Source: a virus
Length of the DNA: 64,000 nucleotides
IMG/VR virus record: IMGVR_UViG_3300010352_001575
Coordinates: 1-64,000 of that record
Reading direction: 5' to 3' (one strand)
The notes under the pieces are model-generated. The model was not told the DNA's origin and did no database searches. It saw only the letters and a list, made by a program, of their open reading frames with translations. Shown here piece after piece: positions 1 through 64,000 of the stretch. A program made the translations under genes and the position numbers. Each line of letters begins with the position of its first letter. Position 1 is the first letter of the stretch.

Positions 1-77
1 GTCTATAGCTACCTGATCCCATAAGCCACTGATTTGGCTATATGAGTTCAGCACCGATATGGTGATAGCATTTCCCA

Positions 78-881
78 TTAGACTGGCAGTATCGGCGCGT
101 TTTCCGCAGATTCGTCCGAGTCAAACATCGGCTCGTCCGCTGCCGGAGGTACATCTGATTTCTTTACTGTTATCTTCTTCAGCCTGTTCTTCAGCAGTTC
201 CGTAGTCGCTGAGCTAGTGAACACGCCATCCTGCTTCACAACCGGAGCAACCGGTGCAGGGGTTGGAGCTGGGGCTGGCTGTGCTATTGTGCTACCCTTT
301 ACAAGCCCAGGTATCCCCGAGACAGCCGTTGAGGTAACAGCAGGAACAGCCGGAGCAGGAGCAGGTGGTATAGCTCCAGCAGGTGTTTCCATTACGAAAG
401 GTAGCAACAGCTTGGCGATTTCAAGGGCATCTTTAGCCAGTTGGGCATTGCCAGTCTTTCGGTATTCCGGATCCATTTGGATGCGTGCCTGTAGCAAGTC
501 AGTCGCCCTGTTTAAGGTAGACTGTACTGCTATCCTATACTCGCGTTCATAGCCGTCTACGATACGAGCATAGTTAGTTCTAGGTGCTGGTGCAGGTGCT
601 GATGTCGTCGTCGCGTCGGGGGCAGCCATCCCTGGCAGCTCAGCTGGAGGGGGAGGAGCGTCCTGAGCCACACCCATTACCGAGCGTATGATACCACCCC
701 GGCCATCTTCGCTAGGATCGAACTCAACATCGTAGTACCCGCCTTCCTTCAGCTTGTCCGCCTCCTCTTGCTTAAAGGTAGTCAGCTTTCCCTTGTCAGT
801 CTGTATCCACTGAAACCAAGTACCCTTTGCTTGGCTGGTCCGTGGTGCTTCCTTTCTCTTGACATAAATGACTGTTTGCAT
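78..881 (-). CDS. hypothetical protein with Pro/Ala-rich linkers and acidic tail
   Basis: 267-aa ORF, GGAG RBS; acidic C-terminus reminiscent of ssDNA-binding proteins (inference). Confidence 0.75.
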   Translation of the reverse strand: MQTVIYVKRKEAPRTSQAKGTWFQWIQTDKGKLTTFKQEEADKLKEGGYYDVEFDPSEDGRGGIIRSVMGVAQDAPPPPAELPGMAAPDATTTSAPAPAPRTNYARIVDGYEREYRIAVQSTLNRATDLLQARIQMDPEYRKTGNAQLAKDALEIAKLLLPFVMETPAGAIPPAPAPAVPAVTSTAVSGIPGLVKGSTIAQPAPAPTPAPVAPVVKQDGVFTSSATTELLKNRLKKITVKKSDVPPAADEPMFDSDESAENAPILPV

Positions 882-889
882 TGTGGCTC

Positions 890-1231
890 CTATGCTTTAC
901 CCTCGAACAGATCTGCCAGATGGCGCAGTGCGTTGGCGATAGCTACTTCACGGTTGCTTACAGCAGCTGCCGGTGCTGCGGCGTGTGCTTTGGCTGTTTC
1001 GGGCGCGTGTACCTCGGCGCTCCCAGCAACGCTAACCAGATGGGTGTACTCGCCCTTCTTAGCCACATTGACGGTAGCGGTAGTACCCTCTTTGAGCCGG
1101 CCGATCAGATGAGGGTCGAACACGCTGATATTGCCAGCGTCTGTCACGAGTTTCTCCCACGCCTTGCCAGCTTCAGTCTTGTTTACGAACACCTTCTTTA
1201 CGGTTATTACTTTTGTTTCGGTTGTTTCCAT
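890..1231 (-). CDS. hypothetical protein, possible OB-like fold
   Basis: 113-aa ORF, AAGGAG RBS. Confidence 0.7.
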   Translation of the reverse strand: METTETKVITVKKVFVNKTEAGKAWEKLVTDAGNISVFDPHLIGRLKEGTTATVNVAKKGEYTHLVSVAGSAEVHAPETAKAHAAAPAAAVSNREVAIANALRHLADLFEGKA

Positions 1232-1247
1232 TGTACATCTCCTTGTT

Positions 1248-1568
1248 TTAATTGGTGTGGTTTTCTGCTACATCTTCCAGCTCTTCTACAGATTTTCCAA
1301 GCTTGTCCTTAAACAGCTTTTCCAGTTCTTCGTACGGGACGGTAGTGATATTAACCGTCGTAGGCTGCCCGTCTTTGCTAGGAACTATTTGAACATCACA
1401 AAACGCGTGCGTCACGATGCAATGAAAGCGCTCAGTGATGTGCTGAACTGTTAGAATTTCCCGCATAGCATCGAAATGCTTTTTGCTAGGCAGCCAGTTC
1501 TTTTCTCGATCACCTATTTTCCAAATCATTATCGGTAGTTCGTGTTCTTCTGTTATTGTGTTTTCCAT
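1248..1568 (-). CDS. hypothetical protein
   Basis: 106-aa ORF, AAGGAG RBS. Confidence 0.7.
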   Translation of the reverse strand: MENTITEEHELPIMIWKIGDREKNWLPSKKHFDAMREILTVQHITERFHCIVTHAFCDVQIVPSKDGQPTTVNITTVPYEELEKLFKDKLGKSVEELEDVAENHTN

Positions 1569-1615
1569 TGTCTTCTCCTTTCTTCTGTTATTGTGTTTTC
1601 CATTGTCTTCTCCTT
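1546..1615. repeat. exact 35-bp tandem duplication covering RBS and start codon
   Basis: tcttctgttattgtgttttccattgtcttctcctt at 1546-1580 and 1581-1615. Confidence 0.95.
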
Positions 1616-1626
1616 CCTTCTGTTAG

Positions 1627-1655
1627 ATTGTACTAAATTTTGCTACCCTGGTCAA
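1627..1655 (-). promoter_or_regulatory. sigma70-like promoter
   Basis: TTGACC-17 nt-TACAAT. Confidence 0.7.
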
Positions 1656-1770
1656 GCTTCTATATTCCAGCCTGTGTCTTTTAAACATTCTTCCCACAAT
1701 TTCTTTGTTTTTAGCCATAGCACAATATCTGCTAACAGTCGTTCTTTTTTCATAGCTACTTGATAAACCC

Positions 1771-2217
1771 TCAGGCTCTCGGAGGACATATAATGCTATA
1801 CCTCCCCGTGTCAAATATCGTTGCCAGCACCGGCTTTACATCCCTCTCCCAGTCCAGTCCACCACAGCCACACCCAGGACGAGGAATCACTAGATCGTCG
1901 ATGTTGCACTCTTCTATCTTCGCTTTTATCAACCTCGCCGATTTTTCTATGAGTGCTAGGTTCGCTTTGTCTTTCCAATTGTTCTTGGTCGGAAAGGTGA
2001 TGATACGATAGCCAGCCATCAGCAGCGGAACATTTCCATGACTCTTGACATGGGCCCCAACGATGCCAGGTATCTCCTTGTGCCGGTCAGCAGCTTCCTT
2101 CGCGCACCCGGCACCCATAATCGCCCGGCCGTACTTCGTGTACTGGCCGTTGGTGGTAATGGCAATCCACCTAGCGTTGTTGTGGTACTCCCACAGGTTG
2201 CCATAGATTTCTAGCAT
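1771..2217 (-). CDS. macrodomain (ADP-ribose binding/hydrolase, DarG/TARG1-like) protein
   Basis: ITTNG..MGAGCAK, IITFPTKNNW and PRPGCGCGGLDW macrodomain motifs; start chosen at ATG 2217. Confidence 0.8.
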   Translation of the reverse strand: MLEIYGNLWEYHNNARWIAITTNGQYTKYGRAIMGAGCAKEAADRHKEIPGIVGAHVKSHGNVPLLMAGYRIITFPTKNNWKDKANLALIEKSARLIKAKIEECNIDDLVIPRPGCGCGGLDWERDVKPVLATIFDTGRYSIICPPRA

Positions 2218-2654
2218 TTCACGCCATCCGCGTCGTACAGCAAACAATCGGCCATCTGGTCGCCGACATCCAAGTCAGAGTTCAGCAACCAGGTAATGAT
2301 GCTGAACTTTTTAGCACTAATGCCCACGGCCCGCCCGCGCTTATGCTCCTCTTCTACCATTGCCTCGACAAACTTATCCAGTAGCATTAATTTCTTACTA
2401 GAGAGCTTTAGCTTTTTGTTTAACTCCAGCACTGCAGCGCTACGACTATACAGACGAACTACCTTTGGAGCTTCATCCGCAATGTTCTCTTTCTTTACCA
2501 GTTCTAGCTTTATTAATCCTACATTGGGACAGTAGGCCGGATTGGGGTCGAAGTCGACATCGCAATAATGAACTTGCGCCCTGCCGGTGCATTTGCTAGC
2601 AAACTCACACCTACCGTGTATTTTCTCCGCACAAGAAAACGTAGATTGTATCAT
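2211..2654 (-). CDS. hypothetical protein, Cys-rich N-terminus
   Basis: 147-aa ORF in the gene chain. Confidence 0.65.
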   Translation of the reverse strand: MIQSTFSCAEKIHGRCEFASKCTGRAQVHYCDVDFDPNPAYCPNVGLIKLELVKKENIADEAPKVVRLYSRSAAVLELNKKLKLSSKKLMLLDKFVEAMVEEEHKRGRAVGISAKKFSIITWLLNSDLDVGDQMADCLLYDADGVKC

Positions 2655-2655
2655 G

Positions 2656-3291
2656 CTATCCTCCAGCCACTTCTAGCATTACCGACATAGGTATCTCCTG
2701 CCCGTCTTTGAACCCCATCTTCAGCAGCGTCTGCGCCAGCGCTTCCGAAGGATGCGTGTCCGTAGCATCATACCGCGGCGAGCGATAATCACAGAAGGTG
2801 AACTTAGGCACAGCCACATCTGCCATATTTATCAGCGCGCGTACCTCGTTCGGGAACCGCACATCAGCGCAAATAACGCTAAGCCGCTGGGTGATGACAT
2901 AGTTTCTCGCCTTGCGCACAAAGATATCAACCCAATAGTTCGGCATCCGGGACCTGATCATATCAGTCCCGACGCGCTGCAACACCTTACGGCCAGTGAG
3001 GGCATCGCGCGTGGCGGTATCGACAAAAGAAGATATCAGCCGGTTTACGAATCCTTTGTGCAATCCGATAACTGACGACTTGAAGTTATCGTACTCCTTC
3101 TCGTCGGTGGGAACCGGGAAGCCAAGCAAGTCCTCTACCATCTCAAACAGTCCATCCTTGAAGTCCAGGGCTGCCGCGTGCGCGCAAACGCTCTCGGTAT
3201 TCTTGTCGTTTAATATCTTGTTGCGCGTGAAGGTCTTGCCACTACCGCGAACTCCTAGGAGTCCGATCACTTCAGGTTTTTGATTTGTCAT
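2656..3291 (-). CDS. deoxynucleoside monophosphate kinase (T4 gp1-like)
   Basis: IGLLGVRGSGKT P-loop, GRKVLQRVGTDMIR, WV, DVRFPNE and HPSE motifs. Confidence 0.85.
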   Translation of the reverse strand: MTNQKPEVIGLLGVRGSGKTFTRNKILNDKNTESVCAHAAALDFKDGLFEMVEDLLGFPVPTDEKEYDNFKSSVIGLHKGFVNRLISSFVDTATRDALTGRKVLQRVGTDMIRSRMPNYWVDIFVRKARNYVITQRLSVICADVRFPNEVRALINMADVAVPKFTFCDYRSPRYDATDTHPSEALAQTLLKMGFKDGQEIPMSVMLEVAGG

Positions 3292-3622
3292 TCTTATTCC
3301 TTTTACTCCAGCCTACAACTTTGTCATACCGAGCGCTTTTAGGCCTGGTTAGGGTAAGTACCTCGATCGGCCTATGCAGCAAAGCCTCCAAGCACATATC
3401 GGCGTTGTCTACGAAGATAGGGCTAGGTTCCTGCTTAGCGAAGCGGAAATCAGGTCCTATCGCGCGGTGCACGGACACAACATTTAGCTCGGGGTACATA
3501 TCTTTCAATCTTTTTGCCTCTTCGGCGCTGAACGCGACAAAGATACCGCCACGCAACAAGCACACCTCTACCGCCTTGGTAGTTTTGCCGCCGCCTTTGG
3601 AGGATAGTATTACCTTGCTCAT
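3272..3622 (-). CDS. small P-loop-like protein
   Basis: GGGKTT Walker A-like and IFVD Walker B-like motifs, 116 aa. Confidence 0.55.
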   Translation of the reverse strand: MSKVILSSKGGGKTTKAVEVCLLRGGIFVAFSAEEAKRLKDMYPELNVVSVHRAIGPDFRFAKQEPSPIFVDNADMCLEALLHRPIEVLTLTRPKSARYDKVVGWSKRNKNDKSKT

Positions 3623-3909
3623 TTCTTGCCACCAAATTTCTTAGGTATCAAGATATAATTATCAACCGCAATTAGCACGTATTCAGCGTCACACGGCACG
3701 TCTGTGCGAGTAATACTAGAGCATATGTGTCTTACTTGGTATTTTTTACTCAGCTTAGCCACGTCGGCGGCTGTCTCAGCCTGTAGCTTACCCTTGGCTG
3801 CTAAGGTCGCAGCCGTTGTATCTCCCTCACTGTATGGTATTCGAGCTAGCGTAGAGTAGGTATATATGGATTTGCGTGTTAACAACTTGTCTTTGGTCGT
3901 GTTTTTCAT
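3619..3909 (-). CDS. hypothetical protein
   Basis: 96-aa ORF with ATGA overlap. Confidence 0.65.
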   Translation of the reverse strand: MKNTTKDKLLTRKSIYTYSTLARIPYSEGDTTAATLAAKGKLQAETAADVAKLSKKYQVRHICSSITRTDVPCDAEYVLIAVDNYILIPKKFGGKK

Positions 3910-4023
3910 TTCTTATCCTTTTTACCGAACCACCAGGTCCAGCTCACCGACCACTCATTCTCACGAGTCTTGCCGATGAGCATATGGAACAACCGCGTTA
4001 TTAGGCTCATACCTGTATACGAA

Positions 4024-4578
4024 TTACTTTACTTTTGCTTTACTAACAGGCTTGCTGGCTTTCTTGGCTGAGACCTTTTTAGGCATAGCTGCCTTTGCAG
4101 CCTCGGCTATCTGACGATCCAGCGCGGCGGTACACATACAGCTAGTGTAAGGGACCTTGTTTGCCGCCTGATCTGCTCGAGATAAGAAAATAGCGCTATA
4201 CTTGTCACAGAGACAGACCTGATTATTTACGCTCACCTTATCGCAGGTATCTGCAGGACAGGCAACGCTAGTAAAATCATTGCCTGGAGTTATGCTAATG
4301 GTCAGTCCACTATCAGTATACTGGTACCGGCTGACTGTAGATTTCTTGACAGGCAGGTACCTATCTGCGCCTATAGTTGCGCTAGGTATGCCCTCAGCAC
4401 AAGCTAGCGTAATGCCAACATAGAAGTAATTCTTATCAGAACTAGTTTTGCCAGTAAGACAGGCATTCTCTATATGTAGCGCAGGAACCCCAGCATCGGG
4501 CGCTTTCACAACCTGTTTGTTAACACAGCCAGCCAGTACTGCTATTGCACAAAGTAATACATAGTACGATGCTTTCAT
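4024..4578 (-). CDS. putative Cys-rich lipoprotein
   Basis: signal peptide with LAGC lipobox; GGAG RBS before ATG 4578. Confidence 0.7.
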   Translation of the reverse strand: MKASYYVLLCAIAVLAGCVNKQVVKAPDAGVPALHIENACLTGKTSSDKNYFYVGITLACAEGIPSATIGADRYLPVKKSTVSRYQYTDSGLTISITPGNDFTSVACPADTCDKVSVNNQVCLCDKYSAIFLSRADQAANKVPYTSCMCTAALDRQIAEAAKAAMPKKVSAKKASKPVSKAKVK

Positions 4579-4593
4579 TTTGTTCTCCAGTAT

Positions 4594-4628
4594 AAAAGAG
4601 CCCCCACCGGTTTGACCCGGCAGGGGCA
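4594..4628 (-). terminator. intrinsic terminator
   Basis: GC-rich hairpin gcccc..ggggc followed by TCTTTT on the minus strand. Confidence 0.55.
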
Positions 4629-4633
4629 TCAGT

Positions 4634-5101
4634 TTAGAACCGCTTTTTTGCTCCGGCGTAGAAACCATAGTTGTATGCTGGTTCAGATAATTCCCTAGAA
4701 CCCCATATACCCACGGTCGCCAATTCTAGCCACGATGGCGTAGTTGGCGTTATCTTCTTTACAAACGCGTTGATGCTAGCGTTATCCATAGCTGCCTTAC
4801 CTACGGCTATATCAACCATAGCTATCGGAATAGCATTGCCTGACATATATGTAGGTGTGATAATACCAGTGCCAACCACAAAGTACCCGTGGTTATCTAT
4901 GGTATAGATGGGCGTAGTAGCGCCGCCGTACCAACCACCGTTGCGACAGTTGAAGAACATACCGGCAGTGAGGGACTCGGCGATGTTCCAATGCGTGGGG
5001 GTAGCAGGAGTTGTGAGAGTACCGGTGCTGCTCATTTCTTCGGCGCGGACGGCAGAAGAGAGCGACAGCGATAGGATTACAGCCATTAACAGTTGCTTCA
5101 T
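4634..5101 (-). CDS. secreted or membrane protein
   Basis: signal peptide ending AVRA-E; aromatic C-terminus. Confidence 0.7.
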   Translation of the reverse strand: MKQLLMAVILSLSLSSAVRAEEMSSTGTLTTPATPTHWNIAESLTAGMFFNCRNGGWYGGATTPIYTIDNHGYFVVGTGIITPTYMSGNAIPIAMVDIAVGKAAMDNASINAFVKKITPTTPSWLELATVGIWGSRELSEPAYNYGFYAGAKKRF

Positions 5102-5129
5102 TGCTTGCTCCTTTGGCTAAGATAATAAC

Positions 5130-5158
5130 ATCATACAAATTTTTCCGCTCAGTGTCAA
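5130..5158 (-). promoter_or_regulatory. sigma70-like promoter
   Basis: TTGACA-17 nt-TATGAT. Confidence 0.8.
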
Positions 5159-5160
5159 GC

Positions 5161-5198
5161 AAAATAAAAACGCCCACCGGTTAAGGCGGGCGCTTTTA
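5161..5198 (-). terminator. intrinsic terminator closing the tRNA island
   Basis: cgcccgcc/ggtgggcg hairpin followed by TTTTTATTTT. Confidence 0.8.
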
Positions 5199-5205
5199 TC
5201 ACAAA

Positions 5206-5280
5206 TGGTTCCGGGACCAGGGCTTGAACCTGATCTACGAAGTCCAAAGCTTCGTGTGCTACCATTACACTATCCCGGAA
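5206..5280 (-). tRNA. tRNA-Gln(UUG)
   Basis: cloverleaf, anticodon loop CTTTGGA, CCA encoded. Confidence 0.9.
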
Positions 5281-5282
5281 TG

Positions 5283-5888
5283 TCAGTCCTGCTCTAGCTC
5301 GGTGTGCCAGTACGCCACATCGAGGACTTTCTGCCAAGACTCTCTGACCTTGATGGGCAACGTTGCTCCTATTACGATACCGTTCCCGTGCCACTTCGGC
5401 TTGCTCGGCAGGTAGTGCATCTTCATACCGGCCTCACGCGGGGTGCGGTCCGCTTTAGCAGTATTGCACTTATAGCAAGAGGCCACGATGTTGTCCCATC
5501 CTGTCTTTCCGCCGTGAGAGCGAGGCACCACATGGTCAAAGTTCAGCTCTTTCGACTTGAACTTTTTTCCGCAGTACGCGCAGCGATAGTCGTAGTGTTC
5601 GAAGATATTCTTGCGAGTGAAACGAACCGTACGCTGTGGCAGCCTGTCATACTTCGTAAGGCGTATCATCGACGGTATGGCTATACGCATCGAAGGAGAG
5701 TGAACGAACCCGTTAGGGTTGTCAGCCATCAGCTTAGACAACTCAGCCCAATCAGCAAAGTCGAAAGCCTGGTAGTTATCGTCAAGTGCCTGGGCGTGTC
5801 CCTGGAACAGCAGGCACATAATCTTCTCCCACGAAGCCACCTGCACGGCCGTGAAATTTCTGTTTAAAACTAGCGTCGACGCGTTCAT
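5283..5888 (-). CDS. HNH endonuclease (McrA-like)
   Basis: CAYCG, DHVVPRSHGG, WDNIVASCYKCNTAK motifs. Confidence 0.9.
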   Translation of the reverse strand: MNASTLVLNRNFTAVQVASWEKIMCLLFQGHAQALDDNYQAFDFADWAELSKLMADNPNGFVHSPSMRIAIPSMIRLTKYDRLPQRTVRFTRKNIFEHYDYRCAYCGKKFKSKELNFDHVVPRSHGGKTGWDNIVASCYKCNTAKADRTPREAGMKMHYLPSKPKWHGNGIVIGATLPIKVRESWQKVLDVAYWHTELEQD

Positions 5889-5914
5889 CTATACCTCCTT
5901 CGTTAAGTTTCAAA

Positions 5915-5989
5915 TGGAGCCCCGGAGCGGATTTGAACCGCCATCACCTACCTACCGAGTAGGTGCTCTGCCATTGAGCTACGCGGGGC
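5915..5989 (-). tRNA. tRNA-Thr(GGU)
   Basis: cloverleaf, loop TCGGTAG (C33), CCA. Confidence 0.85.
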
Positions 5990-5993
5990 GCTA

Positions 5994-6066
5994 AGCTGAG
6001 AGTGGGCATCGAACCCACAGCCTGCCGCTTACGATGCGGCTGCTCCGCCAATTGAGCTATCTCAGC
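5994..6066 (-). tRNA. tRNA-Thr(CGU)
   Basis: cloverleaf, loop ATCGTAA, CCA not encoded. Confidence 0.85.
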
Positions 6067-6069
6067 ATA

Positions 6070-6145
6070 TGGCGCGCTTGGCAAGAATTGAACTTGCAAC
6101 CCCTTCCTTCGCAGGGAAGTGCTCTGTCCGTTGAGCTACAAGCGC
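6070..6145 (-). tRNA. tRNA-Arg(GCG)
   Basis: cloverleaf, loop CTGCGAA, CCA. Confidence 0.9.
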
Positions 6146-6150
6146 CTAAA

Positions 6151-6228
6151 TGGTTGCGAGGGGCAGGAGTCGAACCTGCTATCACGAGCTTATGAGACTC
6201 GTATGGTTATCCGTTCCACTTCCCCGCA
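6151..6228 (-). tRNA. tRNA-Met(CAU), initiator-like acceptor stem
   Basis: loop CTCATAA, GCGGGG acceptor, CCA. Confidence 0.8.
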
Positions 6229-6231
6229 AGA

Positions 6232-6307
6232 TGGTACCAGGAAGCAGTATCGCACTGCTGTCTGTGGCTTATGAGACCACCGCTCTAACTATTTGAGCTA
6301 TCCTGGC
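6232..6307 (-). tRNA. tRNA with CAU anticodon (Met or Ile2)
   Basis: cloverleaf, loop CTCATAA, CCA. Confidence 0.8.
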
Positions 6308-6314
6308 TTAAATT

Positions 6315-6389
6315 TGGAGCCCCCACCCGGATTTGCGCCGAGCTCTATCCCTTACAAGGGGATTGCATCGCTGTCTATGCTTTAAGGGC
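6315..6389 (-). tRNA. tRNA-Thr(UGU)
   Basis: loop CTTGTAA, CCA. Confidence 0.85.
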
Positions 6390-6391
6390 AC

Positions 6392-6467
6392 TGGGGTGGT
6401 CGAGGAGGTTCGAACTCCCGCTAACTGGGCCACGGCCAGTTGTGCAAGCCGCTACACTACGACCACC
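6392..6467 (-). tRNA. tRNA-His(GUG)
   Basis: G-1, C73, loop CCGTGGC (C33), CCA. Confidence 0.9.
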
Positions 6468-6600
6468 ATCTTACCGACCGCCCCGTTCGGGTATAGGCCG
6501 GCCCTAAAACAACTGGTTTTACCACAAAAGCGGAGATAAACACGCGCATTCTCCGCACAAACTACGGATATCGCCCCGGACGGGTATACCTCTTCAAAGC

Positions 6601-6685
6601 TGGTGCGCACACCCGGACTCGCACCGGGACGACCTTTCGGCCACGAAGCTCTCGACCTCGCGCGTCTGCATTTCGCCATATGCGC
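6601..6685 (-). tRNA. tRNA-Leu(GAG)
   Basis: long variable arm, loop TCGAGAG (C33), CCA. Confidence 0.85.
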
Positions 6686-6692
6686 AAATTAA

Positions 6693-6821
6693 TTGTGCGG
6701 TTTGGACATTGCTGTTACGCAACCTCTTGAGTGTGTGGTTGCTTGTATCATAACAGAGCCACATGCTGGTTGCTTCCTCGGGCTGATACATCCCTTAGCG
6801 TGTCTATTCACGCCCGCACAA
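6693..6821 (-). ncRNA. unclassified structured RNA with D-arm-like hairpin
   Basis: closing stem TTGTGCGG/CCGCACAA, GTGAATAGACAC hairpin, internal TGTATCA/TGATACA stem. Confidence 0.5.
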
Positions 6822-6826
6822 ATCTA

Positions 6827-6952
6827 TTGTACAGGTCTGGTATAACTCCAGAATATCCCGGCGTGTACACACCGTTCATCTCCAGGTAGCTGAGTTCACG
6901 GACGCAGCTTTTACGTGACGATTACTGGTGGCGCTATCGCGCCCCTGTACAA
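6827..6952 (-). ncRNA. tRNA-like RNA with large central insertion
   Basis: closing stem TTGTACAGG/CCTGTACAA, D-like GGCGC/GCGCC hairpin, T-like TCTGG-AGTTATA-CCAGA hairpin. Confidence 0.55.
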
Positions 6953-6958
6953 ATCTAT

Positions 6959-7069
6959 CGCCCGGGCCAGACTCGAAACTGGCTATCTCTCTATGGGTTG
7001 CGTCATAGCGGCGTCCCAATGTTGAGAGCAGGTATTGTCTTACCAATGTGTCCATCCACATCGCCGGGC
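6959..7069 (-). ncRNA. tRNA-like RNA with large central insertion
   Basis: acceptor GCCCGG/CCGGGC, D-like GTGGATGGACAC, T-arm GCCAG-TTTCGAGT-CTGGC. Confidence 0.6.
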
Positions 7070-7074
7070 AAATC

Positions 7075-7163
7075 TGGTGCAGGAGGAGGGATTTGAACCC
7101 TCACGGCCAGTTAAGACCATCCGTTCTTGAGACGGACGCGTACGCCAATTCCGCCACTCCTGC
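7075..7163 (-). tRNA. tRNA-Leu(CAA)
   Basis: canonical class II cloverleaf, loop CTCAAGA, CCA. Confidence 0.95.
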
Positions 7164-7166
7164 ATG

Positions 7167-7251
7167 CGGAAGCTTGATCACTCGAAGACCAGCCCCAAAG
7201 GGGCCCAGCCGCTTTCGAAACGGCGCCCGCACCCTGGCGGGTTAAGCTTCC
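7167..7251 (-). tRNA. tRNA-Ser(CGA)
   Basis: long variable arm, loop TTCGAAA, G73. Confidence 0.85.
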
Positions 7252-7442
7252 AATTTCATCTTTTTGTACTGCTTAATTATTTCTACGTGTTCCCCATAAC
7301 CTAAGCCGCGACGAGCCAAAACAAAACCGGATACCTCTCCGCACTTCTCGCATTTATGTAACAGGCCTATGCAATCCTCGCCCATATCGTGCTTGCTTAT
7401 CAAAACATTTTTGTGTCCAACCAGCCAACAAGGTAGTTTCAT
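7242..7442 (-). CDS. small Zn-binding hypothetical protein (probably leaderless)
   Basis: MKLPCWLVGHK..HKCEKCG; ATG 7 nt after the -10 box. Confidence 0.55.
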   Translation of the reverse strand: MKLPCWLVGHKNVLISKHDMGEDCIGLLHKCEKCGEVSGFVLARRGLGYGEHVEIIKQYKKMKLEA

Positions 7443-7449
7443 ATCTGTC

Positions 7450-7478
7450 ATCCTACAAAATTTTACAACGCGTGTCAA
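7450..7478 (-). promoter_or_regulatory. sigma70-like promoter
   Basis: TTGACA-17 nt-TAGGAT. Confidence 0.75.
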
Positions 7479-7489
7479 GCAGAAAGTTA

Positions 7490-7562
7490 AGGGCCGAGGG
7501 AGAATTGAACTCACCGATTACTGGTTTTGCAGACCAGCGCCTTACCGTTTGGCTATCGGCCC
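7490..7562 (-). tRNA. tRNA-Cys(GCA)
   Basis: loop CTGCAAA, U73. Confidence 0.9.
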
Positions 7563-7567
7563 GGAAA

Positions 7568-7659
7568 TGGAGGTAGGCTGAGGAGTTGAGCCCCAAGCGG
7601 CTCTTCGCCGCTCCGACTGTTTTCAAGACAGCGCCAGCCGCCGGGCTGGTTAACCTACC
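7568..7659 (-). tRNA. tRNA-Ser(UGA)
   Basis: long variable arm, loop CTTGAAA, CCA. Confidence 0.85.
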
Positions 7660-7663
7660 GAAA

Positions 7664-7738
7664 TGGTAGCAGCAGAGGTAGTCGCAACCTCATTTCCACC
7701 TTGAGAGGGTGGCGAACTGACTGTTGTTCGATGCTGCC
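7664..7738 (-). tRNA. tRNA-Glu(CUC)
   Basis: loop CTCTCAA, CCA. Confidence 0.85.
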
Positions 7739-7741
7739 ATA

Positions 7742-7816
7742 CAGCCGGGGCACGGATCGAACGTGCCTTGTTACGCATTAACAGTGCGTCCCCGTCACCC
7801 TGATGGGTACCCGGCT
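7742..7816 (-). tRNA. tRNA-Asn(GUU)
   Basis: loop CTGTTAA, GTTCGA T-loop, G73. Confidence 0.8.
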
Positions 7817-7817
7817 A

Positions 7818-7907
7818 TGGCGGAGAGCAGAACATTCGAAGTTCAGTCCCTTGCAGGACCCAGCTGCTTTCCAAGCAGTGCCGGCACGCCTGTCCGGTTT
7901 ACTCTCC
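7818..7907 (-). tRNA. tRNA-Ser(GGA)
   Basis: long variable arm, loop TTGGAAA, CCA. Confidence 0.85.
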
Positions 7908-7914
7908 TAAAGTG

Positions 7915-8099
7915 TTTAGAACCAAGACCTGGAGTACAACATTCCAGCCTTTCTGGCTTGTTATTCCCGGGGGCCTATAGACGTTTCAAGATAGTCTATC
8001 AGTCAACTCGCGTTAATTAGACGCTTGTTAATACCTTTTCAGGAGTCTTTCTGGGCTCTATCCTACCTATCAATCATAGGTTGACGTCTTGATTCTAAA
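7915..8099 (-). ncRNA. unclassified ~185-nt structured RNA
   Basis: 14-bp closing stem TTTAGAATCAAGAC/GTCTTGGTTCTAAA with internal hairpins. Confidence 0.55.
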
Positions 8100-8100
8100 G

Positions 8101-8191
8101 TGGCGGAAGGCTGAGATCTCGATTCCCACGCCCCTAAAGAGGCGCCCTTGGCTTAGCAAGCCAGGCTAGTCGCCCGACTAGTTAACCTTCC
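8101..8191 (-). tRNA. tRNA-Ser(GCU)
   Basis: long variable arm, loop TTGCTAA, CCA. Confidence 0.85.
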
Positions 8192-8199
8192 AAAATTGA

Positions 8200-8283
8200 T
8201 TAGGAGAGGAAATTGCAAAGAGGGAGACCTTGTTGGTCAGCGTTTAGGGCTGAATGAAGTACCTCTATGCTTGCTGCTCCTAA
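8200..8283 (-). ncRNA. Y RNA-like (short)
   Basis: closing stem, CAGCAA-9 nt-TACTTCA motif shared with neighbours, next to Ro60. Confidence 0.7.
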
Positions 8284-8288
8284 ATTAA

Positions 8289-8406
8289 TCCAGGGAGATA
8301 TTAGAGTGTGTTCCGGGTTTGAACCGGTGATTCCCTGTACTTGGCATACACCAAGTACTCGGTGGGAATTTTCATCCATGAAGTAACATACTCATCGCTG
8401 CCCTGA
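8289..8406 (-). ncRNA. Y RNA-like with T-loop hairpin
   Basis: CAGCGA-9 nt-TACTTCA, CCGG-TTCAAAC-CCGG hairpin. Confidence 0.7.
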
Positions 8407-8412
8407 AATTGA

Positions 8413-8477
8413 TCCGGGAAGAAAAATAGTATGAGGTTTTTTCTCTATATGAAGTAGCTCATACCTTACTGTCCCGA
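8413..8477 (-). ncRNA. Y RNA-like (minimal)
   Basis: CAGTAA-9 nt-TACTTCA, two stems only. Confidence 0.65.
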
Positions 8478-8491
8478 AATTGTCAAATTGA

Positions 8492-8626
8492 TTCCAGAGA
8501 GATATAGCGAAGAGTCTTTTATGCTGGCGTTCTACTTTTGAACTACCGCCGGATAGTCCAGCAGGTTGGGTTTGAACCAACATCTCCAGCTCCATGTGAA
8601 GTATCTCTTCTGTCACTACTCTGGAA
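8492..8626 (-). ncRNA. yrlA: YrlA-like Y RNA
   Basis: TAGTGA-9 nt-TACTTCA, then T-arm (GGTTCAAA), looped acceptor-like stem and D-arm (TAGTTCAAAAGTAGAAC): permuted tRNA domain. Confidence 0.8.
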
Positions 8627-8631
8627 ATTGA

Positions 8632-8762
8632 TTAGGCAAGAAAATGAACAGAGTGTTTTCGCGCTTTACCCGTTAAGCTACCAACCCACAAGGGGCTGGC
8701 CGGGATTCGAACCCGGATCTCGTTCATTATCAGTGAAGTAACCCTATTCTCACTATGCCTAA
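8632..8762 (-). ncRNA. yrlA: YrlA-like Y RNA
   Basis: TAGTGA-9 nt-TACTTCA, T-arm CCGGGTTCGAATCCCGG, then D-arm TAGCTTAACGGGTAAAGC. Confidence 0.85.
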
Positions 8763-8767
8763 ATTGA

Positions 8768-8899
8768 TTGCGCAAGGCTGGGCTTGATTCCAGCTGCTAG
8801 GCTATGTAGCAGACATTCACCTAGTCTATGTAAACGAAGTTCGGAGTTCTGCACATCCTAATATTCGCCAGAGCAGGTCCTTCCCTGCCGCTTGCGCAA
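8768..8899 (-). ncRNA. tRNA-like RNA with large central insertion
   Basis: TTGCGCAAG/CTTGCGCAA stem, D-like GCAGG-GAAGGA-CCTGC, T-like GCTGG..CCAGC. Confidence 0.55.
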
Positions 8900-8904
8900 A
8901 TTTG

Positions 8905-8974
8905 TTGTGTGGGTGGCCATTCGATGCCCTCCGCGGAACTCTGTCCGCCAAGTGTTTATTCACCCGTCACACAA
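8905..8974 (-). ncRNA. degenerate tRNA-like RNA
   Basis: TTGTGTG/CACACAA stem, GTGAATAAACAC hairpin, GCGGA/TCCGC hairpin with 6-nt loop, no CCA. Confidence 0.5.
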
Positions 8975-9000
8975 ATTTTCAAAGACCTGACTATATCTTA

Positions 9001-10461
9001 CTACTTTTTCCCATACTTGTCAAACGATATTTCTGACATCTTTTTAACAATGGCAGCCTTATCATCTTCCAGTATCGGCATCAGGTCCAATATCTTCTCA
9101 CTGAAGCCGGCCAGTGTCAGCACTTTGTTCTCAGGGAACATAAGGCTACCATAGCCGGCTAGGTCGAAGCTGTACAGAGTCGGATCGCATTTGTTAGCCG
9201 CCTTGTAGCTCTTGAAAGCCCGAGGCAAGTCAGCATTCTCAACCCAGCCCTGCATGTCGGATAGAATTATGATCCTATCGTACGCGCCGCGGATCTTCCT
9301 AAAGATGCTAGGGAAGTTAGTGCCGCCGCTGATGAACGGAATGTTGTTAGCGATGGTGGTAACGCTATCCCGAGTGTTCAGGGTAACATACTTCGCATCA
9401 TCAGAAAACAACATCAGGTCTGCTTTGTTCGTCTTGCACAGCACAGCAGCGAACAAGCTACCAATCTGCGCAGGGCGCCCTTCCATGCTGCCAGAGCTGT
9501 CTAGCACCACTAAGGTAGTTCCTTTAAGCTTAGGAACGTTGTTTAGTGATATCTCCGTAGCCTCGTCAAGCGCCACGCGGACTTTGTTAGCAACGCGAGC
9601 CTCGACAGACTCCAATGCCTCCATCGCGGTCGTGAACCGGAACGGGAGCACCAGTGATTTCTTGATAACCTTCTCGTCGGTGATAAGCTCCAGCACATCG
9701 TCCAACGCCTCAGGCGCTTGTTCTGATATGTTTCTCAGGTTCCTAAGAGCCGCGAAGTAAGGCAAGTCCCCACCCTTAATCAGCTTCTTCCAAGCCTTTT
9801 CCTTCAGCTTGGCAACTTCCTCGGGATTCTTGCCCTTCTGTCCGGCTTTGGTGAGCAGCACTTCCCAGGTATCTTTGCTAGCCAGAGTACCCTTCACTAG
9901 TTCCTTTATGGCCTTCTTGTTCTCGGCCGTAGGAACCGGGTGAGTCAAGTTCGCAATATCAACGAGCTTTACCTCTTTGCTCTCCCCGCGATACTTTGCC
10001 AGAGAGTACTCGTTGAACTTAGTGAACGCTGCAGCGATGCCTTTCTTCATCGCGTTAGGAAGCGGCTCATCCTTATAGGTGTTAAAGTAATAGGCTACCA
10101 TCTCCGTCATATCGTCCGGCCGGCGAACGACAGCGGTAATAGCATCCTTGACCCAGGAGGCCCCAACTCCGCGCATAGCCCTAGCCACTTCGGCCATAGC
10201 GACGTGAGTGATAGACCGCATACCCAGCTCCTGCCTGGCGTAGACTGCGGCCTTGGCGGCAAAGAGAGGATCTTGTTTTACTAAGGTCCTCAAACGCTCT
10301 ATCGTCGCATCTCCTGAGCGGTAAAACTGATCTGTGGTGAACGAGCAGGCCAAGATGCTGAATACTTCCATCTTCTCGGATTCCGAGAAAGCCGCTCCAC
10401 CCGCTAGATTTACTGTGTTCGGGACGTTCTTCACTTTCGTTGCAACATTGAATCGCGCCAT
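9001..10461 (-). CDS. Ro60/TROVE-domain RNA-binding protein (Rsr-like) with vWA domain
   Basis: NLAGGAAF, FAAKAAVYARQELGMRS, RRPDDM, YSLAKY, ALRNLRNI, LPFRF, DSSGSM (MIDAS), GGT and IIILSD motifs; GGAGA RBS before ATG 10461. Confidence 0.93.
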   Translation of the reverse strand: MARFNVATKVKNVPNTVNLAGGAAFSESEKMEVFSILACSFTTDQFYRSGDATIERLRTLVKQDPLFAAKAAVYARQELGMRSITHVAMAEVARAMRGVGASWVKDAITAVVRRPDDMTEMVAYYFNTYKDEPLPNAMKKGIAAAFTKFNEYSLAKYRGESKEVKLVDIANLTHPVPTAENKKAIKELVKGTLASKDTWEVLLTKAGQKGKNPEEVAKLKEKAWKKLIKGGDLPYFAALRNLRNISEQAPEALDDVLELITDEKVIKKSLVLPFRFTTAMEALESVEARVANKVRVALDEATEISLNNVPKLKGTTLVVLDSSGSMEGRPAQIGSLFAAVLCKTNKADLMLFSDDAKYVTLNTRDSVTTIANNIPFISGGTNFPSIFRKIRGAYDRIIILSDMQGWVENADLPRAFKSYKAANKCDPTLYSFDLAGYGSLMFPENKVLTLAGFSEKILDLMPILEDDKAAIVKKMSEISFDKYGKK

Positions 10462-10518
10462 AGTATCTCCTTTTGTTTGTTTTGTTTTTGTACGGTATCG
10501 TACAAGTACTTGTGTACA

Positions 10519-10547
10519 ATCATACAAATTTTTGCTACTTGAGTCAA
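10519..10547 (-). promoter_or_regulatory. sigma70-like promoter of the Ro60/Y RNA unit
   Basis: TTGACT-17 nt-TATGAT. Confidence 0.75.
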
Positions 10548-10548
10548 A

Positions 10549-10626
10549 TGGTTCGTGGGCTAGGGGTCGAACCTAGAAGTCTTCACGGTCAGAGCGTGAC
10601 ATGTTACCAGTTACACCACCCACGAA
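10549..10626 (-). tRNA. tRNA-Gln(CUG)
   Basis: loop CTCTGAC, CCA. Confidence 0.9.
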
Positions 10627-10701
10627 TGTGCGCAACTATAGTGTATTACTATAGTTTTTGGTATAGTTATACACATAAGTTGACGATGTAAAGCACTAAA
10701 A

Positions 10702-10788
10702 TGGTGCTCAGGACAGGACTTGCACCTGCACGGCCAGTTAAGACCATACGCTCCTAAGGCGTACGTGTATACATTCCACCACCTGAGC
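10702..10788 (-). tRNA. tRNA-Leu(UAG)
   Basis: class II, loop CTTAGGA, CCA. Confidence 0.9.
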
Positions 10789-10841
10789 AATCTTATACAA
10801 TCTTATACAGCCAATTACCAAGATACTGGTAATTACTAGAA

Positions 10842-10927
10842 TGGTACCTGGGGCCGGACTTGAACCGGCACGGTCTTACGACCAGCGTGGCTTAAGCACG
10901 CTGCGGCTCCCATTACGCCACCCAGGC
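10842..10927 (-). tRNA. tRNA-Leu(UAA)
   Basis: class II, loop CTTAAGC, CCA. Confidence 0.9.
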
Positions 10928-10930
10928 AAA

Positions 10931-11437
10931 CTATACGAGCGTATCTCTACGTTTGTACTTGATTGGAAGTATGTTAACTATTTTTAATTTTTCTCGTTTT
11001 CTGTTTTGTAATTCTGCCCCATATACGCCAGAACAGTGCTTGCTACAAAATGGACCCGCTTTATTTCTTTTCCGTTCACTTAGCGCTCTAGACAGGCGTG
11101 TATGCGCAAGAACGAACTCACCAAAACATATGGGGCAGGAAAATTTCATAGCCCTGTTTCGCCAAGTATCATTCGCTGCGTGCTCTTTATGGCTTAGCAC
11201 TCTTAGATTGTGGAGGTCGTTGTTTTGGACATTGCCATCAATATGGTCTACTGTTTCGTCGTTTGTTAGGTATCTGCCTAGCTGTTGCTCCATCAAAAAC
11301 TTTGGGTAGGAAACTGTTGTGTGTTTTCCGTCTGGCTTTCTAAGTGTTATGAAAGTTCTATTATCTGTCTTTCTGGTGTACGGTCCGCAAAAAGGATAGC
11401 CTTTGTATATCTGTTTTTCTTTGTTTAATTCAGTCAT
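10931..11437 (-). CDS. HNH homing endonuclease
   Basis: ETVDHIDGNVQNNDLHNLRVLS HNH motif; C-terminal CPIC..FCSKHC zinc finger. Confidence 0.88.
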   Translation of the reverse strand: MTELNKEKQIYKGYPFCGPYTRKTDNRTFITLRKPDGKHTTVSYPKFLMEQQLGRYLTNDETVDHIDGNVQNNDLHNLRVLSHKEHAANDTWRNRAMKFSCPICFGEFVLAHTRLSRALSERKRNKAGPFCSKHCSGVYGAELQNRKREKLKIVNILPIKYKRRDTLV

Positions 11438-11444
11438 ATCAGCT

Positions 11445-11473
11445 ATTCTACAAACTTTTCACGGCTAAGTCAA
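11445..11473 (-). promoter_or_regulatory. sigma70-like promoter (leaderless HNH mRNA)
   Basis: TTGACT-17 nt-TAGAAT; ATG 7 nt downstream. Confidence 0.75.
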
Positions 11474-11485
11474 GCAATACTACTA

Positions 11486-11512
11486 ACGTCTACCAATTCC
11501 TAACACCTGGCC
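11486..11512 (-). pseudogene. 5' fragment of a tRNA-Leu
   Basis: GGCCAGGTGTTAGGAATTGGTAGACG resembles a Leu acceptor strand plus D-loop, then breaks off. Confidence 0.55.
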
Positions 11513-11515
11513 AGT

Positions 11516-11704
11516 TTAATTCTCAGGAGGAGGCCATGTAGGCCGGTCTCCAAACACGTATGCGGTTGCGTAGCACACGCAGAGCACGATCAGTGCCGCA
11601 AGCAGCAGCGCCTGCCGGTGCGTAAGGTCTGGGAGCTTGCCGAGAAATGGGAACGCGGCCAGCAGCAGGACCAGAAGGGAACTCAGTATTATTTTGTCTC
11701 GCAT
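11516..11704 (-). CDS. small two-helix membrane protein
   Basis: two hydrophobic segments. Confidence 0.55.
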   Translation of the reverse strand: MRDKIILSSLLVLLLAAFPFLGKLPDLTHRQALLLAALIVLCVCYATAYVFGDRPTWPPPEN

Positions 11705-11707
11705 ATG

Positions 11708-11783
11708 TGGCGCGCCTAGCAGGACTCGAACCTGCATAAAGCCAGTTTAGGAAACTGGTGCCCATCCTCTGGACCATAGGCGC
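11708..11783 (-). tRNA. tRNA-Arg(CCU)
   Basis: loop TTCCTAA, CCA. Confidence 0.9.
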
Positions 11784-11790
11784 TAGAGTC

Positions 11791-11864
11791 TGCACCGTGT
11801 TGGACTCGAACCAACGACCTTCCCGTTATGAGCGGGGCGCTCTGCGCTACTGAGCTAACGGTGC
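11791..11864 (-). tRNA. tRNA with CAU anticodon (Met or Ile2)
   Basis: loop CTCATAA, canonical T-arm, CCA not encoded. Confidence 0.85.
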
Positions 11865-11869
11865 GTAAA

Positions 11870-11943
11870 TGGTGCGTCCTGAGAGATTCGCACTCTCACA
11901 GCTCGGGTAAGGGCCGAGTATGCAACTATAACATTTAGGACGC
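11870..11943 (-). tRNA. tRNA-Lys(CUU)
   Basis: loop CCCTTAC (C33), CCA. Confidence 0.8.
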
Positions 11944-11948
11944 TTAAA

Positions 11949-12023
11949 TGGTGCCGGCTGCGGGAGTCTAACCCGCTCAGTCCCTTTAAAAGAGGGATAT
12001 GCAAACGTTGACATTTAACCGGC
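11949..12023 (-). tRNA. tRNA-Lys(UUU)
   Basis: loop CTTTTAA, CCA. Confidence 0.8.
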
Positions 12024-12031
12024 GTAAAATT

Positions 12032-12103
12032 AGCGGCAAACCGGTAACGCTCCGGTTCCTACGCGTTGGAAGCGCGTCGTGCGTCTATGAACACCTTTGC
12101 CGC
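12032..12103 (-). tRNA. tRNA-Gly(UCC)
   Basis: loop CTTCCAA, U73. Confidence 0.8.
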
Positions 12104-12146
12104 GTCTGTCACAAAAAGGTATCACAGTTTGTGACACCTCGTACTC

Positions 12147-12419
12147 TTAAATTTTCCTTAACTGTTCGTCTATGGCGGCGATATGCTTCTTGTGGTAGGC
12201 TACGCTATCCTCAGCCATCTTCTTAAGCACCGGGCACGCGTGCCAGCGCTCGGCGTGGCTCTCTTCGTGCTTCAGCCGCTTCACTTCCGCTGCCCGTCTT
12301 TGCAGCAGGTGACGCCGCGTAACGGCGTGAACGGCCGGCTTGGCTCCTACTGCGCGCTCTCGCGCGTTAGGCGCCGTGTGCGCGTTCTGCAACTGTTCTT
12401 TTCGTTTTTCTATGGCCAT
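12147..12419 (-). CDS. basic helical hypothetical protein
   Basis: 90-aa ORF, AAGGAG RBS. Confidence 0.6.
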   Translation of the reverse strand: MAIEKRKEQLQNAHTAPNARERAVGAKPAVHAVTRRHLLQRRAAEVKRLKHEESHAERWHACPVLKKMAEDSVAYHKKHIAAIDEQLRKI

Positions 12420-12433
12420 GCACGCTCCTTAAA

Positions 12434-12508
12434 TGGAGCCCCCACCAGGAGTCTCACCCGGACCTCTCGCTCCGAAGGCGAGCGCGATATATGTTTCACT
12501 ATGGAGGC
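12434..12508 (-). tRNA. tRNA-Arg(UCG)
   Basis: loop CTTCGGA, CCA. Confidence 0.8.
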
Positions 12509-12511
12509 AAA

Positions 12512-12593
12512 TGGCGCCCCAGACAGGACTCGAACCTGCATATCCTTTCGGCCTGCTTAGAAGGCAGGTGCCTATCCGTTAGGCTACTGGGGC
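12512..12593 (-). tRNA. tRNA-Arg(UCU), enlarged variable region
   Basis: loop CTTCTAA, extra CC-GAAA-GG hairpin in the variable loop, CCA. Confidence 0.85.
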
Positions 12594-12596
12594 AAA

Positions 12597-12670
12597 TGGT
12601 GGCCCGCCTAGGTAATGCTCCCAGGTCCCCCGGGTGTAGACCGGGTGCTCTACTTTTAAGCTAGCGAGCC
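12597..12670 (-). tRNA. tRNA-Val(UAC)
   Basis: loop TCTACAC (C33), CCA. Confidence 0.8.
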
Positions 12671-12675
12671 GTAAA

Positions 12676-12749
12676 TGGTGCCTCATCGAGGTAACGCTCC
12701 TCGTCGTCTACGTTGTCGACGTAGTGCTCTGCTTTTAAGCTAATGAGGC
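12676..12749 (-). tRNA. tRNA-Val(GAC)
   Basis: loop TCGACAA (C33), CCA. Confidence 0.8.
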
Positions 12750-12754
12750 GTAAA

Positions 12755-12829
12755 TGGTGCCTGCTCCAAGAGTCGCACTTGGTTTCCCGGCTCTTCAGAC
12801 CGGCACACTGACTGCAGTGTTAAACAGGC
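12755..12829 (-). tRNA. tRNA-Phe(GAA)
   Basis: loop CTGAAGA, CCA. Confidence 0.85.
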
Positions 12830-12838
12830 ATAAAACAA

Positions 12839-12909
12839 TGCACGTAGGGGGAGTTGAACCACCGTTGGTCGGTTATCAACCGACTCTTCTACCATTGAAG
12901 TATACGTGC
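12839..12909 (-). tRNA. tRNA-Ile(GAU)
   Basis: loop TTGATAA, A73. Confidence 0.85.
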
Positions 12910-12913
12910 GAAA

Positions 12914-12987
12914 TGGTCGGGGTAAGAGGTATCGCGCCTCTGTCTCGCGGTCCCAGGCCGCGCACTCTACTATTGAGCTATACCCCG
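12914..12987 (-). tRNA. tRNA-Pro(UGG)
   Basis: C1-G72, loop CCTGGGA (C33), CCA. Confidence 0.8.
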
Positions 12988-12990
12988 AAA

Positions 12991-13067
12991 TGGCGGGCCA
13001 CCTAGGGCTTGAACCTAGAGTATGCTGGTTTTGGAGACCAGTGGTGTGCCAATTCACCGAGTGACCC
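12991..13067 (-). tRNA. tRNA-Trp(CCA)
   Basis: loop CTCCAAA, G73, CCA. Confidence 0.9.
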
Positions 13068-13112
13068 GTATGTATATCCATATACTGCTACCCTTATCTA
13101 TATATAGATAAA

Positions 13113-13201
13113 TGGTGCCGGCTGTAGGGATCGAACCTACCGGTATGCGCGAGGCAGGGGTGGTTTACAGCCACCTGGACCTCCATTGGTCCGTAGCCGG
13201 C
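13113..13201 (-). tRNA. tRNA-Tyr(GUA)
   Basis: loop CTGTAAA, long variable region, CCA. Confidence 0.85.
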
Positions 13202-13203
13202 TT

Positions 13204-13243
13204 AAAAAGAGCAGGGAGCCCGGGTTTGTCCCGGTTACCCTGC
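13204..13243 (-). terminator. terminator-like hairpin inside the tRNA island
   Basis: GCAGGG..CCCTGC hairpin followed by TCTTTTT. Confidence 0.5.
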
Positions 13244-13248
13244 ATAAA

Positions 13249-13322
13249 TGGTCAGTGTGGGTGGTGCTGCCCCACCGTCTCACGGTTCCGGACCGGGCAC
13301 TCTGCTGTTGAGCTACACACTG
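13249..13322 (-). tRNA. tRNA-Pro(CGG)
   Basis: C1-G72, loop TCCGGAA (C33), CCA. Confidence 0.75.
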
Positions 13323-13325
13323 AAA

Positions 13326-13401
13326 TGGCGCGCTCTGCTGGACGGGCGCCCAGCTCTTCCGAGGTCTTGGTTACTCGGCGTGCCCCATACACTATCGGCG
13401 C
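13326..13401 (-). pseudogene. aberrant tRNA-like element with 10-nt anticodon loop
   Basis: CCA end, D- and T-like arms, CCGAG-TAACCAAGAC-CTCGG; acceptor stem only partly paired. Confidence 0.6.
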
Positions 13402-13441
13402 GTTGTACGCAGTTTCGCCTGCGTGTGCGTATAACTAAAAA

Positions 13442-13527
13442 TGGTGCTCAGGGAGAGAATCGCACTCTCACGATCTTTCGACCACACGGTTCTGAGCCGT
13501 GCGCGGCTGCTGTTACGCCACCTGAGC
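13442..13527 (-). tRNA. tRNA-Leu(CAG)
   Basis: class II, loop CTCAGAA, CCA. Confidence 0.9.
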
Positions 13528-13531
13528 ATGA

Positions 13532-13608
13532 CCTTCCTAACTATCTTGAACACTGGGGCGTTGCACCGACCCTCGCGAAAAGCCCAGGGGCTTTTGTCAT
13601 TAGGAAGG
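13532..13608 (-). ncRNA. unclassified small structured RNA
   Basis: CCTTCCTAA/TTAGGAAGG closing stem, AAAAGCC/GGCTTTT hairpin. Confidence 0.4.
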
Positions 13609-13638
13609 AACGTTTAACTGCAGTACCTGCCTACTATC

Positions 13639-13712
13639 TGGTCTAGGCGACCCGAATTGCACGGATATTAACCGACCCCCAGCCGGTTGTTCTGCTATTG
13701 AACTACGCCTAG
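13639..13712 (-). tRNA. tRNA-Pro(GGG)
   Basis: loop CTGGGGG, CCA. Confidence 0.8.
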
Positions 13713-13717
13713 AAATC

Positions 13718-13788
13718 AGCGGAGGAGGCGAATTGAACGCCCATCTGATGCTTGGCAAGCACCTGTTCTGCCATTTAACTACCCCCGC
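13718..13788 (-). tRNA. tRNA-Gly(GCC)
   Basis: loop TTGCCAA, U73. Confidence 0.9.
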
Positions 13789-13864
13789 AATTACTAATTT
13801 AGTATTAATTAGTATTTGTTAGTAACATGTATCAATTTGTCATAAATTAACACAAGTTAACAAA

Positions 13865-13939
13865 TGGTGGACGCGGAGGAAGTTGCATCCTCACTAACTG
13901 ATTGCAGGTCAGTTGTGCTCCTTTTGACACTACGCGCCC
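13865..13939 (-). tRNA. tRNA-Ala(UGC)
   Basis: G3-U70, loop CCTGCAA (C33), CCA. Confidence 0.85.
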
Positions 13940-13949
13940 ATAAATCAAA

Positions 13950-14020
13950 CGCCCGCACGGCGAATTGCACGCCGACTTCCACCTTGAAAGGGTGACGATC
14001 TGCTCTTAATCTATGCGGGC
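13950..14020 (-). tRNA. tRNA-Glu(UUC)
   Basis: loop CTTTCAA. Confidence 0.85.
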
Positions 14021-14026
14021 TTAAAG

Positions 14027-14101
14027 TGGCGGTGCTAAGGGGAAATTGAACCCCTACCTTCCCTTGGACAGAGGGATATGCTACCACTACACCATAGCAC
14101 C
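14027..14101 (-). tRNA. tRNA-Asp(GUC)
   Basis: loop CTGTCCA, G73, CCA. Confidence 0.9.
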
Positions 14102-14331
14102 AAATTGGTACAACAAAAAAGAAGACACTACGGACTAGCGGCCGAAAAGACCCATGCCTAGATCGGCGGCTTTGGCGGTTGGACGGACTGCAGCTGTAAG
14201 CTGCGTCCCTTGCCAGGCGGTTGAACAGCTAATTAAGGAGGCCGATATCTGTCCGCCCAAGCGATTAGCGGGTATATGTCTATACTTATTATCAGTGGTT
14301 GTTACCATAACGGCCTCCTATTTTAAAAGTA

Positions 14332-14400
14332 TCCAGGGAGATAAATTGCTAGAGTGTATTTTTCTGTATGATAGAAGTAACTCTAACGTCGCTGCCCCGA
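14332..14400 (-). ncRNA. Y RNA-like (minimal, detached copy)
   Basis: CAGCGA-9 nt-TACTTCT and ATCT-CCCTGGA 3' end as in the 8289-8406 copy. Confidence 0.65.
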
Positions 14401-14401
14401 A

Positions 14402-14804
14402 AGGGAACCCCGAGCATCGAAGCATCGGGAAGCCCGGCGTAGTCAGTCACCAAACCTTGCGGTATCAGCTTCCTATATCGCCAATGGCACAGGTCCCCGA
14501 AAGGACCCGGAAACTCCTCCCACATAAGTGGGTGAGCTAGAACCGGCCCAGGAATGCCCTCGGCAGTCAGTTAACTGCCTGACTAGTCCGGCTCCGTTAC
14601 TGTTTCCGCGTGAGCGGATCAGCTGTACAGCTACTTTCTGCAGAAAAAGCTGGGGCCGATATCAGCCCCGCGGCGCAGGATCGAAACCCTGCGGGTGGTG
14701 TGGTGTCACATTAACCTCACTCAGGCCCTGCTAGGACCGTCTGAGGAGGGGTAAAACGACCTGCCCAAAATGCGCATAGCAATGGCCAGAGGCGTGGCAG
14801 GTAC
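14402..14804 (-). ncRNA. ~400-nt hairpin-dense structured RNA region
   Basis: more than 10 consecutive GC-rich hairpins with UUCG/GCAA loops and G-U pairs favouring the minus strand; no credible ORF. Confidence 0.5.
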
Positions 14805-14812
14805 TTAAAATT

Positions 14813-14921
14813 TGGTGGACCCGCATGGAATTGAACCATCGCTTCGCTACCCTCCTCGCTTAGTTATCCTAGGTTCTTACGAGGTACTCTTGCTAACGCC
14901 CCGCTACCGGGGACAAGGCCC
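14813..14921 (-). ncRNA. tRNA-Ala-like RNA with extended non-canonical anticodon arm
   Basis: GGG/UCC-ACCA acceptor with G3-U70, T-arm ATGG-TTCAATT-CCAT, D-like CCCCG-GTAG-CGGGG. Confidence 0.65.
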
Positions 14922-14926
14922 AAAAT

Positions 14927-15472
14927 TTAAGAATGTTTGGCAACTACAGCCTTGCAGAACTCAATAAGCTCCGCATCTGAAAATTTGTTTTTAGCATGGT
15001 TAGCCATCAATGCGACAAACCTTATATTGTCACGCGTATAACCCTTACTTGAATCGATTCTATCCACACTAGCCCGATTAAAAGCAGAACTACCTCTTTT
15101 GATCCACGTCAAAGGTTTTACCATATGCCATCCGGTAAGAGGACATATACCTTTCTGAGCGCCCCAAGTCTCTTTCAAATCTTCTGGAGTTATCTCGCAC
15201 AACTTGCCGCTCTTTGCGCAGCGCTGTTTGATGATGTGCACATAGTATCTGAAAGAAGTTAGCTCGGTAGAAGTCTTTGAATTGACAGGTCTCGTATGTT
15301 TAGTGTACATATATTTGCCTAGCCAGACCGGTTTGTGCCTGCGTAAGCCTTTTCCTGCACACTTACGACCACAAAATAAGTGCTTACCCTTTTTTACATG
15401 AGATCGATTGTATTCTGCGATAGACCTCACAAAATTCCTACCACACTGCTCGCACTTCAACGTTATATGCAT
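14927..15472 (-). CDS. HNH-like (His-Me finger) homing endonuclease
   Basis: N-terminal CEQCG..FCGRKC; QKGICPLTG, SVDRIDSSKGYTRDNIRFV..ANHAKN. Confidence 0.8.
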   Translation of the reverse strand: MHITLKCEQCGRNFVRSIAEYNRSHVKKGKHLFCGRKCAGKGLRRHKPVWLGKYMYTKHTRPVNSKTSTELTSFRYYVHIIKQRCAKSGKLCEITPEDLKETWGAQKGICPLTGWHMVKPLTWIKRGSSAFNRASVDRIDSSKGYTRDNIRFVALMANHAKNKFSDAELIEFCKAVVAKHS

Positions 15473-15477
15473 AAATT

Positions 15478-15866
15478 TGGTGGACTCGCCGACCATCGCA
15501 GATCGGGTCCGACATAGGACGTCAATGGGTTTCTACGTTCATATCCAGTAAGAGTGTACTGGAACACATAGGGCGCCTAGACTCTGGCGCCTCCACCAGT
15601 CTCGGTGTTACTTGACGGAGTACGAGACATATCCGTCCCAAGGCCCTTTCTTCAATACCGGGAATGTGAAAGGACTGAAAGACTTCCCGGCGGGTTGCTT
15701 AGGCTACCGCGAGCTCCGTTTTTGCAAACGCACGCTCTACGATTTCAGAAGCCTGATTCAACAGTGAGTTGTCAGTTATTGTTTGACCCGGTTTTAGCGA
15801 GGCCCGTGTCATCCTCGGAACGCTGCCCATCAGCTTCAGCTACGCCGTCGAAACTAATTCGAGCCC
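15478..15866 (-). ncRNA. ssrA: tmRNA; tag (A)DNSLLNQASEIVERAFAKTELAVA
   Basis: 5' GGGCTCGA..TTTCGAC, 3' GAGTCCACCA with G3-U70, ATAACT-G resume context, tag ORF 15773-15699 ending LAVA-stop. Confidence 0.92.
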
Positions 15867-16229
15867 ATAATGACCCGCCGATTTGCGCTTGTCCTTGCGG
15901 ATAGAGGCGTGGCGGGTACTGTTGCCAACACAGAACTGCCACCGCGCAGAAGTTTATTGCCCTCGCCTGTTGGCTGGTCTGGCAAGTAATCATCGCGGCA
16001 TATAAGGAAATCGCTGTTTAATACTGGTACAGCGATCGAAACCTTTGTAGGTTCCTACCAATGGCAGGAACACCGCACCCGTTCCCGGCTTTCCACCGGG
16101 GTCTCTCGTTTTAGTGCCTGAGCGTATGAGCTCCTCTACTAAACGGGTATCGTGTAGAGCGTCTTCTTAGGCGGTTTTCCCGCCTGACGAACCCACGAAC
16201 AAATTGTCAATTACTACCCTACAACTAAT

Positions 16230-16258
16230 ATCTTATAAAATTTTCCGGTGCGTGTCAA
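16230..16258 (-). promoter_or_regulatory. sigma70-like promoter heading the RNA island
   Basis: TTGACA-17 nt-TAAGAT with AT-rich upstream element. Confidence 0.8.
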
Positions 16259-16318
16259 GCATTATTTTCAGAAACTCAAAATAGTCAACACACCTATATT
16301 TAATAATTTTATATAATA

Positions 16319-16747
16319 TTATACTACCTTTATGTAAATCTCTTTCGGGTCTGCGTGCGTGCATAGCTCGTTACTGGCGTCGTATTTTAGTCCAGTTCCT
16401 GGCTTGATGTGCTCACAGCTATCTTCTGACTTAGAGATTTCTTTTCCGCAAACCTTACAGACAACACTAGCCGTGTCTATCGTATATCCGCTAACGATGT
16501 ACTTTGGGTTTGGAACCTCGATAAGACCAATGATTGCAGCCGGCTTGTCTTTAACCGCGGGCTCGAAACTAGCAGATATTATCTTGCCAATAACAGGACC
16601 AGCTACTGGACCAGCTGCCCAGGGCGGGTTGTCCAGCTTAACAGGCATTCCAACAAACTTCTCAGCAGCTTCTTTCAGTGCGTCGTCAGACCAGTAATTG
16701 TTGCCGAAGTCTGGCCCAGATGTCATTAGGACTACTTCTGTTAACAT
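16319..16747 (-). CDS. hypothetical protein, possibly related to phage prohead proteases
   Basis: ALKEAAEKFVGMPV..IGKII..CKVCG..CEHIKPG pattern recalled from phage protease-like proteins. Confidence 0.45.
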   Translation of the reverse strand: MLTEVVLMTSGPDFGNNYWSDDALKEAAEKFVGMPVKLDNPPWAAGPVAGPVIGKIISASFEPAVKDKPAAIIGLIEVPNPKYIVSGYTIDTASVVCKVCGKEISKSEDSCEHIKPGTGLKYDASNELCTHADPKEIYIKVV

Positions 16748-17046
16748 TTCTTTCCTCCGTCCAACAGTTCTAGCTCTATGGTTGTTCTAGGCGGGCCGAT
16801 AGGCATGCGGCGTGCCATATTCCTATATGTGCTTGTAATATCCTGATCAACCTGAACCTGTGTGCAATACGCTGAGTACGTGTGGTTATCACTCCCCCAT
16901 CCTTATTAGCTCCACCCCATGCTCGTGAACTTTATGCACCTTCCATGTTCTGACATTAACCAAGTGGCCATCGTACAATATGTCTTTTCCTAATGCGAAG
17001 TCTCTGGCGAAATACGCCTGCCAGGCGCTTATTGGAATGTGTATTA

Positions 17047-18063
17047 TCATTTCGCAAACCCTACCTCACTAGATTTTAAGTACTGGGAGCTATCCGCGCT
17101 GGCCTTATTCTGCTCCCTCAGCCTCTCCAGAGTTTCCTCGAACGAGTTATCCAAGCACTTCACGCTGATAACTAGCTCTGCAAGCGCGGCAAACGATAGC
17201 CCGTTTGTTTTTTCTACCCAGGTGTCTAGGTCTCCATTGGATATCTTGAGGCGCTGCTCTAAGTACACTCTGCGTATATCTGCGCTCGGGCATCCTATTT
17301 TTATTATGCGATCAAAGCGCCGCGGCCGAGCTATGATACGCTTGGATACTTTTTCAGGGAAGTTGGTAGTAGCAATGTTCAGCACGTGGTCCACAGTGTT
17401 CTCGCCGTCCAGTGCTGATAACAAGCTCTCTTCTCCGTACTCGTTGCACAGCGCGTCGATATCCTCAAACACGCAAACCAAAGGCCGGTGGCACTCCACA
17501 GCCCTAAAGGCGGTCAGCGCGCGAGATACCAACCGAGTGTTCTTCACCAGTAGCACTATGCCCTTATCTGCCACTAGATTTTTGATAACTTGCTGGACGA
17601 TACAGGTTTTCCCGCCTCCGGGAGGTCCCCATAGCAGCATACCCCTTCTGTGCAGGAAGCCATAGTGCTTGAAATCTTTTTCTCGATTCCAGAATTTCTT
17701 GATCTCGTTGAAAATGGCAGCATCAGTACCGTTCTCGAAGGCAATGATATCGTCTACATTTAAGTCCTGCCACTCGAACAATGGTTGTCCCGCATCGGTT
17801 TGTCTTGCGACAGTATACGCACCTGGCGATAGCGTCTTCCTAGTACCTGGAACCGCTATGAATGTATTGCCACCGTCTCCCATAGCCGCCCACTGGCATA
17901 GCTTGGATGTGCTTGTCTCAGTTCGCTCGCGTTTGGGTGACGAAAGTTCTATAGGTGCTTGTCCACAAGTAGCACTAACCGATTGGCTCTCTGTACCAAA
18001 CGCGGCTAAATCAACTCCCAGATTTTCCTTTGGGAACCTTACTTCTTTGGGATCTTGTTGCAT
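17047..18063 (-). CDS. AAA+ ATPase
   Basis: RRGMLLWGPPGGGKT, VFEDID, IATTN and RPRRFDR motifs. Confidence 0.9.
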   Translation of the reverse strand: MQQDPKEVRFPKENLGVDLAAFGTESQSVSATCGQAPIELSSPKRERTETSTSKLCQWAAMGDGGNTFIAVPGTRKTLSPGAYTVARQTDAGQPLFEWQDLNVDDIIAFENGTDAAIFNEIKKFWNREKDFKHYGFLHRRGMLLWGPPGGGKTCIVQQVIKNLVADKGIVLLVKNTRLVSRALTAFRAVECHRPLVCVFEDIDALCNEYGEESLLSALDGENTVDHVLNIATTNFPEKVSKRIIARPRRFDRIIKIGCPSADIRRVYLEQRLKISNGDLDTWVEKTNGLSFAALAELVISVKCLDNSFEETLERLREQNKASADSSQYLKSSEVGFAK

Positions 18064-18324
18064 TTTATCTCCAGTGCTGCTTTCTATGGTTTAAGAACTT
18101 TCTTGTCAGCTCTTGCGGGCTCTTCTTTGGTGGTATTGACTTCTGGGCCGTCTGCAGCTCTTTATCGCTATACTGGGATGGATAGCCTCTAACTTTGTCG
18201 CCTGCTCTGACAGACATATATTCCCCAGTAGAGGTATGCGCGCAGGTAATATCACAGTATCTGCATTGAGAGCTATTCACAGACTGACCAGTCTCAGGAC
18301 AGTTCCAGCGATAATCATCCATAG

Positions 18325-18765
18325 CTATGTCCACAAGTCCCTAAAGTATTTTCCGAAGTACGCATAAGCTTTGTTTTTGCGTTCGAAGTACGCGGTTCTT
18401 GCCGCCTCTTCGTGCGGATAATCCCAGCTATCCTTTAGATCTTCTTGCATAACCCACAAGATCTCTTTCAATATCTTGGTCCACTCCTCGGAAGTTATGT
18501 CCGCCGGATAGCCGCAAGATCTGCGTACCATCCACTTGAGTGGGCCTATCGTCTTCTCGCAAATGTGCGAGTATAGCGACCACCAAGCCACCTCGTTGAA
18601 ACCAAGTTTTATCAGGTCGGATACGGCCTTAGCACGACGAGTAGGCTTGTCTATTTGCCGGCAGGTACTGTCTATCTCTTTTTGCCAGTATAGAGTCTTA
18701 GGTATCTTGGTCCCGCGCGGGACGAATAGTTCTATCTTCTTCCAATTGTTTTTATTTAATTTCAT
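18325..18765 (-). CDS. hypothetical phage protein
   Basis: 146 aa, ends FGKYFRDLW. Confidence 0.65.
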   Translation of the reverse strand: MKLNKNNWKKIELFVPRGTKIPKTLYWQKEIDSTCRQIDKPTRRAKAVSDLIKLGFNEVAWWSLYSHICEKTIGPLKWMVRRSCGYPADITSEEWTKILKEILWVMQEDLKDSWDYPHEEAARTAYFERKNKAYAYFGKYFRDLWT

Positions 18766-19185
18766 GGCAAGTCCTCGTCATAAGTTGGTAAGGTATTAGG
18801 GTCTATTTTGAGTATAAGTCCTTGTTTTAGTAATCTCTGATACGCGCCTTTTTTAGGCCATTTAGGGTACTTACGCGACGTAAGGAACCACCTTTTAATA
18901 ACCTCATCCGATTTTCCTGCTAGCATCTTTTTGAAATCGGCTTTAGTTGCCTTTATTTTTCGCATTTTAGTATCACCTTCTTCTTAACCTCAGGTATCAA
19001 TCCGCTCGGATGTCCCTCAGATATTTCTTTGCAATCTTTCATTGCTGTCTTCTTAGTGCTGAATACCGGCAGGAAGCCAATACATCCATTGGCGTAATTC
19101 TCTGCCTTGAACGTAGCAGGAAAAGGCAATCCCGCAAAACAAAATTTCGACACTATGCGATGAGATACATATATCTTTGGTAGTT

Positions 19186-19671
19186 TCATTTCTGTGCTCC
19201 AATAAAGTTACCCGTGGATACAAATGTGTTTGTCGCGCTAAGCTCGTCAACAGTGGCCCAAGGCCTGCGGCACTCTTTGTTAGCGCACTCTTCCTTGTTC
19301 GCTATCTCCACCTGCAGCGATTCGGTCTTGGTTTTGCAAACGCAGACTGACTCTTTCTCGTTGCCTGTGCACTTCCACTTAGCAGTGCAGCCGAAGAACT
19401 TCGGCATCGCTGGCTTGGTTTTGGCTAGTCTCTCCTTCTCCGTTTGCTGAACAAAGTCGTAATGGGACATTTGCTCAGATATTGCGCCGTCTTTCAGAAC
19501 AACAACATCAGCGCTGAAGTACATATAAGCACCAGTCTTCTTGAGCAGCTCTTCCTTGCTCTTATATATTTCTACTTTTTTTAGTGTTGCGTAGGATGTC
19601 GCACTACCCCCTTCGGGATAGTAAGTAGTAGGCATACAAGCCGCAAACACTAGCAATATCGTTGTATTCAT
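19186..19671 (-). CDS. putative lipoprotein
   Basis: hydrophobic N-terminus with FAAC. Confidence 0.55.
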   Translation of the reverse strand: MNTTILLVFAACMPTTYYPEGGSATSYATLKKVEIYKSKEELLKKTGAYMYFSADVVVLKDGAISEQMSHYDFVQQTEKERLAKTKPAMPKFFGCTAKWKCTGNEKESVCVCKTKTESLQVEIANKEECANKECRRPWATVDELSATNTFVSTGNFIGAQK

Positions 19672-20093
19672 TTCACGCTCCTAAATTCTTCTGGGCCGTT
19701 AATAAAATCAGCACAGAAGTTATTCTTAAACTGGGCGCGGGCGGTGTACCCGTCGACAAGCACACCCTCGTTTACGTGGTGATACAGCATCACCTGATCA
19801 AATGCCTTGCAAACCTCAGGCATATTAACCGATGCCTTAATCCGCACCTCTGTAGGTTTTTCTATGGTTATCAAGTCCCAGGAATGGCTGGTCCTGCTGA
19901 CTTTTAGATACCCAGCAAAGGTCGCAGAACTTGACACCACAGAGCCAAAGACTTGGGATGCAGTCAAGTCACCTTCCAGGTTACTAAACGCTTTTGTAGA
20001 CTTATGACTACAGGCTACATATCCCGCCACTACCGCGATACCTATCGCAACCAGCATCGCATAAGCATCCAGCATGTTTAGCTTTCTCATCAT
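19668..20093 (-). CDS. membrane-anchored hypothetical protein
   Basis: N-terminal TM segment. Confidence 0.6.
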   Translation of the reverse strand: MMRKLNMLDAYAMLVAIGIAVVAGYVACSHKSTKAFSNLEGDLTASQVFGSVVSSSATFAGYLKVSRTSHSWDLITIEKPTEVRIKASVNMPEVCKAFDQVMLYHHVNEGVLVDGYTARAQFKNNFCADFINGPEEFRSVK

Positions 20094-20602
20094 ATCTCCT
20101 TGTTTTCGTACGACTCGTCTAACATTGTTCCATATATCGGCCGGATATGCCGGTTCTTAACGCTTGGTTCGGAAGTATTCACAAGCTTAGAACTTGTATC
20201 TGTTTCGTTTACTGGTTCAGCAACTTTGGGCTGATAGCTACTTTTATTTTCGCATTTATCACACTCTTTACCCCAGGGGTCTGAGAAGTGAGCACACTCG
20301 TGGCACAACATAGCGCGCACCATTTTGTTAAGGTCAACAATATGGTCTGCCGTTTCCAGTACCCGCCTTGCCTCGTCCATAGCCTTGGCAAAGTAGTGCC
20401 AATCAACACAATCACCATCGCAGCAAGTTTCAGGACCGCAGATATGGTCAGGAGGCTTGGGGCCGTAATGCTCAGCAATCCCTATGAGACTTTTACAGAC
20501 CTCTACCAGACTTTTAACTGTTGCTTCCCTGTACTTACGAACGCGGGCGCAAGATGCATCCGCACAATTTTCAGCCCCAACACAAGCACACCCATCGTTC
20601 AT
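20090..20602 (-). CDS. Cys-rich hypothetical protein
   Basis: 170-aa ORF with ATGA overlaps. Confidence 0.6.
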   Translation of the reverse strand: MNDGCACVGAENCADASCARVRKYREATVKSLVEVCKSLIGIAEHYGPKPPDHICGPETCCDGDCVDWHYFAKAMDEARRVLETADHIVDLNKMVRAMLCHECAHFSDPWGKECDKCENKSSYQPKVAEPVNETDTSSKLVNTSEPSVKNRHIRPIYGTMLDESYENKEI

Positions 20603-20919
20603 CTCTTCCTCCGCTTAGCTTCTTTTTCGTACTTGGCAACCAGCTGGTCTACCCGCTTTTCGTTAAACTCAACCCTCGCCCAGTCCTCTAGTGCGTGAAA
20701 AACTTCGTGCATTAGTACCTGTGCCACAAAGTACGGTAATTCTTTTGGAGCTATGTCTTTGGACTTAACCAGTCCTAAAAGATTGCCAATATCCAGTCCG
20801 ACCAATGCCTTGCCTGTGCTAGATATCCTTTTGCCGGCCTGGTAAAACGCGAACCCAGGACTGAAGTTTGTTTGGTATACTCGTATCTTTATGGATGGCT
20901 TTAGCTTCTTTTTCACCAT
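20599..20919 (-). CDS. small protein with HExxH motif
   Basis: VLMHEVFHALE. Confidence 0.55.
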   Translation of the reverse strand: MVKKKLKPSIKIRVYQTNFSPGFAFYQAGKRISSTGKALVGLDIGNLLGLVKSKDIAPKELPYFVAQVLMHEVFHALEDWARVEFNEKRVDQLVAKYEKEAKRRKR

Positions 20920-20924
20920 GCCTC

Positions 20925-21488
20925 CTATTTGTTAGCCCGATATACCACAATATCGCTATGGTACAAAGTTTTCCTCGCCGAGTCAAGATTGTAGGTGAAG
21001 ATATCTACGCTGTTCTTCAGCCTGACATTCATAGTATCCTCGACACGATAGCAAGTACCAGTCTTTATGACGCACAGTATGTCCCCGTAGCCTACTAGCT
21101 TGCGCACTAACAGGTCCTGAGATACGGCGATGCTCCCCTCATACACTAGCGTCCCGCGCGCGCCTAGGTTCGGTGTACTATCCGTTTCCTCGACGCGGTT
21201 GGTATATGCTGTCACCCTGATATTGGGTATCGTTTTGACGGTATAACCAGTCTTGGCCGACAGGCGCTGCAATGTCAATATGTTTATATCGGCAGTCTGA
21301 GAGAATACAGGCACCGCTGGTACCTGTCTTTTGGCGCTTATAACTCCGGCAAAGTACACAGCACAGCCGAATATAGCTATAGCTACTGCTTGGGTAGCTT
21401 TCTTGCGCACTGTGAGCCAGGTGTGCTTTCTCCGCCAATGATGCTTGTGCCGGTGCTTTATCACTGCCTCAGTTTTAGGTTCTTCCAT
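20925..21488 (-). CDS. 3D-domain (Asp-Asp-Asp) cell-wall hydrolase-like protein
   Basis: TM anchor, VTAYT..ETDSTP, IAVSQDL, YRVEDTMN and VDIF motifs. Confidence 0.8.
   Translation of the reverse strand: MEEPKTEAVIKHRHKHHWRRKHTWLTVRKKATQAVAIAIFGCAVYFAGVISAKRQVPAVPVFSQTADINILTLQRLSAKTGYTVKTIPNIRVTAYTNRVEETDSTPNLGARGTLVYEGSIAVSQDLLVRKLVGYGDILCVIKTGTCYRVEDTMNVRLKNSVDIFTYNLDSARKTLYHSDIVVYRANK
20958..20986 (-). promoter_or_regulatory. sigma70-like internal promoter
   Basis: TTGACT-17 nt-TACCAT with the shared GAAAACTTTG spacer. Confidence 0.55.
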
Positions 21489-21497
21489 AGTACCTCC

Positions 21498-22361
21498 CTA
21501 GTCTTTAGCCACTTCTGATTCTGTAGCAAGCGTATAATCCCATTCCCCACGAGTTCCAACTAGGCTAAACTCGTGCCGTTCAGTTTCTTCAACCTTGTAT
21601 ACTGCTACTGATTCTCCAGGAGACACCCAACTTCTGTGATCATTGTATGCTATTCGCTCGGTAGATACATACCGAGACATTCTGCCCCGTACTATTATGT
21701 TATCTCCGGAATACTTTGCTGGATCTATTTTCAACAAACACACTAAGGTACCTCTGCCGTACAGCACCCCGTCGTACTCTCGTATGGGGTGGTCAGATAT
21801 GTACGCGATATGTTTGCTCACATACCGAGCCAACTGGTGCCCTCTAGGGACATCAGCCACTTTTGAGTTAATGCAGCTATCCCACTTGGCAAACTTATAC
21901 CTTAAGTCGTTTAACTGATCACGTAGCCACCTAGCATTAACGAGCTTGTCTTTTTTAAGCTCGGACCGCGGCACCTCATACAGAACCCATACTGATACTT
22001 TATCTGAAGAGTTGGTGACATACTGCCCAGCTCTTCGCAGCTTAGAAGCGCTCAGATAAGACACCTGCCGTCGTGTAAGACTAACCGACGGAGCGGCGGT
22101 GTTGGTAGTTTCTCTGGATTCCTCGAACTCTATAGTAGTCTGGATATAGTCAGCTGCTTGTTTTTTGACTTCCAGAATAGCTTTGTCAACCGCCTTGTTA
22201 ATATCTGCTGCGTCAGACCCAACCCCCACAAAGTAGACATACGCCTTTGTAGGGGGCGGCGCGCTATTAACCCAATCCGGCAGAGGGCTAGCTACTAGGT
22301 TCTGCCCACATACCGGCACTGCAGTACCCAACAATAAGATAGCTAGCCATCTGTTTATCAT
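21498..22361 (-). CDS. secreted protein with LPP20-like N-terminal domain
   Basis: signal peptide, PDWV..YFVGVG..A..A pattern. Confidence 0.6.
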   Translation of the reverse strand: MINRWLAILLLGTAVPVCGQNLVASPLPDWVNSAPPPTKAYVYFVGVGSDAADINKAVDKAILEVKKQAADYIQTTIEFEESRETTNTAAPSVSLTRRQVSYLSASKLRRAGQYVTNSSDKVSVWVLYEVPRSELKKDKLVNARWLRDQLNDLRYKFAKWDSCINSKVADVPRGHQLARYVSKHIAYISDHPIREYDGVLYGRGTLVCLLKIDPAKYSGDNIIVRGRMSRYVSTERIAYNDHRSWVSPGESVAVYKVEETERHEFSLVGTRGEWDYTLATESEVAKD

Positions 22362-22362
22362 A

Positions 22363-22992
22363 CTATTCCTGTTTAGTAGCAGTTGCGCTAGGCGCAGCCG
22401 CTGGTTTGTTGAGGTTGGCCCACGCCTTCTCCAACACTATCTCCGCCTTTGCGTCCTGGGCCGCCCTTAGCGCACTGATGGCAGACTCGTACACCCGAGC
22501 CCTGGCTTCAGCGTAGTCTGCATTGCTAATGCTAACCAACGCATAGCAATTGTATGCATACTTAACCCCATCTTCGAGCTTCTCTTCCTGCTGCTCGTAG
22601 TAGGTGTCTTCCAGACGGATACCAGAGACATCTATGTTCTCGGACACCTTCACAATAGCGCTACGCACGTTTGACCCACCACGGTCCGTGACATTATTAC
22701 CAACCATAGCACTCCCGAACTCAACCCGGATCTTCTGCTTTATTTGCTCAACCAACTCTTTCTCTGCTTCTGCCTTGGCTTCGCGAATGCCTAGTGCCAT
22801 ATCCAGCCTATCACTAACAATGCCACGATAGAACATCTTCTTATCCTTCTCGAAGTACGGCGCCTTGGCCCAGGAAGGTATTGAACCGCCCGGGAACGAG
22901 GCTACAACTTTGCGGCTTCCAACCGGCACGCTAGTACAAGCGGCCAACCCCAACAGACTAACGCACAACAATCCAACTATTGTTTTATTCAT
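22363..22992 (-). CDS. LPP20-like lipoprotein
   Basis: LAAC lipobox, PSW, A..EA..ELVEQI..YALV pattern. Confidence 0.65.
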   Translation of the reverse strand: MNKTIVGLLCVSLLGLAACTSVPVGSRKVVASFPGGSIPSWAKAPYFEKDKKMFYRGIVSDRLDMALGIREAKAEAEKELVEQIKQKIRVEFGSAMVGNNVTDRGGSNVRSAIVKVSENIDVSGIRLEDTYYEQQEEKLEDGVKYAYNCYALVSISNADYAEARARVYESAISALRAAQDAKAEIVLEKAWANLNKPAAAPSATATKQE

Positions 22993-23441
22993 ATTTTGTC
23001 CTTTGTGTTCCTGGCTAATTTTTCTGCCTCGATTGTGTACTTGTTGTATATCTCCTCATTGTCTATTGGAAGAAATACACAACAAGTGTCTTTGATATCG
23101 CGAATGTTGGGTATGTCGCCTATCCTCTTACCTTTTGCGTCTATGATTTTCCACATAACGGCATACCGGAATTCTTTCCAAGTATTAGGAGATACAATAG
23201 CTGCAGCTCTTTGTACTCCGATTGGTATGCCTTTATCGGCATCGCTTACGACAATATCCGCCACTATAGTGGCGAATATTGACAGCTTGGCTGGGTCCAT
23301 TATGGCTTGGCTGACTATGCGGCGAGTTTGTTCTAGTTTTGTCAGCTCGGTGTCCCCAAAACAAACCGTGCTATAGTCAGCATAGTTATTCCACGGGTGC
23401 AGCGTATTTTTAACATCCGACTCCCACTCCTTTTCCGTCAT
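22989..23441 (-). CDS. hypothetical protein
   Basis: 150-aa ORF in the gene chain. Confidence 0.65.
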   Translation of the reverse strand: MTEKEWESDVKNTLHPWNNYADYSTVCFGDTELTKLEQTRRIVSQAIMDPAKLSIFATIVADIVVSDADKGIPIGVQRAAAIVSPNTWKEFRYAVMWKIIDAKGKRIGDIPNIRDIKDTCCVFLPIDNEEIYNKYTIEAEKLARNTKDKI

Positions 23442-23829
23442 TTTGCCTCCTCAGACTTATTCAGTTCAGACTGGTCCAGCTGAGTCTGGCCAGTATACGC
23501 GTTCTCTTTCAAATCTTCACTTCCCTCAGGTGTTTCTTTCACATCTAGCAGCCCTCTGTCGTTAAGGTACTCTCGGGCTATCGCCCACGACTCATCAGTC
23601 TCCGGCGCCGTAGTAATAACCTGGTAGAACTTCTTGCCCTTTATCTTTCTCCTCGACTTCATGCACAAAGATCTATGACCTTTGGAGATAAAGATATTGC
23701 AAACATCCAGAGCCACCTTCTGGTCGAATGCGTACAAAGCCACCCGGGATGGGCCTGATGATTTTTGCATCTTGAACTTCGGTTCGTCGAACACCTCGTG
23801 CAGCTGTTTTTCAGTATTAGTATCCATTA

Positions 23830-24285
23830 CTATGCCTCCTTGTAATCTGGCCTTCCGCAATAAATGCACTCTTCTCCGTCATGTCCTCGCTCGCTGTCAA
23901 ACACGCAGCGACCTATTGGGCTCTTCCTGCATGTCTTCCAAAAATCAACATGGTCTAGTGTTTTTGGAAGACCACCTATTTCAACTAGCTTTGTTACTAT
24001 CTCCTCCATGTCTGCGAACGGCTGCATAGTAGAAAACCCGTCCGATTTCTTCATTGCAGCAGTATGCTCTTTGCTGGCCTTTTTGAACTTGTTCCATAGC
24101 TCTACCACAGCAGGTTTAGCTACTGGAGGTTTGGACTCTATAAACTGAACGCCCCAGATGCTTTTAGGCGTTATTGTAACGCCTCCGCGGTCATTCTGAA
24201 GCACAATAGCGAACTCGTCTGATGTAGATTCAGGATGGGCGTGGTTAATCGACTCCAGGCACCCTATTAATTCCCACAGTTTCAC
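23830..24285 (-). CDS. hypothetical protein with C-terminal C..SPIG.C..C..CG motif
   Basis: motif shared with ORF 61246-61515. Confidence 0.6.
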   Translation of the reverse strand: MKLWELIGCLESINHAHPESTSDEFAIVLQNDRGGVTITPKSIWGVQFIESKPPVAKPAVVELWNKFKKASKEHTAAMKKSDGFSTMQPFADMEEIVTKLVEIGGLPKTLDHVDFWKTCRKSPIGRCVFDSERGHDGEECIYCGRPDYKEA

Positions 24286-24977
24286 TTTACCTCCTTCACT
24301 TCTTTCTTATTTTCCAGCACCCGAGGGGGTCGTATCCACTTTGTATACTTGCACTCGCTTATCTGGTTTCTCTTTATCAGATCTACGATGTACTCAACCG
24401 ATGGGAATGTCTCGTACGGAATGCTGAGTATGTTAACACCAGTCTTCTTGTATTCAGACAAAAAGTCAAGATAATGCGCGCGCAGGTCCTGCAAGTAAGA
24501 TAGTGGTATGTTCTTCTCTGACTCTCTGCCGCGGCTCTGTATGCGCTTCAACGCCGTTTCCGCAGAGCAATCTAGGTATATCATTATCTCCGGGTAAGCC
24601 AGGTCGCGTAACGCCAGAGCATCAAACATATCCAGGTAGGTATTCAAATCCCTATCCGTTATGTGCCCGGCTTCGTGCAGCATTCTCGCAAAAATACAAT
24701 CTTCTGTGATGCCGCGATCTCCTATTGCTCCAGGAATAGACCCATTAGCTATCCGGGTAATCAGCTCTTTATGCTGACGGAACCGGTGATTAAGCAGCCA
24801 CATTTGCATAATGGCCCCATACTTTTTCATATCTTTGTAGAAGTCCGCTAAGTATGGGTTGCCAGCCACTGCTTCGTACGCTACCTCCCAGCCCAGCGCC
24901 TCTCCCAGCCGCTTAGCCAGGCTAGACTTGCCGGCTCCGATGAGCCCTGCTACCACTATATAGTTTTTAACATACAT
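24282..24977 (-). CDS. deoxynucleoside kinase
   Basis: GLIGAGKS, NPYLADFY, DR..ED.IFA and RIQSRGRESE motifs. Confidence 0.9.
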   Translation of the reverse strand: MYVKNYIVVAGLIGAGKSSLAKRLGEALGWEVAYEAVAGNPYLADFYKDMKKYGAIMQMWLLNHRFRQHKELITRIANGSIPGAIGDRGITEDCIFARMLHEAGHITDRDLNTYLDMFDALALRDLAYPEIMIYLDCSAETALKRIQSRGRESEKNIPLSYLQDLRAHYLDFLSEYKKTGVNILSIPYETFPSVEYIVDLIKRNQISECKYTKWIRPPRVLENKKEVKEVK

Positions 24978-24978
24978 A

Positions 24979-25254
24979 TTAGCTCCTAGTCGTCTTGGTA
25001 TCTATTACTTTGTCTACTAGCCTAATCCCGTCCAGGCAACACTTTAACATAACTGCATGCACTTTGTCAGTTACTTTGCCAGTGGTGCTGCCATCCGCCT
25101 GCTCGTAAATTATTGCAAACGCCGCGCAGTTGCTAGAGCACAACAGATTTGGGTTTCTCCAGCACCGGCACTCTGCTCCGCTATGCACTAGCTGGTAATG
25201 CTTGCCAGCGCTCTCAGCTACCCCGCTTTTTATGTATGTAAGTAGTTCTGCCAT
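24979..25254 (-). CDS. Cys-containing hypothetical protein
   Basis: 91 aa, GGAGA RBS. Confidence 0.6.
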   Translation of the reverse strand: MAELLTYIKSGVAESAGKHYQLVHSGAECRCWRNPNLLCSSNCAAFAIIYEQADGSTTGKVTDKVHAVMLKCCLDGIRLVDKVIDTKTTRS

Positions 25255-25270
25255 ATCTCCTCTTTATTTT

Positions 25271-25298
25271 GCCGGCCGGAGGCCATCCCCCGGCCGGC
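25271..25298 (-). other. strong GC hairpin at the 3' end of the pentamer array
   Basis: GCCGGCCGG/CCGGCCGGC 9-bp stem; no downstream U-tract. Confidence 0.7.
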
Positions 25299-25309
25299 TG
25301 ATATTCACC

Positions 25310-25825
25310 ATCACGATACCATACTTCAGGCTACTATACCGCAACTGTACAGCTCGGCGCGCAGCTATGCTGCAACCATACTCTGCCATGTGTCGTCTTG
25401 TGATACTATCACGATACTTCGACTTGCGTTGCGCTACCTTGCCATTGCAGGGCCAAACCTGGCCACGGTTCACGATACGCTACTATTGCTATATGTGACA
25501 TTGCAATACCATACCAATGCATCTCATAGCTTAACTATGCCGATACTTGGCGATGCTATGCCTCACCACTACGATGAACAACCGCGCCATACCCTTACCC
25601 TAGCTTACGAAACCATACAATTACGATACTGTGATTTGCACTTCGTCACCTTACTAATACTGCGCCCCACAAAAGACCACTACGCATGACTACACCACTA
25701 CGCGACACAGCGCGGCCGTGCATTACCGCAACAGCGCCTAAACATACAGTGAGGTACGCTACCTCTGCCATACCCGAGGATACGGTGCTTTACTGCCGCG
25801 GGACGTTAGTGTACGGGACCATACT
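25310..25825 (-). repeat. non-coding array of NGY-NN pentamers in 16 units of 5n+1 nt (candidate guide-RNA array)
   Basis: manual parse: 100 pentamers, 82 match NGYNN, 97 have a pyrimidine at position 3; one extra base closes each unit. Confidence 0.85.
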
Positions 25826-25850
25826 ATCACTTTGCGCTCTCGCTCGACCT

Positions 25851-26564
25851 CTATTTCTTGCCCTTCGCTTCCTTCATTGCAGCCGCCTCTTTTGCCATTT
25901 TCTCAAGACGAGTGCCGTAGAGTTTTCTAATCTTGGCATTGTTAGGCATTTCTTCTATCGTATAGGTGAACCTACCGTAGGAACCATTACGGAACTGTCC
26001 CAATCCCTGCAGTTCTCCATAGTCCAGCAGTTCCTTGATGGTATCCAGAGAGAAGTCCTTATCCTTACTAGGCAGCACACGGAGCATCAAGTCTATCTCA
26101 GCGCCGGCCTTAACCACATCCGACTTGGCCAGGAACACCCGGGGACCCCTCGGCCCTTCAGAACGAAGCGAGCGAGACATAGTGCCATCCGCTTCTTTGA
26201 TGTTCTTGCCATCACGGGTCAGATACAGCTTGCGCGGGTTAACGAAGAGGTACATATCAACCTTGGACTTCACTGCCTTCATACCAATCATCTCTGACAA
26301 GGCTTTTGCAGATGCCTTCAAGAAGCCGCGGAAGACATAGTCGAAAAGGAACACGCCCTTATCGTCCTTCATAAACCCAGTCCAGCCCTTTTCTTCCAGC
26401 TGCTCCACTGACTCGATCTCCTGGTCGGCCTGTTCCTGAGTGATGATCCCCTTGTCTACTGCTTCTTTCTGAATGTGGGTCCCGAAGATGTCCTTGTTCT
26501 TGGGAACTGTTCCCAGCATATCTTCCGTCATTGTGATCTTTACTTTGTATTCAATTAAGTTCAT
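25851..26564 (-). CDS. stand-alone Cas7-like RAMP-family protein
   Basis: N-terminal strand Y.VKI.M...MLG, FRGFLK helix, C-terminal Gly-rich loop GLGQFRNGSYGRF; AGGAG RBS. Confidence 0.75.
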   Translation of the reverse strand: MNLIEYKVKITMTEDMLGTVPKNKDIFGTHIQKEAVDKGIITQEQADQEIESVEQLEEKGWTGFMKDDKGVFLFDYVFRGFLKASAKALSEMIGMKAVKSKVDMYLFVNPRKLYLTRDGKNIKEADGTMSRSLRSEGPRGPRVFLAKSDVVKAGAEIDLMLRVLPSKDKDFSLDTIKELLDYGELQGLGQFRNGSYGRFTYTIEEMPNNAKIRKLYGTRLEKMAKEAAAMKEAKGKK

Positions 26565-26588
26565 TGCTTTCTCCTAGTTTTTTTTTGT

Positions 26589-26897
26589 TTACTTCTTCTT
26601 TTCCGGCAGCGATGTAGATGTTATGACCCACGGTCCCTGCCAAGGCTGCGGGTAGTACGGCTGCGGCCAAACATACGGCTGTTGAATATACGGTATTGCT
26701 ATCGTTCCGACTCCGCTGCAACCGGGACATATAACCTTAATGCCATCTAGTCGCGTCTGCGTCCCTGTACCCCCGCAGCACGGACAGGTACATTGTTCGT
26801 ATACTGGCGGTTGGGGCTGTATATAGCAATTGCTCGTGCCGGGTATTGGCTGCGCTGGCCCTGCCGAATTTGTTGCTTTCGCATCTTTGTTTTCCAT
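26589..26897 (-). CDS. Pro/Gln-rich protein with DnaJ-like CxxCxGxG zinc finger
   Basis: CPCCGGTG and CPGCSGVG. Confidence 0.6.
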   Translation of the reverse strand: MENKDAKATNSAGPAQPIPGTSNCYIQPQPPVYEQCTCPCCGGTGTQTRLDGIKVICPGCSGVGTIAIPYIQQPYVWPQPYYPQPWQGPWVITSTSLPEKKK

Positions 26898-26907
26898 AGC
26901 TGCTCCT

Positions 26908-26937
26908 ATTCTACTAAGTTTTAGGTACCTGTGTCAA
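26908..26937 (-). promoter_or_regulatory. sigma70-like promoter upstream of the RAMP unit
   Basis: TTGACA-18 nt-TAGAAT. Confidence 0.65.
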
Positions 26938-27134
26938 CGTTTACCTATGCGCTTCAGTGCTTCGGCTGCCTCCGCATTCTCCATTGTTAGCGTTGCCCGG
27001 CTGCCGGCTGCTCTGATTTGTTCGTCTAGCAATACCTGAATTCTCTGGTCAACCCACGGCAGGAACCCAGCACCGCAGCGCTTGCCTCTATCATTCACGT
27101 ACTTCTTAACTTTTGTTTTCTGGATGAACGCCAT
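26934..27134 (-). CDS. putative histone-fold protein
   Basis: 66 aa; IQKTKVKKYV..KRCG..long helix..RATL pattern resembles bacterial histone folds. Confidence 0.5.
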   Translation of the reverse strand: MAFIQKTKVKKYVNDRGKRCGAGFLPWVDQRIQVLLDEQIRAAGSRATLTMENAEAAEALKRIGKR

Positions 27135-27420
27135 TGGCTTTCTCCTCTACTATGACTTTGCCGGGAATCACTACCTCTTTAGGCTTTAACGCAGCTCGTA
27201 CCTGGTCAAAGTCTATTTCTATCAGTACGGTGTCTAAGTATTCATACCCTGCTTTTGAATACTTTTCTTTCTTCTCGGCCATGTATTCTATGCCACCACC
27301 GTCAGACATAGTAAACTCATCGCAAACCGCTAGCGCTTCTGGAACTTCTTGACCTTCGTAATTCTCTGCGAGCAGGCCAAACAACACATACAGATACGCC
27401 TTTCCGTTTATTTCTTTCAT
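27106..27420 (-). CDS. hypothetical protein
   Basis: 104-aa ORF. Confidence 0.6.
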   Translation of the reverse strand: MKEINGKAYLYVLFGLLAENYEGQEVPEALAVCDEFTMSDGGGIEYMAEKKEKYSKAGYEYLDTVLIEIDFDQVRAALKPKEVVIPGKVIVEEKANGVHPENKS

Positions 27421-27613
27421 ATCGGCTCTGTCTCCCCCTTGCCTTTGTTATAGTCTGTCGGCTTACGATACACAGCGCCAGTGTCTGTATCAAACTCCGC
27501 ACCACAATTCTCGCACTGCTCGAATCCAGTGTGTCGGTAAGCGTGGTCTGGGTGTCCGCATACCGGGCATACCACCTTCGGCATATACGATCGCTTCTTT
27601 CTGTGTGCTGCCT

Positions 27614-28603
27614 TTACTCCCATATAGGTACCTCCGTAGTTTTGGACACATAGGCCAGCATCTCGGCCTGTTTCTTTTCTTCAGCAATTTCTCTGAGTAT
27701 TGCTCTGCCTTGCTCGGTTATAGACCGACCGCAGACTGATTTGCGAGCGTAGCCCTTGGCGAACAAGTACGGCTCGTACGATTTGGCAATGTACTTAGGA
27801 TCTTCGTTTATACACAATGACATCATAGACAAGCCTACCGGCTGGCTAGCCTTGTCCAATAGGTTGAGGATGCGCAGGTCCACATCATCTAAACCATTGA
27901 TGTACACCCCGAAGTATGGCAATAGTAAGCATAGCTGTTCTGCATTTTTAATATGGTGCGTGTTTAGAAATGTAGACAGCAAGCCAATTGCGCTAATCGC
28001 CCTACGAGGTATGTTCTTGCATCGCTTCGCCACTGTGCGATATGTTTCTAGCAAGGCCAGGTTGGTATCGGGGGGGTTATTGTCGCAGCAAGAGCCTATG
28101 GCTCTTAATAATATCTCCGCAATACCGTCCTCAGTATACGGGGGTACCTCTATCCTAACCCCGAACCTATCCACCAACGGCCCAGCTAGCTCCTGCTTTT
28201 CGGTAGTCGCTCCTATTACCACCACCTTTCCATCGCAATGACTAGGCGTGTTGTCTCGTATAACCTGGTTGTCTTCCATCAGCACGTACAGCCGCTCTAA
28301 CAACTTAGGGTTAGCTGAGTGTATCTCGTCCAGGAACACGATGCACCCAGGAGGACCTATATGGTCTATTTTTGCCAGTATATCAGGGTACTCTACCGCC
28401 TCTCCGATAAACTCAGCTAAGGGCAGCCTAGACTCGTTGGCGATAATCCTAGCTAGCGTTGTCTTGCCGGTGCCTGGCAGCCCGGTTAGCAACACATGCG
28501 GCGTAGCCATCAGGTCTGTTCTAGCTGTTATAGCTACCGTTTCCGCCAGGGTCTTAACCCCGGCGGCGCCGGTATACTCAGCTAGCGATGTTGGTCTGTA
28601 CAT
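27614..28603 (-). CDS. RuvB-like Holliday junction branch-migration ATPase
   Basis: RPTSLAEYTG, HVLLTGLPGTGKTTLARIIANE, FLDEIH, IGATT, PLVDRFG, YEPYL and GR..T motifs. Confidence 0.85.
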   Translation of the reverse strand: MYRPTSLAEYTGAAGVKTLAETVAITARTDLMATPHVLLTGLPGTGKTTLARIIANESRLPLAEFIGEAVEYPDILAKIDHIGPPGCIVFLDEIHSANPKLLERLYVLMEDNQVIRDNTPSHCDGKVVVIGATTEKQELAGPLVDRFGVRIEVPPYTEDGIAEILLRAIGSCCDNNPPDTNLALLETYRTVAKRCKNIPRRAISAIGLLSTFLNTHHIKNAEQLCLLLPYFGVYINGLDDVDLRILNLLDKASQPVGLSMMSLCINEDPKYIAKSYEPYLFAKGYARKSVCGRSITEQGRAILREIAEEKKQAEMLAYVSKTTEVPIWE

Positions 28604-28607
28604 ATGG

Positions 28608-29072
28608 TTATCCTTTCTTGGGGAAGTACCTTATCTTCAGCCTGGGCTCTTCAATAGGTATCAACTTGCAGTGGCGCTTGATAGCCGGAACAGAGACAGC
28701 TAGCATCTCAAACCCTGCTGGGTTAATATCCACTATGTTCAGCAACTCGTCCAACGGCAGACATGCCGCTATGCCTTTTTTATTATACTGCAGTTCCTCG
28801 CCATCCTCGATAGTCACAACCGCCGAATGCTCGTTATCCACGTAGTTGTCCAGGCCCAGGTCGTCCATAACCTCGCCTAGCTTTCTATGGTCGTTAGCTA
28901 TTTCCTCGCCCAGTGCGGCATACGCGCCATACTTCTCTCTCAGCGCCTTGAACATTTTGCGAACCACATCCGTCTTCGCCAATAGCTCGCGGGCATCGTC
29001 CTTCGTCTTCGGGGTTTTGTTCTCCGGCTTAGTAGACTCATTCCCATCGTCGCCATATGCGGTCTTTTTCAT
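28608..29072 (-). CDS. hypothetical protein
   Basis: 154-aa ORF, GGAG RBS. Confidence 0.65.
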   Translation of the reverse strand: MKKTAYGDDGNESTKPENKTPKTKDDARELLAKTDVVRKMFKALREKYGAYAALGEEIANDHRKLGEVMDDLGLDNYVDNEHSAVVTIEDGEELQYNKKGIAACLPLDELLNIVDINPAGFEMLAVSVPAIKRHCKLIPIEEPRLKIRYFPKKG

Positions 29073-29080
29073 ATTGTCTC

Positions 29081-29608
29081 CTATAAGCGTAGGTCTATCT
29101 GCTCATCTTTTGGTACTGCGTTCAGTTCATCTTCTGCTAAGTACTCTAGCGAGGCGTCTTTTGCATACAATGCTTTCTTGGTAGCTGTCATCAGTTCGGC
29201 TAGATCTGTGTTAGATATGAACAGATCTTTGTACGACGAGACGCGCACTATATCGAACTTCAACTTACGCAAGTCTGCTTCCATATCGGCCGGAGTGGAT
29301 ACCACCATCACCAGGTTTTTGCCGTACAGCGACAGCGAGTAGAAACACCCGCTACCCAACTTGGGAAACTGGCGTAATACCATATCGCCGATATCGCCCC
29401 AGGTCTCTACTTTGATTCCAGCCTCGCAGATGTCGTACATTTCTTGTATGTCTTTGAGCATTAACTTAGCTGTCTTGGGGAAGCCCCGAAACAGCTTGGC
29501 GTACTTTTCAAACTCGGCCGTTGCCTGCGCTGCCGGGAATGTCTTAGTAGCAACCAGCTGGCCTAAGCTGATGCGGGGGTGTTTTCTGAGTAAGTCCTTT
29601 AGTTTCAT
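29081..29608 (-). CDS. hypothetical protein
   Basis: 175-aa ORF. Confidence 0.65.
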   Translation of the reverse strand: MKLKDLLRKHPRISLGQLVATKTFPAAQATAEFEKYAKLFRGFPKTAKLMLKDIQEMYDICEAGIKVETWGDIGDMVLRQFPKLGSGCFYSLSLYGKNLVMVVSTPADMEADLRKLKFDIVRVSSYKDLFISNTDLAELMTATKKALYAKDASLEYLAEDELNAVPKDEQIDLRL

Positions 29609-30194
29609 ATCATTTCTCCCACTGGGTTATCTTGAATTTGCCTATCATCCAGCCTTTCTTTGTTTTCTTCAACTTAGCCAGCGCTGCATTGTTCGGAGAA
29701 AAGCATTGGATCTCTGCGAACATAGCATACGATTGGTACTTGTCCGGGACTGCAGTAGCCCTCTCACAATGCTTTCTAGCAAGACACGCCGTGTTTGCAC
29801 ACATTGTTATATCAGGCATTTTTAGAGTACCTCGGCTTGACATGCATTATCGCCTTGTTGGCCCGATAACAAACCCACAGCATAGGGTATTCTTCCTTCC
29901 ACAGGCTAACAGCGCAGTCCGGGTCAGTATCACCGCACAGTTCGTCCATAGCGGTTGCTATATCCTCGAGCACATTAACCAGGTACTTGACTTGTGACTT
30001 ATAGTTTGGTTTGGTCATTAGGCTTCCTCTTGAAGAAGTTTTTTACTTCCACTAACTTGTACGCCTTAATATCCTCTCTATTTATCTTCAGCAGCAAAAG
30101 CTCTTGTTCGGTGTATGCGCTGAACGGGGCACAATAGTTAACGTCAAACGCAGTACCATACAAGCTATTTTTATCATAACCGAAAACATATAGA

Positions 30195-30788
30195 TTATTG
30201 CTTGGCTTTTTCGGCTTCTTCTGCTTTGCGCTTCTCGACATATTCTGCATATTTTATCTCTCCGTACTGATTTGGCCTGACTTCAAAGTAGTCAAACAAT
30301 GCCTTGATGAACCGCTCTGTATACGGCGCGCGCCAGATATGTTTCAGGTAAGTATGCGCATCACTAGAATAATGGTAATGATTATTCTTGAGATGTAGCT
30401 CTGCATCCTTCTCCGTCAAGAACATACCGCGCTCTTCCCACACCTGTTGCATAGCGTGCTCGTGATAATTCTCTTTCTCGTCTTCCGGCAGCTCGTCGTA
30501 TTCTTCTGGGGTTAGCTCGCTATCGTCTTCAGTAGAATAATAGACTGTGTGGCTTTCATCCCCGCAGCCTTCCTCAGTCGGTACTAGCTTGCTAGTCCTA
30601 ATAACGTAAAAGAACGGCCAGGCAGTACAGCGATTGTCTTGCTTAGACATCTCATCAAGAAACTCGATGATGATATCCTTGTCTGACATCGTTTCGTTGG
30701 CGTCAACGGAACGATGTGTCTGCTTAGCATAGAACGCCGCTTCTGTTTCTTTAGAGATCTCCTCTGTCGGAACTTCTTTATTTTCCAT
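30195..30788 (-). CDS. hypothetical phage protein
   Basis: QDNRCTAWP and FLTEKDAELHLKNNHYHY motifs recalled from phage proteins. Confidence 0.65.
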   Translation of the reverse strand: MENKEVPTEEISKETEAAFYAKQTHRSVDANETMSDKDIIIEFLDEMSKQDNRCTAWPFFYVIRTSKLVPTEEGCGDESHTVYYSTEDDSELTPEEYDELPEDEKENYHEHAMQQVWEERGMFLTEKDAELHLKNNHYHYSSDAHTYLKHIWRAPYTERFIKALFDYFEVRPNQYGEIKYAEYVEKRKAEEAEKAKQ

Positions 30789-31422
30789 TCTTAACCTCCG
30801 GTTTGGCTTTCTCTGGTGCGTAAGTTAACAGGTTTCCCGCCTTGCGAGCTATAGCATCATCTATAGCTACAACCCTATCACCGTCTCCGCACAAGAACTC
30901 GTGAGCCCTGACAGCAGCAGCGCTAAGGCTCTCGTACAGGTCGGAGAAGAACTTCTCGCGCTCTTCGGTCCAGTCCACTACGCGCTTGCCAGGGTCAGTG
31001 TCTACTAGGGACAGGAAGTCATCATAGCTCCTGCCACCTGCACTATAGTTTTTCCGACCATCGACAGATTCCTCTTCGCAAACTCGGTAGTTTAGCTTAA
31101 CACCAGTCGCGCCGCTATGCCCGCAGTATAGCGTTGTCACTGTGTGCTTCCCAAAACCGTCATCTCCGCCACTAGCCTCCAACTCGTACACAATCACCTT
31201 TCTAGTAGCTGTCTTCTTGGCTAGTATTGCTATCTGCAGTTCCCCTATTTGCTTGTTTAACCCGTCTATGGTTTTGTCTTTCAGGTTATTCACCCCGGCT
31301 AGCAAGACATACTTCTCTGGGATGACAAACATAAACTCACCAGACTTGGTTAGGAAGTTAATCGGGTATGATTCTCTATCTCCCAACTTCCACATAAACT
31401 GAGTTTTTCCAACTTTAGGCAT
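30778..31422 (-). CDS. hypothetical protein
   Basis: 214-aa ORF, GGAGA RBS. Confidence 0.7.
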   Translation of the reverse strand: MPKVGKTQFMWKLGDRESYPINFLTKSGEFMFVIPEKYVLLAGVNNLKDKTIDGLNKQIGELQIAILAKKTATRKVIVYELEASGGDDGFGKHTVTTLYCGHSGATGVKLNYRVCEEESVDGRKNYSAGGRSYDDFLSLVDTDPGKRVVDWTEEREKFFSDLYESLSAAAVRAHEFLCGDGDRVVAIDDAIARKAGNLLTYAPEKAKPEVKNGK

Positions 31423-31433
31423 ATATCTCCTCG

Positions 31434-31925
31434 CTATACCAGCTTTTCCCAGCCGGTCTCGTTCTGTATCAGGATGTGTGCTATAGCCACATCGTACCTA
31501 TACTTCCTATTTCGTTCCAGGTCGAAGACCGTCACCTTGTCAGCACCGGAATCTAGCACAACCCGGCCCTTGAACTCCCTGGTATTTCCGCTAATCGTTA
31601 TCTTGATGCGCCCTTCTCTCAAGATGCCTATAGGGCTAGGGTTGTTCTCAACCCTGCGATTAGCTATGTCCCCGCGTATCTCTACCCGGTGCTTGAATAT
31701 CTCGAACAAGCTATAGTACTGGCGTAGGAACACGCGCGTCTTGTTAGCTACGTGGTGCCACTCCTCTGGTTTGCAATACCTGGCTATCTCTTTCGGGCCC
31801 ACGCTGGTTATCAGCTTTTTACGATTGAGATAATCCGCCATATCCATAGCCGTTTTAAGCTGCTTGGCCTCGGCTATAATAGCATTTCTGGACCGACCTG
31901 TCAACTTGTTTGTCATAGAGGTCAT
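31434..31925 (-). CDS. hypothetical protein
   Basis: 163-aa ORF; SRNA..A and EWHH motifs. Confidence 0.65.
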   Translation of the reverse strand: MTSMTNKLTGRSRNAIIAEAKQLKTAMDMADYLNRKKLITSVGPKEIARYCKPEEWHHVANKTRVFLRQYYSLFEIFKHRVEIRGDIANRRVENNPSPIGILREGRIKITISGNTREFKGRVVLDSGADKVTVFDLERNRKYRYDVAIAHILIQNETGWEKLV

Positions 31926-32133
31926 TTGGCTGTAGGTTTATCCTGTAGCATGCCTAGCGCTTCGGCCAGTGATTCTCTTTCTATGTGCTGCATAGTAGCA
32001 ACCTGAGCGGCCATGGTTTCTACTATAGCTAAGTGCAGTATTTGCGCCCACGGCGGAGCCCCACAACTACCTAACGCTGTGTGGTTTCTAGCCACCACTT
32101 CGTTGAATTCTGCAGTAGTCATATTATCTCCTG

Positions 32134-32892
32134 TTATATAGAGCAACTTTCCCAATTAACATAGCTGTCTATTTTCTTCATAACCTGGCCTTTATCGTAC
32201 TTGTAGTCAGACTCCCAAATTACTAAAACAGTAAAACCACAGCGAGTTAACTCGTCTACTCTTTTCCTATCATTTTCCCATATTTGCTTGGCCATAATCT
32301 TGTGATGCGCGATGTCTTCAGCACTATACTTCTTAGGATTTGCGTGCCAATAGTCACCGTAAAACTCTATGATAACCCCATCTCGTAGCTCTATCGCATC
32401 GGGAAATTTCCACTTGTTGTCTTGAGTTTTTACAACATGGTCTTCCACAACACCTGAATAAACATCCTTGAGATCGCTGAAAAATTTCTCCTGCATTTTG
32501 CTCTTGTTACTTGATGCTATCGTCCCTTTTACTAGCTTACCTAATCTCCAGCTCTCCTTCATCTTATCGGCTCGCAATTGTCGTTGGTCCGGATTAGCTC
32601 TGTACCATTCAGTAGTTCTTTTACTTTGTTCTTGCTTAAATGACTGCCTACGAGGCTTAGAGGTGCCAGCGATAACCTTGGCTCGGTATTCTGGATTCTG
32701 CCACAACAATTTTGATGCTGCACTAGTTCTCTCCTTCATCTTAGCCACGGAGATAGCACTATGGCTTTTGCCATAGAAAGGATTGCTAGCCCCAGACCTG
32801 TCTCGGTGTTTGTTGCACATACCCGACTTGCTGTGGTCTACTATAGGCTTACTACAAGTAGCGCAATGTCTATTTAACTTATGAACATTCAT
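32134..32892 (-). CDS. homing endonuclease: NUMOD3 plus Vsr/DUF559-like nuclease
   Basis: NPFYGKSHS (NUMOD3); PD..IIEFYGDYWH..D..R..G..VLVIWES. Confidence 0.82.
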   Translation of the reverse strand: MNVHKLNRHCATCSKPIVDHSKSGMCNKHRDRSGASNPFYGKSHSAISVAKMKERTSAASKLLWQNPEYRAKVIAGTSKPRRQSFKQEQSKRTTEWYRANPDQRQLRADKMKESWRLGKLVKGTIASSNKSKMQEKFFSDLKDVYSGVVEDHVVKTQDNKWKFPDAIELRDGVIIEFYGDYWHANPKKYSAEDIAHHKIMAKQIWENDRKRVDELTRCGFTVLVIWESDYKYDKGQVMKKIDSYVNWESCSI

Positions 32893-33617
32893 CTCTCCTC
32901 CCGGATATCGAAGGTATCTATATACCTATATGTAAGGCCCTCTTCTTTAGCTAACCTAACCGCCTCAGTTGTCCAGCACCATTTCGCTAAACCCGATTTG
33001 GCCAAGTACAGGCCCATTCCAAACCCCGAGTATAGAAACACGCCCGGCTCCCCGAAACAAAAGCCTGCGTACGGCTGTTCGGCAGATATGCGTTTCCAAG
33101 AATTAAGCGATAGGTTCCAGTACTTGCCCATCAACCACTGCCACTTGCCTGCTGGTTGGTCTATGTCTCCTGGTAAACTGGTAAGCATTTCTGTCATTTC
33201 TCCTCCGTAGATCCTCGTTTAAACATATAGGCACTAAACTCATCATCGTCCGACCAGTCGTAATCCAGCATAGCCGCATAGCATTCCAGGTGCGCTCTGT
33301 CGTGTATAAATTCCCGGTACATTACATAAGCCCTCTTCGTGTGCTTCTCTTCCTTCAGTATCTTCTCCCCACACCACACGCACCTGTACTCCTTCCTAGC
33401 GGAAACTTCTTTGGTAGATAGAGGTGTCATAATCACTCTCCGTTCTTATCCTTGCATATTTGTGGGCGTATTATTAGCGCACCTTTAGTGAGCAAAGGCT
33501 CATTCGGTATCCTGATATTTTCCAAACGATGTCGGCAGTATGCCTCATCGGTTTCGTCATACCAACACAACGGACAGCCGTTGCAGTACTCCGGGTCTGG
33601 AAGTTTGATTTCTAGGT

Positions 33618-34151
33618 TCATATATTAACCTCATTTCCCCACACGTCCCAACCCTCTGTTTTTTGTCTTGCAAACAATTCTATGCGTGGCAAATATCCGA
33701 CGAGTTCAACTATTTTCTGTCGCACAATATCAGGCTTTTTGCTGTGGCCCTCAATCGGAGTTTGAATAATTTGAAAAACAGAATTGTTTATTCGTTTTGG
33801 CTTTCCCCTAACCGCTATAAGACAAGGTTCTGTATTTCCCCTAGTCCACCTGCCAAGTCCATAGAAAGGCTTGCCATTCTTTTTATTCAGCTTAACCCAT
33901 TGAAAGCCTATTGATTTATATTGAAATCCCCAAGCCTTTATAGTTTCCAATGCTTCTGGCAACATAGGGTATGTGGCCCACATAAATAGAACACAATCAG
34001 GAAGTGCTAATTCAGATACAGGTAAAGCACAAATGTCTTTCTGTGACATTGTATTATAATGACTTTCAGCGTTGCCACTACCCCCTTTATCCGCATAACG
34101 CCAAGGAGGGTCGGCATAGATAATTCCATATTTGTTTTTTGGTAATTCCAT
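33618..34151 (-). CDS. MT-A70 family N6-adenine methyltransferase
   Basis: IIYADPPW, HYNTM, LFMWAT, WGFQYK, HSKKP and IELFAR motifs. Confidence 0.9.
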   Translation of the reverse strand: MELPKNKYGIIYADPPWRYADKGGSGNAESHYNTMSQKDICALPVSELALPDCVLFMWATYPMLPEALETIKAWGFQYKSIGFQWVKLNKKNGKPFYGLGRWTRGNTEPCLIAVRGKPKRINNSVFQIIQTPIEGHSKKPDIVRQKIVELVGYLPRIELFARQKTEGWDVWGNEVNI

Positions 34152-35874
34152 TTTAATCTCCAGTAACTCTACAATTTTTACAGCTTTTCCAAGCGTCTTC
34201 ATAAACTTCGTCGTACACTTTTGCAAAGAACGACAAAATATCTGGCAACTGGTCATGGTCGAATATACTACTATCGCAAAATTGTGTGTCAAACTTTTTT
34301 TTTGTATTTCAGCGTTTTAATTTCATACTCACTCCTCCCACGATATTTGGACTTTGCGTTTCATTTATCGCTCCTATGCTTGTTCTGCTTTATGTCTTCC
34401 ATCACACTAAAAATAAATGTGCTTGGGCTTGGATTCAATGCCCCCCTGCCGTAGCAAGACTGTCGTACATCCTCAATCCTCGTTAGTATCTTCTGTTTCT
34501 CCTCCTCAACCCTGCGCTCAATCTCGGCGCGGATAAGGCATATCCTATCGCAGTTATTTCTGTCAACTGCGGTTGCCCTACACGGAGTAATTAGGTCTTT
34601 GCGACACACTTCACATAACCTCTGCTCCCACGACTGCGGCTCGGCGGATTTGGGTTGCCAGTTTCCGTGCTCGTAACATTCGTTACATGGACCGTGAGAA
34701 ATAATGGGGAATCCCTCGCTGGTTATGTTTTTGCAACTCCCGCAGTTCTTCTCCGGCTTGCTCTCCGGCAGGTCTTTAAGTTTATTCAAAACGCTTAGGA
34801 GATGTTTGGACTGATATTCTAGGGCCGTCCGTAGTTTTATAGGCTTTAACCCGCCCCTTTGGGTCAGTAAAATATCTTTCGCATCATCTGTTAACCATTC
34901 AAATGCTCTATTAGCGTGGTCCACATCATGTATTAATTGCTCAAACACTCTTTTCATTTCGCCCTCCTGTCCTGATATTTTCTGCCGCACCTACAGCTAT
35001 AGTCGTAGGTTAAAAATCCAAGTAGCCACGAAAACATATTGGGTCTATTTTTAGTTCCGCAAGTAGGACACGGCTTCAGTTTATTTTCCATGCTCGGCCT
35101 CCCCCTTTGCTCTTTTCTCCTTAGCGTTAGCCAGGACCACTTCCAGTATCTCCACAGCTGTAGGCCAGGAGCCGTCCATAATGCACTTGTAATAGCACCC
35201 GTCTTCCGCCTGGCATAGCAAAGCATCTAAGCCATCATCAAGTATCCTTATTTCTTCGGGAGTCAGGTGCTTCCTGACTTTGTCGATCACGACGTTCATT
35301 AGGCAGAAGCGGCAAGTACATTGCTTTTCCTGCTTAGGCAGCACGGACAAGTTAGGTACGTCGCTGCGTATGCACCCGGTCTGCACACTTGCATTCTCTA
35401 TTTTACGGTTTTTCATCGTAATCCTCCATCAGGCCAACACAGCTAAGCAAGCCTTGCTTTGTTAGTTTTAGCGCGTGGATTTCTAGCGTCTTTCTATACC
35501 CAGCGTCAGGGCATATTTTGTTATCGTACTCCTTGTGAAACAATAGCCAAGCAGATAGGGCTGGATACATGCTATTAATAGCTTTCTTGTACTTAGGCAG
35601 CATCCTGATATCGTGAAATAGCCGCAGCAGATATCTCATTCTATCTCTCCCTTCACCACCTTCTCCAGTATTGCGCGCTTCGGTATTTGCATAACGCAAG
35701 ATACCTGCCCGTCCGGCCTCTCAGACCCCGCCACAAAAATATCTGTCTCAGTTTCCCGGCACAACACTCCTCTGGTAATACAAACAACCGGTTCAACATC
35801 CAGCTCAGACACATCCTGCCAGGCATCGTGGGACGCACCGTCCAACCAAGTAATACGAACTGATGGATATTTGC

Positions 35875-36570
35875 TCATTTTGTCTCCTGCATCTTCTTCA
35901 TCTCTTCCCTCGCTGCTATCATCGTTTCTCCGTACAACGACCACAGCGGTGATAGCTGCCCGTTCAGCTCAGCGTAGAACATCTCGTCCTCTTTCAGGTA
36001 CATTCCTAGCAAGTCGCTCCGTTGCCTGATGCTAGCTGAGACATTGGCTATACGATCCGCTAGCTTTAGGTGGATGCCAAGCGGATGGCTGCGTATCTTC
36101 TTAGCTGTGTTAACCCAGCGCTCCTTGCGGTTCTTGCCGGGCTCATTCGTCACAGCAAAGACCAGGTTAGCCACATCCTCTCCGAACTCCTTTACCAGAG
36201 TTTCCATAGTGGTATCAGTATCTTCTAGAACATCGTGCAACCAGGCAGCGATTACCAGGATGCGCTGGTTCTCGCCGAGCTCCGGGTTGAATGTGTCTAG
36301 CAATATCCTAGCTACCTCTTCCGGGTGGTTTATAAACTCACCGTCTCCGTACTTTTGTCCCTTGTGCTGTTCTGCCGCAAATAGCTCCGCCCACTGGCGT
36401 AGTCCGGGGTACTTCTCTGCGGTTATCTTAGCACAGTTTTCAGAAGCTAGTTTTAGCTCGTACCTGTTGCAACAGTACAAGCACTTTAGCTGCTGTCCGC
36501 CTACACAATAGACTAGCTTGTTGCCGCAGTTAGGACACTCCTCGACTGGCTTATTATTGAACACGCGCAT
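35875..36570 (-). CDS. SpoT/Mesh1-like HD-domain hydrolase with N-terminal zinc ribbon
   Basis: H.GQ, FINHP, AAWLHDVLEDT, FGEDVANLV and LKLADRIAN motifs. Confidence 0.85.
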   Translation of the reverse strand: MRVFNNKPVEECPNCGNKLVYCVGGQQLKCLYCCNRYELKLASENCAKITAEKYPGLRQWAELFAAEQHKGQKYGDGEFINHPEEVARILLDTFNPELGENQRILVIAAWLHDVLEDTDTTMETLVKEFGEDVANLVFAVTNEPGKNRKERWVNTAKKIRSHPLGIHLKLADRIANVSASIRQRSDLLGMYLKEDEMFYAELNGQLSPLWSLYGETMIAAREEMKKMQETK

Positions 36571-37484
36571 ATCCCTCCCTTGCTATTTGTATTATGACCA
36601 CTACCAACTTGTTCCGTCGTTTGCCCTGCTCAACACAAGCCTGGCTCCAAGTCATTCGCTTTCCGCTAGGAGATGTGTAGTCCCACGGACCTTCTTTCCA
36701 CTTAGACATCCAGGCAGTGTAGTTATACAGCTTCCTAAGCACCCGCTCTTCCGCTGTCATTCCATCCCCAGTAGCTCTATGGTCCAATCCCCGTCGGGCT
36801 TACACGTGACAGAATCAACATAACAATCGGCCTTGCCTAACTGTATGTCGGATATCGATAGTATCGCGGTGAGTAATTGGTGGCCTGACAAGTTCAAGGT
36901 CATTTTTTTGATTATCCAATCGTCAGCTTCGTCATCGTTTTCCATTTCCAACCTCCTTGAGTATGGCTCTGGCTAGCCTGCGCAAGTTAGCCCTGCCGGT
37001 CATTATAGCTATGTGGCCTAACGGATAGCCAACATCCGTAGTAGCCCACAAGTAGACATCCTTGCCACTCCCGCACAGGTGAACCTTATGCACCTCGTTA
37101 TCGTACGCCTCGTACTTCTTCTCGAAGAAGAACGCATAGTCCGACGGCTTTGACATCATATACCTCCCAGGCTCTTGCCACACCCCTCCGGCTTGGCGAT
37201 CGGTTCTGCCTTGCAGTTAGGGCAGGCCGGTGTCGGGGACATATCCTTAGCATTGGGGTGGTACAGGCGCAGTATATTACTGCACTTAGGACAGCGCTCC
37301 ACGACCATAGTAGCATACAGATCGGACTTTGGTTCGGACCCGATAGTGAACTGACCTGTACCTATCTCTGTAGGACCTTTGGGTGGGTGGGCACTGTAGT
37401 AGACTATTTCGGCTAGGTTAATTGCCCAGAGAGGGGCTCCAGCCCTTGCCATACTGCCAAGCTTTTCAACGAAATGTTCTTTGG

Positions 37485-38138
37485 TCATTTCACTCTCTCC
37501 TTTACGATCTTAGACATCCTTTGTCCGTGGGGTCTGTAGCACACCATCTTGCAAGATTTTTCCCAACATTTCTTGCACTCCCCGCACTGCCCGTGCGTCT
37601 CTGTAGCCATACACAGATGCGCGCCCTTCGGGAGCTTCACATCGTGAGGGACGACTATGGCAGTATGTACCTTCTTATCATACTTGGCGTCCAGGCTGCC
37701 ATAGCTCGCACGGACCATAACATTCGGCAGCTTGTCAAACCGCTTCCTAACTTCCTGCCAGCAGGGCAGCGCCAGTGCCCGGCTAGCAATCCAGTGTTTA
37801 ACATTCGGTGTGTCTTTGCAAACGCACTCCACTATGTACGCGAAGGTCTTGTCATATATATCTCCGCTATCAAACCACCGCATATACTTAGCACCAGACT
37901 TATCTATGGCTTGAACCATAGAGCTAATGAACTTCGGCGCCTTCGTCTGCTTCAAGTTCCTCTCTCTGGCCTGCTTCACCACACCGAACCTATAATGCCC
38001 GCCCTTCGCGTAACAACCCTGGCAGACCTGAGACATCTTACCATTTTCGATAGCCCCAGGGCAAGTCTTTCCAGCAGGCAATCCGAATGTCACAACATCT
38101 TTACCTAACTTGCTAGTCTTACCGAGTTTTATTATCAT
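37485..38138 (-). CDS. Gp88-like Cys-cluster protein
   Basis: FGLPAGKTCPG..C..CYA, RWFDSGD and C..C..CW motifs. Confidence 0.7.
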   Translation of the reverse strand: MIIKLGKTSKLGKDVVTFGLPAGKTCPGAIENGKMSQVCQGCYAKGGHYRFGVVKQARERNLKQTKAPKFISSMVQAIDKSGAKYMRWFDSGDIYDKTFAYIVECVCKDTPNVKHWIASRALALPCWQEVRKRFDKLPNVMVRASYGSLDAKYDKKVHTAIVVPHDVKLPKGAHLCMATETHGQCGECKKCWEKSCKMVCYRPHGQRMSKIVKERVK

Positions 38139-38873
38139 ATGCCTCCTCGTGTTTTTTATATGTCCTGTACAGCCTGATAGCAGCGCGGTCAAGCCTAGGC
38201 TCGTCCTCGAATGCGTCTTCTAGTACGATAAGGAACTTATATATAGCTGTGCACAGCGCCGCGTTGCTCTTCTTAAGCTGCCTATAGCTAGGGGCTTGCT
38301 TTGGTATCATTTTATTCTCTTAGCCGAAGCCTTAAGATATCCGCTAGCTATCCTGATATGTATCTCGAACCCCTCGTAGTCGTACTTGATACCGAACGGA
38401 CGCTTGGTAGCTACCTTGATCGGGAGCTCCGTGATCTTCTCCTTTATAACCTTCTCGTAATCCGCGAAGTCCTCGTACTCCTGCTCGTCCTGCCAGCGCG
38501 AGTACAGGTTAACAAAGAAGTCCAGGTGCTTATCATTAACTATGTTCAATCCGCGGCTCATCTCTGCCTTGATCATCTGCGTTTTATCCTGCTGCACTGT
38601 GGTCTGTTGTTCTGTGGTCATTTGAACCCCGGGTGTAGAATTTTATTGAATGCCGCAACAACTTCGCCTTCTACTGTGCTTCGCCGTGAGTCAGAGTCAT
38701 AGCTCCAGTCTAGCTCACAAGAAACATCATCTATAAGCCTAGACAAGCTATCAAAGTCTACTGCGCTATACTTAATAAGCTTGGCTAAGACTGCCGACAT
38801 CAACATCCCCTTATTAGGAACTAGAACCAAGCGGGCCCCCGTTGCTGCCCGGATTGCCTTATACACCCCGCCC

Positions 38874-39200
38874 TCATATTTTATATTTGGCATTGCTTGC
38901 CTCCGCTTTCGCGATAGCTGCTTTGATTTTAACCAGGCACTCGGCCTCGGGCGAATACTTCGGGTCATCGTACACATCGTCAGGGCAGTTCTCTTGCACG
39001 ATTTCCTTAGCGTACTTCAGTGCTTCTAACATTTCCGGCGCGCTAGATATTAACGCTGCGTTGTACGGTGCCTGCTTAGGCCGACCCTCACAATGCACGG
39101 TTGCGATTAGCTCGCCTTTGTGCGACACTATATCAATGTCTGCGGCATTAGCTTCAGATGTCCGCCACGGACCAGGCATATGCTTCATTTTAGTTTTCAT
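38874..39200 (-). CDS. phage protein of the KH.PGPW..NA.LI..AP family
   Basis: motif; paralogous to 39200-39544. Confidence 0.65.
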   Translation of the reverse strand: MKTKMKHMPGPWRTSEANAADIDIVSHKGELIATVHCEGRPKQAPYNAALISSAPEMLEALKYAKEIVQENCPDDVYDDPKYSPEAECLVKIKAAIAKAEASNAKYKI

Positions 39201-39544
39201 TATCCCTCCACCTTTTTCATAGCTGCTACCACCATATCTCCGAGCGTGACATCATCTGAGTGCGGGGATAGCTTGCCGAAGTAGATTAATGGCTCTCCGG
39301 CGTCAACATACTCCTTCAGTATCTTAACTATTTCCAGTAAGTCCTCGTGCGCATTGCAGGCCCGGACGACAAACTCAGCGTTGGCTATCTCCTCAGCTTC
39401 AGGCCGCTTCCCGTGGGTTGACCTAACTGTAGCTACAAACCCCTGCCACCCGGATACCTTAGCTTCCCGTATGGTTTTAATCCCTTTGCCTAGCGTCCAC
39501 GGCAGCGCTGTATGCTTTAGTTCGGGTTGTCTATTACTTCCCAT
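39200..39544 (-). CDS. phage protein of the KHT..PW..ANA.F family
   Basis: KHTALPW..ANAEFVVRACNAH. Confidence 0.65.
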   Translation of the reverse strand: MGSNRQPELKHTALPWTLGKGIKTIREAKVSGWQGFVATVRSTHGKRPEAEEIANAEFVVRACNAHEDLLEIVKILKEYVDAGEPLIYFGKLSPHSDDVTLGDMVVAAMKKVEG

Positions 39545-40000
39545 TTTATCGGACCTCCGTTTAAACAATCTTCTGTCACGATGTCTTTCTGCTCCGGCCG
39601 GGCTATCCTGGTTATCAGCGCGTTCGTGACCCCGTTTATCTTCAGGAACTTATCCACCCGCCAGTGCCCCTGGTGTTCTGCCTTCACCGACTTCCGCAAC
39701 GACGCACCTAGCTTTAGGCTAGATATTTTTATGTCTGTCATTTGTCGCCTCCGCTGAATTTAACCGATTTTAACATCTCCGTCATCACCAACCTGGCTAG
39801 GTAGGCTATGGCGTCCTTGCCCAACATTGTGTTATAGACCTTCTCCAGCCTCTCTGATTCTTTCTTAACTCCGTACTCCGTTATGGCCCTGTATACTTCT
39901 TCACTGGTCCTAAGCCCCGAGGCAACTGCCTCGGGGCCATAAGATACCAGCCAGCCTTTGTCCAACCGCTGAGCCGTGTAATTGTATAGCATTATGTCTC

Positions 40001-41005
40001 CTATATCAAGCTAAGCGCTACATCCATCGCCTTCCGCTTCTGCTCGCTACCGGTTCCGAACAGCACGCTATCCATCCTACGATCTGCCACATCGTCCTTT
40101 CCTTTTATCTTGCGGACGTGGTCCACATACTCGGTGTAGCCGTTCAGCAACGCCCAGGCCGTTCCCTTGATGGCCGGGTGCGTGTTGCCCTTTCCGTTCT
40201 CTATCTTCTCAAGGATAGACAAGCGCTGCGTGGTAGTGCGGGACCGGGCTACATCGCTATCACCTGGCATCACTTTCAGACCCATCTTCTCGAAGAACTC
40301 ATCAACCTTTGCTGAGTTGATAGGCGCATTCGCCAGCCTGTTGCTCAGGTCTTCGAAGAGCTTGAACTTATAGTCCACTATGCCCATAGCGTCCCGGACT
40401 GCTGAGACCTTGTCACCTATGCTGCTAGTGTGGCGCAGCTTGTACATACCGCTCCCGTCTGAGATGGCCTGGGTAAGGGTATTATTGCAAACTACCCTCA
40501 CACTTGTCAAGAGAATCTTGACAGCTGACGAACCATCGTGGGAATTCTGCAAGAGCATATACTCATCTATCTTCTCCTGCTCCAGACCCTTAACGAAGAA
40601 CTCTCTAGGAACCTTGGCCAGCAGCCATATCTTTCTCCCGCCGAACAGCGAGCCAACAGTATGGTACATTGCTAGCTTCTCTCCAACGACTGCATCGAAG
40701 AAGCTAAAGGCCTCTCTGTTCTGCAGCGGCATATACTTATTGCCGACCACTCCCAGAGCCTTCTGGTCGTTGTTCCGAACAACTGATTTCTTGCCGGGTA
40801 TAGCCTGATAGGTGATAAGCCCAGTCTCGTGTGCGACCGGCGAATACACGGGCCTCAAACCCACTTCCCAGTCCATCTGAGCTGCTACGATTGCTTCCGC
40901 TGCTGTCATCGCGTGGTCTACTTTGCGGCCCAGGTTATGCCAGGGCGTCTCACCCGTATACGCCATCGCTGCACCATTCTTCGTAATTTCCAGTTCGTGT
41001 GCCAT
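40001..41005 (-). CDS. DUF932 family protein
   Basis: MAHE, PWHNLG, Y.PLQN.EAF.FFD, GSL.GGR, NSHDGS, RVVCNNT and GTAW..LN motifs. Confidence 0.88.
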   Translation of the reverse strand: MAHELEITKNGAAMAYTGETPWHNLGRKVDHAMTAAEAIVAAQMDWEVGLRPVYSPVAHETGLITYQAIPGKKSVVRNNDQKALGVVGNKYMPLQNREAFSFFDAVVGEKLAMYHTVGSLFGGRKIWLLAKVPREFFVKGLEQEKIDEYMLLQNSHDGSSAVKILLTSVRVVCNNTLTQAISDGSGMYKLRHTSSIGDKVSAVRDAMGIVDYKFKLFEDLSNRLANAPINSAKVDEFFEKMGLKVMPGDSDVARSRTTTQRLSILEKIENGKGNTHPAIKGTAWALLNGYTEYVDHVRKIKGKDDVADRRMDSVLFGTGSEQKRKAMDVALSLI

Positions 41006-41020
41006 ATGTCTCCTTTATTT

Positions 41021-41950
41021 TTATATGTATTTGCTGATCGCTACGACTTTGCTAAGCCGGAGTGCCGGCCTGTGCTGCGTCAAGAACTTCAGGATGCTAA
41101 CTATGTCCTTCTCCATAAACCAATACAGCCCGCCACACTCTCTAGTTCCATCCGGCGCATAGTAGTGCGCCCCGGCTCTTACTGTTTCTGGCATTGCCTC
41201 TAAGACCTGCTGCATCAACGCCTTGCCGCCGTAGAAGTGCAGGTCCTTAGCTATCTGTGTTGGGTACTTCTTTTTAGCAACACCACCGCGCATCTCCCAA
41301 TAGCCTAGCAGGAACGAACACACATACTCGTCTGGCACGGCAGGGAACTTAGACTTATCGTTCCCGATGCGTCCAGCAACGAATCCGCGGCCTAGCAACA
41401 GCTGAGCAAACGCCTTTCCATTTACGACCTTTCGGATAGCGGCCTTGCCATTAACGGTATAAGCATGGCAAGGGCTATCGCATATCTCTGAGGTGATGAG
41501 ATCCAACACCGCCCTAGAGTCTGGATTGCGCTGGAAGTCGACGCTGACTTTAGCAACATGGGCAACTGCGTAGAACACTCCGTATAGGTACGCCTTGGTA
41601 TGGCTATCAATTACCTTGAAGTAATTGAAGTCTGTGCTATACTTGTACTTGGAGTAGTTTTTGCCTATCATTTTCCTAATGACAGAGCCCTTCAGATGAT
41701 ACTTCCTAGACAAGGCTATCAGACCCATATCATTAACCATATAGTCCTTTACGACTAGCGGCTTTATGAGATTGTGCCTAGCTTCCGTGACCAGGCCAGT
41801 CTGACCTCCTCGTTCCAGTATCTGCCGCATTCGTTCCCGGCAAACTCCGTACTGCTTTCCTAGATCTTCCAGCGTGTACTTGCCCGACTTGCGCATCGCT
41901 ACCAGCTTGTTGATCTCCGACTTTGTCCAGCGTGTTTGTGTGCCTGGCAT
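41021..41950 (-). CDS. HTH plus degenerate LAGLIDADG homing endonuclease-like protein
   Basis: TLEDLG..YGV.RER.RQI HTH; YF..ID...AYLYG and FLLGYWE..G motifs with acidic residues altered. Confidence 0.65.
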   Translation of the reverse strand: MPGTQTRWTKSEINKLVAMRKSGKYTLEDLGKQYGVCRERMRQILERGGQTGLVTEARHNLIKPLVVKDYMVNDMGLIALSRKYHLKGSVIRKMIGKNYSKYKYSTDFNYFKVIDSHTKAYLYGVFYAVAHVAKVSVDFQRNPDSRAVLDLITSEICDSPCHAYTVNGKAAIRKVVNGKAFAQLLLGRGFVAGRIGNDKSKFPAVPDEYVCSFLLGYWEMRGGVAKKKYPTQIAKDLHFYGGKALMQQVLEAMPETVRAGAHYYAPDGTRECGGLYWFMEKDIVSILKFLTQHRPALRLSKVVAISKYI

Positions 41951-41958
41951 TATACCCC

Positions 41959-42429
41959 CTAGTTGTCAAAGAAGAACACTATTCTGATATCTTTTGTGTT
42001 ATATTCTTTTAGCTTCTTGCGCAGGTTAAGCATAGCCTTTTGGAACTCAGGGCTAACAGATAGCTTGGCGTAGGTCTTGGGCTTTAATAGCTCAAACAAG
42101 GTATACCACGACGGGGTATGTGCGTTTACGCCCCAGTCTGCCAGGACCTTCTTGTACCCCTCGCTAGCATCCGTCGGCACACCTCTCGGCTCAGCTATTG
42201 GCGTGGCTTCTCCTCTAACTCCGGCCAGGATCCCGAATAATCCATAGTTCCTGCCAGAGTAGCATCTGTCTGTTAGCACGCAGTGGATATCTCCGTCTCC
42301 GTGGTCGATCACTATATCGTCCTTCTCGACATACGGATACTTGAACATATAGCCAAGCTTGTACCACTTCTTTGGTTCGTCTCCGAAGGCTTTATGTATT
42401 TCCGCGTAGCAATGTATATCGCAACCCAT
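41959..42429 (-). CDS. conserved phage protein (MGCDIH family)
   Basis: MGCDIH, RNY.LFGILAGVR, PRG.P.D and RIVFFFDN motifs. Confidence 0.7.
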   Translation of the reverse strand: MGCDIHCYAEIHKAFGDEPKKWYKLGYMFKYPYVEKDDIVIDHGDGDIHCVLTDRCYSGRNYGLFGILAGVRGEATPIAEPRGVPTDASEGYKKVLADWGVNAHTPSWYTLFELLKPKTYAKLSVSPEFQKAMLNLRKKLKEYNTKDIRIVFFFDN

Positions 42430-45400
42430 TATATTTCTACCTCCTGTTTGTTATCGTCCTGCCAGGCTAAGAACCCCTTCCTGCCACAGCAGGGGCAGAA
42501 CTCGTCTCCTACGCCAACCGTCCCAGTCCAAGAACACCAGCAGCACTTAACCAAGTCGGCTATCATCGCAGCACCGGAAGTATAGGAGTCTTGTCATCAT
42601 TCGTGAACATAGCGCCAGCGCCGTTGCCTTCGTCGTCTTGGGAAGGATAGATAATATTCCCATCGTCCAGCTGGAGAACAACTGCTTTTCGATCCCAGCC
42701 AAACGCCTCGCACTCTTTGTCAGTCATATACCTAGCCTTGGTTATCTTCCTACCAACCAACAGCTTGCTAGCTACTGCCGTCCAGTGCTTGGTTGTATCT
42801 TCTATTGGTTTCATTTTTTCTCCTTGTTAGGGTTGAACCCTAAGATCTTAGTAATTATGGCCTGCTCCTTCTTGTTCAGCCTACGGTTGCGCGGTACTGA
42901 GTTCTCCGACCGGCAAGACCAGGCGTCTATACGCATCCGGTGATGGCTAGCCTGGCTTAGTCCGTTGAAAATTTTGCCAAGCTTTTCCAGGTCCGGCGAT
43001 TTAGCTATCGTCATAGTTCCTAGTGTCTTACCTTGGTCTATGAAGATCTCATACCACCTGCTTATGCCTTGCTCTATCATAGATACCTCACCCGCGTGTA
43101 GTCGGTGTTTTCGAACGCATCCTTACCTGTCTTACCGGAGTGCATACCCACCGTGGTGCCTAACATACTCTTTTCCATATCATCCTCGTACAAGTATCTG
43201 AACCCGCGGTAGTTGCGCGTCTTTAACAGAATAACTTCTACGAAATGCAACAAGGCATCTCTACCTTTTTGGTTATCGTCTAAGGTATTTAACAAAACCT
43301 CGTTAAGCATTTCCTTCAACTCCTGTACTTGTATCGTTTTCTTTGGCTTTGCCATTATGCCTCCTTTGTCCTAAAGTCCCTTACCTTTCCGCTATGCCCG
43401 CAAGTATGACACTCACAGTAAGAGTCGTCGTCCCACTCGAAGTCGTATTCTTCCTCAGTACCCTCATCATACACGGTGCTCATACATCCTGTTGCTATCT
43501 CAAACGGCTCCAAGGACTTACACTTAGGGCATTGCATTCCCATCAGGCAATTTTCATTTTTTGTTTTTGCCATTCTCTATCTCCCATTTCTTGGTTTGCA
43601 AAGCTGACCTCACCCCGTCCAGTTCACGAATGGCCATCTCACAGCGGCCCATCAGTTCCTCCAACTGCCCCTCGGCGGTGCCATCCCCAGCAGCGTCGGG
43701 GCCACCATCGTGTACGAGCTCGTAGTACAGAAACACGGCTAGAGTATCGCCTATGTTAAGCACCGTGCTACTATCCTCCGAGCTATTTTTATCGTAGTAG
43801 TCTGCCTTAGCCGCATCTGCTACCTTCCCATCTGGGTACGCGTCGTTAACGATTTTCAGCAACTGCTTTCTGGAAAGCGGCTTGTGCATTGTCTCCTCCT
43901 GGTATTGGGGTAGCTACTATCTCACCTGCTTTGTTCTTCTTCCGAATAACCCAAGCGCCTAGGTCTACTTCTAGCTCTCTGCCTTTGTCGTCCACTAGAT
44001 GGTATGTTCCGTTCTCTGCTTCCTGAACCAGAGCCATAGCCATATTCATAGCCGCCTGCACCGGGTCGTTCTCCCACATATTCGCGTAGTAGGCAGACAC
44101 ATATGTCTTTGGTTCAACGAATACGGTTTTTGATATTTTTACGCTTGGCATTTTTCCTCCCTGTTTGTATTATGCTAAGGCTCCTGTACCCGTCCGCGGC
44201 TATCAACCTCTTGGCTGCATCTATAGCCTGGGTCTGGCCTTTGGCATAGACATATACATTAGCAGATACTAAATACCTATTGCAAGTCTTGTCAGCGTCG
44301 TTGCAGCCGATGGGGCATTCGTCGCAGTTGTCGGACAAGTCCCTGATATCTTCGTCGAAGCAAGTATTGCACGGAGCTATGTCTTTTTCACAGTTAGGAC
44401 ATTTCTGCATCTGCATACAGTTATCCAGCTCTACCTCAGTATTGCAGTAGGGACACCATTCTAGTATTGTTTTATCGTCGTATTTCATCTCTTCCTCGGT
44501 TTGCCGACCTTTGCCGATACCTTTGGGTAGGTTAGCGTCAGGTAAGCGTAGACCTCGTCAATAAGCTCAGACAAGTTTCCAGACATATCCGCTTTTTCAT
44601 ATGCATCGACACTTAGTTTATCCTTGAGGTAACCATCACTGAGCTCGTCTACTAGGTCGTTGTAGTGATCATCTACCTTGATCTGAAACATATCTATAAA
44701 CATCTCTGTCATTTCAGGAGCAATATGCTCGGCTATCTTCTTTGCCATCTTCACTCTCTGTTCGTCGGTCATTTTACCTCCACCTTTCTAGGGCTTATCT
44801 TTATGCGTTTCATAACCAATGCTAACATTTTTGCATAGTCCTTTTTAGACACGCCCGCGTAGGCTAGTACATCCGAAAGGCTCTCGTCCACCACGCTAAG
44901 CCAAGTACCTTGGCCTATGTCCATCTGCAAGTCTTCGCTATACTGCCTGTTTATATCCGCCACGACTTCGTCTATGGAATAATCCACTAAGCCAACTATC
45001 TCTGCTTTGGTCATTGGGCTACCTTCACGCTCGGATAATTAATCTCCAGGCCCTGTTGGACCATATCCATAATATCCTCCATGTTCTCGTCCGCGTCCTC
45101 TTCCTTCATCAGCGCTGCATAGGTCGCATCGTCTAGCTGATCCTTGCATACAAACTTAACTGTCTCCTCTACGGTGTCGCTATACCCATCGCTCCAGCAG
45201 TACACACGAGAGAAGTGGTCAGACATATCGTCATCAAGACGCTCGGCTACTGATGCTATAATTTCTCTCACCACGGTCTTCCTTTGTTCTTCGGTCATGT
45301 TATCTCGCCCCTGGTTTGCTAAAGTTCAACCTGCCAACGATCTCGTCAACCACGTCCACCTCTTCTGATAACTTATCAAACTCCTCATCGGAGACACTTG

Positions 45401-45511
45401 AAGTTTCTCTAGCAGCATCTAAGGCATTGTCGACCAGATCGTATATCTGGCTGTCCAGCAAGTCCAATACTTCGTTGGTTAGCTTCGTGACCATCTTTGT
45501 TTGTTTCTTGG

Positions 45512-46279
45512 TCATTTAGTCTTCTCCTTCTTTGGTTTGTTCTCTTCAGTCTTCCCGCTCTGCCCCTTTTCCCACTCGTCATAGGTAAGCGGGGTAGAGG
45601 TGCTGCCGCACTGCGGGCACTTTCCGTCCTGGTGGAACTTGCCGCCCTCGTAGCCGCAGTCCTTGCAGGCATAGGCGCCGGTGTACTCTCCTGATGTGTC
45701 CTCTATTACAGCCCCGTCCTGGCACACGAGCTTGCCATAGAAGTCCGACTCTTCTTCGTACACTAGCTCGAACCTGAGCGCTGGGAAGATCTCAGCCATA
45801 CGCTTAACTACTGGGATGGGCGGAGACCAAGCTGTGTTGAAGTGGTATGTCGCGCTGCCTTTCACTATCTCCGGCTCGTTGATATCGTAAGCATTCCATT
45901 TCGTTCCCCAGTGAGCGACATTCCACTCGTACCAGCTGCAATGCCCGTACTTGTTAAGGTTCAGGATGGCTTGCACGAAGTTCTTCACGGTCTTCGCATC
46001 TGCCTTCTTGATAGAGTCAACTATTTGTTCTATCGGCGTCTTTCCGGAGAACGGGTTAGACAAGTAGTTGACCATACCATCACTGGTGATATCTAGCTCT
46101 TTCGGCATAGGGATAAACTTGTTGAACGAGATATGCCTATGAGCGGAATATTTCTCCATCTTCCCAGTTGCAAAGTCCTCTTTCTCTCCGGACTCTGTCT
46201 CCGCGGCCATCTTGATGAACCGCTTTAACACCTTGTCGTCCCCAGAAACATTAAGGGAATTGAATACGTGATTAGGCAT
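45512..46279 (-). CDS. DUF1281/YubB-like protein
   Basis: MPNH..N.L, F..FIPMP.EL, WYEW...HWGTKWNA and F.TAWSPP motifs. Confidence 0.75.
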   Translation of the reverse strand: MPNHVFNSLNVSGDDKVLKRFIKMAAETESGEKEDFATGKMEKYSAHRHISFNKFIPMPKELDITSDGMVNYLSNPFSGKTPIEQIVDSIKKADAKTVKNFVQAILNLNKYGHCSWYEWNVAHWGTKWNAYDINEPEIVKGSATYHFNTAWSPPIPVVKRMAEIFPALRFELVYEEESDFYGKLVCQDGAVIEDTSGEYTGAYACKDCGYEGGKFHQDGKCPQCGSTSTPLTYDEWEKGQSGKTEENKPKKEKTK

Positions 46280-46868
46280 CGTCTTCCTCCTCTGATTTTT
46301 TATTCATATCCTTTACTATCGCGGAAACACTCTTGGCTGACCTGACTTGTTCGAAGGTATACGCCTTGACTAAGCGAACACCATAGTACGCCTCCTTCGG
46401 ATCTTCAGTGAAACTAGCGTAGCGTCCAGCCGCGTTCTTGTCCTTGTTGAACCCTACATAGAACTCTAGCGTCTTGTCATCTAGGTTTATGATATAGGCA
46501 TATTCGCTGAACAAGCTATCGAACATACTCCTACGCCCGTTAATCATATGTGCTAGCTTATCGTCCGTCACATACGCGTCTATGTTTCCCTGGGCCTCCC
46601 GTAGCAGCGAGTACCATTCCGACTTCTTACCAGTGCTTACCCCACCGCAATGGTATTTGGTATACTGCGCTTGCAGTTCTTCAGACGGCTTCTCGTCCGG
46701 GTCAACTAGCGTTATCTTCTTGTGTGCAGCGATCAGCTGCTCATCGCTATACTTCCGCACTGCCTCTAGTACCGTTAAACCCAGGTAGTCCGGGTATGAG
46801 TCGCTGTGATTGTACATCACCTTATCCTGCCCGTTGTGCCTGAAGCCAACAACTCCGCGAGTGCTCAT
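46272..46868 (-). CDS. conserved phage protein
   Basis: MSTRG..YNHSDSYP..LG..EYAYIINLD. Confidence 0.7.
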   Translation of the reverse strand: MSTRGVVGFRHNGQDKVMYNHSDSYPDYLGLTVLEAVRKYSDEQLIAAHKKITLVDPDEKPSEELQAQYTKYHCGGVSTGKKSEWYSLLREAQGNIDAYVTDDKLAHMINGRRSMFDSLFSEYAYIINLDDKTLEFYVGFNKDKNAAGRYASFTEDPKEAYYGVRLVKAYTFEQVRSAKSVSAIVKDMNKKSEEEDDA

Positions 46869-49740
46869 CTTATTTCTCCTCTCTCATTAGTCTTCGTATG
46901 GTTGCCGCGTCTTCCGGGCATACCGGTAGCGTGAACCTGATGTCCTGATTTTCGTTTACATAGTAGCTAGACCCACCGTTGCCGGCGCACAGTATCGTGT
47001 CAGCGAAGAGGGCCATTGCCTCGGCGTCATCCTCTCTGTAGATAGCAGTACGCAATACTCCGGCTAGCTCACCCCAGGTTAGCTCCATCGTGGTTAACTT
47101 AGGCTTGCTCATACGCCCCTCCCTACCATAGTTGTCCCACACCATACTTTGTGAATGATATACGCCTCATCGAGCTCAGCTCCGCAATCAAGACACTTCG
47201 TGTGAACACCTATCTCCGTAGCGCTATTGAAGTCTGGCGGGTCGCTCTCCAGGTTATCTGACCCGCACAGCGCGCACTTGACTGGGTACTCCAGGTACTT
47301 CTCGAGTTGTTTTATTGTTGGTGTTTTCATTTCACCTCCACCGCGCTGATAGCGCTAGTATCGTCTTCTATGTAGTCAGTACCGGTCAGGGTCTTCTCAG
47401 TACCGTAGACTGCCTCATCGCGCGCCGTCTGCTCATCAGCCGCGTCAACAAGGTAGGTAAGTATCCTGGGTTGGTACACCCGAATTTTATACTTTGGCAT
47501 TATTGACCTCCTCGATACTAACAAATTCGCAAGAACCTTTAATATAATCCCTGCGTATCTCTACTCCGTCAGCATAATCAACTGCCAGAACCTTGGCGGA
47601 CATTTCGTCTTTAGCCTCGACCTCGTACTCAACTGATTCAGTTTCGTTAACCACCACTCGGTATTTCTTATTTCTTTTTGCCATTTCTATATTTCTCCAT
47701 AGTTTCCAGCCGGCCCCCGCACAACGGGCAGGTACTCGGCTGAGGGTCTTGTGGCGTTTCGAAGTCATCGTCCTGGTAGTCGAGCATATATTCTTTGCTA
47801 TCCTCAGCAGAGAAGACATGACCACAGTTCGGGTCCATACAATGTGCACCGGCTACAAACAGCCCCATCGGTATCTGATCTCGTCCCATTAGTCCACCTC
47901 CGGTTTGTCAGTCACATCTTCTACGCTATTGTCGTCTAGGTCCACTTCAAACACGCCCTTCTTGTGGTGCAGTACGTGATAGAACTCCCCAAACTCAGGG
48001 TTTCGCATTATGTTCTGTGCTGCCTTGGCTGCCTCTAGCGGCGTCTTGCCAGGTACGTCAATCACATAAACGACAGTCCAATCGTATTTGCCACACTCGA
48101 CTGGGTGTATGGTCTTAGATATCTCTCGCTTAACCTTTGTCATTAGCTATACCTCCTCTAGATAGGCTGTGTCCATAGCATCTCCAGTCCTGGCTATGGC
48201 GTACAATTTTCCGCACTTAGTACAGCAGACCCCTGGCTCGCTATTCGTATCCCAGCCCTCAGTCTGTCCGGCCGCGTCGTTATAGCACATCTGGCCATCG
48301 CGGTTGAAGTAAACAGGAACATCATACACTCGCAATGTGATATGAGTCTTGAACTGATTGCACCCGCAATCGCATACCCGTTTGTACTTAGTCTGCGTCT
48401 TTGCCATATCTCTCCTCGTACTTGGTCATTAAGATTCCCATACGTTCGGATACGACTTCACAAACGCTATCTAGTATCGAATCATCCAATCCATCTAAGA
48501 TGCACAGAATGTCTTGTTGTATCTGTTCGCGTTGCTGGATTATGTCTTTCCTATTCATAAGTCACCTTGGCCTGCTTTTCCAGCATCTTGCCCTTCTCGA
48601 AACACCAGCGCCACATTGCGTCGTCTTCTCCGCGAAGGTCTATGTAGCTACCGTCCTGAACAACCGGCGCCATAGCAAGCCATAACATCTCTTCCTGGCC
48701 CAGCTTTTCGCTTAAGCAACCGTTGAGCACAAACGCTTTTGCTTTAGTCTTTGGGTCTATGACTTGTTTGCACTCATAGCCCCACGCTCCAAACATTTCC
48801 TCCACGGTAGCTTTTTTAGAGAAACCGTTGGCAACCCAAGCCCACCACCGGCCCGTTTGTTTGCCGCCCTGCCAGGATCCGCCACTCCCTTCTTTCTTCC
48901 CTCTGCGGTCCAGCGTTCTCATAATGCTACGAACCTTCGCTTCTTTAGACGCCAGTATGACTACATGCACATCTTGATCACAATGATAACCCATGTTATA
49001 TCCTCCCCTTGCCTTCTGCCCACTCTAGGCAGTTTAGTACCTTGATGCAGGCGCAATTAGCTATATCGCAATGCCAGTCCTCTCTTAAGAACGGACAATG
49101 TGTACAACGCTTCATCATTCTATTTCGTAACTTCTTGTCCTCGCTGTCTTGTTTGACTTCCTCGACTGTCCAGGTCTCTGGGTCTAGCGTGTGGCTATAC
49201 TCGAAAGTACCCTCTATCAAATCACCCCCGCCATCCGCTACAAATTTCTTAGCCTCTTTCGGACTCGACGCGATGATTCTATAGCCTTGGCAGTGGACCT
49301 CCCGGACCGTGACAATGTATTCCCGCTCAGTTTTCTTCGACTGTTTCATATACCTCCATTTCGTCGAACTCGTACTTGTTATATTCTCCGCCCTTGCAGC
49401 AACACGCGCTGCAAGTAAACGGCCGGCAGAAATACTTCTGTCCATTGTTGACAAAGTACTCCGTTTCGTCGTATATCAGGTTCAGGCTACCACAGTTAGG
49501 ACAAACGCCTGGTGTTCCGCCCTTGCTCATATTGTCATCCCCGCTTCGTCCGTCATTTCTATAAAGTTCAGGCTGTACCATTCTTGGCCAGAAAACTTAC
49601 ATTTTTCGTTAGCACATTGGAATGGGTAGTAAACCTGCGTTCCTTCTAGCTCTATAGAGTCATACTTTAGGTCTTCACAACCGCACTTCGGACAAGTTCC
49701 TGGTTGTCTTGGTATTGCTTTATTTTTGGTCATATGTCTC

Positions 49741-50244
49741 CTAGCTGTGGTAGTCTACGATGCCTCCAATGTACACCTTGTCACCCTTGAAGCGCAGCAC
49801 GTTGTCCAGCAAGCCCAGGTAGCCCCCGACGTGGTAGCTACTCCTATCGGCTTTGTGCTGTATGTAGAAGTGGAAGCCAGATTTGCTGTCCAGCTGGTCC
49901 GATATCTCCCATATCTTCTGGTCTAGCGCGCCATAGTTGCCATCGGCCAGAGATTTGTTAAGCTCGGCCAGCATCGGCATAGCTCCCTCTATGTCGCGCT
50001 TAACTACCGACTTGAGCGCTTTGACCAACTCATCGGTCTTGAAGAACCCGCGGCCCGATCCTTTGTAATGCTTTACCTTTAGTTGTTCGCACAACCACTT
50101 AATGTCTTCCGGTACATCAACCTCAGCGGAGAAATAGTCCGCCCAATACGGCACACCATCATAATCACTCACTAATGTGTCCTAATCAATCCTTTCTATT
50201 GCTGGAACCGGCGTCTCCGACAACTCGAATATTCTGCTATGCAT
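49741..50244 (-). pseudogene. gene interrupted by an in-frame TAG at codon 21
   Basis: AAGGAG RBS, MHSRIFELSE..ERID*DTLVSDY continuing in frame into the 143-aa ORF. Confidence 0.65.
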
Positions 50245-53200
50245 ATATCTCCTTTAGACTATTCCCCTACCGCCGCAGGTCCTGCAAGTTTCTGGGCTGG
50301 TATTCTTTTCTGACCTTGACTTCTTTCCCTCGATGTCATAGAACCCGTGCGGGACCAATCCCTTGCCGCCGCAGATGGGGCACTTGACTGGAATTGTTGT
50401 CGATGTCACCCACATTGGCTTGGACATACCCTCTAACATCTTAATCCAGTGCTTTTCGTAATCAGTCATTTCTTTTCCTCCTAGTTTGTTCTGCATCCAG
50501 CGTCCAGCCCCTGTCTTCTTTCTTTGTGCCCCAGGTTGGGTTAATCCAAGATAAGCGCTCGCACAGTTTCTTGACACTGTTTCCGCTAGCAACCTCTTCC
50601 TCTACCTCGTTGAGCAAGTACTCAGCTAAGCGCTTAACTTCTCTGTGCGGTATATCCGCCGGTATCTGGGTACAGTAGCTAGCATTGTCTACCTCCCACC
50701 AATCCTTTCCGTCCTTCCTAAACACATCAAACCGCAGCAGCGGTATATCGTCTGTGTTCGGTCCTCGGTAGTCTCCGTCTATACCCTCACCACAATCCCA
50801 GTTTAGGTCAACGCGTACCAGTCCGTCAGCGCTAACGACGCTAGCTTCCCTGGCTATTGGGTAGTCTTTCATTTCTTCTTCCCTTTCTTCTCCGACGCTT
50901 GCAACCTATCCAGCTTAGCCTGCGCCAAGTCCGTAGGGTCGTACCAGTATTGTTTGCCATGGTAGATCAGCACAGCAAGGCCACCATACGCGTCTGTGCG
51001 GGGCTTGCTACAGGTGAACGCGCAGCTGATTATCTCTGGCGTTGTTATCTTGTGCTTGGTCTGCCAGGCTGCGATAATGTCAGCAAGCGCGCCCATATCC
51101 ACAGCTTCCTCGCTGTGTATCCATACGCTGGTGTCGTTCTCTACGCTTGCTTCGGCCCCGTGATACTCGTCATTGTAATCTTTGTTATCCTCACCGAGCG
51201 TATCAATAAGGTCATCTCGTTGCGCCTTTGTCTTTGCAGTTATGACATGTGACATCTGACAATAATAATCAGCCATGCTATGCCTCCGTTAGTATTTTCT
51301 TATGATTGTGTATCCGTACCTCATACGCACCAACTTCTTCAGCTATCTGCTCGTCCGACAGCCTTTTGATATTAACCAGGCCAGCCATCTCCGAGTCAGT
51401 CCATAGGTATCCCAGGATGCTCTCAGCGCACGCCCTGAAGGTAAGGCTATTCCGCCCCGTGTGGAAGTACTCATTGTTCTGGCAACACCAGGCCGAGAAG
51501 TATCTATCCGGAGATACGACTTTTACCCTCGGCATCGCTATGCCTTCCTCACAGTAACTGACGGGGTGACAGACTTGATTTTAAACAATGACTTGACTGC
51601 GGCCTCGTCTATCATACCAAGCGCTGTCCTGACTGGCTCTGCTGCGCTTATTGATATGGCCTTAGCCTTTGTCAGCTGTGGTATGCTGAATAACTCTTTG
51701 GCTTTTTCGAAGTCCACCTTCTCGTATGTGGTTGATGCCTTTATCTCCACTACCTTGGCGCCGACCGGGACTAGCTTACGAGTAGCTATGCCAACATACA
51801 GCTCCTTTAGCTCCTTGTACTTCTCCTCCATCTCGGCAATGGCTGTATGCTGTTTCACTATCTCGGCCGCGGCGGCGTCCTCGAACTGTCCGACCAGCTT
51901 CTGGTACTCGGCTTCTAGCTTGTTGTACCCGGCCTGTTCTTCTGCGTTCAATCCGGCGTGACCCTCTTTAGAGCAGGCTAGTATGGTATCCATATTGCTG
52001 CGTATGTTGATAAGCCGGCTGTTCAGGCTATCTATCTTTTCCATTCTTGTCTCCTTTGTTCTTCAAGTCCTTCAGAAGATCGTCCACTATCTTCTTCGTG
52101 TCCGGGCTAGACTTCACTGGCTTTATCCTCAGCTGGTCCTTGTCCGCCCAGTCTTCCATAATGCTAACCAAGTACTCCATAGCCTCTTCCCTTCGCTCTG
52201 GCTTGAGCGCGGCTACTGTCATTACCATAAAGGCTAGCTTGACTATGGCGGCCATATCCGCATCGTCGCTATCGAGTACTACCTCCAGGCTTCCGAACTC
52301 TCCTTTAATGATTTGTCTCATTTATCCTCCTTTGTAGTCGTGGTAGGTTCCTGAGGTTATAGGGATTATAGAATACCACTCAGCATAACACGGACTGTCG
52401 TGGTGGGCGTTGTTTATAGCTATTCCCTTCTTGCCCATCCTATGTATCTTGAAATTACATTCCGTGTTAGGCAGTATCTTAGACAGTAGCTCCCGGCCGT
52501 TGTCTGCCCTGATGAACGCGTGGCCGCCAATGGACCTCCAGCCAAAATTACTAACCTTGGCGAACCAATACCCACCTGGATTTATCTTCTTCATTAATTC
52601 GGACAGGCTATCCGTCAAATCCTCCCACTCAAAATCCTCGCAGCTATTGCTACCTTCTAGGACTAACTCGCCAGATTGTTCTGACGCCTTGTCTTCTAGC
52701 TTCTCTAGTGTTATCATTTCTCCTCCTGCACCTTGAATACCTTGCCGGTATCAAGCATAAGAATATAGCCAGGGTTGCTAGCTACCAGTCCCTTCGACCA
52801 ATCCCAACCGCCTTCCCAATCTTTTCCACTGTCGTCTACTGCGAACTCATAACAATCTGCAGAACCAGCGTTCATACGGCAGACAGACCCAATCGCGTGC
52901 TGGCGTATCTTTCTCATCAAGTACGGACTGCAGATGTCTTTCTTCTTAACGGGGACTAGCTGCATTGGTGCCTCCGTGCGTTGCTATATCTACCAGCATA
53001 TCCGTAGGTATGGTCAGCCACGGATGCCATACATCTATCTTGCTAACATCGTCCTCGTGCTCCAGGCGCAGACCGCCTTCCAGTACTGCCACAACCCGGT
53101 ACTTAGTCGAGAACCTGGCAGGGTCCAAGCCAGAATGTTGCAGGCGATAGCCGTGATACTTGTATGGGTTTTCTCTCAGCATAGACACGGCTGTGTCTCT

Positions 53201-55746
53201 AACTGTTCCAATCAGTTCAGTCAGCATTACCAAACCCGCCCATCGCTGTAAGGTAATCTTTGACGCCGCGCGCCAGGGCCTTCTGGTTGTACAGGTCAGC
53301 CTTGTGCATAGCTCCTAGCACATCGCCAGACACTACTGACTTCAGGAAGCCACCGTGGAAACCATCCATAGCCTGCAGCAGAGATACCTTGCTCTCCAGT
53401 ATTTCTTTGGCGTGTTGGGCCGTATGTTCGTTCTTGCTCGTTGTTAACGCTACTAACGCACATCTGACATCGTCTCGCATTTCTCCTCCTAGTCTATCGG
53501 GCATATGCTGAGTATGGTGACCCAGTCTTTGTTTACTATAGCGTCGTCCGGCGCCGGCTGCTCGTCAGCGACCCACTCTTTGAGTCTGTCTATCTCCCAC
53601 TTAGGCATCGGGAACACCAAGGTCGCAATCATATCTCCGGTAATTATCCCAGCGTCTCCGTCATAGCGCCACGATATCAAGCAGCGGACCAAGCGAGGAT
53701 TCTCTATCCACTCACCGCCGATTGGTAGGTCCCATTGTTTAGTAGCGTATACATCTGCGCTAGCTTGGTCCACCCATCCATCTTTGTTCGACCAGAACAA
53801 TGGCTCTCTGGTCTCGTCATCCACCTCGGTTAGCGATATTATCTCTAACATTACGCACCTCCGAAGATACGAGCCATAGCTCCCTGCTGCGCGACCTTGG
53901 ACGCTATTATGTTCCGCGGAAATGAACCACCCCATCCGAACACATCATGCACATATCTATCCAGACAGAAGCCGCGCCATTCAATCGATACTTTTGTCTT
54001 TCCGACTTTGGTGACCACATAGCTAGCGGAGCCATCGGCAACGCCACAAGAGAACATAGCCCCTACCATTAGCTTTCCCTTACAGGCCTCCGATACCTTG
54101 TTAGCCTTGTCTTCTTCTGCTTTCACGAATTTGTAATACTCGCCGTCGAAGTCAAACGGCAGAGCTACAATAGCGTCCTTAGGCACGTGGTATGACCTTG
54201 GCACGATGGCGTCCTCTACCAGCAGGTGGCCCTTGGGCGGCTTCTTGCTAGGGAACGAGTCCACTATTCCGTAGTGCAGCACTCCATCAGGTGTCTTGAA
54301 CTTCACTTGGTATAGGTCTATCGCGTTCATTTCGTCTTCTCCTTAATCAGTTCCTTGGTCTTGTCTGCTATCCAGCTATCCACTAGCTTCATCGAGTCCT
54401 GAGCTATTCCTAGCGAGTCCGTGGCTACCTTCTGTACCTTTTGGTTATTCACAATCTGGGGAACTATCGTGATAACCAGCATCTCTTTGGTTGTAGGCAC
54501 AAAGACCTGAACAGCACCGCCAAGTATAACGCCAAGCCAACCAGCGATAGCTAAGTATTTAATTGGCTTGGGAAGTGATGCCTCGTCTACGGCATGGCAT
54601 ATCCATGCAATAGTTCCGACTACCGCAGTCGTCAGCGCAAAGACGATAACCAACTCCGATGCGCTTTTTATCATGTCCAACCTTGTCAACCAATACATCT
54701 GCGATACTGTTATTATTGTCATTTTATCTCCCTGACTATATTAGTTTCACCGACTTGCTGTAGTTGTGCGCCATTAGAATATCACCAACCATTCTGATAA
54801 CCTCCGAGTGTGCGCCCTCCCAGGTATCCAACACCGCTACTGGCAAAGCTGCCATAACTCTATCCTCAATTTCTAGCAACCCTGTCCTGCCAGCGTTCAG
54901 CTCAGCCATTACCATCTTGCGAACCATATCCTTGTTGCGCTTGCCTATCGTTCGTGCCATTGTTTCACCTCGTGATTGCAAAATAGATAACATAAATCCA
55001 ACCCAAAAACCCTGACCACATCGCCCATAAAATTGACTGATGTATCGACCAACTCGCGCATGTTGCTATCATCATCCCCATCACGCAGAACCATCCGACT
55101 GGTTTCATATATCTCCCTTGCCTTAGTTTGGAAAACCGCCATAGCTAGCTAGGCAGTTCTCGTCAAGAATATCCTTTCCGTCTTCCAGGGTGGCGTACAA
55201 CCTGGCACAGCCGTAGTCCTGCTTGTACTGCTTGAATATCTGCCTGGCTTCCTTCAGAGTATCTGGGTAGGCATCTCGTCCGTTGGTGAAGACGTGGTAG
55301 TGTAGCTTGGTCATAACCACCCTCCTTGCTTCGCCCAGATTATCGCTGAGGATAGCACCATACCCACAACGATCAACGCCACAGTGATTAACACTATGGC
55401 CATAACAAACCTCCAGAACTCCAGGCCTAACACGCGCGGCCGAAGCTCGTATACTCCTTGCTGCGGGCCGAGCAATCGCGTCCTCGGTCCTGTCTTAACC
55501 TTGTACGGCTTTCCGTGCTTTAACATTTCGCCTCCAGGCCTAGCGCTCTTCCCTCGTCGTATATCTCGTCGTAAACAGTCCTACTCCTATCGTCAGCCAT
55601 AGCGCTAACATATGTATCTTGATGCGCTGTCATAAACCGCTTGCACATAAAGGTAAGCGCTTCGTTTCTGCTCCTTAGATCGTCTATCTCTTTCCGGTCG
55701 CTCATAAGGCGCTGAGCCAGGTCTTGCAGTGTAAACTTACCGTTTT

Positions 55747-56082
55747 TCATTGTTCCTCCATCTCCTCGTAGTACCGCTCCGACATAAACGCGTGTACATC
55801 TATCTCCACCTTATCCTTAAGTATGTCGTGCAACCTGCCAGCCCCGATAGGATTGCCAGTGTGTATGATAACCCGCTTGGGCCTGTCTTCCTTTGGCATA
55901 GCGGTGATGGCCCAAGCTACTGCGGTGAAGTCCTCTTGCTTATAGCCAGAGATATCGTGGTCCAGAGATACTATCTCTGGCTTGTAGACTACCAAGCAGC
56001 GCATGGCTTCAGTGATGGTCTTGGTAGTGTGCCAGGCCATACTCAGCTTAGGCTCACGCATATCGTCAACAAATAATCTCAC
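55747..56082 (-). CDS. cyclic-phosphate-processing receiver-like domain protein
   Basis: LFVDDMR.P, VSLDHDI and IHTGNPIG motifs. Confidence 0.7.
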   Translation of the reverse strand: MRLFVDDMREPKLSMAWHTTKTITEAMRCLVVYKPEIVSLDHDISGYKQEDFTAVAWAITAMPKEDRPKRVIIHTGNPIGAGRLHDILKDKVEIDVHAFMSERYYEEMEEQ

Positions 56083-56651
56083 GCTACCTCCTGTATTAGT
56101 TTTACGAACCTACCCTTATCGTAGAACGCCCAGTCATCTCGTACTTCTGGCGGCCTGTCTCCCTCAGTGTCTAGGACAGCGCCAACGACTTTGGTAGCTA
56201 GCCCAACTTGCTGTATGCTAGCGATGAGCACCAGACACTGGCCCCAAGTGTACCGGCTATCCACTAGCCATATCTGCCCGGCCTTTGGCTCAATCATCGT
56301 ACGCTCTCAGGAACAATAGCGTGCTCCCGTGTTCTCCGCGGTACAGCACCGCAGCCCTGCCGATATTCCCGAATGCCTCTCCGCACTTGCTGTTCTGGCT
56401 ATACCGGTACTTGGCTAACTTCATCGCAGCAATTGCCTCGATGTAGAAATCCATAGCCGTTGTTCCGCGCGGGATTATCTGCGCTTCAGGAGATAGCACC
56501 ACGTGCTTGGCTATCTCCTCAGCCCGGTGTGCGAACTCGTTGCACTTGCGGGTGTGGGCGTTTGAGAGACTGATCTTGGCTGCCTCTCTGTACTCCTCTG
56601 TATCGTCTAGCAGCTTGTCTATCGCCGCTAGGGTTGCTGAAGTTGTTGTTA

Positions 56652-57299
56652 TCATTTGATCACCTCCAATTTCTTTATCTTCTCCCGCAAATAAGACTCT
56701 ATCTTGGCATACGATTCCTTCTCTGCCGCCCTTGCCGCCCTTGCCGCCCATACCGCCGCCTCTGCCGCCCTTGCCTCCTCTGCCGCCATTGCCGCCCATG
56801 CCGCCGCCCTTGCCGCCCATGCCGCCCAGCCGCAGCACTGTGACGCCGCCCATGCCACCTCCACTGCCGTCTTATCCGCGGCTATCCTATTCTCCTCAGT
56901 CGGATTCTTCAACCACTTCTTAACTGCTGCAATGGCAGCCCTTGGCCGGTCGTCATCGGGGTATTCCTTTTCGAATAGCCTAATGACTTGCTCTGCTGCA
57001 TAGCAGGCTAACTCTGCACTATCTTTATGGGTCCACGTATAGGCTTTCAGTATGCGCATTTCGGCATGCGCGCTCTTATCATTTTCGTGGTCGCTCTCTC
57101 CTTGTACCTCTACCAATGCGATGATGCTGCAATTTACATATCGCATTGCGTCAATGACTTTACGACTTCCATGAAAACCATTTTTACAGCATTTGATTTT
57201 GCCATCCAGTTTAGCCCATTCTCCTACCTTAGCGGGGAAAGGGCCGTGATTTGTTTCAAAGTCTGCCCTGAACGATTTCCATAACTTTATCGATTTCAT
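56652..57299 (-). CDS. phage protein with Ala/Trp-rich repeats (Imm5-like C-terminus)
   Basis: C..GFH, DDRPRAAI.A and AAWAARAA repeats encoded by GCG/GCA runs at 56720-56850. Confidence 0.65.
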   Translation of the reverse strand: MKSIKLWKSFRADFETNHGPFPAKVGEWAKLDGKIKCCKNGFHGSRKVIDAMRYVNCSIIALVEVQGESDHENDKSAHAEMRILKAYTWTHKDSAELACYAAEQVIRLFEKEYPDDDRPRAAIAAVKKWLKNPTEENRIAADKTAVEVAWAASQCCGWAAWAARAAAWAAMAAEEARAAEAAVWAARAARAAEKESYAKIESYLREKIKKLEVIK

Positions 57300-59285
57300 T
57301 TCATTCCTCCTACCGTTATGCCGTTCACGATAATCTTGCCAGCCATTATTTCATCGTGAAGCAGCTCGTGTCGTCCTGACGCGGTGTCTATGTGTGCACC
57401 CAGGGCCCGGCTTATCTGCGCTAAGGACTTGCCCATGCAGTATAGCTCCCTGACCCGTGCCACTATCTCTGGCTCTTTAGTTTTTTGGGACATATATCTT
57501 TCCTTCCTTGACCAAGTCATGACAGATAGACACAACCACCCTTAGAGGCAATTTGTGCTTGATGGCTATCTTGGCAAAGTCTGATGACTTTCCGCCTCTG
57601 AACATCTTGTAAACTCCGTTTTTAGTGTCTTGCTTTATCCACCGCCAAGCATCTTCTGCTCTCTCTAGAATTTCATCTATTTCGTGGACATACAAGTCCG
57701 TTTCCATAGAGATAAGTTCGTATTGCTTTGCAGTTAATCCCACCGCGCGTAGCTCTGCTAGCAGCCTAGGGAACTGGATTGAGTTATCTTCCCAAGGTGT
57801 TATTTTCATCTTACCACCTTAGTTACTTTGGTAGCTATTCTCTCGATGTTTATATCTAGCCCCTGTTTCTTAGCCTCAGCTAAACACCTGGTGCATACGC
57901 TCATTGACCCGGGTTTTGTTTTATAAGAGATAACATACTCCGCGGCGTTGGCGCAGCGCTCGAAGTACCTCGGACCAAGGGTCATAAAGCTACCTTGTTG
58001 TATCTCGCACTGGCACTGCTTAAGGTCTGGTGGTATCAGTTTTGTCTTCTTTTTCATTCTGCCTCCTCAGTTCAGATAACATCTTCTGCTTTTCTTCCTC
58101 TAACTTCTTCTCGTCAATACCTAGGAATGTAGCCACTAGCTCGGTCAGTCTTTCGTTAGTAGGTAGGTATGCACCCTTCTCGTAGTCCCTACCAAGCACG
58201 GTGCCAGCTCCTGGATAGAATTCACATAAGTGTATCTTCTTATCCTCGCGTAAGAACTCAACGAATTCGTGAATGGCCTGGCTTTGCTCCCGAACCTTAG
58301 CTAGCTTTGCGTGCTCAGGATAGTCCTTCATAGTCTCTGCGTCCATCTCTTCTCTTGTCATTCAGGTCTCCTCCTCTAGTCTTTTCACAACGTGCTTCTG
58401 TATGTTCTCCGGCAGATCCATCCAGGCTATCGGCTTCCCCAGGTGTGGGCCGTCTATTACTTCGCAACACTGAGAGAAGCCATCGGGCTTGTCAGGATTG
58501 TCAGACAAACCAAATGCTGCTTCCAGCGGATATACTGTAATCCACGCCCGGCGTAGAATAATCGTATACCTATCGAACGACTTGCCGCCGTTATCCCAGA
58601 CACAGCGAACTTTCCTAGGTTTCCGCATACGCCTCCTTAAAGTTATTGGAAGATGGAATAGCCATCTTTACGCTATGCAATCCTAACCGTTGTGTTAGCA
58701 ACGGGCCGAGTCAGGGCAGATAGGTTCCCATAGCAACCATATTGTTATTTGCCGATGTTCTTGTCCAGGCTGATATGACCAGCCATACCGGACCCGCTAT
58801 CGGACAGTGCGTCTAGCAATGCCTCGTCGCTTTCTTCCGCCTGCGACTTCTTGGCAGGCAGGTCTTCGAACTCCCACTCGTATCTTCCTAAATCCTTCTC
58901 CCACTTTCGTATCATCTCATACGACGCCTCGCAGACGCCGCAGGTTATGCGAATTCGTTCTGGCTTGCCCTCGTCATCGTACCATAATACAACGGCCTCT
59001 GTCAACGCGCCGCACTCAGGACAATCTGTTTCGGGTAGTATTACCTCTGCCATTTTATTCTCCTAACTTCAGATTGTACTTGCTTTTCATATTAGCTATT
59101 GCTAACGCCATCTCTGGGGATAGTGTTATAGCACCGCCAAGAATATCCAAGACGCAGACGATATTGGTAAGATCCGTGCGTAGAGAACTAACCATATTCT
59201 GTGCGTCCTCCAACTCGTACCGCAGCTTGTCCATCTTGTTAGGTTTTGCCTTTCTCTTTTGTGATCTCATTTCATCTCCTTTTAT

Positions 59286-59813
59286 TTACCTCTGTTCATA
59301 TATTGCAGCCATCTCCTTTACCAATTCCGCTAATTCATAGAACTTGTCTATTGGTGTAAACCTCGCATGCGACCGGCGAAAATATAGCAACTTATCCATC
59401 GCCGGCGATATATCTATCGCCTTGGTTAGCATCACCACATCAGCTAACGCTGAGCCAGTAGGCAAATCGTCTCGCTCGTTCTTGTACTCCTGATACCTGT
59501 CTGTACTTGGGTTAAAGTCTCTGCTTATTCTCCACAAGCATTCTTCTCTAGACGGCTCGTACTCGCAAGCATACAAGCGTGTACTTTGCGCATAGTGCTG
59601 TATCGCGGGCAAATCGCAACCGCTTATGTCACAGATAGCGAAATACACCGCATCCTTCAGCTTGGTAAACACCGCCAGCGGTCCGTACCTTTTCCGAGGC
59701 TCTGTCCGGACGCCTATTGCGTACTCAACCACGGCGCCGTAAGCTAACTCTGGGTAGCCATAGCTGACCAGCTTGTCGTCTTTCCTGGTAACTACTTTGT
59801 AGCCTTTTAGCAT
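59286..59813 (-). CDS. GYKVV/GPL.VF paralog family member
   Basis: GYKVV..LVS..GPLAVF..YACEYEPS..LPTGSALAD. Confidence 0.7.
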   Translation of the reverse strand: MLKGYKVVTRKDDKLVSYGYPELAYGAVVEYAIGVRTEPRKRYGPLAVFTKLKDAVYFAICDISGCDLPAIQHYAQSTRLYACEYEPSREECLWRISRDFNPSTDRYQEYKNERDDLPTGSALADVVMLTKAIDISPAMDKLLYFRRSHARFTPIDKFYELAELVKEMAAIYEQR

Positions 59814-59824
59814 TGTTCCTCCGT

Positions 59825-60172
59825 TTATTTCTTCAGCAGCCTGACCCGGGTGGCTAGTACAGTGCCCCTTGGCATAGTGAATAGCATCCTGGATGCTACG
59901 CCGTTTACATACTTTCTCCAAATCTTATCCCGGCTAGACGGGGAGTACTCACACGGAAACAACGTGTAGCCAAGGCCGTGCGTTAGCTTTTCTCTCATAA
60001 ACTTTGTGGCTGAGTACTTGCTGCGAAAGACACATAGAGGCCCCCAGCCTTTCATAGGCTTCGTCCACTTCTTTAAGCCATACTTACACGGTCGGTAGCG
60101 CTCGAACAAGCTGATATACACTAGCTCTTCCTCGTCCTGCCGCATTACTACCTTCCATCCTTTCTTTATCAT
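59825..60172 (-). CDS. GYKVV/GPL.VF paralog family member
   Basis: GWKVV..GPLCVF..CEYSPS..MPRGTVLA. Confidence 0.7.
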   Translation of the reverse strand: MIKKGWKVVMRQDEEELVYISLFERYRPCKYGLKKWTKPMKGWGPLCVFRSKYSATKFMREKLTHGLGYTLFPCEYSPSSRDKIWRKYVNGVASRMLFTMPRGTVLATRVRLLKK

Positions 60173-61527
60173 AGTCTCCTAGTGTATCGTCTTATCTTTT
60201 GTGTCTGGCGGGACGATAGTAGCAAGGTCGGCAATGGTGCCAATGTTCGCAGCGCTCTGGCAGGACATATACTTCCACTCGCCGTTGATTTCCATCCGGC
60301 AGCAGCCGGCTTCCTTGTACTTCTTGGCCATAGCGTCAGTACCAACTGAACAATCTAGGTATATCCCCATCGCCAGGCCAAGAAAAAAACCGCCTATTAC
60401 TATGTACGAATCTGTGTCGTTGCTCATATCCCCACCTCGCATACGGATAATTTAATCCGCTTCTTCGCCGCCTTGGTAAAGGTCTTGGCGTACTTCATTG
60501 CTAACTCCCTGCGCACGAACAGGCTAGCGCAGTACATCGATGGCGTCTTTCTCGTCGCGTTCATTATAGCGAAATACTTATGTGCTCGAACGGTGTTATT
60601 GACTGACATCATTGTCCTTAGTTTTGGCATCTTGTCTCCTTTGTTTCTTTGTCTGATCCAGGTATGGGTATATCTACCTGGAAGCCGCCATACAACGGGC
60701 AGTAGCAGCCACAGCCGGCCATAGGCAGGTGTGGCCCGGCGTGCTGGCAGCCACTAATGCCCCACTCGCTTTTAGTCGCTGGATGACAGGATAACATCGT
60801 TGCCTTACTGCACTGAACTAGATCCATGCGGACCTCCTATGATGTTGCTATCACATGCCGCGGTACGGCTATCGCACTTCTCCGTACAGCCAGCGCAACC
60901 AAATGCGGCCTTCATATACTGCTCCCTGGTCTTCACCTCGGGGTAGCCACAGTGAGGACAGGGTGGCAGTATGTTCCGGACTTGGTAAAACGATTGCGTA
61001 TGCCAGCACTTGGGACAAGTATGGGATTGCATGCTCATACTATTCCTTGCTCTCTTGCGCCTTTGTAGACTGCTCATCGAGCTCATGCCTTAGCTCGTTA
61101 AGAACGAAATCCAAAGCAACGTTAAGCGCCTTGTAGGGTCCGAGAACAAGGCCCATAACAATACCTATAACGGCTCCAACAGGCCACAACACACACAAAT
61201 ACCTGAAGTATATCAGTAACCGCTTCATGGGCATATTATTCCTCCCTAGCGAGCGTATTGCTCTCTACCGCAGAACTGGCATATTTGATCGCCATCCGGC
61301 CCGCGCCCGGTTATCATAACACAATGTCCTATAGGGCTACGCTGACATTTTCTATCTATGAAGAAGTTCCAATCCTTTGAGATAACGCCAGCCTTTTCTA
61401 TTGCATCGATGGCCTTGCTGGCGTGCTTCCATGCCTTGTCCTTGGCTTTCTGAGCCGCGACACGCATCTTCTCTGCCTTTAGATATGCTGCTATTGCCTT
61501 TTGTTGCTTGGTCATAGGTTCTCCTTA

Positions 61528-61813
61528 TTAATTTTCTACGATCTTATCATAGCAATTAGAGGTATGCGCGAACCTAGCAAACGCCAGAGCGAACTCGTGG
61601 ACCTTTGCTTTGGTAGCGCCATACATGCCGCAATTCCGATATAGCTCTTGTACTTCTATATTAGGCAATACCTCTCTGCCCCGGATCTCGAAACACCAAT
61701 CGGCTAACTCAGTACTTATAGCAATGCTCCTCGGTAGGCCCGCGGAAACTCCATAACTTGCCCGCATGGACTTGGACAATCTTATACCCTGGGTATGTAT
61801 CGTTGCATGTCAT
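61528..61813 (-). pseudogene. frameshifted or internally deleted member of the GYKVV family
   Basis: ATG 61813 gives GYKIV..LWS then a stop; another frame carries LPRSIAI and continues to 61528. Confidence 0.5.
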
Positions 61814-61820
61814 ATATACC

Positions 61821-62168
61821 TCACGCTACTCGCTTGATTAGTTTGACAACGCTAGCTAGGTCCTTGCTTTTATTGTTTTTCTTTATGATGTTATCGCAGA
61901 TATTGCGACCGAACCTTCGGTACCAACCGTGCCGGACCCGGCTAGGGATGTACGTGCATTCGTATATTTGTTTAATTGGTTCCATGTTAGCATAGTATTT
62001 CGCTAACTCTAGGTCTTTGAACACATATAAAGGCCCATGACCTTTGTGCGGATAGGCAGATTTTCCGCGGATATACCTAACCTTAGGGCGGAAGGTTATC
62101 ATGCTATACAATTGCTTATTCTCCGCAGTGAGAACCTTGTACCCAGTCTTATACCTTAGTGATGCCAT
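61821..62168 (-). CDS. GYKVV/GPL.VF paralog family member
   Basis: GYKVL..LYS..GPLYVF..IYECTYIPS..LAS.V.L. Confidence 0.7.
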   Translation of the reverse strand: MASLRYKTGYKVLTAENKQLYSMITFRPKVRYIRGKSAYPHKGHGPLYVFKDLELAKYYANMEPIKQIYECTYIPSRVRHGWYRRFGRNICDNIIKKNNKSKDLASVVKLIKRVA

Positions 62169-62309
62169 TATTCCCCCTATTGGTAACGTAATCTGGATGC
62201 GAGTCGTAATCCATCACATTCGATTGGGCTATTGTAATTCCATCGACACAAAGGATTGGACCGCACCCGTCATCAAACACTGTATACTTTGCCATATGCC
62301 TCCCGTTAT

Positions 62310-62675
62310 TTAAACTGGCTGAGCAACGACTTCTTCTGTTAGCGTTACCAAGTCTGCCAATACCGTACCGCGCGGCAGACAAGCCTCTGTAACCTTGTCA
62401 CACGGGGCACCGGCTAGGTATACCCCTTTAGATACATCAACCGCAGGAGCATACTCGCACTCATAGATAGCTGCATTGCCTGTATCCTCGCCAAGGAAAT
62501 GCGTATCAACATAACGCTCCGCGGCGATTAAGGTATCAAAGACACACAAGGGCCCGCAACCCTCAGCCGGCTTCGACATTACTCCAATGGCGTACTTAAC
62601 GCTATACCTGCCCTCTACTATGCAGCTATAGAGGCCATCATCTTTAAGCTGAACGACTTTGTAGCCTTGTATCAT
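62310..62675 (-). CDS. GYKVV/GPL.VF paralog family member
   Basis: GYKVV..LYS..GPLCVF..IYECEYAP..LPRGTVLAD. Confidence 0.7.
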   Translation of the reverse strand: MIQGYKVVQLKDDGLYSCIVEGRYSVKYAIGVMSKPAEGCGPLCVFDTLIAAERYVDTHFLGEDTGNAAIYECEYAPAVDVSKGVYLAGAPCDKVTEACLPRGTVLADLVTLTEEVVAQPV

Positions 62676-62938
62676 ATACCTCCTATGGTCTTTTACTCTG
62701 AGTATACAGAGGGGTTATAACGACCTTGACAACCACAAATACCTTGGCGTTACATTTCTGGTATTCAGTAGCTTCTCGTTTAGTACTAAAGACTCCCATG
62801 CAAAAAGCATTGCCCGGATGCACAACACCCCACCCAACATCGTACATACGCTCCCGCTTTGCTAGCTCTCCCATCTTCTTATCTGTGTTGGGGTCTGCTA
62901 CCAGGCCAAGGTCTTTAGCTATGTTCATTGATCTGCTC

Positions 62939-63766
62939 CTATTGTGCTGTGTCTGTACGGTACTTAGCTAACAGTTCTGCTCTTCTCTTCTCTGCAGCTA
63001 TGTCTAAATCCAGTTCCCGCTGCTTTTCGACCTGTTCGATCCTATTTTTTAGGACCATAGCTATGCTTGCTATAGCCTTGCACCGCACCGCATATTCAGC
63101 ATTGTGTGCTTGCACAATTATATTCGTGTCGGCTACTGTCATAATTTCAACCCCAAATTCTTTCCTAATCTGTTTACGACTGCGTAACAGGTTAGCATCG
63201 TCAGATGGGTAGATCAAAAGCTTGCTATAGTGATTTAACGGATTATCCTCTATGCTAATGTGCTCTAATGTGTGCAGCTTACGGACCATACTACTAACGT
63301 CGACCCCTAGTGCCGCAGCTTTTCGTATCTCGCCGCGTATTATTTTTTTATAGTGATAATTGCGTTCATAGCCGTATCTAAACTTGCTATGCCCATTGGC
63401 AAGATTGTAGCTCCCGGAGGCCCAATGTTTTAAGGCAAACGAATCCGCTACCTTTTGTGAACACCCGGATAAACTAACTATTTTACTAGATAGCATATAT
63501 AGCTCTGCCGCCATATAGACTCCTCCATCATCTGAAATTCCAAACCGCTCTTGTAAACCTCTAGTCAATATTACCCTAAGTTCTTCGTGCCTGGCGAGGC
63601 TAGCATCCCGATCTCGTTGCTTACGCATGCTTTCGAGTTCTTTAGCTGTGTACCTACCTAGGGCATGCCTGACCTTTTTTAATGTTTCCGAACAGAACTC
63701 CCAGATAGTAACGCATACCCCAACTAAAAAAATTAAAAGCGTACCCAAAAATAAAAGCGTACCCAT
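62939..63766 (-). CDS. membrane-anchored hypothetical protein
   Basis: 275 aa with N-terminal TM helix. Confidence 0.65.
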   Translation of the reverse strand: MGTLLFLGTLLIFLVGVCVTIWEFCSETLKKVRHALGRYTAKELESMRKQRDRDASLARHEELRVILTRGLQERFGISDDGGVYMAAELYMLSSKIVSLSGCSQKVADSFALKHWASGSYNLANGHSKFRYGYERNYHYKKIIRGEIRKAAALGVDVSSMVRKLHTLEHISIEDNPLNHYSKLLIYPSDDANLLRSRKQIRKEFGVEIMTVADTNIIVQAHNAEYAVRCKAIASIAMVLKNRIEQVEKQRELDLDIAAEKRRAELLAKYRTDTAQ

Positions 63767-64000
63767 AATTATATGTCTCCTTTACCGCGTTTGTCCAGCT
63801 TTTCCAGTATCTCTAATATCTCAGATAGCTTGTCGTTTAACTCTCTAAACTTGCAGTCGATAGCGAACGCTATACAAAACCCTAGAACTATAACTGTGTA
63901 AGTGTCTAGCACCATAACAGTTCCTCTTAACATGTCTCCCTCCGTATACCTATGGATGTCGTATCTTTGGTTCGAAGTACTTTGCTGAATGGCGATATAT

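Follow-up and report, generated by a model that had tools for sequence, protein, structure and literature searches.

The closest described counterparts of the locus analyzed here are the VIPR systems, in particular the type II VIPR of Escherichia phage SUSP1 (10.64898/2026.04.26.720920, together with the accessible parts of 10.64898/2026.04.26.720927 and 10.64898/2026.10.15.759431). As set out in the first of these reports and in the accessible part of the second, one protomer of the type II protein sits on each RNA pentamer, five nucleotides of RNA correspond to three of DNA, and silencing proceeds without cleavage (10.64898/2026.04.26.720920; 10.64898/2026.04.26.720927). The accessible text on the SUSP1 structures describes a thumb that flips every third target base and a G-loop in which D177 reads the first G, W178 the second G, and R179 the pyrimidine (10.64898/2026.04.26.720927). 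Published VIPR targets, as far as the available parts of the sources list them, are satellites, prophages, and other vipr genes (10.64898/2026.04.26.720920; 10.64898/2026.10.15.759431).

Type II is not the only layout in print. The methods of the 2026 preprint also list YNNNG, NNNGG, and NNNNG repeats, as well as “staggered” arrays (10.64898/2026.04.26.720920; fig. S18 legend), and its text models all types, the YNNNG/staggered ones included, as a fixed trinucleotide plus NN. For the YNNNG/staggered arrays, the available portion of that text offers neither a targeting rule nor targets nor an experiment. The COMPASS survey reports 21 clusters of period-5 non-GGY arrays beside Vipr-like folds; in its accessible part, these noncanonical arrays are modeled as three constrained plus two free bases, with no targets given (10.64898/2026.10.21.760802). 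Data S3/S4 aside, the available texts of these four reports (720920, 720927, 759431, and 760802) contain neither a recorded third base nor phage guides against host defence genes.

How does the present locus compare? It lies in a 64,000-nt stretch of a viral genome (hereafter the window) and is a member of VIPR, but not of type II. Like the YNNNG/staggered VIPR (10.64898/2026.04.26.720920), it has a lone RAMP gene without cas genes, and its pentamer array keeps only G and Y fixed, with guides that abut with a one-base offset. Since that preprint already lists YNNNG repeats and staggered arrays, neither the system nor the shape of its array is new. An earlier note on this DNA had proposed a VIPR-like system in a distinct NGY variant; the first part holds, whereas the free first base on which the second part leaned is covered by the listed YNNNG, NNNGG, and NNNNG types. 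With SUSP1, the locus shares the RAMP fold, the aromatic–Arg pair of the G-loop (W178-R179 in SUSP1, F191-R192 here), a phage-borne setting, five RNA bases per three DNA bases (for the window, taken from relatives), and the lack of a nuclease. The differences are as follows. SUSP1 guides count 9–16 GGY-NN units and carry a structured invariant 3′ tail, whereas the window's guides have 5–8 units and no tail per guide. In SUSP1, the GGY is fixed and its first G is read by D177; in the window, GGY is not fixed and the equivalent residue is Q190. The third base is skipped in SUSP1 but recorded in the guide here (as demonstrated in relatives), and SUSP1 has vap1, whereas the window has no conserved accessory gene. 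Lastly, SUSP1 targets satellites on either strand, whereas the matches of the window's relatives are all on the sense strand and in a host defence toxin gene. Class 1 CRISPR-Cas is related through its Cas7/Csm3 backbone (type VII Cas7, type III Csm3), which has the same fold as the window Vipr; however, the period of that backbone is six (according to 10.64898/2026.04.26.720920) rather than five, and the direct repeat–spacer array of class 1 systems is absent here.

Our main reading, to which we assign a probability of roughly 0.7, is that of a phage VIPR locus with an array of GY-NNN blocks, each of which would be a guide to 15–24 bp of double-stranded DNA and would block transcription there, likely including that of host anti-phage genes. 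The RAMP fold, the minimal locus, the pentamer array, and the viral setting were all found for the window itself, whereas the correspondence of three target bases to each unit comes from relatives only.

The vipr gene occurs once in the genome, a virus record of 177,741 bases whose two best matching sequencing runs are activated-sludge metagenomes. Its AlphaFold (AF2) model has a pLDDT of 94.7 and matches type VII Cas7 (Foldseek E 4e-9) and Csm3 (VIA-align Z 12.2, rmsd 3.5, 167 aligned), bearing out the earlier description of a 237-aa ORF with RAMP hallmarks. The C-terminal helix (residues 209–236) is an extension that most homologues lack. Pfam and PHROGs hold no known family for this protein, and 103 homologues were detected; the family is broad, as 2774 clusters (50% identity) match the Vipr profile, 990 of them at E 1e-30 or better. 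Two proteins, P0144 (458 aa) and P0165 (432 aa), each match the profile over two stretches and are possible tandem Vipr fusions. The relation to SUSP1 Vipr is distant: identity to the window Vipr is 17%, the family profile finds it weakly (E 0.019), and hhalign joins the family to it at 87.7% (E 3.4e-6) over the G-loop region only. In that region, Q190, F191, and R192 of the window Vipr align with SUSP1 D177, W178, and R179, and 158 of 169 family G-loops have Q at the position of D177, which would fit the loss of the first G. Elsewhere, the phage genome carries 29 tRNA genes, with a cluster at window positions 5206-13788 and beyond (those listed are all on the minus strand), and an exact 35-nt tandem duplication lies at 1545-1614.

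Table 1. Elements of the vipr locus, in window coordinates
Feature	Position	Strand	Basis or score
Sigma70-type promoter-like site, 11/12	26908..26937	minus	consensus match only
orf102, 102-aa ORF with CxxC pairs, between promoter-like site and vipr	26589..26897	minus	ORF list
vipr, 237 aa, single-RRM RAMP (Cas7-group fold) with thumb and G-loop	25851..26564	minus	ORF list, AF2 model, and structure matches
Guide array, 516 nt, 16 blocks R-(GY-NNN)k	25825..25310	minus	pentamer parser and block listing
Array block starts, in order	25825, 25794, 25763, 25727, 25696, 25655, 25619, 25593, 25567, 25541, 25515, 25484, 25443, 25407, 25371, 25340		
Units per block in the same order, k = 6,6,7,6,8,7,5,5,5,5,6,8,7,7,6,6			
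GC-rich 12-pair hairpin closing the array	25271..25298	minus	z -4.0

The array begins 25 nt past the vipr stop, on the same strand, and comprises exactly 100 pentamers; the position and length given for this tract in the earlier note are confirmed. A recount returned its figures unchanged, with G-Y in 82 of the 100 pentamers (18 units thus deviate from GY) and Y in 97, while the parser counts GGY in 30 of 104. We used a pentamer parser that permits register shifts between blocks. It scores the array at 90.6, against 9.8 ± 3.0 (maximum 26.2) for 300 dinucleotide shuffles, and in a scan of the 177.7-kb genome (1014 windows of 700 nt), the three best windows are the array and the next best reaches 15.2. 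Autocorrelation, which had been expected to peak at five, does so at lags 5, 10, and 26. Each passage from one block to the next shifts the register by exactly +1, 16 times in succession, because of which a fixed-register pentamer scan misses the array. What had been taken for one gapped guide is a series of 16 separate blocks, led by G in nine cases, A in six, and T in one. As had been stated, the tract has no credible ORF: the three same-strand frames are closed by 9, 12, and 12 stops, and shadow ORFs of 69–203 aa overlap it. Two 151-nt contigs of one RNA run overlie the array, which is not evidence of transcription. In line with the earlier statement that CRISPR repeats are absent, none of the window's 20 largest families of direct repeats is CRISPR-like.

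A related strain illustrates how such an array changes. Its vipr is nearly unchanged (4 differences in 494 nt), 87 nt of its array replace the 30 nt at 25787-25758 (+57 = 26 + 31), and after 25723, it diverges from the window array into a new six-unit block that follows the grammar. Turnover between strains thus proceeds block by block, with the 5n+1 phase kept.

The same grammar recurs beside homologues, where periodic tracts had been predicted. Arrays adjoin 67 of 80 viral and 47 of 79 genome loci (114/159 in total), lie on the vipr strand in 114 of 115 cases, and are present at all 80 of the Faecalibacterium-type phage loci discussed below. In 68 of 81 loci, 977 of the 1128 register shifts are +1. 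Of 676 blocks, 89% open with G, and the three N positions of middle units hold 0.09, 0.02, and 0.02 bits. Together, these features define the block as G-(GY-NNN)k, with k mostly 5–6. Between related blocks, substitutions affect 1% of G, 12% of Y, and 8.5%, 9.5%, and 9.5% of N1, N2, and N3. Some arrays show peculiarities of their own. Those of L221-L300 often have A as the second fixed base (GA besides GC and GT), and their blocks often terminate in the unit GC-AA-N. Locus L128 has arrays at 5273-5707 and 6599-6933, 0.6–2 kb from vipr, the distal one shifting by 4 and not by 1. Two vipr loci with identical array scores (L035 and L039) share one 150-kb viral contig, and L102/L103 are likewise two vipr loci on one MAG contig.

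The meaning of the blocks comes from a sister branch. We took 80 phage loci whose Vipr shares 88–99% identity with a Vipr encoded on a Faecalibacterium prausnitzii contig (~34% identical to the window Vipr), with 336 distinct blocks. One block common to 22 of these phages has 7 matches in 6 of 91 Faecalibacterium genomes, 3 of them exact, against 2 for the control, and four further unrelated blocks match within 400 nt of the three exact sites. The gene at these sites encodes RmrT and lies upstream of RmrA (PADLOC E 1e-20 and 4e-97), a pair known, according to the available part of its source, as the RosmerTA anti-phage toxin–antitoxin system (10.1101/2022.05.11.491447). Across 2.8 of the 2.816 Mb of one genome (G007), reading the GY-stripped triplets contiguously gives 18-base matches at 0–1 mismatch for 6 guides versus 0.5 for controls, five of the six being variants at one site; NN-only, skip-1, and skip-2 rules give no such match in that genome. 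Exact 15-base counts in G007 fail to separate the rules (2–4 each, controls 0–3, scattered). Clusters matched by at least three guide families in those 2.8 Mb are confined to the two rmrT genes, with 0 in 8 controls. The second of these genes (L449:665-1468; G007:C1:1100820-1101623) appears as two ORFs of 86 and 177 aa, both of which match the RmrT model.

Over eight RosmerTA loci, the rmrT zone is matched by 18 of 378 guides (control mean 1.4, maximum 3), these 18 being variants of about nine sites (nine start positions, two of which overlap) and not independent events; the other 360 are unplaced. All 63 rmrT-zone matches are on the sense strand, none of the 378 guides matches rmrA, and 41 of the 80 phage loci have an rmrT-type guide. 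GY-stripped blocks of these relatives are thus unbroken sense-strand copies of rmrT genes. Targeting of the mRNA was considered and rejected, as the guides have the sequence of the mRNA strand itself and not that of its complement. Blocks of a single array (L234) match two different rmrT genes. Both RosmerTA loci of G007 lie among ORFs that we take, from their sequences alone, to be relaxase- and recombinase-like, so these loci are probably on integrated mobile elements; the guides match the toxin and not the relaxase- or recombinase-like genes.

Mismatches are distributed unevenly along the rmrT guides: 1 of 54 in the first unit; 1, 3, and 7 of 78 each at N1, N2, and N3 of inner units; and 4, 6, and 16 of 18 in the last unit. 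The last base, mismatched in 16 of 18 cases, is therefore spare and not derived from the target, which yields the +1 shift. To avoid selecting on N3, we also searched two rmrT zones using no more than the two-base rule; among the 18 matches, the third base agrees at 82 of 100 positions, compared with 75 of 302 (~24%) in 20 controls. Information had been expected in NN only, yet in these relatives the supposedly free first base is the target base between two NN pairs.

Traces of contiguous DNA also appear when the blocks of the wider family are stripped of GY. N3 shows a neighbor bias with N1 of the next unit (z 3.7) despite the intervening GY, and a distance-two bias with N2 of the next unit (z 3.9), while the distance signal expected for N2 to the next N1 and for N1 to the next N1 is absent. 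The 1192 decoded blocks contain 28 copies of the Shine-Dalgarno hexamer, versus ~10 in each of four permutation controls, a count reached by 0 of 200 permutations per control, the N3-only shuffle included; its reverse complement occurs 0 times in the same blocks. In the 24 array-bearing loci with a Vipr at least 40% identical to that of the window, the excess is modest (9 vs. 4.5; 10/500). Some guides may aim at promoters. A count over 106 loci found the -35 promoter word 30 times in decoded blocks versus 14–17, mostly in distant loci.

Does the third base pair with the target, or is it a by-product of copying? We consider the two about evenly balanced. In the canonical alternative, pairing is confined to the two bases that follow GY; the third flips out, as G1 of SUSP1 does, and matches merely because the target was copied with GY inserted after each third base. 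This account has only slightly less than an even chance of being right. It draws on the 5:3 geometry, which equals that of the SUSP1 structures with their thumb flipping every third target base; on N3, which has the most inner mismatches; and on the first base, a purine at nine of nine rmrT sites and preceded by T at seven of nine, as a capture step might give. On the other hand, N3 changes no faster than N1 and N2 between related blocks (18, 19, and 20 of 197 at inner N1–N3 positions), and the guide common to 22 phages keeps every third base matched. Moreover, judging by ORF coordinates, the codon frame is kept at only five of nine sites, in contrast to type II, for which wobble alignment is reported, and no conserved enzyme gene is found beside vipr. 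Because a record in contiguous triplets keeps the ratio at 5:3, pairing of the third base need not change the geometry.

The window's own guides have yielded no target; their code rule is therefore carried over from the relatives, and the array very probably obeys it. The search for matches to the array's variable bases that the earlier note had proposed succeeded for the relatives' rmrT guides and failed for the window's 16 blocks. None of these blocks has a target in the phage's own genome. Three blocks were searched in public collections: one gave 0 matches in metagenomes as a 21-mer, one gave 0 in viral contigs as an 18-mer, and one, as an 18-mer, returned ~810 matches, of which 120 were examined, none with a second guide nearby. 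In the three-letter code and the defence target, the relatives offer a well-supported model, which for the window locus would apply by extension. We lean slightly toward defence genes being among the targets of the window phage. The competing account, which we regard as a serious but somewhat less than even prospect, is that its guides are directed at rival phages, prophages, or satellites and that only the Faecalibacterium branch targets defence genes. Published type II targets, in the accessible parts of the reports, are of that kind, the majority of guides are unplaced, and in-frame matches to other vipr genes exist for a few blocks of the gut clade. However, when ~2.8 Mb of vipr-bearing phage neighborhoods were searched with five to seven rules, the matches did not clearly exceed those of controls; the matches of gut-clade blocks to other vipr genes (13 vs. 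5.3 at up to one mismatch) are 15-mers only; and the single strong signal is a defence gene. Among the in-frame cases, blocks of L078/L209/L217 match vipr at L118:4280 and L123:4292 (15/15 and 14/15, one conserved motif) and are possible VIPR-against-VIPR guides.

Further searches, beyond rmrT, were mostly negative. When one gut block was scanned with gaps against viral contigs, 43 matches resulted, one of them 23/24 but at a ribosome-binding site. The contiguous scan of a conserved L203-clade guide gave 2 matches with wrong flanks, attributable to chance. Two further shared Faecalibacterium-clade guides gave 11 matches versus more in the control and 3 versus 1, with no clustering, and 10 SIR2 plus 5 (of 36) Abi_2 loci showed no clear excess (4 vs. 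0–3).

Around vipr, little is shared with other loci. No homologue of orf102 is found near vipr in 159 other loci, its Pfam and PHROG matches are all below threshold, and nothing marks it as a vap accessory gene. None of the window's vipr neighbors is common to other loci, and we found no conserved enzyme or accessory gene beside vipr. Across the family, the commonest neighbors are what we presume, by sequence alone, to be HTH, SSB, and RecT-like genes; Pfam and PHROGs reveal no cas genes among the vipr neighbors (the neighbors only). No Rfam match occurs in 20000-32000, and neither this search nor the conserved vipr neighbors provide a nuclease or ribozyme for separating the blocks. The promoter-like site likely drives orf102, vipr, and the array, judging from its fit to the consensus. 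Elsewhere in the window (1627-20989), repeat family D2 comprises eight copies of a similar 32-nt, sigma70-type promoter-like motif on the minus strand. The hairpin closing the array, described earlier as a 9-bp GC stem, does have nine perfect pairs, but the full stem counts 12 with G-U. It is not an intrinsic terminator because A, not U, comes after it, and terminator prediction lists none at this place; it is likely a protective 3′ end of the array. A fold of -15 kcal/mol or better within the next 50 nt is seen in only 18 of 107 homologue arrays.

That neither a nuclease nor a ribozyme for cutting the blocks apart turned up, and that 18 of the 100 units deviate from GY, might suggest that the array is one long RNA, or a decoy soaking up Vipr or Cas7 proteins, with block boundaries of no consequence. 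We judge this improbable: target matches stop at the last unit of a block, blocks of the L234 array match two rmrT genes, and strain variation preserves the 5n+1 phase. The blocks probably work singly. The overlapping shadow ORFs might hint at a coding repeat, or at low complexity arisen by chance, with no relation to vipr; this prospect is practically negligible, being already refuted by the parser score and the same-strand arrays at homologues, and the stops in all three frames also count against it.

In our preferred reading, with GY-NNN blocks as guides, vipr and the array would be transcribed together from the promoter-like site at 26937. Each block would consist of a lead purine followed by (GY-NNN) units, with the final base of the last unit not derived from the target. 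By analogy with type II, Vipr would polymerize with one subunit per pentamer, holding GY and presenting the free bases, and each block would bind the template strand of a gene and block RNA polymerase, silencing again being assumed from type II.

As the relatives' guides are unbroken copies of an anti-phage toxin gene, these phages likely switch off host defences by RNA-guided DNA binding. Published VIPR is defined by a skipped third base and by phage-versus-phage conflict; the present branch records, in the slot of the published G, the base that published VIPR skips, and its sole validated target is a host defence toxin. If the third base is read, this would be a second VIPR code, with 15–24 specified bases from a guide of 26–41 nt. 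If it is a footprint of copying, guide synthesis would be templated, a mechanism absent from the accessible parts of the VIPR papers. More tentatively, with odds somewhat below even, one may envisage a very large VIPR branch with a gap-free code, in which every target base is paired and GY looped out, guides are acquired by copying host DNA with a GY per triplet, and anti-phage systems are silenced in a multiplexed, CRISPRi-like manner. Were this true, it would amount to an RNA-guided, reprogrammable anti-defence system with an undescribed acquisition route. The simple decoding could also serve to link uncultured phages to their hosts and to find defence genes from guide matches.

Follow-up and report, generated by a model that had tools for sequence, protein, structure and literature searches.

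Our analysis has identified a phage VIPR locus whose guide array is built of short units that come and go among strains and relatives. The locus lies in the window, by which we mean the whole 64,000-nucleotide stretch of DNA that was analysed; it is the first part of a 177,741-base virus record, and activated sludge was the source of both sequencing runs that held at least half of the window's sampled words. With slightly better than even confidence, we propose that each exchangeable unit has the form R+(GY NNN)5-8, guides its own filament, is probably read three bases per pentamer, and addresses a separate DNA site. What was observed, and what this explanation builds on, is the grammar, the fold and family of the protein, the spread of the array through the family and the turnover of units.

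The array occupies 25310..25825 on the minus strand and was parsed exactly into 16 units of five to eight pentamers each. Their lengths are those given in a preliminary description made from the letters alone: 31, 31, 36, 31, 41, 36, 26, 26, 26, 26, 31, 41, 36, 36, 31 and 31 nt (sum 516). The units start at 25825, 25794, 25763, 25727, 25696, 25655, 25619, 25593, 25567, 25541, 25515, 25484, 25443, 25407, 25371 and 25340. That description had also claimed that the five-base phase slips by exactly one base between units. This was confirmed with a self-trained (unsupervised) Viterbi parser in which slips of +1 to +4 were equally priced, and which chose +1 at each of the 15 junctions inside the array and again where unit 16 ends. 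The comparison with shuffles that had been proposed as a check gave a score of 178 for the array versus 28.3 ± 10.3 (maximum 57.8) for 40 dinucleotide shuffles. With slips disallowed the score was 16, and with only +2, +3 or +4 allowed it was 58, 42 and 37, respectively. The limits of the tract held but are too narrow at both ends. The parser placed a further junction at about 25826, upstream of the 16 units, with a partial leading unit of two pentamers and a junction base at 25826..25836 (minus strand), and a lone terminal GGY pentamer follows the last junction at 25305..25309 (minus strand).

Among the 100 pentamers of the window, G was found at position 2 in 85 and C or T at position 3 in 97, with positions 1 and 5 free. 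The earlier count of A at position 4 was reproduced (58 of 100). NGY was present in the first pentamer of 16/16 units and the last pentamer of 16/16, versus 50/68 internal pentamers, a result that agrees with the earlier claim and is partly circular because slips are put where their flanks fit. Within the units position 1 was as free as position 5, with a purine at that position in 15 of the 16 first pentamers, and the base trailing each unit was a pyrimidine in 14 of 16 cases. Based upon the purine/G bias at the start of the first pentamer, the "extra" base is better read as the leading G/R of the next unit. A GYA/NN register, which the window alone hinted at, was rejected, since A makes up only about 40% of position 4 within the units of relatives.

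The same grammar was found across a large family. Arrays with at least three +1 slips were present in 73 of the best 80 loci (of 546 relatives) from a first viral scan. A second viral scan (best 80 of 593, for the most part from the gut) yielded arrays in 56 of 80 loci, with 662 +1 slips versus 30 others. In both scans +1 was the cheapest slip for the survey parser, which inflates these ratios. Four to eight pentamers were counted in 738 of 831 family units, and about 900-1,600 stored viral stretches match family motifs. In 753 units from relatives, position 1 of the first pentamer was G in 89% and free inside the unit (IC 0.05), and the base before it was unbiased. The unit can thus be written G+(GY NNN)n, in which the offset is a leading G and not a trailing pyrimidine.

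The array stands 25 bases behind the stop codon of a gene for a 237-aa Vipr-family RAMP (Cas7-like) protein (25851..26564, minus strand), which was recognised by homologue search, a structural model, and structure and profile matches. The search returned 102 other homologues and no Pfam family over the cut-off. The model (pLDDT 94.7) has a RAMP fold with thumb and G-loop, its best PDB match being a type VII Cas7 (E 4e-9), and a comparison of SUSP1 Vipr with the family alignment of the window protein gave a probability of 85 (E 6.6e-6). A RAMP/Cas7-fold gene related to SUSP1 Vipr with an array behind it identifies a phage VIPR locus. In the G-loop, Q190-F191-R192 of the window protein align with D177-W178-R179 of SUSP1, and H17 of SUSP1 aligns with T19 in a weak single-sequence alignment. 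According to the available part of the preprint 2026.04.26.720927, G1 of GGY is read by H17 and D177 in SUSP1 Vipr. Both G1-readers are therefore replaced in the window protein (H17 by T19, subject to the weak alignment, and D177 by Q190), and the G-loop residues that read G2 and Y3, F191 and R192, are retained. An extra C-terminal helix (residues 209-236, 25851-25940) was absent from 19 close homologues among the matches listed. No close Vipr was found in cultured phages or plasmids, and the metagenome and genome scans returned two and five Vipr loci, respectively, all distant.

The other end of the array is marked by a 12-bp GC-rich hairpin (25271..25298, minus strand; −28.9 kcal/mol for a 60-nt stretch). 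Since A and not U follows it, this is not a typical intrinsic terminator, and a hairpin at z<-2 was found 3' of only 12 of 61 related arrays. One contig of run X7 matched 25240-25269 with both flanks unrelated, perhaps from a strain without the hairpin and array end or from another organism. The array itself folds no better than shuffles (z −1.8), and an Rfam search of the locus returned nothing. Upstream of vipr is a 102-aa ORF with a Cys-rich motif and a weak Pfam Anti-TRAP match (26589..26897, minus strand; E 0.04). A sigma-70-like promoter match at 26908..26937 (minus strand; 11/12 positions, a consensus match only, with 4 sites in the region versus 2.6 in shuffles) could drive this ORF, vipr and the array, and we predict that the array would be co-transcribed with vipr. 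The 102-aa ORF is no conserved vipr partner, with 0 tblastn hits in 194 related loci; the same search with six vipr neighbours, as candidates for the accessory vap gene that is usual though not universal in VIPR, gave 0 hits at E<1e-3. Two adjacent lipoprotein-like genes (one with a weak LPP20 match) and a RuvB-like ATPase lie near the locus (21498-22992 and 27614-28603). Elsewhere, the window contains a 35-nt duplication (1545-1625) and a GC-rich tandem tract of 9/30/39 nt (56721-56828).

The locus shares several features with known VIPR systems. It is a minimal non-CRISPR locus in a virus, with a RAMP protein that has a thumb and G-loop and is homologous to Vipr, and its adjacent pentamer repeats are of the NGY (YNNNG) variant, GGY standing only at unit starts. 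Like the Type II VIPR of E. coli phage SUSP1 and a P. fulva prophage, as far as the available text describes them, it combines a homologous Vipr that keeps F191/R192 with five-base guide steps. In contrast, those systems have a vap gene, use a two-base code that skips a base, and carry 9-16 GGY/NN repeats on each guide together with a structured 3' tail, whereas the locus in the window has five to eight steps per unit, no tail per unit and no conserved partner among 194 related loci. In the window family G is fixed only at unit starts, and the G1-readers are replaced. The backbones of Class 1 CRISPR systems (type VII Cas7 and III-A Csm3) share the RAMP fold, thumb and G-loop; however, they take a six-base step with one base flipped, and the window array takes a five-base step with a fixed GY. 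A Pfam scan of 14 genes returned no cas family, and the window contained no CRISPR-like tandem array, which is inconsistent with a CRISPR-Cas repeat-spacer locus.

A closer likeness is to the staggered vrRNA arrays with a 1-nt overlap that are named in the legend of fig. S18 of a recent preprint, whose methods also name YNNNG repeats (bioRxiv 10.64898/2026.04.26.720920). In both cases a phage RAMP gene stands beside abutting units offset by one nucleotide, such that one unit's end is the next one's start, and YNNNG corresponds to the NGY variant of the window with its free first G. The architecture of the array is probably that of fig. S18, on the strength of the legend's wording and of our reading of "1-nt overlap" as the +1 slip. 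The preprint gives this architecture one legend; its sRNA-seq confirmed only ribozyme and single-guide architectures, and its text has no targets, turnover or YNNNG code for this one. Our literature search found no VIPR papers beyond this and three related preprints. In the parts of their text that were available, "stagger" occurs 0 times in 2026.10.15.759431, repeat units are modelled as XYZNN in 2026.10.21.760802, and a three-base code is absent from all four (2026.04.26.720920, 2026.04.26.720927, 2026.10.15.759431 and 2026.10.21.760802), figures and supplements aside. What our analysis adds to the naming in fig. S18 is a family-wide grammar, the turnover of units and pentamers, and a suggested three-base code.

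The preliminary description had proposed comparing related phages for the gain or loss of whole units, and the comparison showed that units of 5n+1 nt come and go both in strains and in gut relatives. Eight of 16 listed runs entered the strain comparison, with X4, X5 and X7 covering little or none of the array and with low depth in those contigs that differed in it. None of the 16 runs listed contained raw small-RNA reads. X2 matched the array without differences over its covered length. In X3 and X10, which come from one study, 30 bases between units 2 and 3 were replaced by 87, a net gain of 57 (26+31), and a new unit had entered directly after the first pentamer of unit 4. One X8 contig had cleanly lost unit 1 (net −31), lacked one pentamer of unit 3 (−5), carried an added 31-nt unit ahead of unit 4 (+31) and was 21 nt shorter across units 8-9, where the alignment is poor. 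Unit mosaics were also seen in 16 related gut phages. Nine clean indels in the gut arrays passed our filters (5, 20, 20, 20, 26, 26, 31, 62 and 171 nt), of which four are of pentamer length and five of unit length. Three of the latter could be placed exactly on junctions, one lay within 6 nt and one was 10 nt off. Every indel seen, in strains as in relatives, kept to the phase rule, all nine of these lengths included; the script flagged the 171-nt and one 20-nt indel as misfits, which we read as artefacts of junction counting. Taken together, this evidence at the DNA level points to units as the currency of turnover.

The description had further interpreted the +1 base as the end of a filament or a processing site, so that the tract would encode about 16 separate guides. 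The units do behave as separate modules; part of the indels are whole pentamers inside units, and one unit-length indel breaks 10 nt off a junction. About 16 separate guides is plausible, but target searches gave nothing under any code. A different reading, which we consider improbable, is that the array acts as one long unprocessed RNA or as guides spanning two or more units, the +1 base being a hinge or bulge inside them. In accord with it, searches of the locus turned up neither a nuclease or ribozyme nor an Rfam family, its units have no tails of their own, and published vrRNAs have 9-16 repeats (10.64898/2026.04.26.720920), equal to about two of our units. Two 151-nt metatranscriptome contigs from one RNA run also span junctions, with the limit that assembled contigs hide RNA ends and that DNA may be present. 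However, units have been gained, lost and rearranged one by one, independently of each other, and the natural-neighbour signal described below ends at junctions. An uncut scaffold bearing separate filaments would fit our preferred explanation as well.

With regard to the code, a reading of two bases with one skipped predicts that position 1 is unrelated to the next variable base. Results showed that the bases flanking GY carry the bias of natural adjacent dinucleotides (mean 0.009-0.014 versus 0.0136 expected; z 3.5-4.3; 549 units), with Y=T (z 2.2) as with Y=C (z 2.1), and in each half of the loci (z 3.3 and 1.8). Genomic N-GY-N bias does not explain this signal. It was absent across junctions (z 0.09), fell to z 2.4 when last pentamers were dropped, and was replicated in new gut loci (z 2.6, or 1.7 with those pentamers left out). 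Permutation of blocks within units gave z 3.9 for the contiguous code in 464 environmental units and 3.1 in 220 gut units, and at most 1.4 for four other codes; with internal blocks only the values were 3.3 and 0.9. Markov models with permutation of the first base gave z 4.2-5.0 and 2.7-5.5. The signal persisted when repeated triplets and ribosome-binding motifs were taken out, and it vanished in a control with reversed block order. A control model of the physical guide sequence gave z 3.0 in gut and 1.1 in environmental units, which weakens the gut subset.

Among 13 motifs tested in 684 decoded units, AGGAGG was found in 14 (7.3 expected, p 0.0075) and GGAGGT in 11 (3.8 expected, p 0.0025), each in all three phases. 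Reverse-strand five-mers were enriched too (10 versus 4), and TATAAT was not. Stop codons were not significantly depleted in the triplet frame (106 versus about 119). In the window itself, the 15 units tested had no contiguity signal (z −0.5 and 0.4), and the 58% A at position 4 was counted against the three-base code. Across the family, the joined three variable bases statistically behave like contiguous natural DNA. These statistics, along with the replaced G1-readers, suggest a three-base code with no skip.

It is also possible that the same staggered multi-guide system uses the published code, in which only positions 4 and 5 of each pentamer take part in pairing and one target base is passed over, position 1 being a relaxed scaffold G that drifts or records the skipped base; we judge this rather unlikely. 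In SUSP1 and P. fulva the published code has been proven, and its geometry is the same as that of the three-base reading, with three target bases per pentamer. Our contiguity tests fit a paired base and one simply recorded at acquisition equally well. Of the four listed X8 substitutions in units 6-7, which align well, two are at position 1, one is at position 2, one at position 3 and none at 4-5, a distribution that leans towards the canonical NN code on a tiny sample. On the other hand, under that code a unit would specify only 10-16 bases, and free drift would leave position 1 without the natural-neighbour correlation that it has with the following variable base. Nor does position 1 change faster: substitution rates at positions 1, 4 and 5 were equal (0.088, 0.097 and 0.090) in 151 close pairs. 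In addition, a search of 448 units in frame against 442,000 codons, including the NN-skip reading, gave no excess over shuffles.

Based on published VIPR work, we predict that one Vipr subunit would sit on each pentamer, that the Vipr filament would bind double-stranded DNA and that the outcome would be the silencing of rival phages or elements. In the staggered three-base explanation that we prefer, each unit would form its own short filament on a separate site of 15-24 nt. The family statistics and residue changes are consistent with a unit that would be read as an unbroken string of three variable bases per pentamer, the freed first base lying opposite the base that SUSP1 VIPR skips. The leading G would be the register break at each unit; because a one-base offset would break the register of the filament, each unit would act alone. 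We also advance, as a tentative idea that falls somewhat short of even odds, that the large family has a second code. Each of its guides would write out 15-24 nt of foreign DNA without a gap, often from a ribosome-binding region, with GY after every third base and a G in front, and whole cassettes would be added to or dropped from a tail-less array.

Should the three-base reading be true, VIPR would have more than one code, guides of 26-41 nt would keep a CRISPR-like specificity, and one short transcript could multiplex at least 16 guides with a single 237-aa protein. The guide would then be a punctuated copy of contiguous DNA, which would make guide acquisition in VIPR testable. The second-code idea, if correct, would amount to an RNA-guided system intermediate between the gapped pairing of VIPR and the contiguous pairing of CRISPR, and would imply a templated process that writes new guides. 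If the three-base reading is false, the locus is a well-formed new VIPR member only. In either case, the staggered architecture, which was named in one 2026 preprint and not validated there, gains DNA-level evidence of turnover from the window and its relatives.

With the aim of identifying targets, units were searched against several sets of DNA, always with shuffled or permuted guides as controls. No target rose above the controls for the 16 window units under nine codes against their own genome and 80 loci, for 112 gut units against neighbourhoods and whole contigs, for 308 and 198 gut units against larger gut sets, or for 464 environmental units against 3.6 Mb. Gut units searched against up to 3.8 M distinct 16-mers gave 3 real versus 0 permuted matches at E<0.01. 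Since the DNA searched came mostly from sibling phages, the blank result is weak evidence. The lack of targets, and a G at position 2 in only 85% of the window's pentamers, would fit a tract that does not encode guides, either a decayed micro-satellite or an array bound at the DNA level. This we regard as very improbable in view of the tight linkage of arrays to Vipr genes in most loci, the hypervariable positions, the strict conservation of phase in indels, and adjacent triplets that are not duplicated above chance (111 versus 102 ± 8).

Several candidate matches were set aside. In the viral_contigs motif scans, unit 12 of the window gave 91 hits, the best of which (21/24) is at chance level, and a unit of locus L231 gave 120 hits (best 20/24). 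For a unit of locus L188 there were 58 hits; one gut phage family supplied many of them (20/27) and a second family reached 21/27, and other units did not converge on the same phages. Two gut units read contiguously match phage genes, at L087:8434 (15/15) and L215:5567 (17/18), with position 1 at codon third positions, and are not significant after multiple testing. The L215:5567 match is to what we take to be an exonuclease motif. A match at L100 to what is presumably an antirepressor-like motif is likewise not significant after the number of tests.

Some loci of the family depart from the common pattern. In the arrays of L071, L047 and L062, A occupies position 3 in 18-29% of pentamers, so that some Vipr relatives tolerate GA for GY. 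A Pirellulaceae genome has, next to a Vipr gene, an array (L083:10652-10904) of short repeated units with several four-base slips, unlike the usual +1. On the opposite strand of one staggered-array locus (L045:215-309, minus), there are 19 slip-free pentamers, possibly a second guide of canonical length. Finally, L035 and L039 are the same Vipr-array locus present twice, in opposite orientation, on one 150-kb contig.
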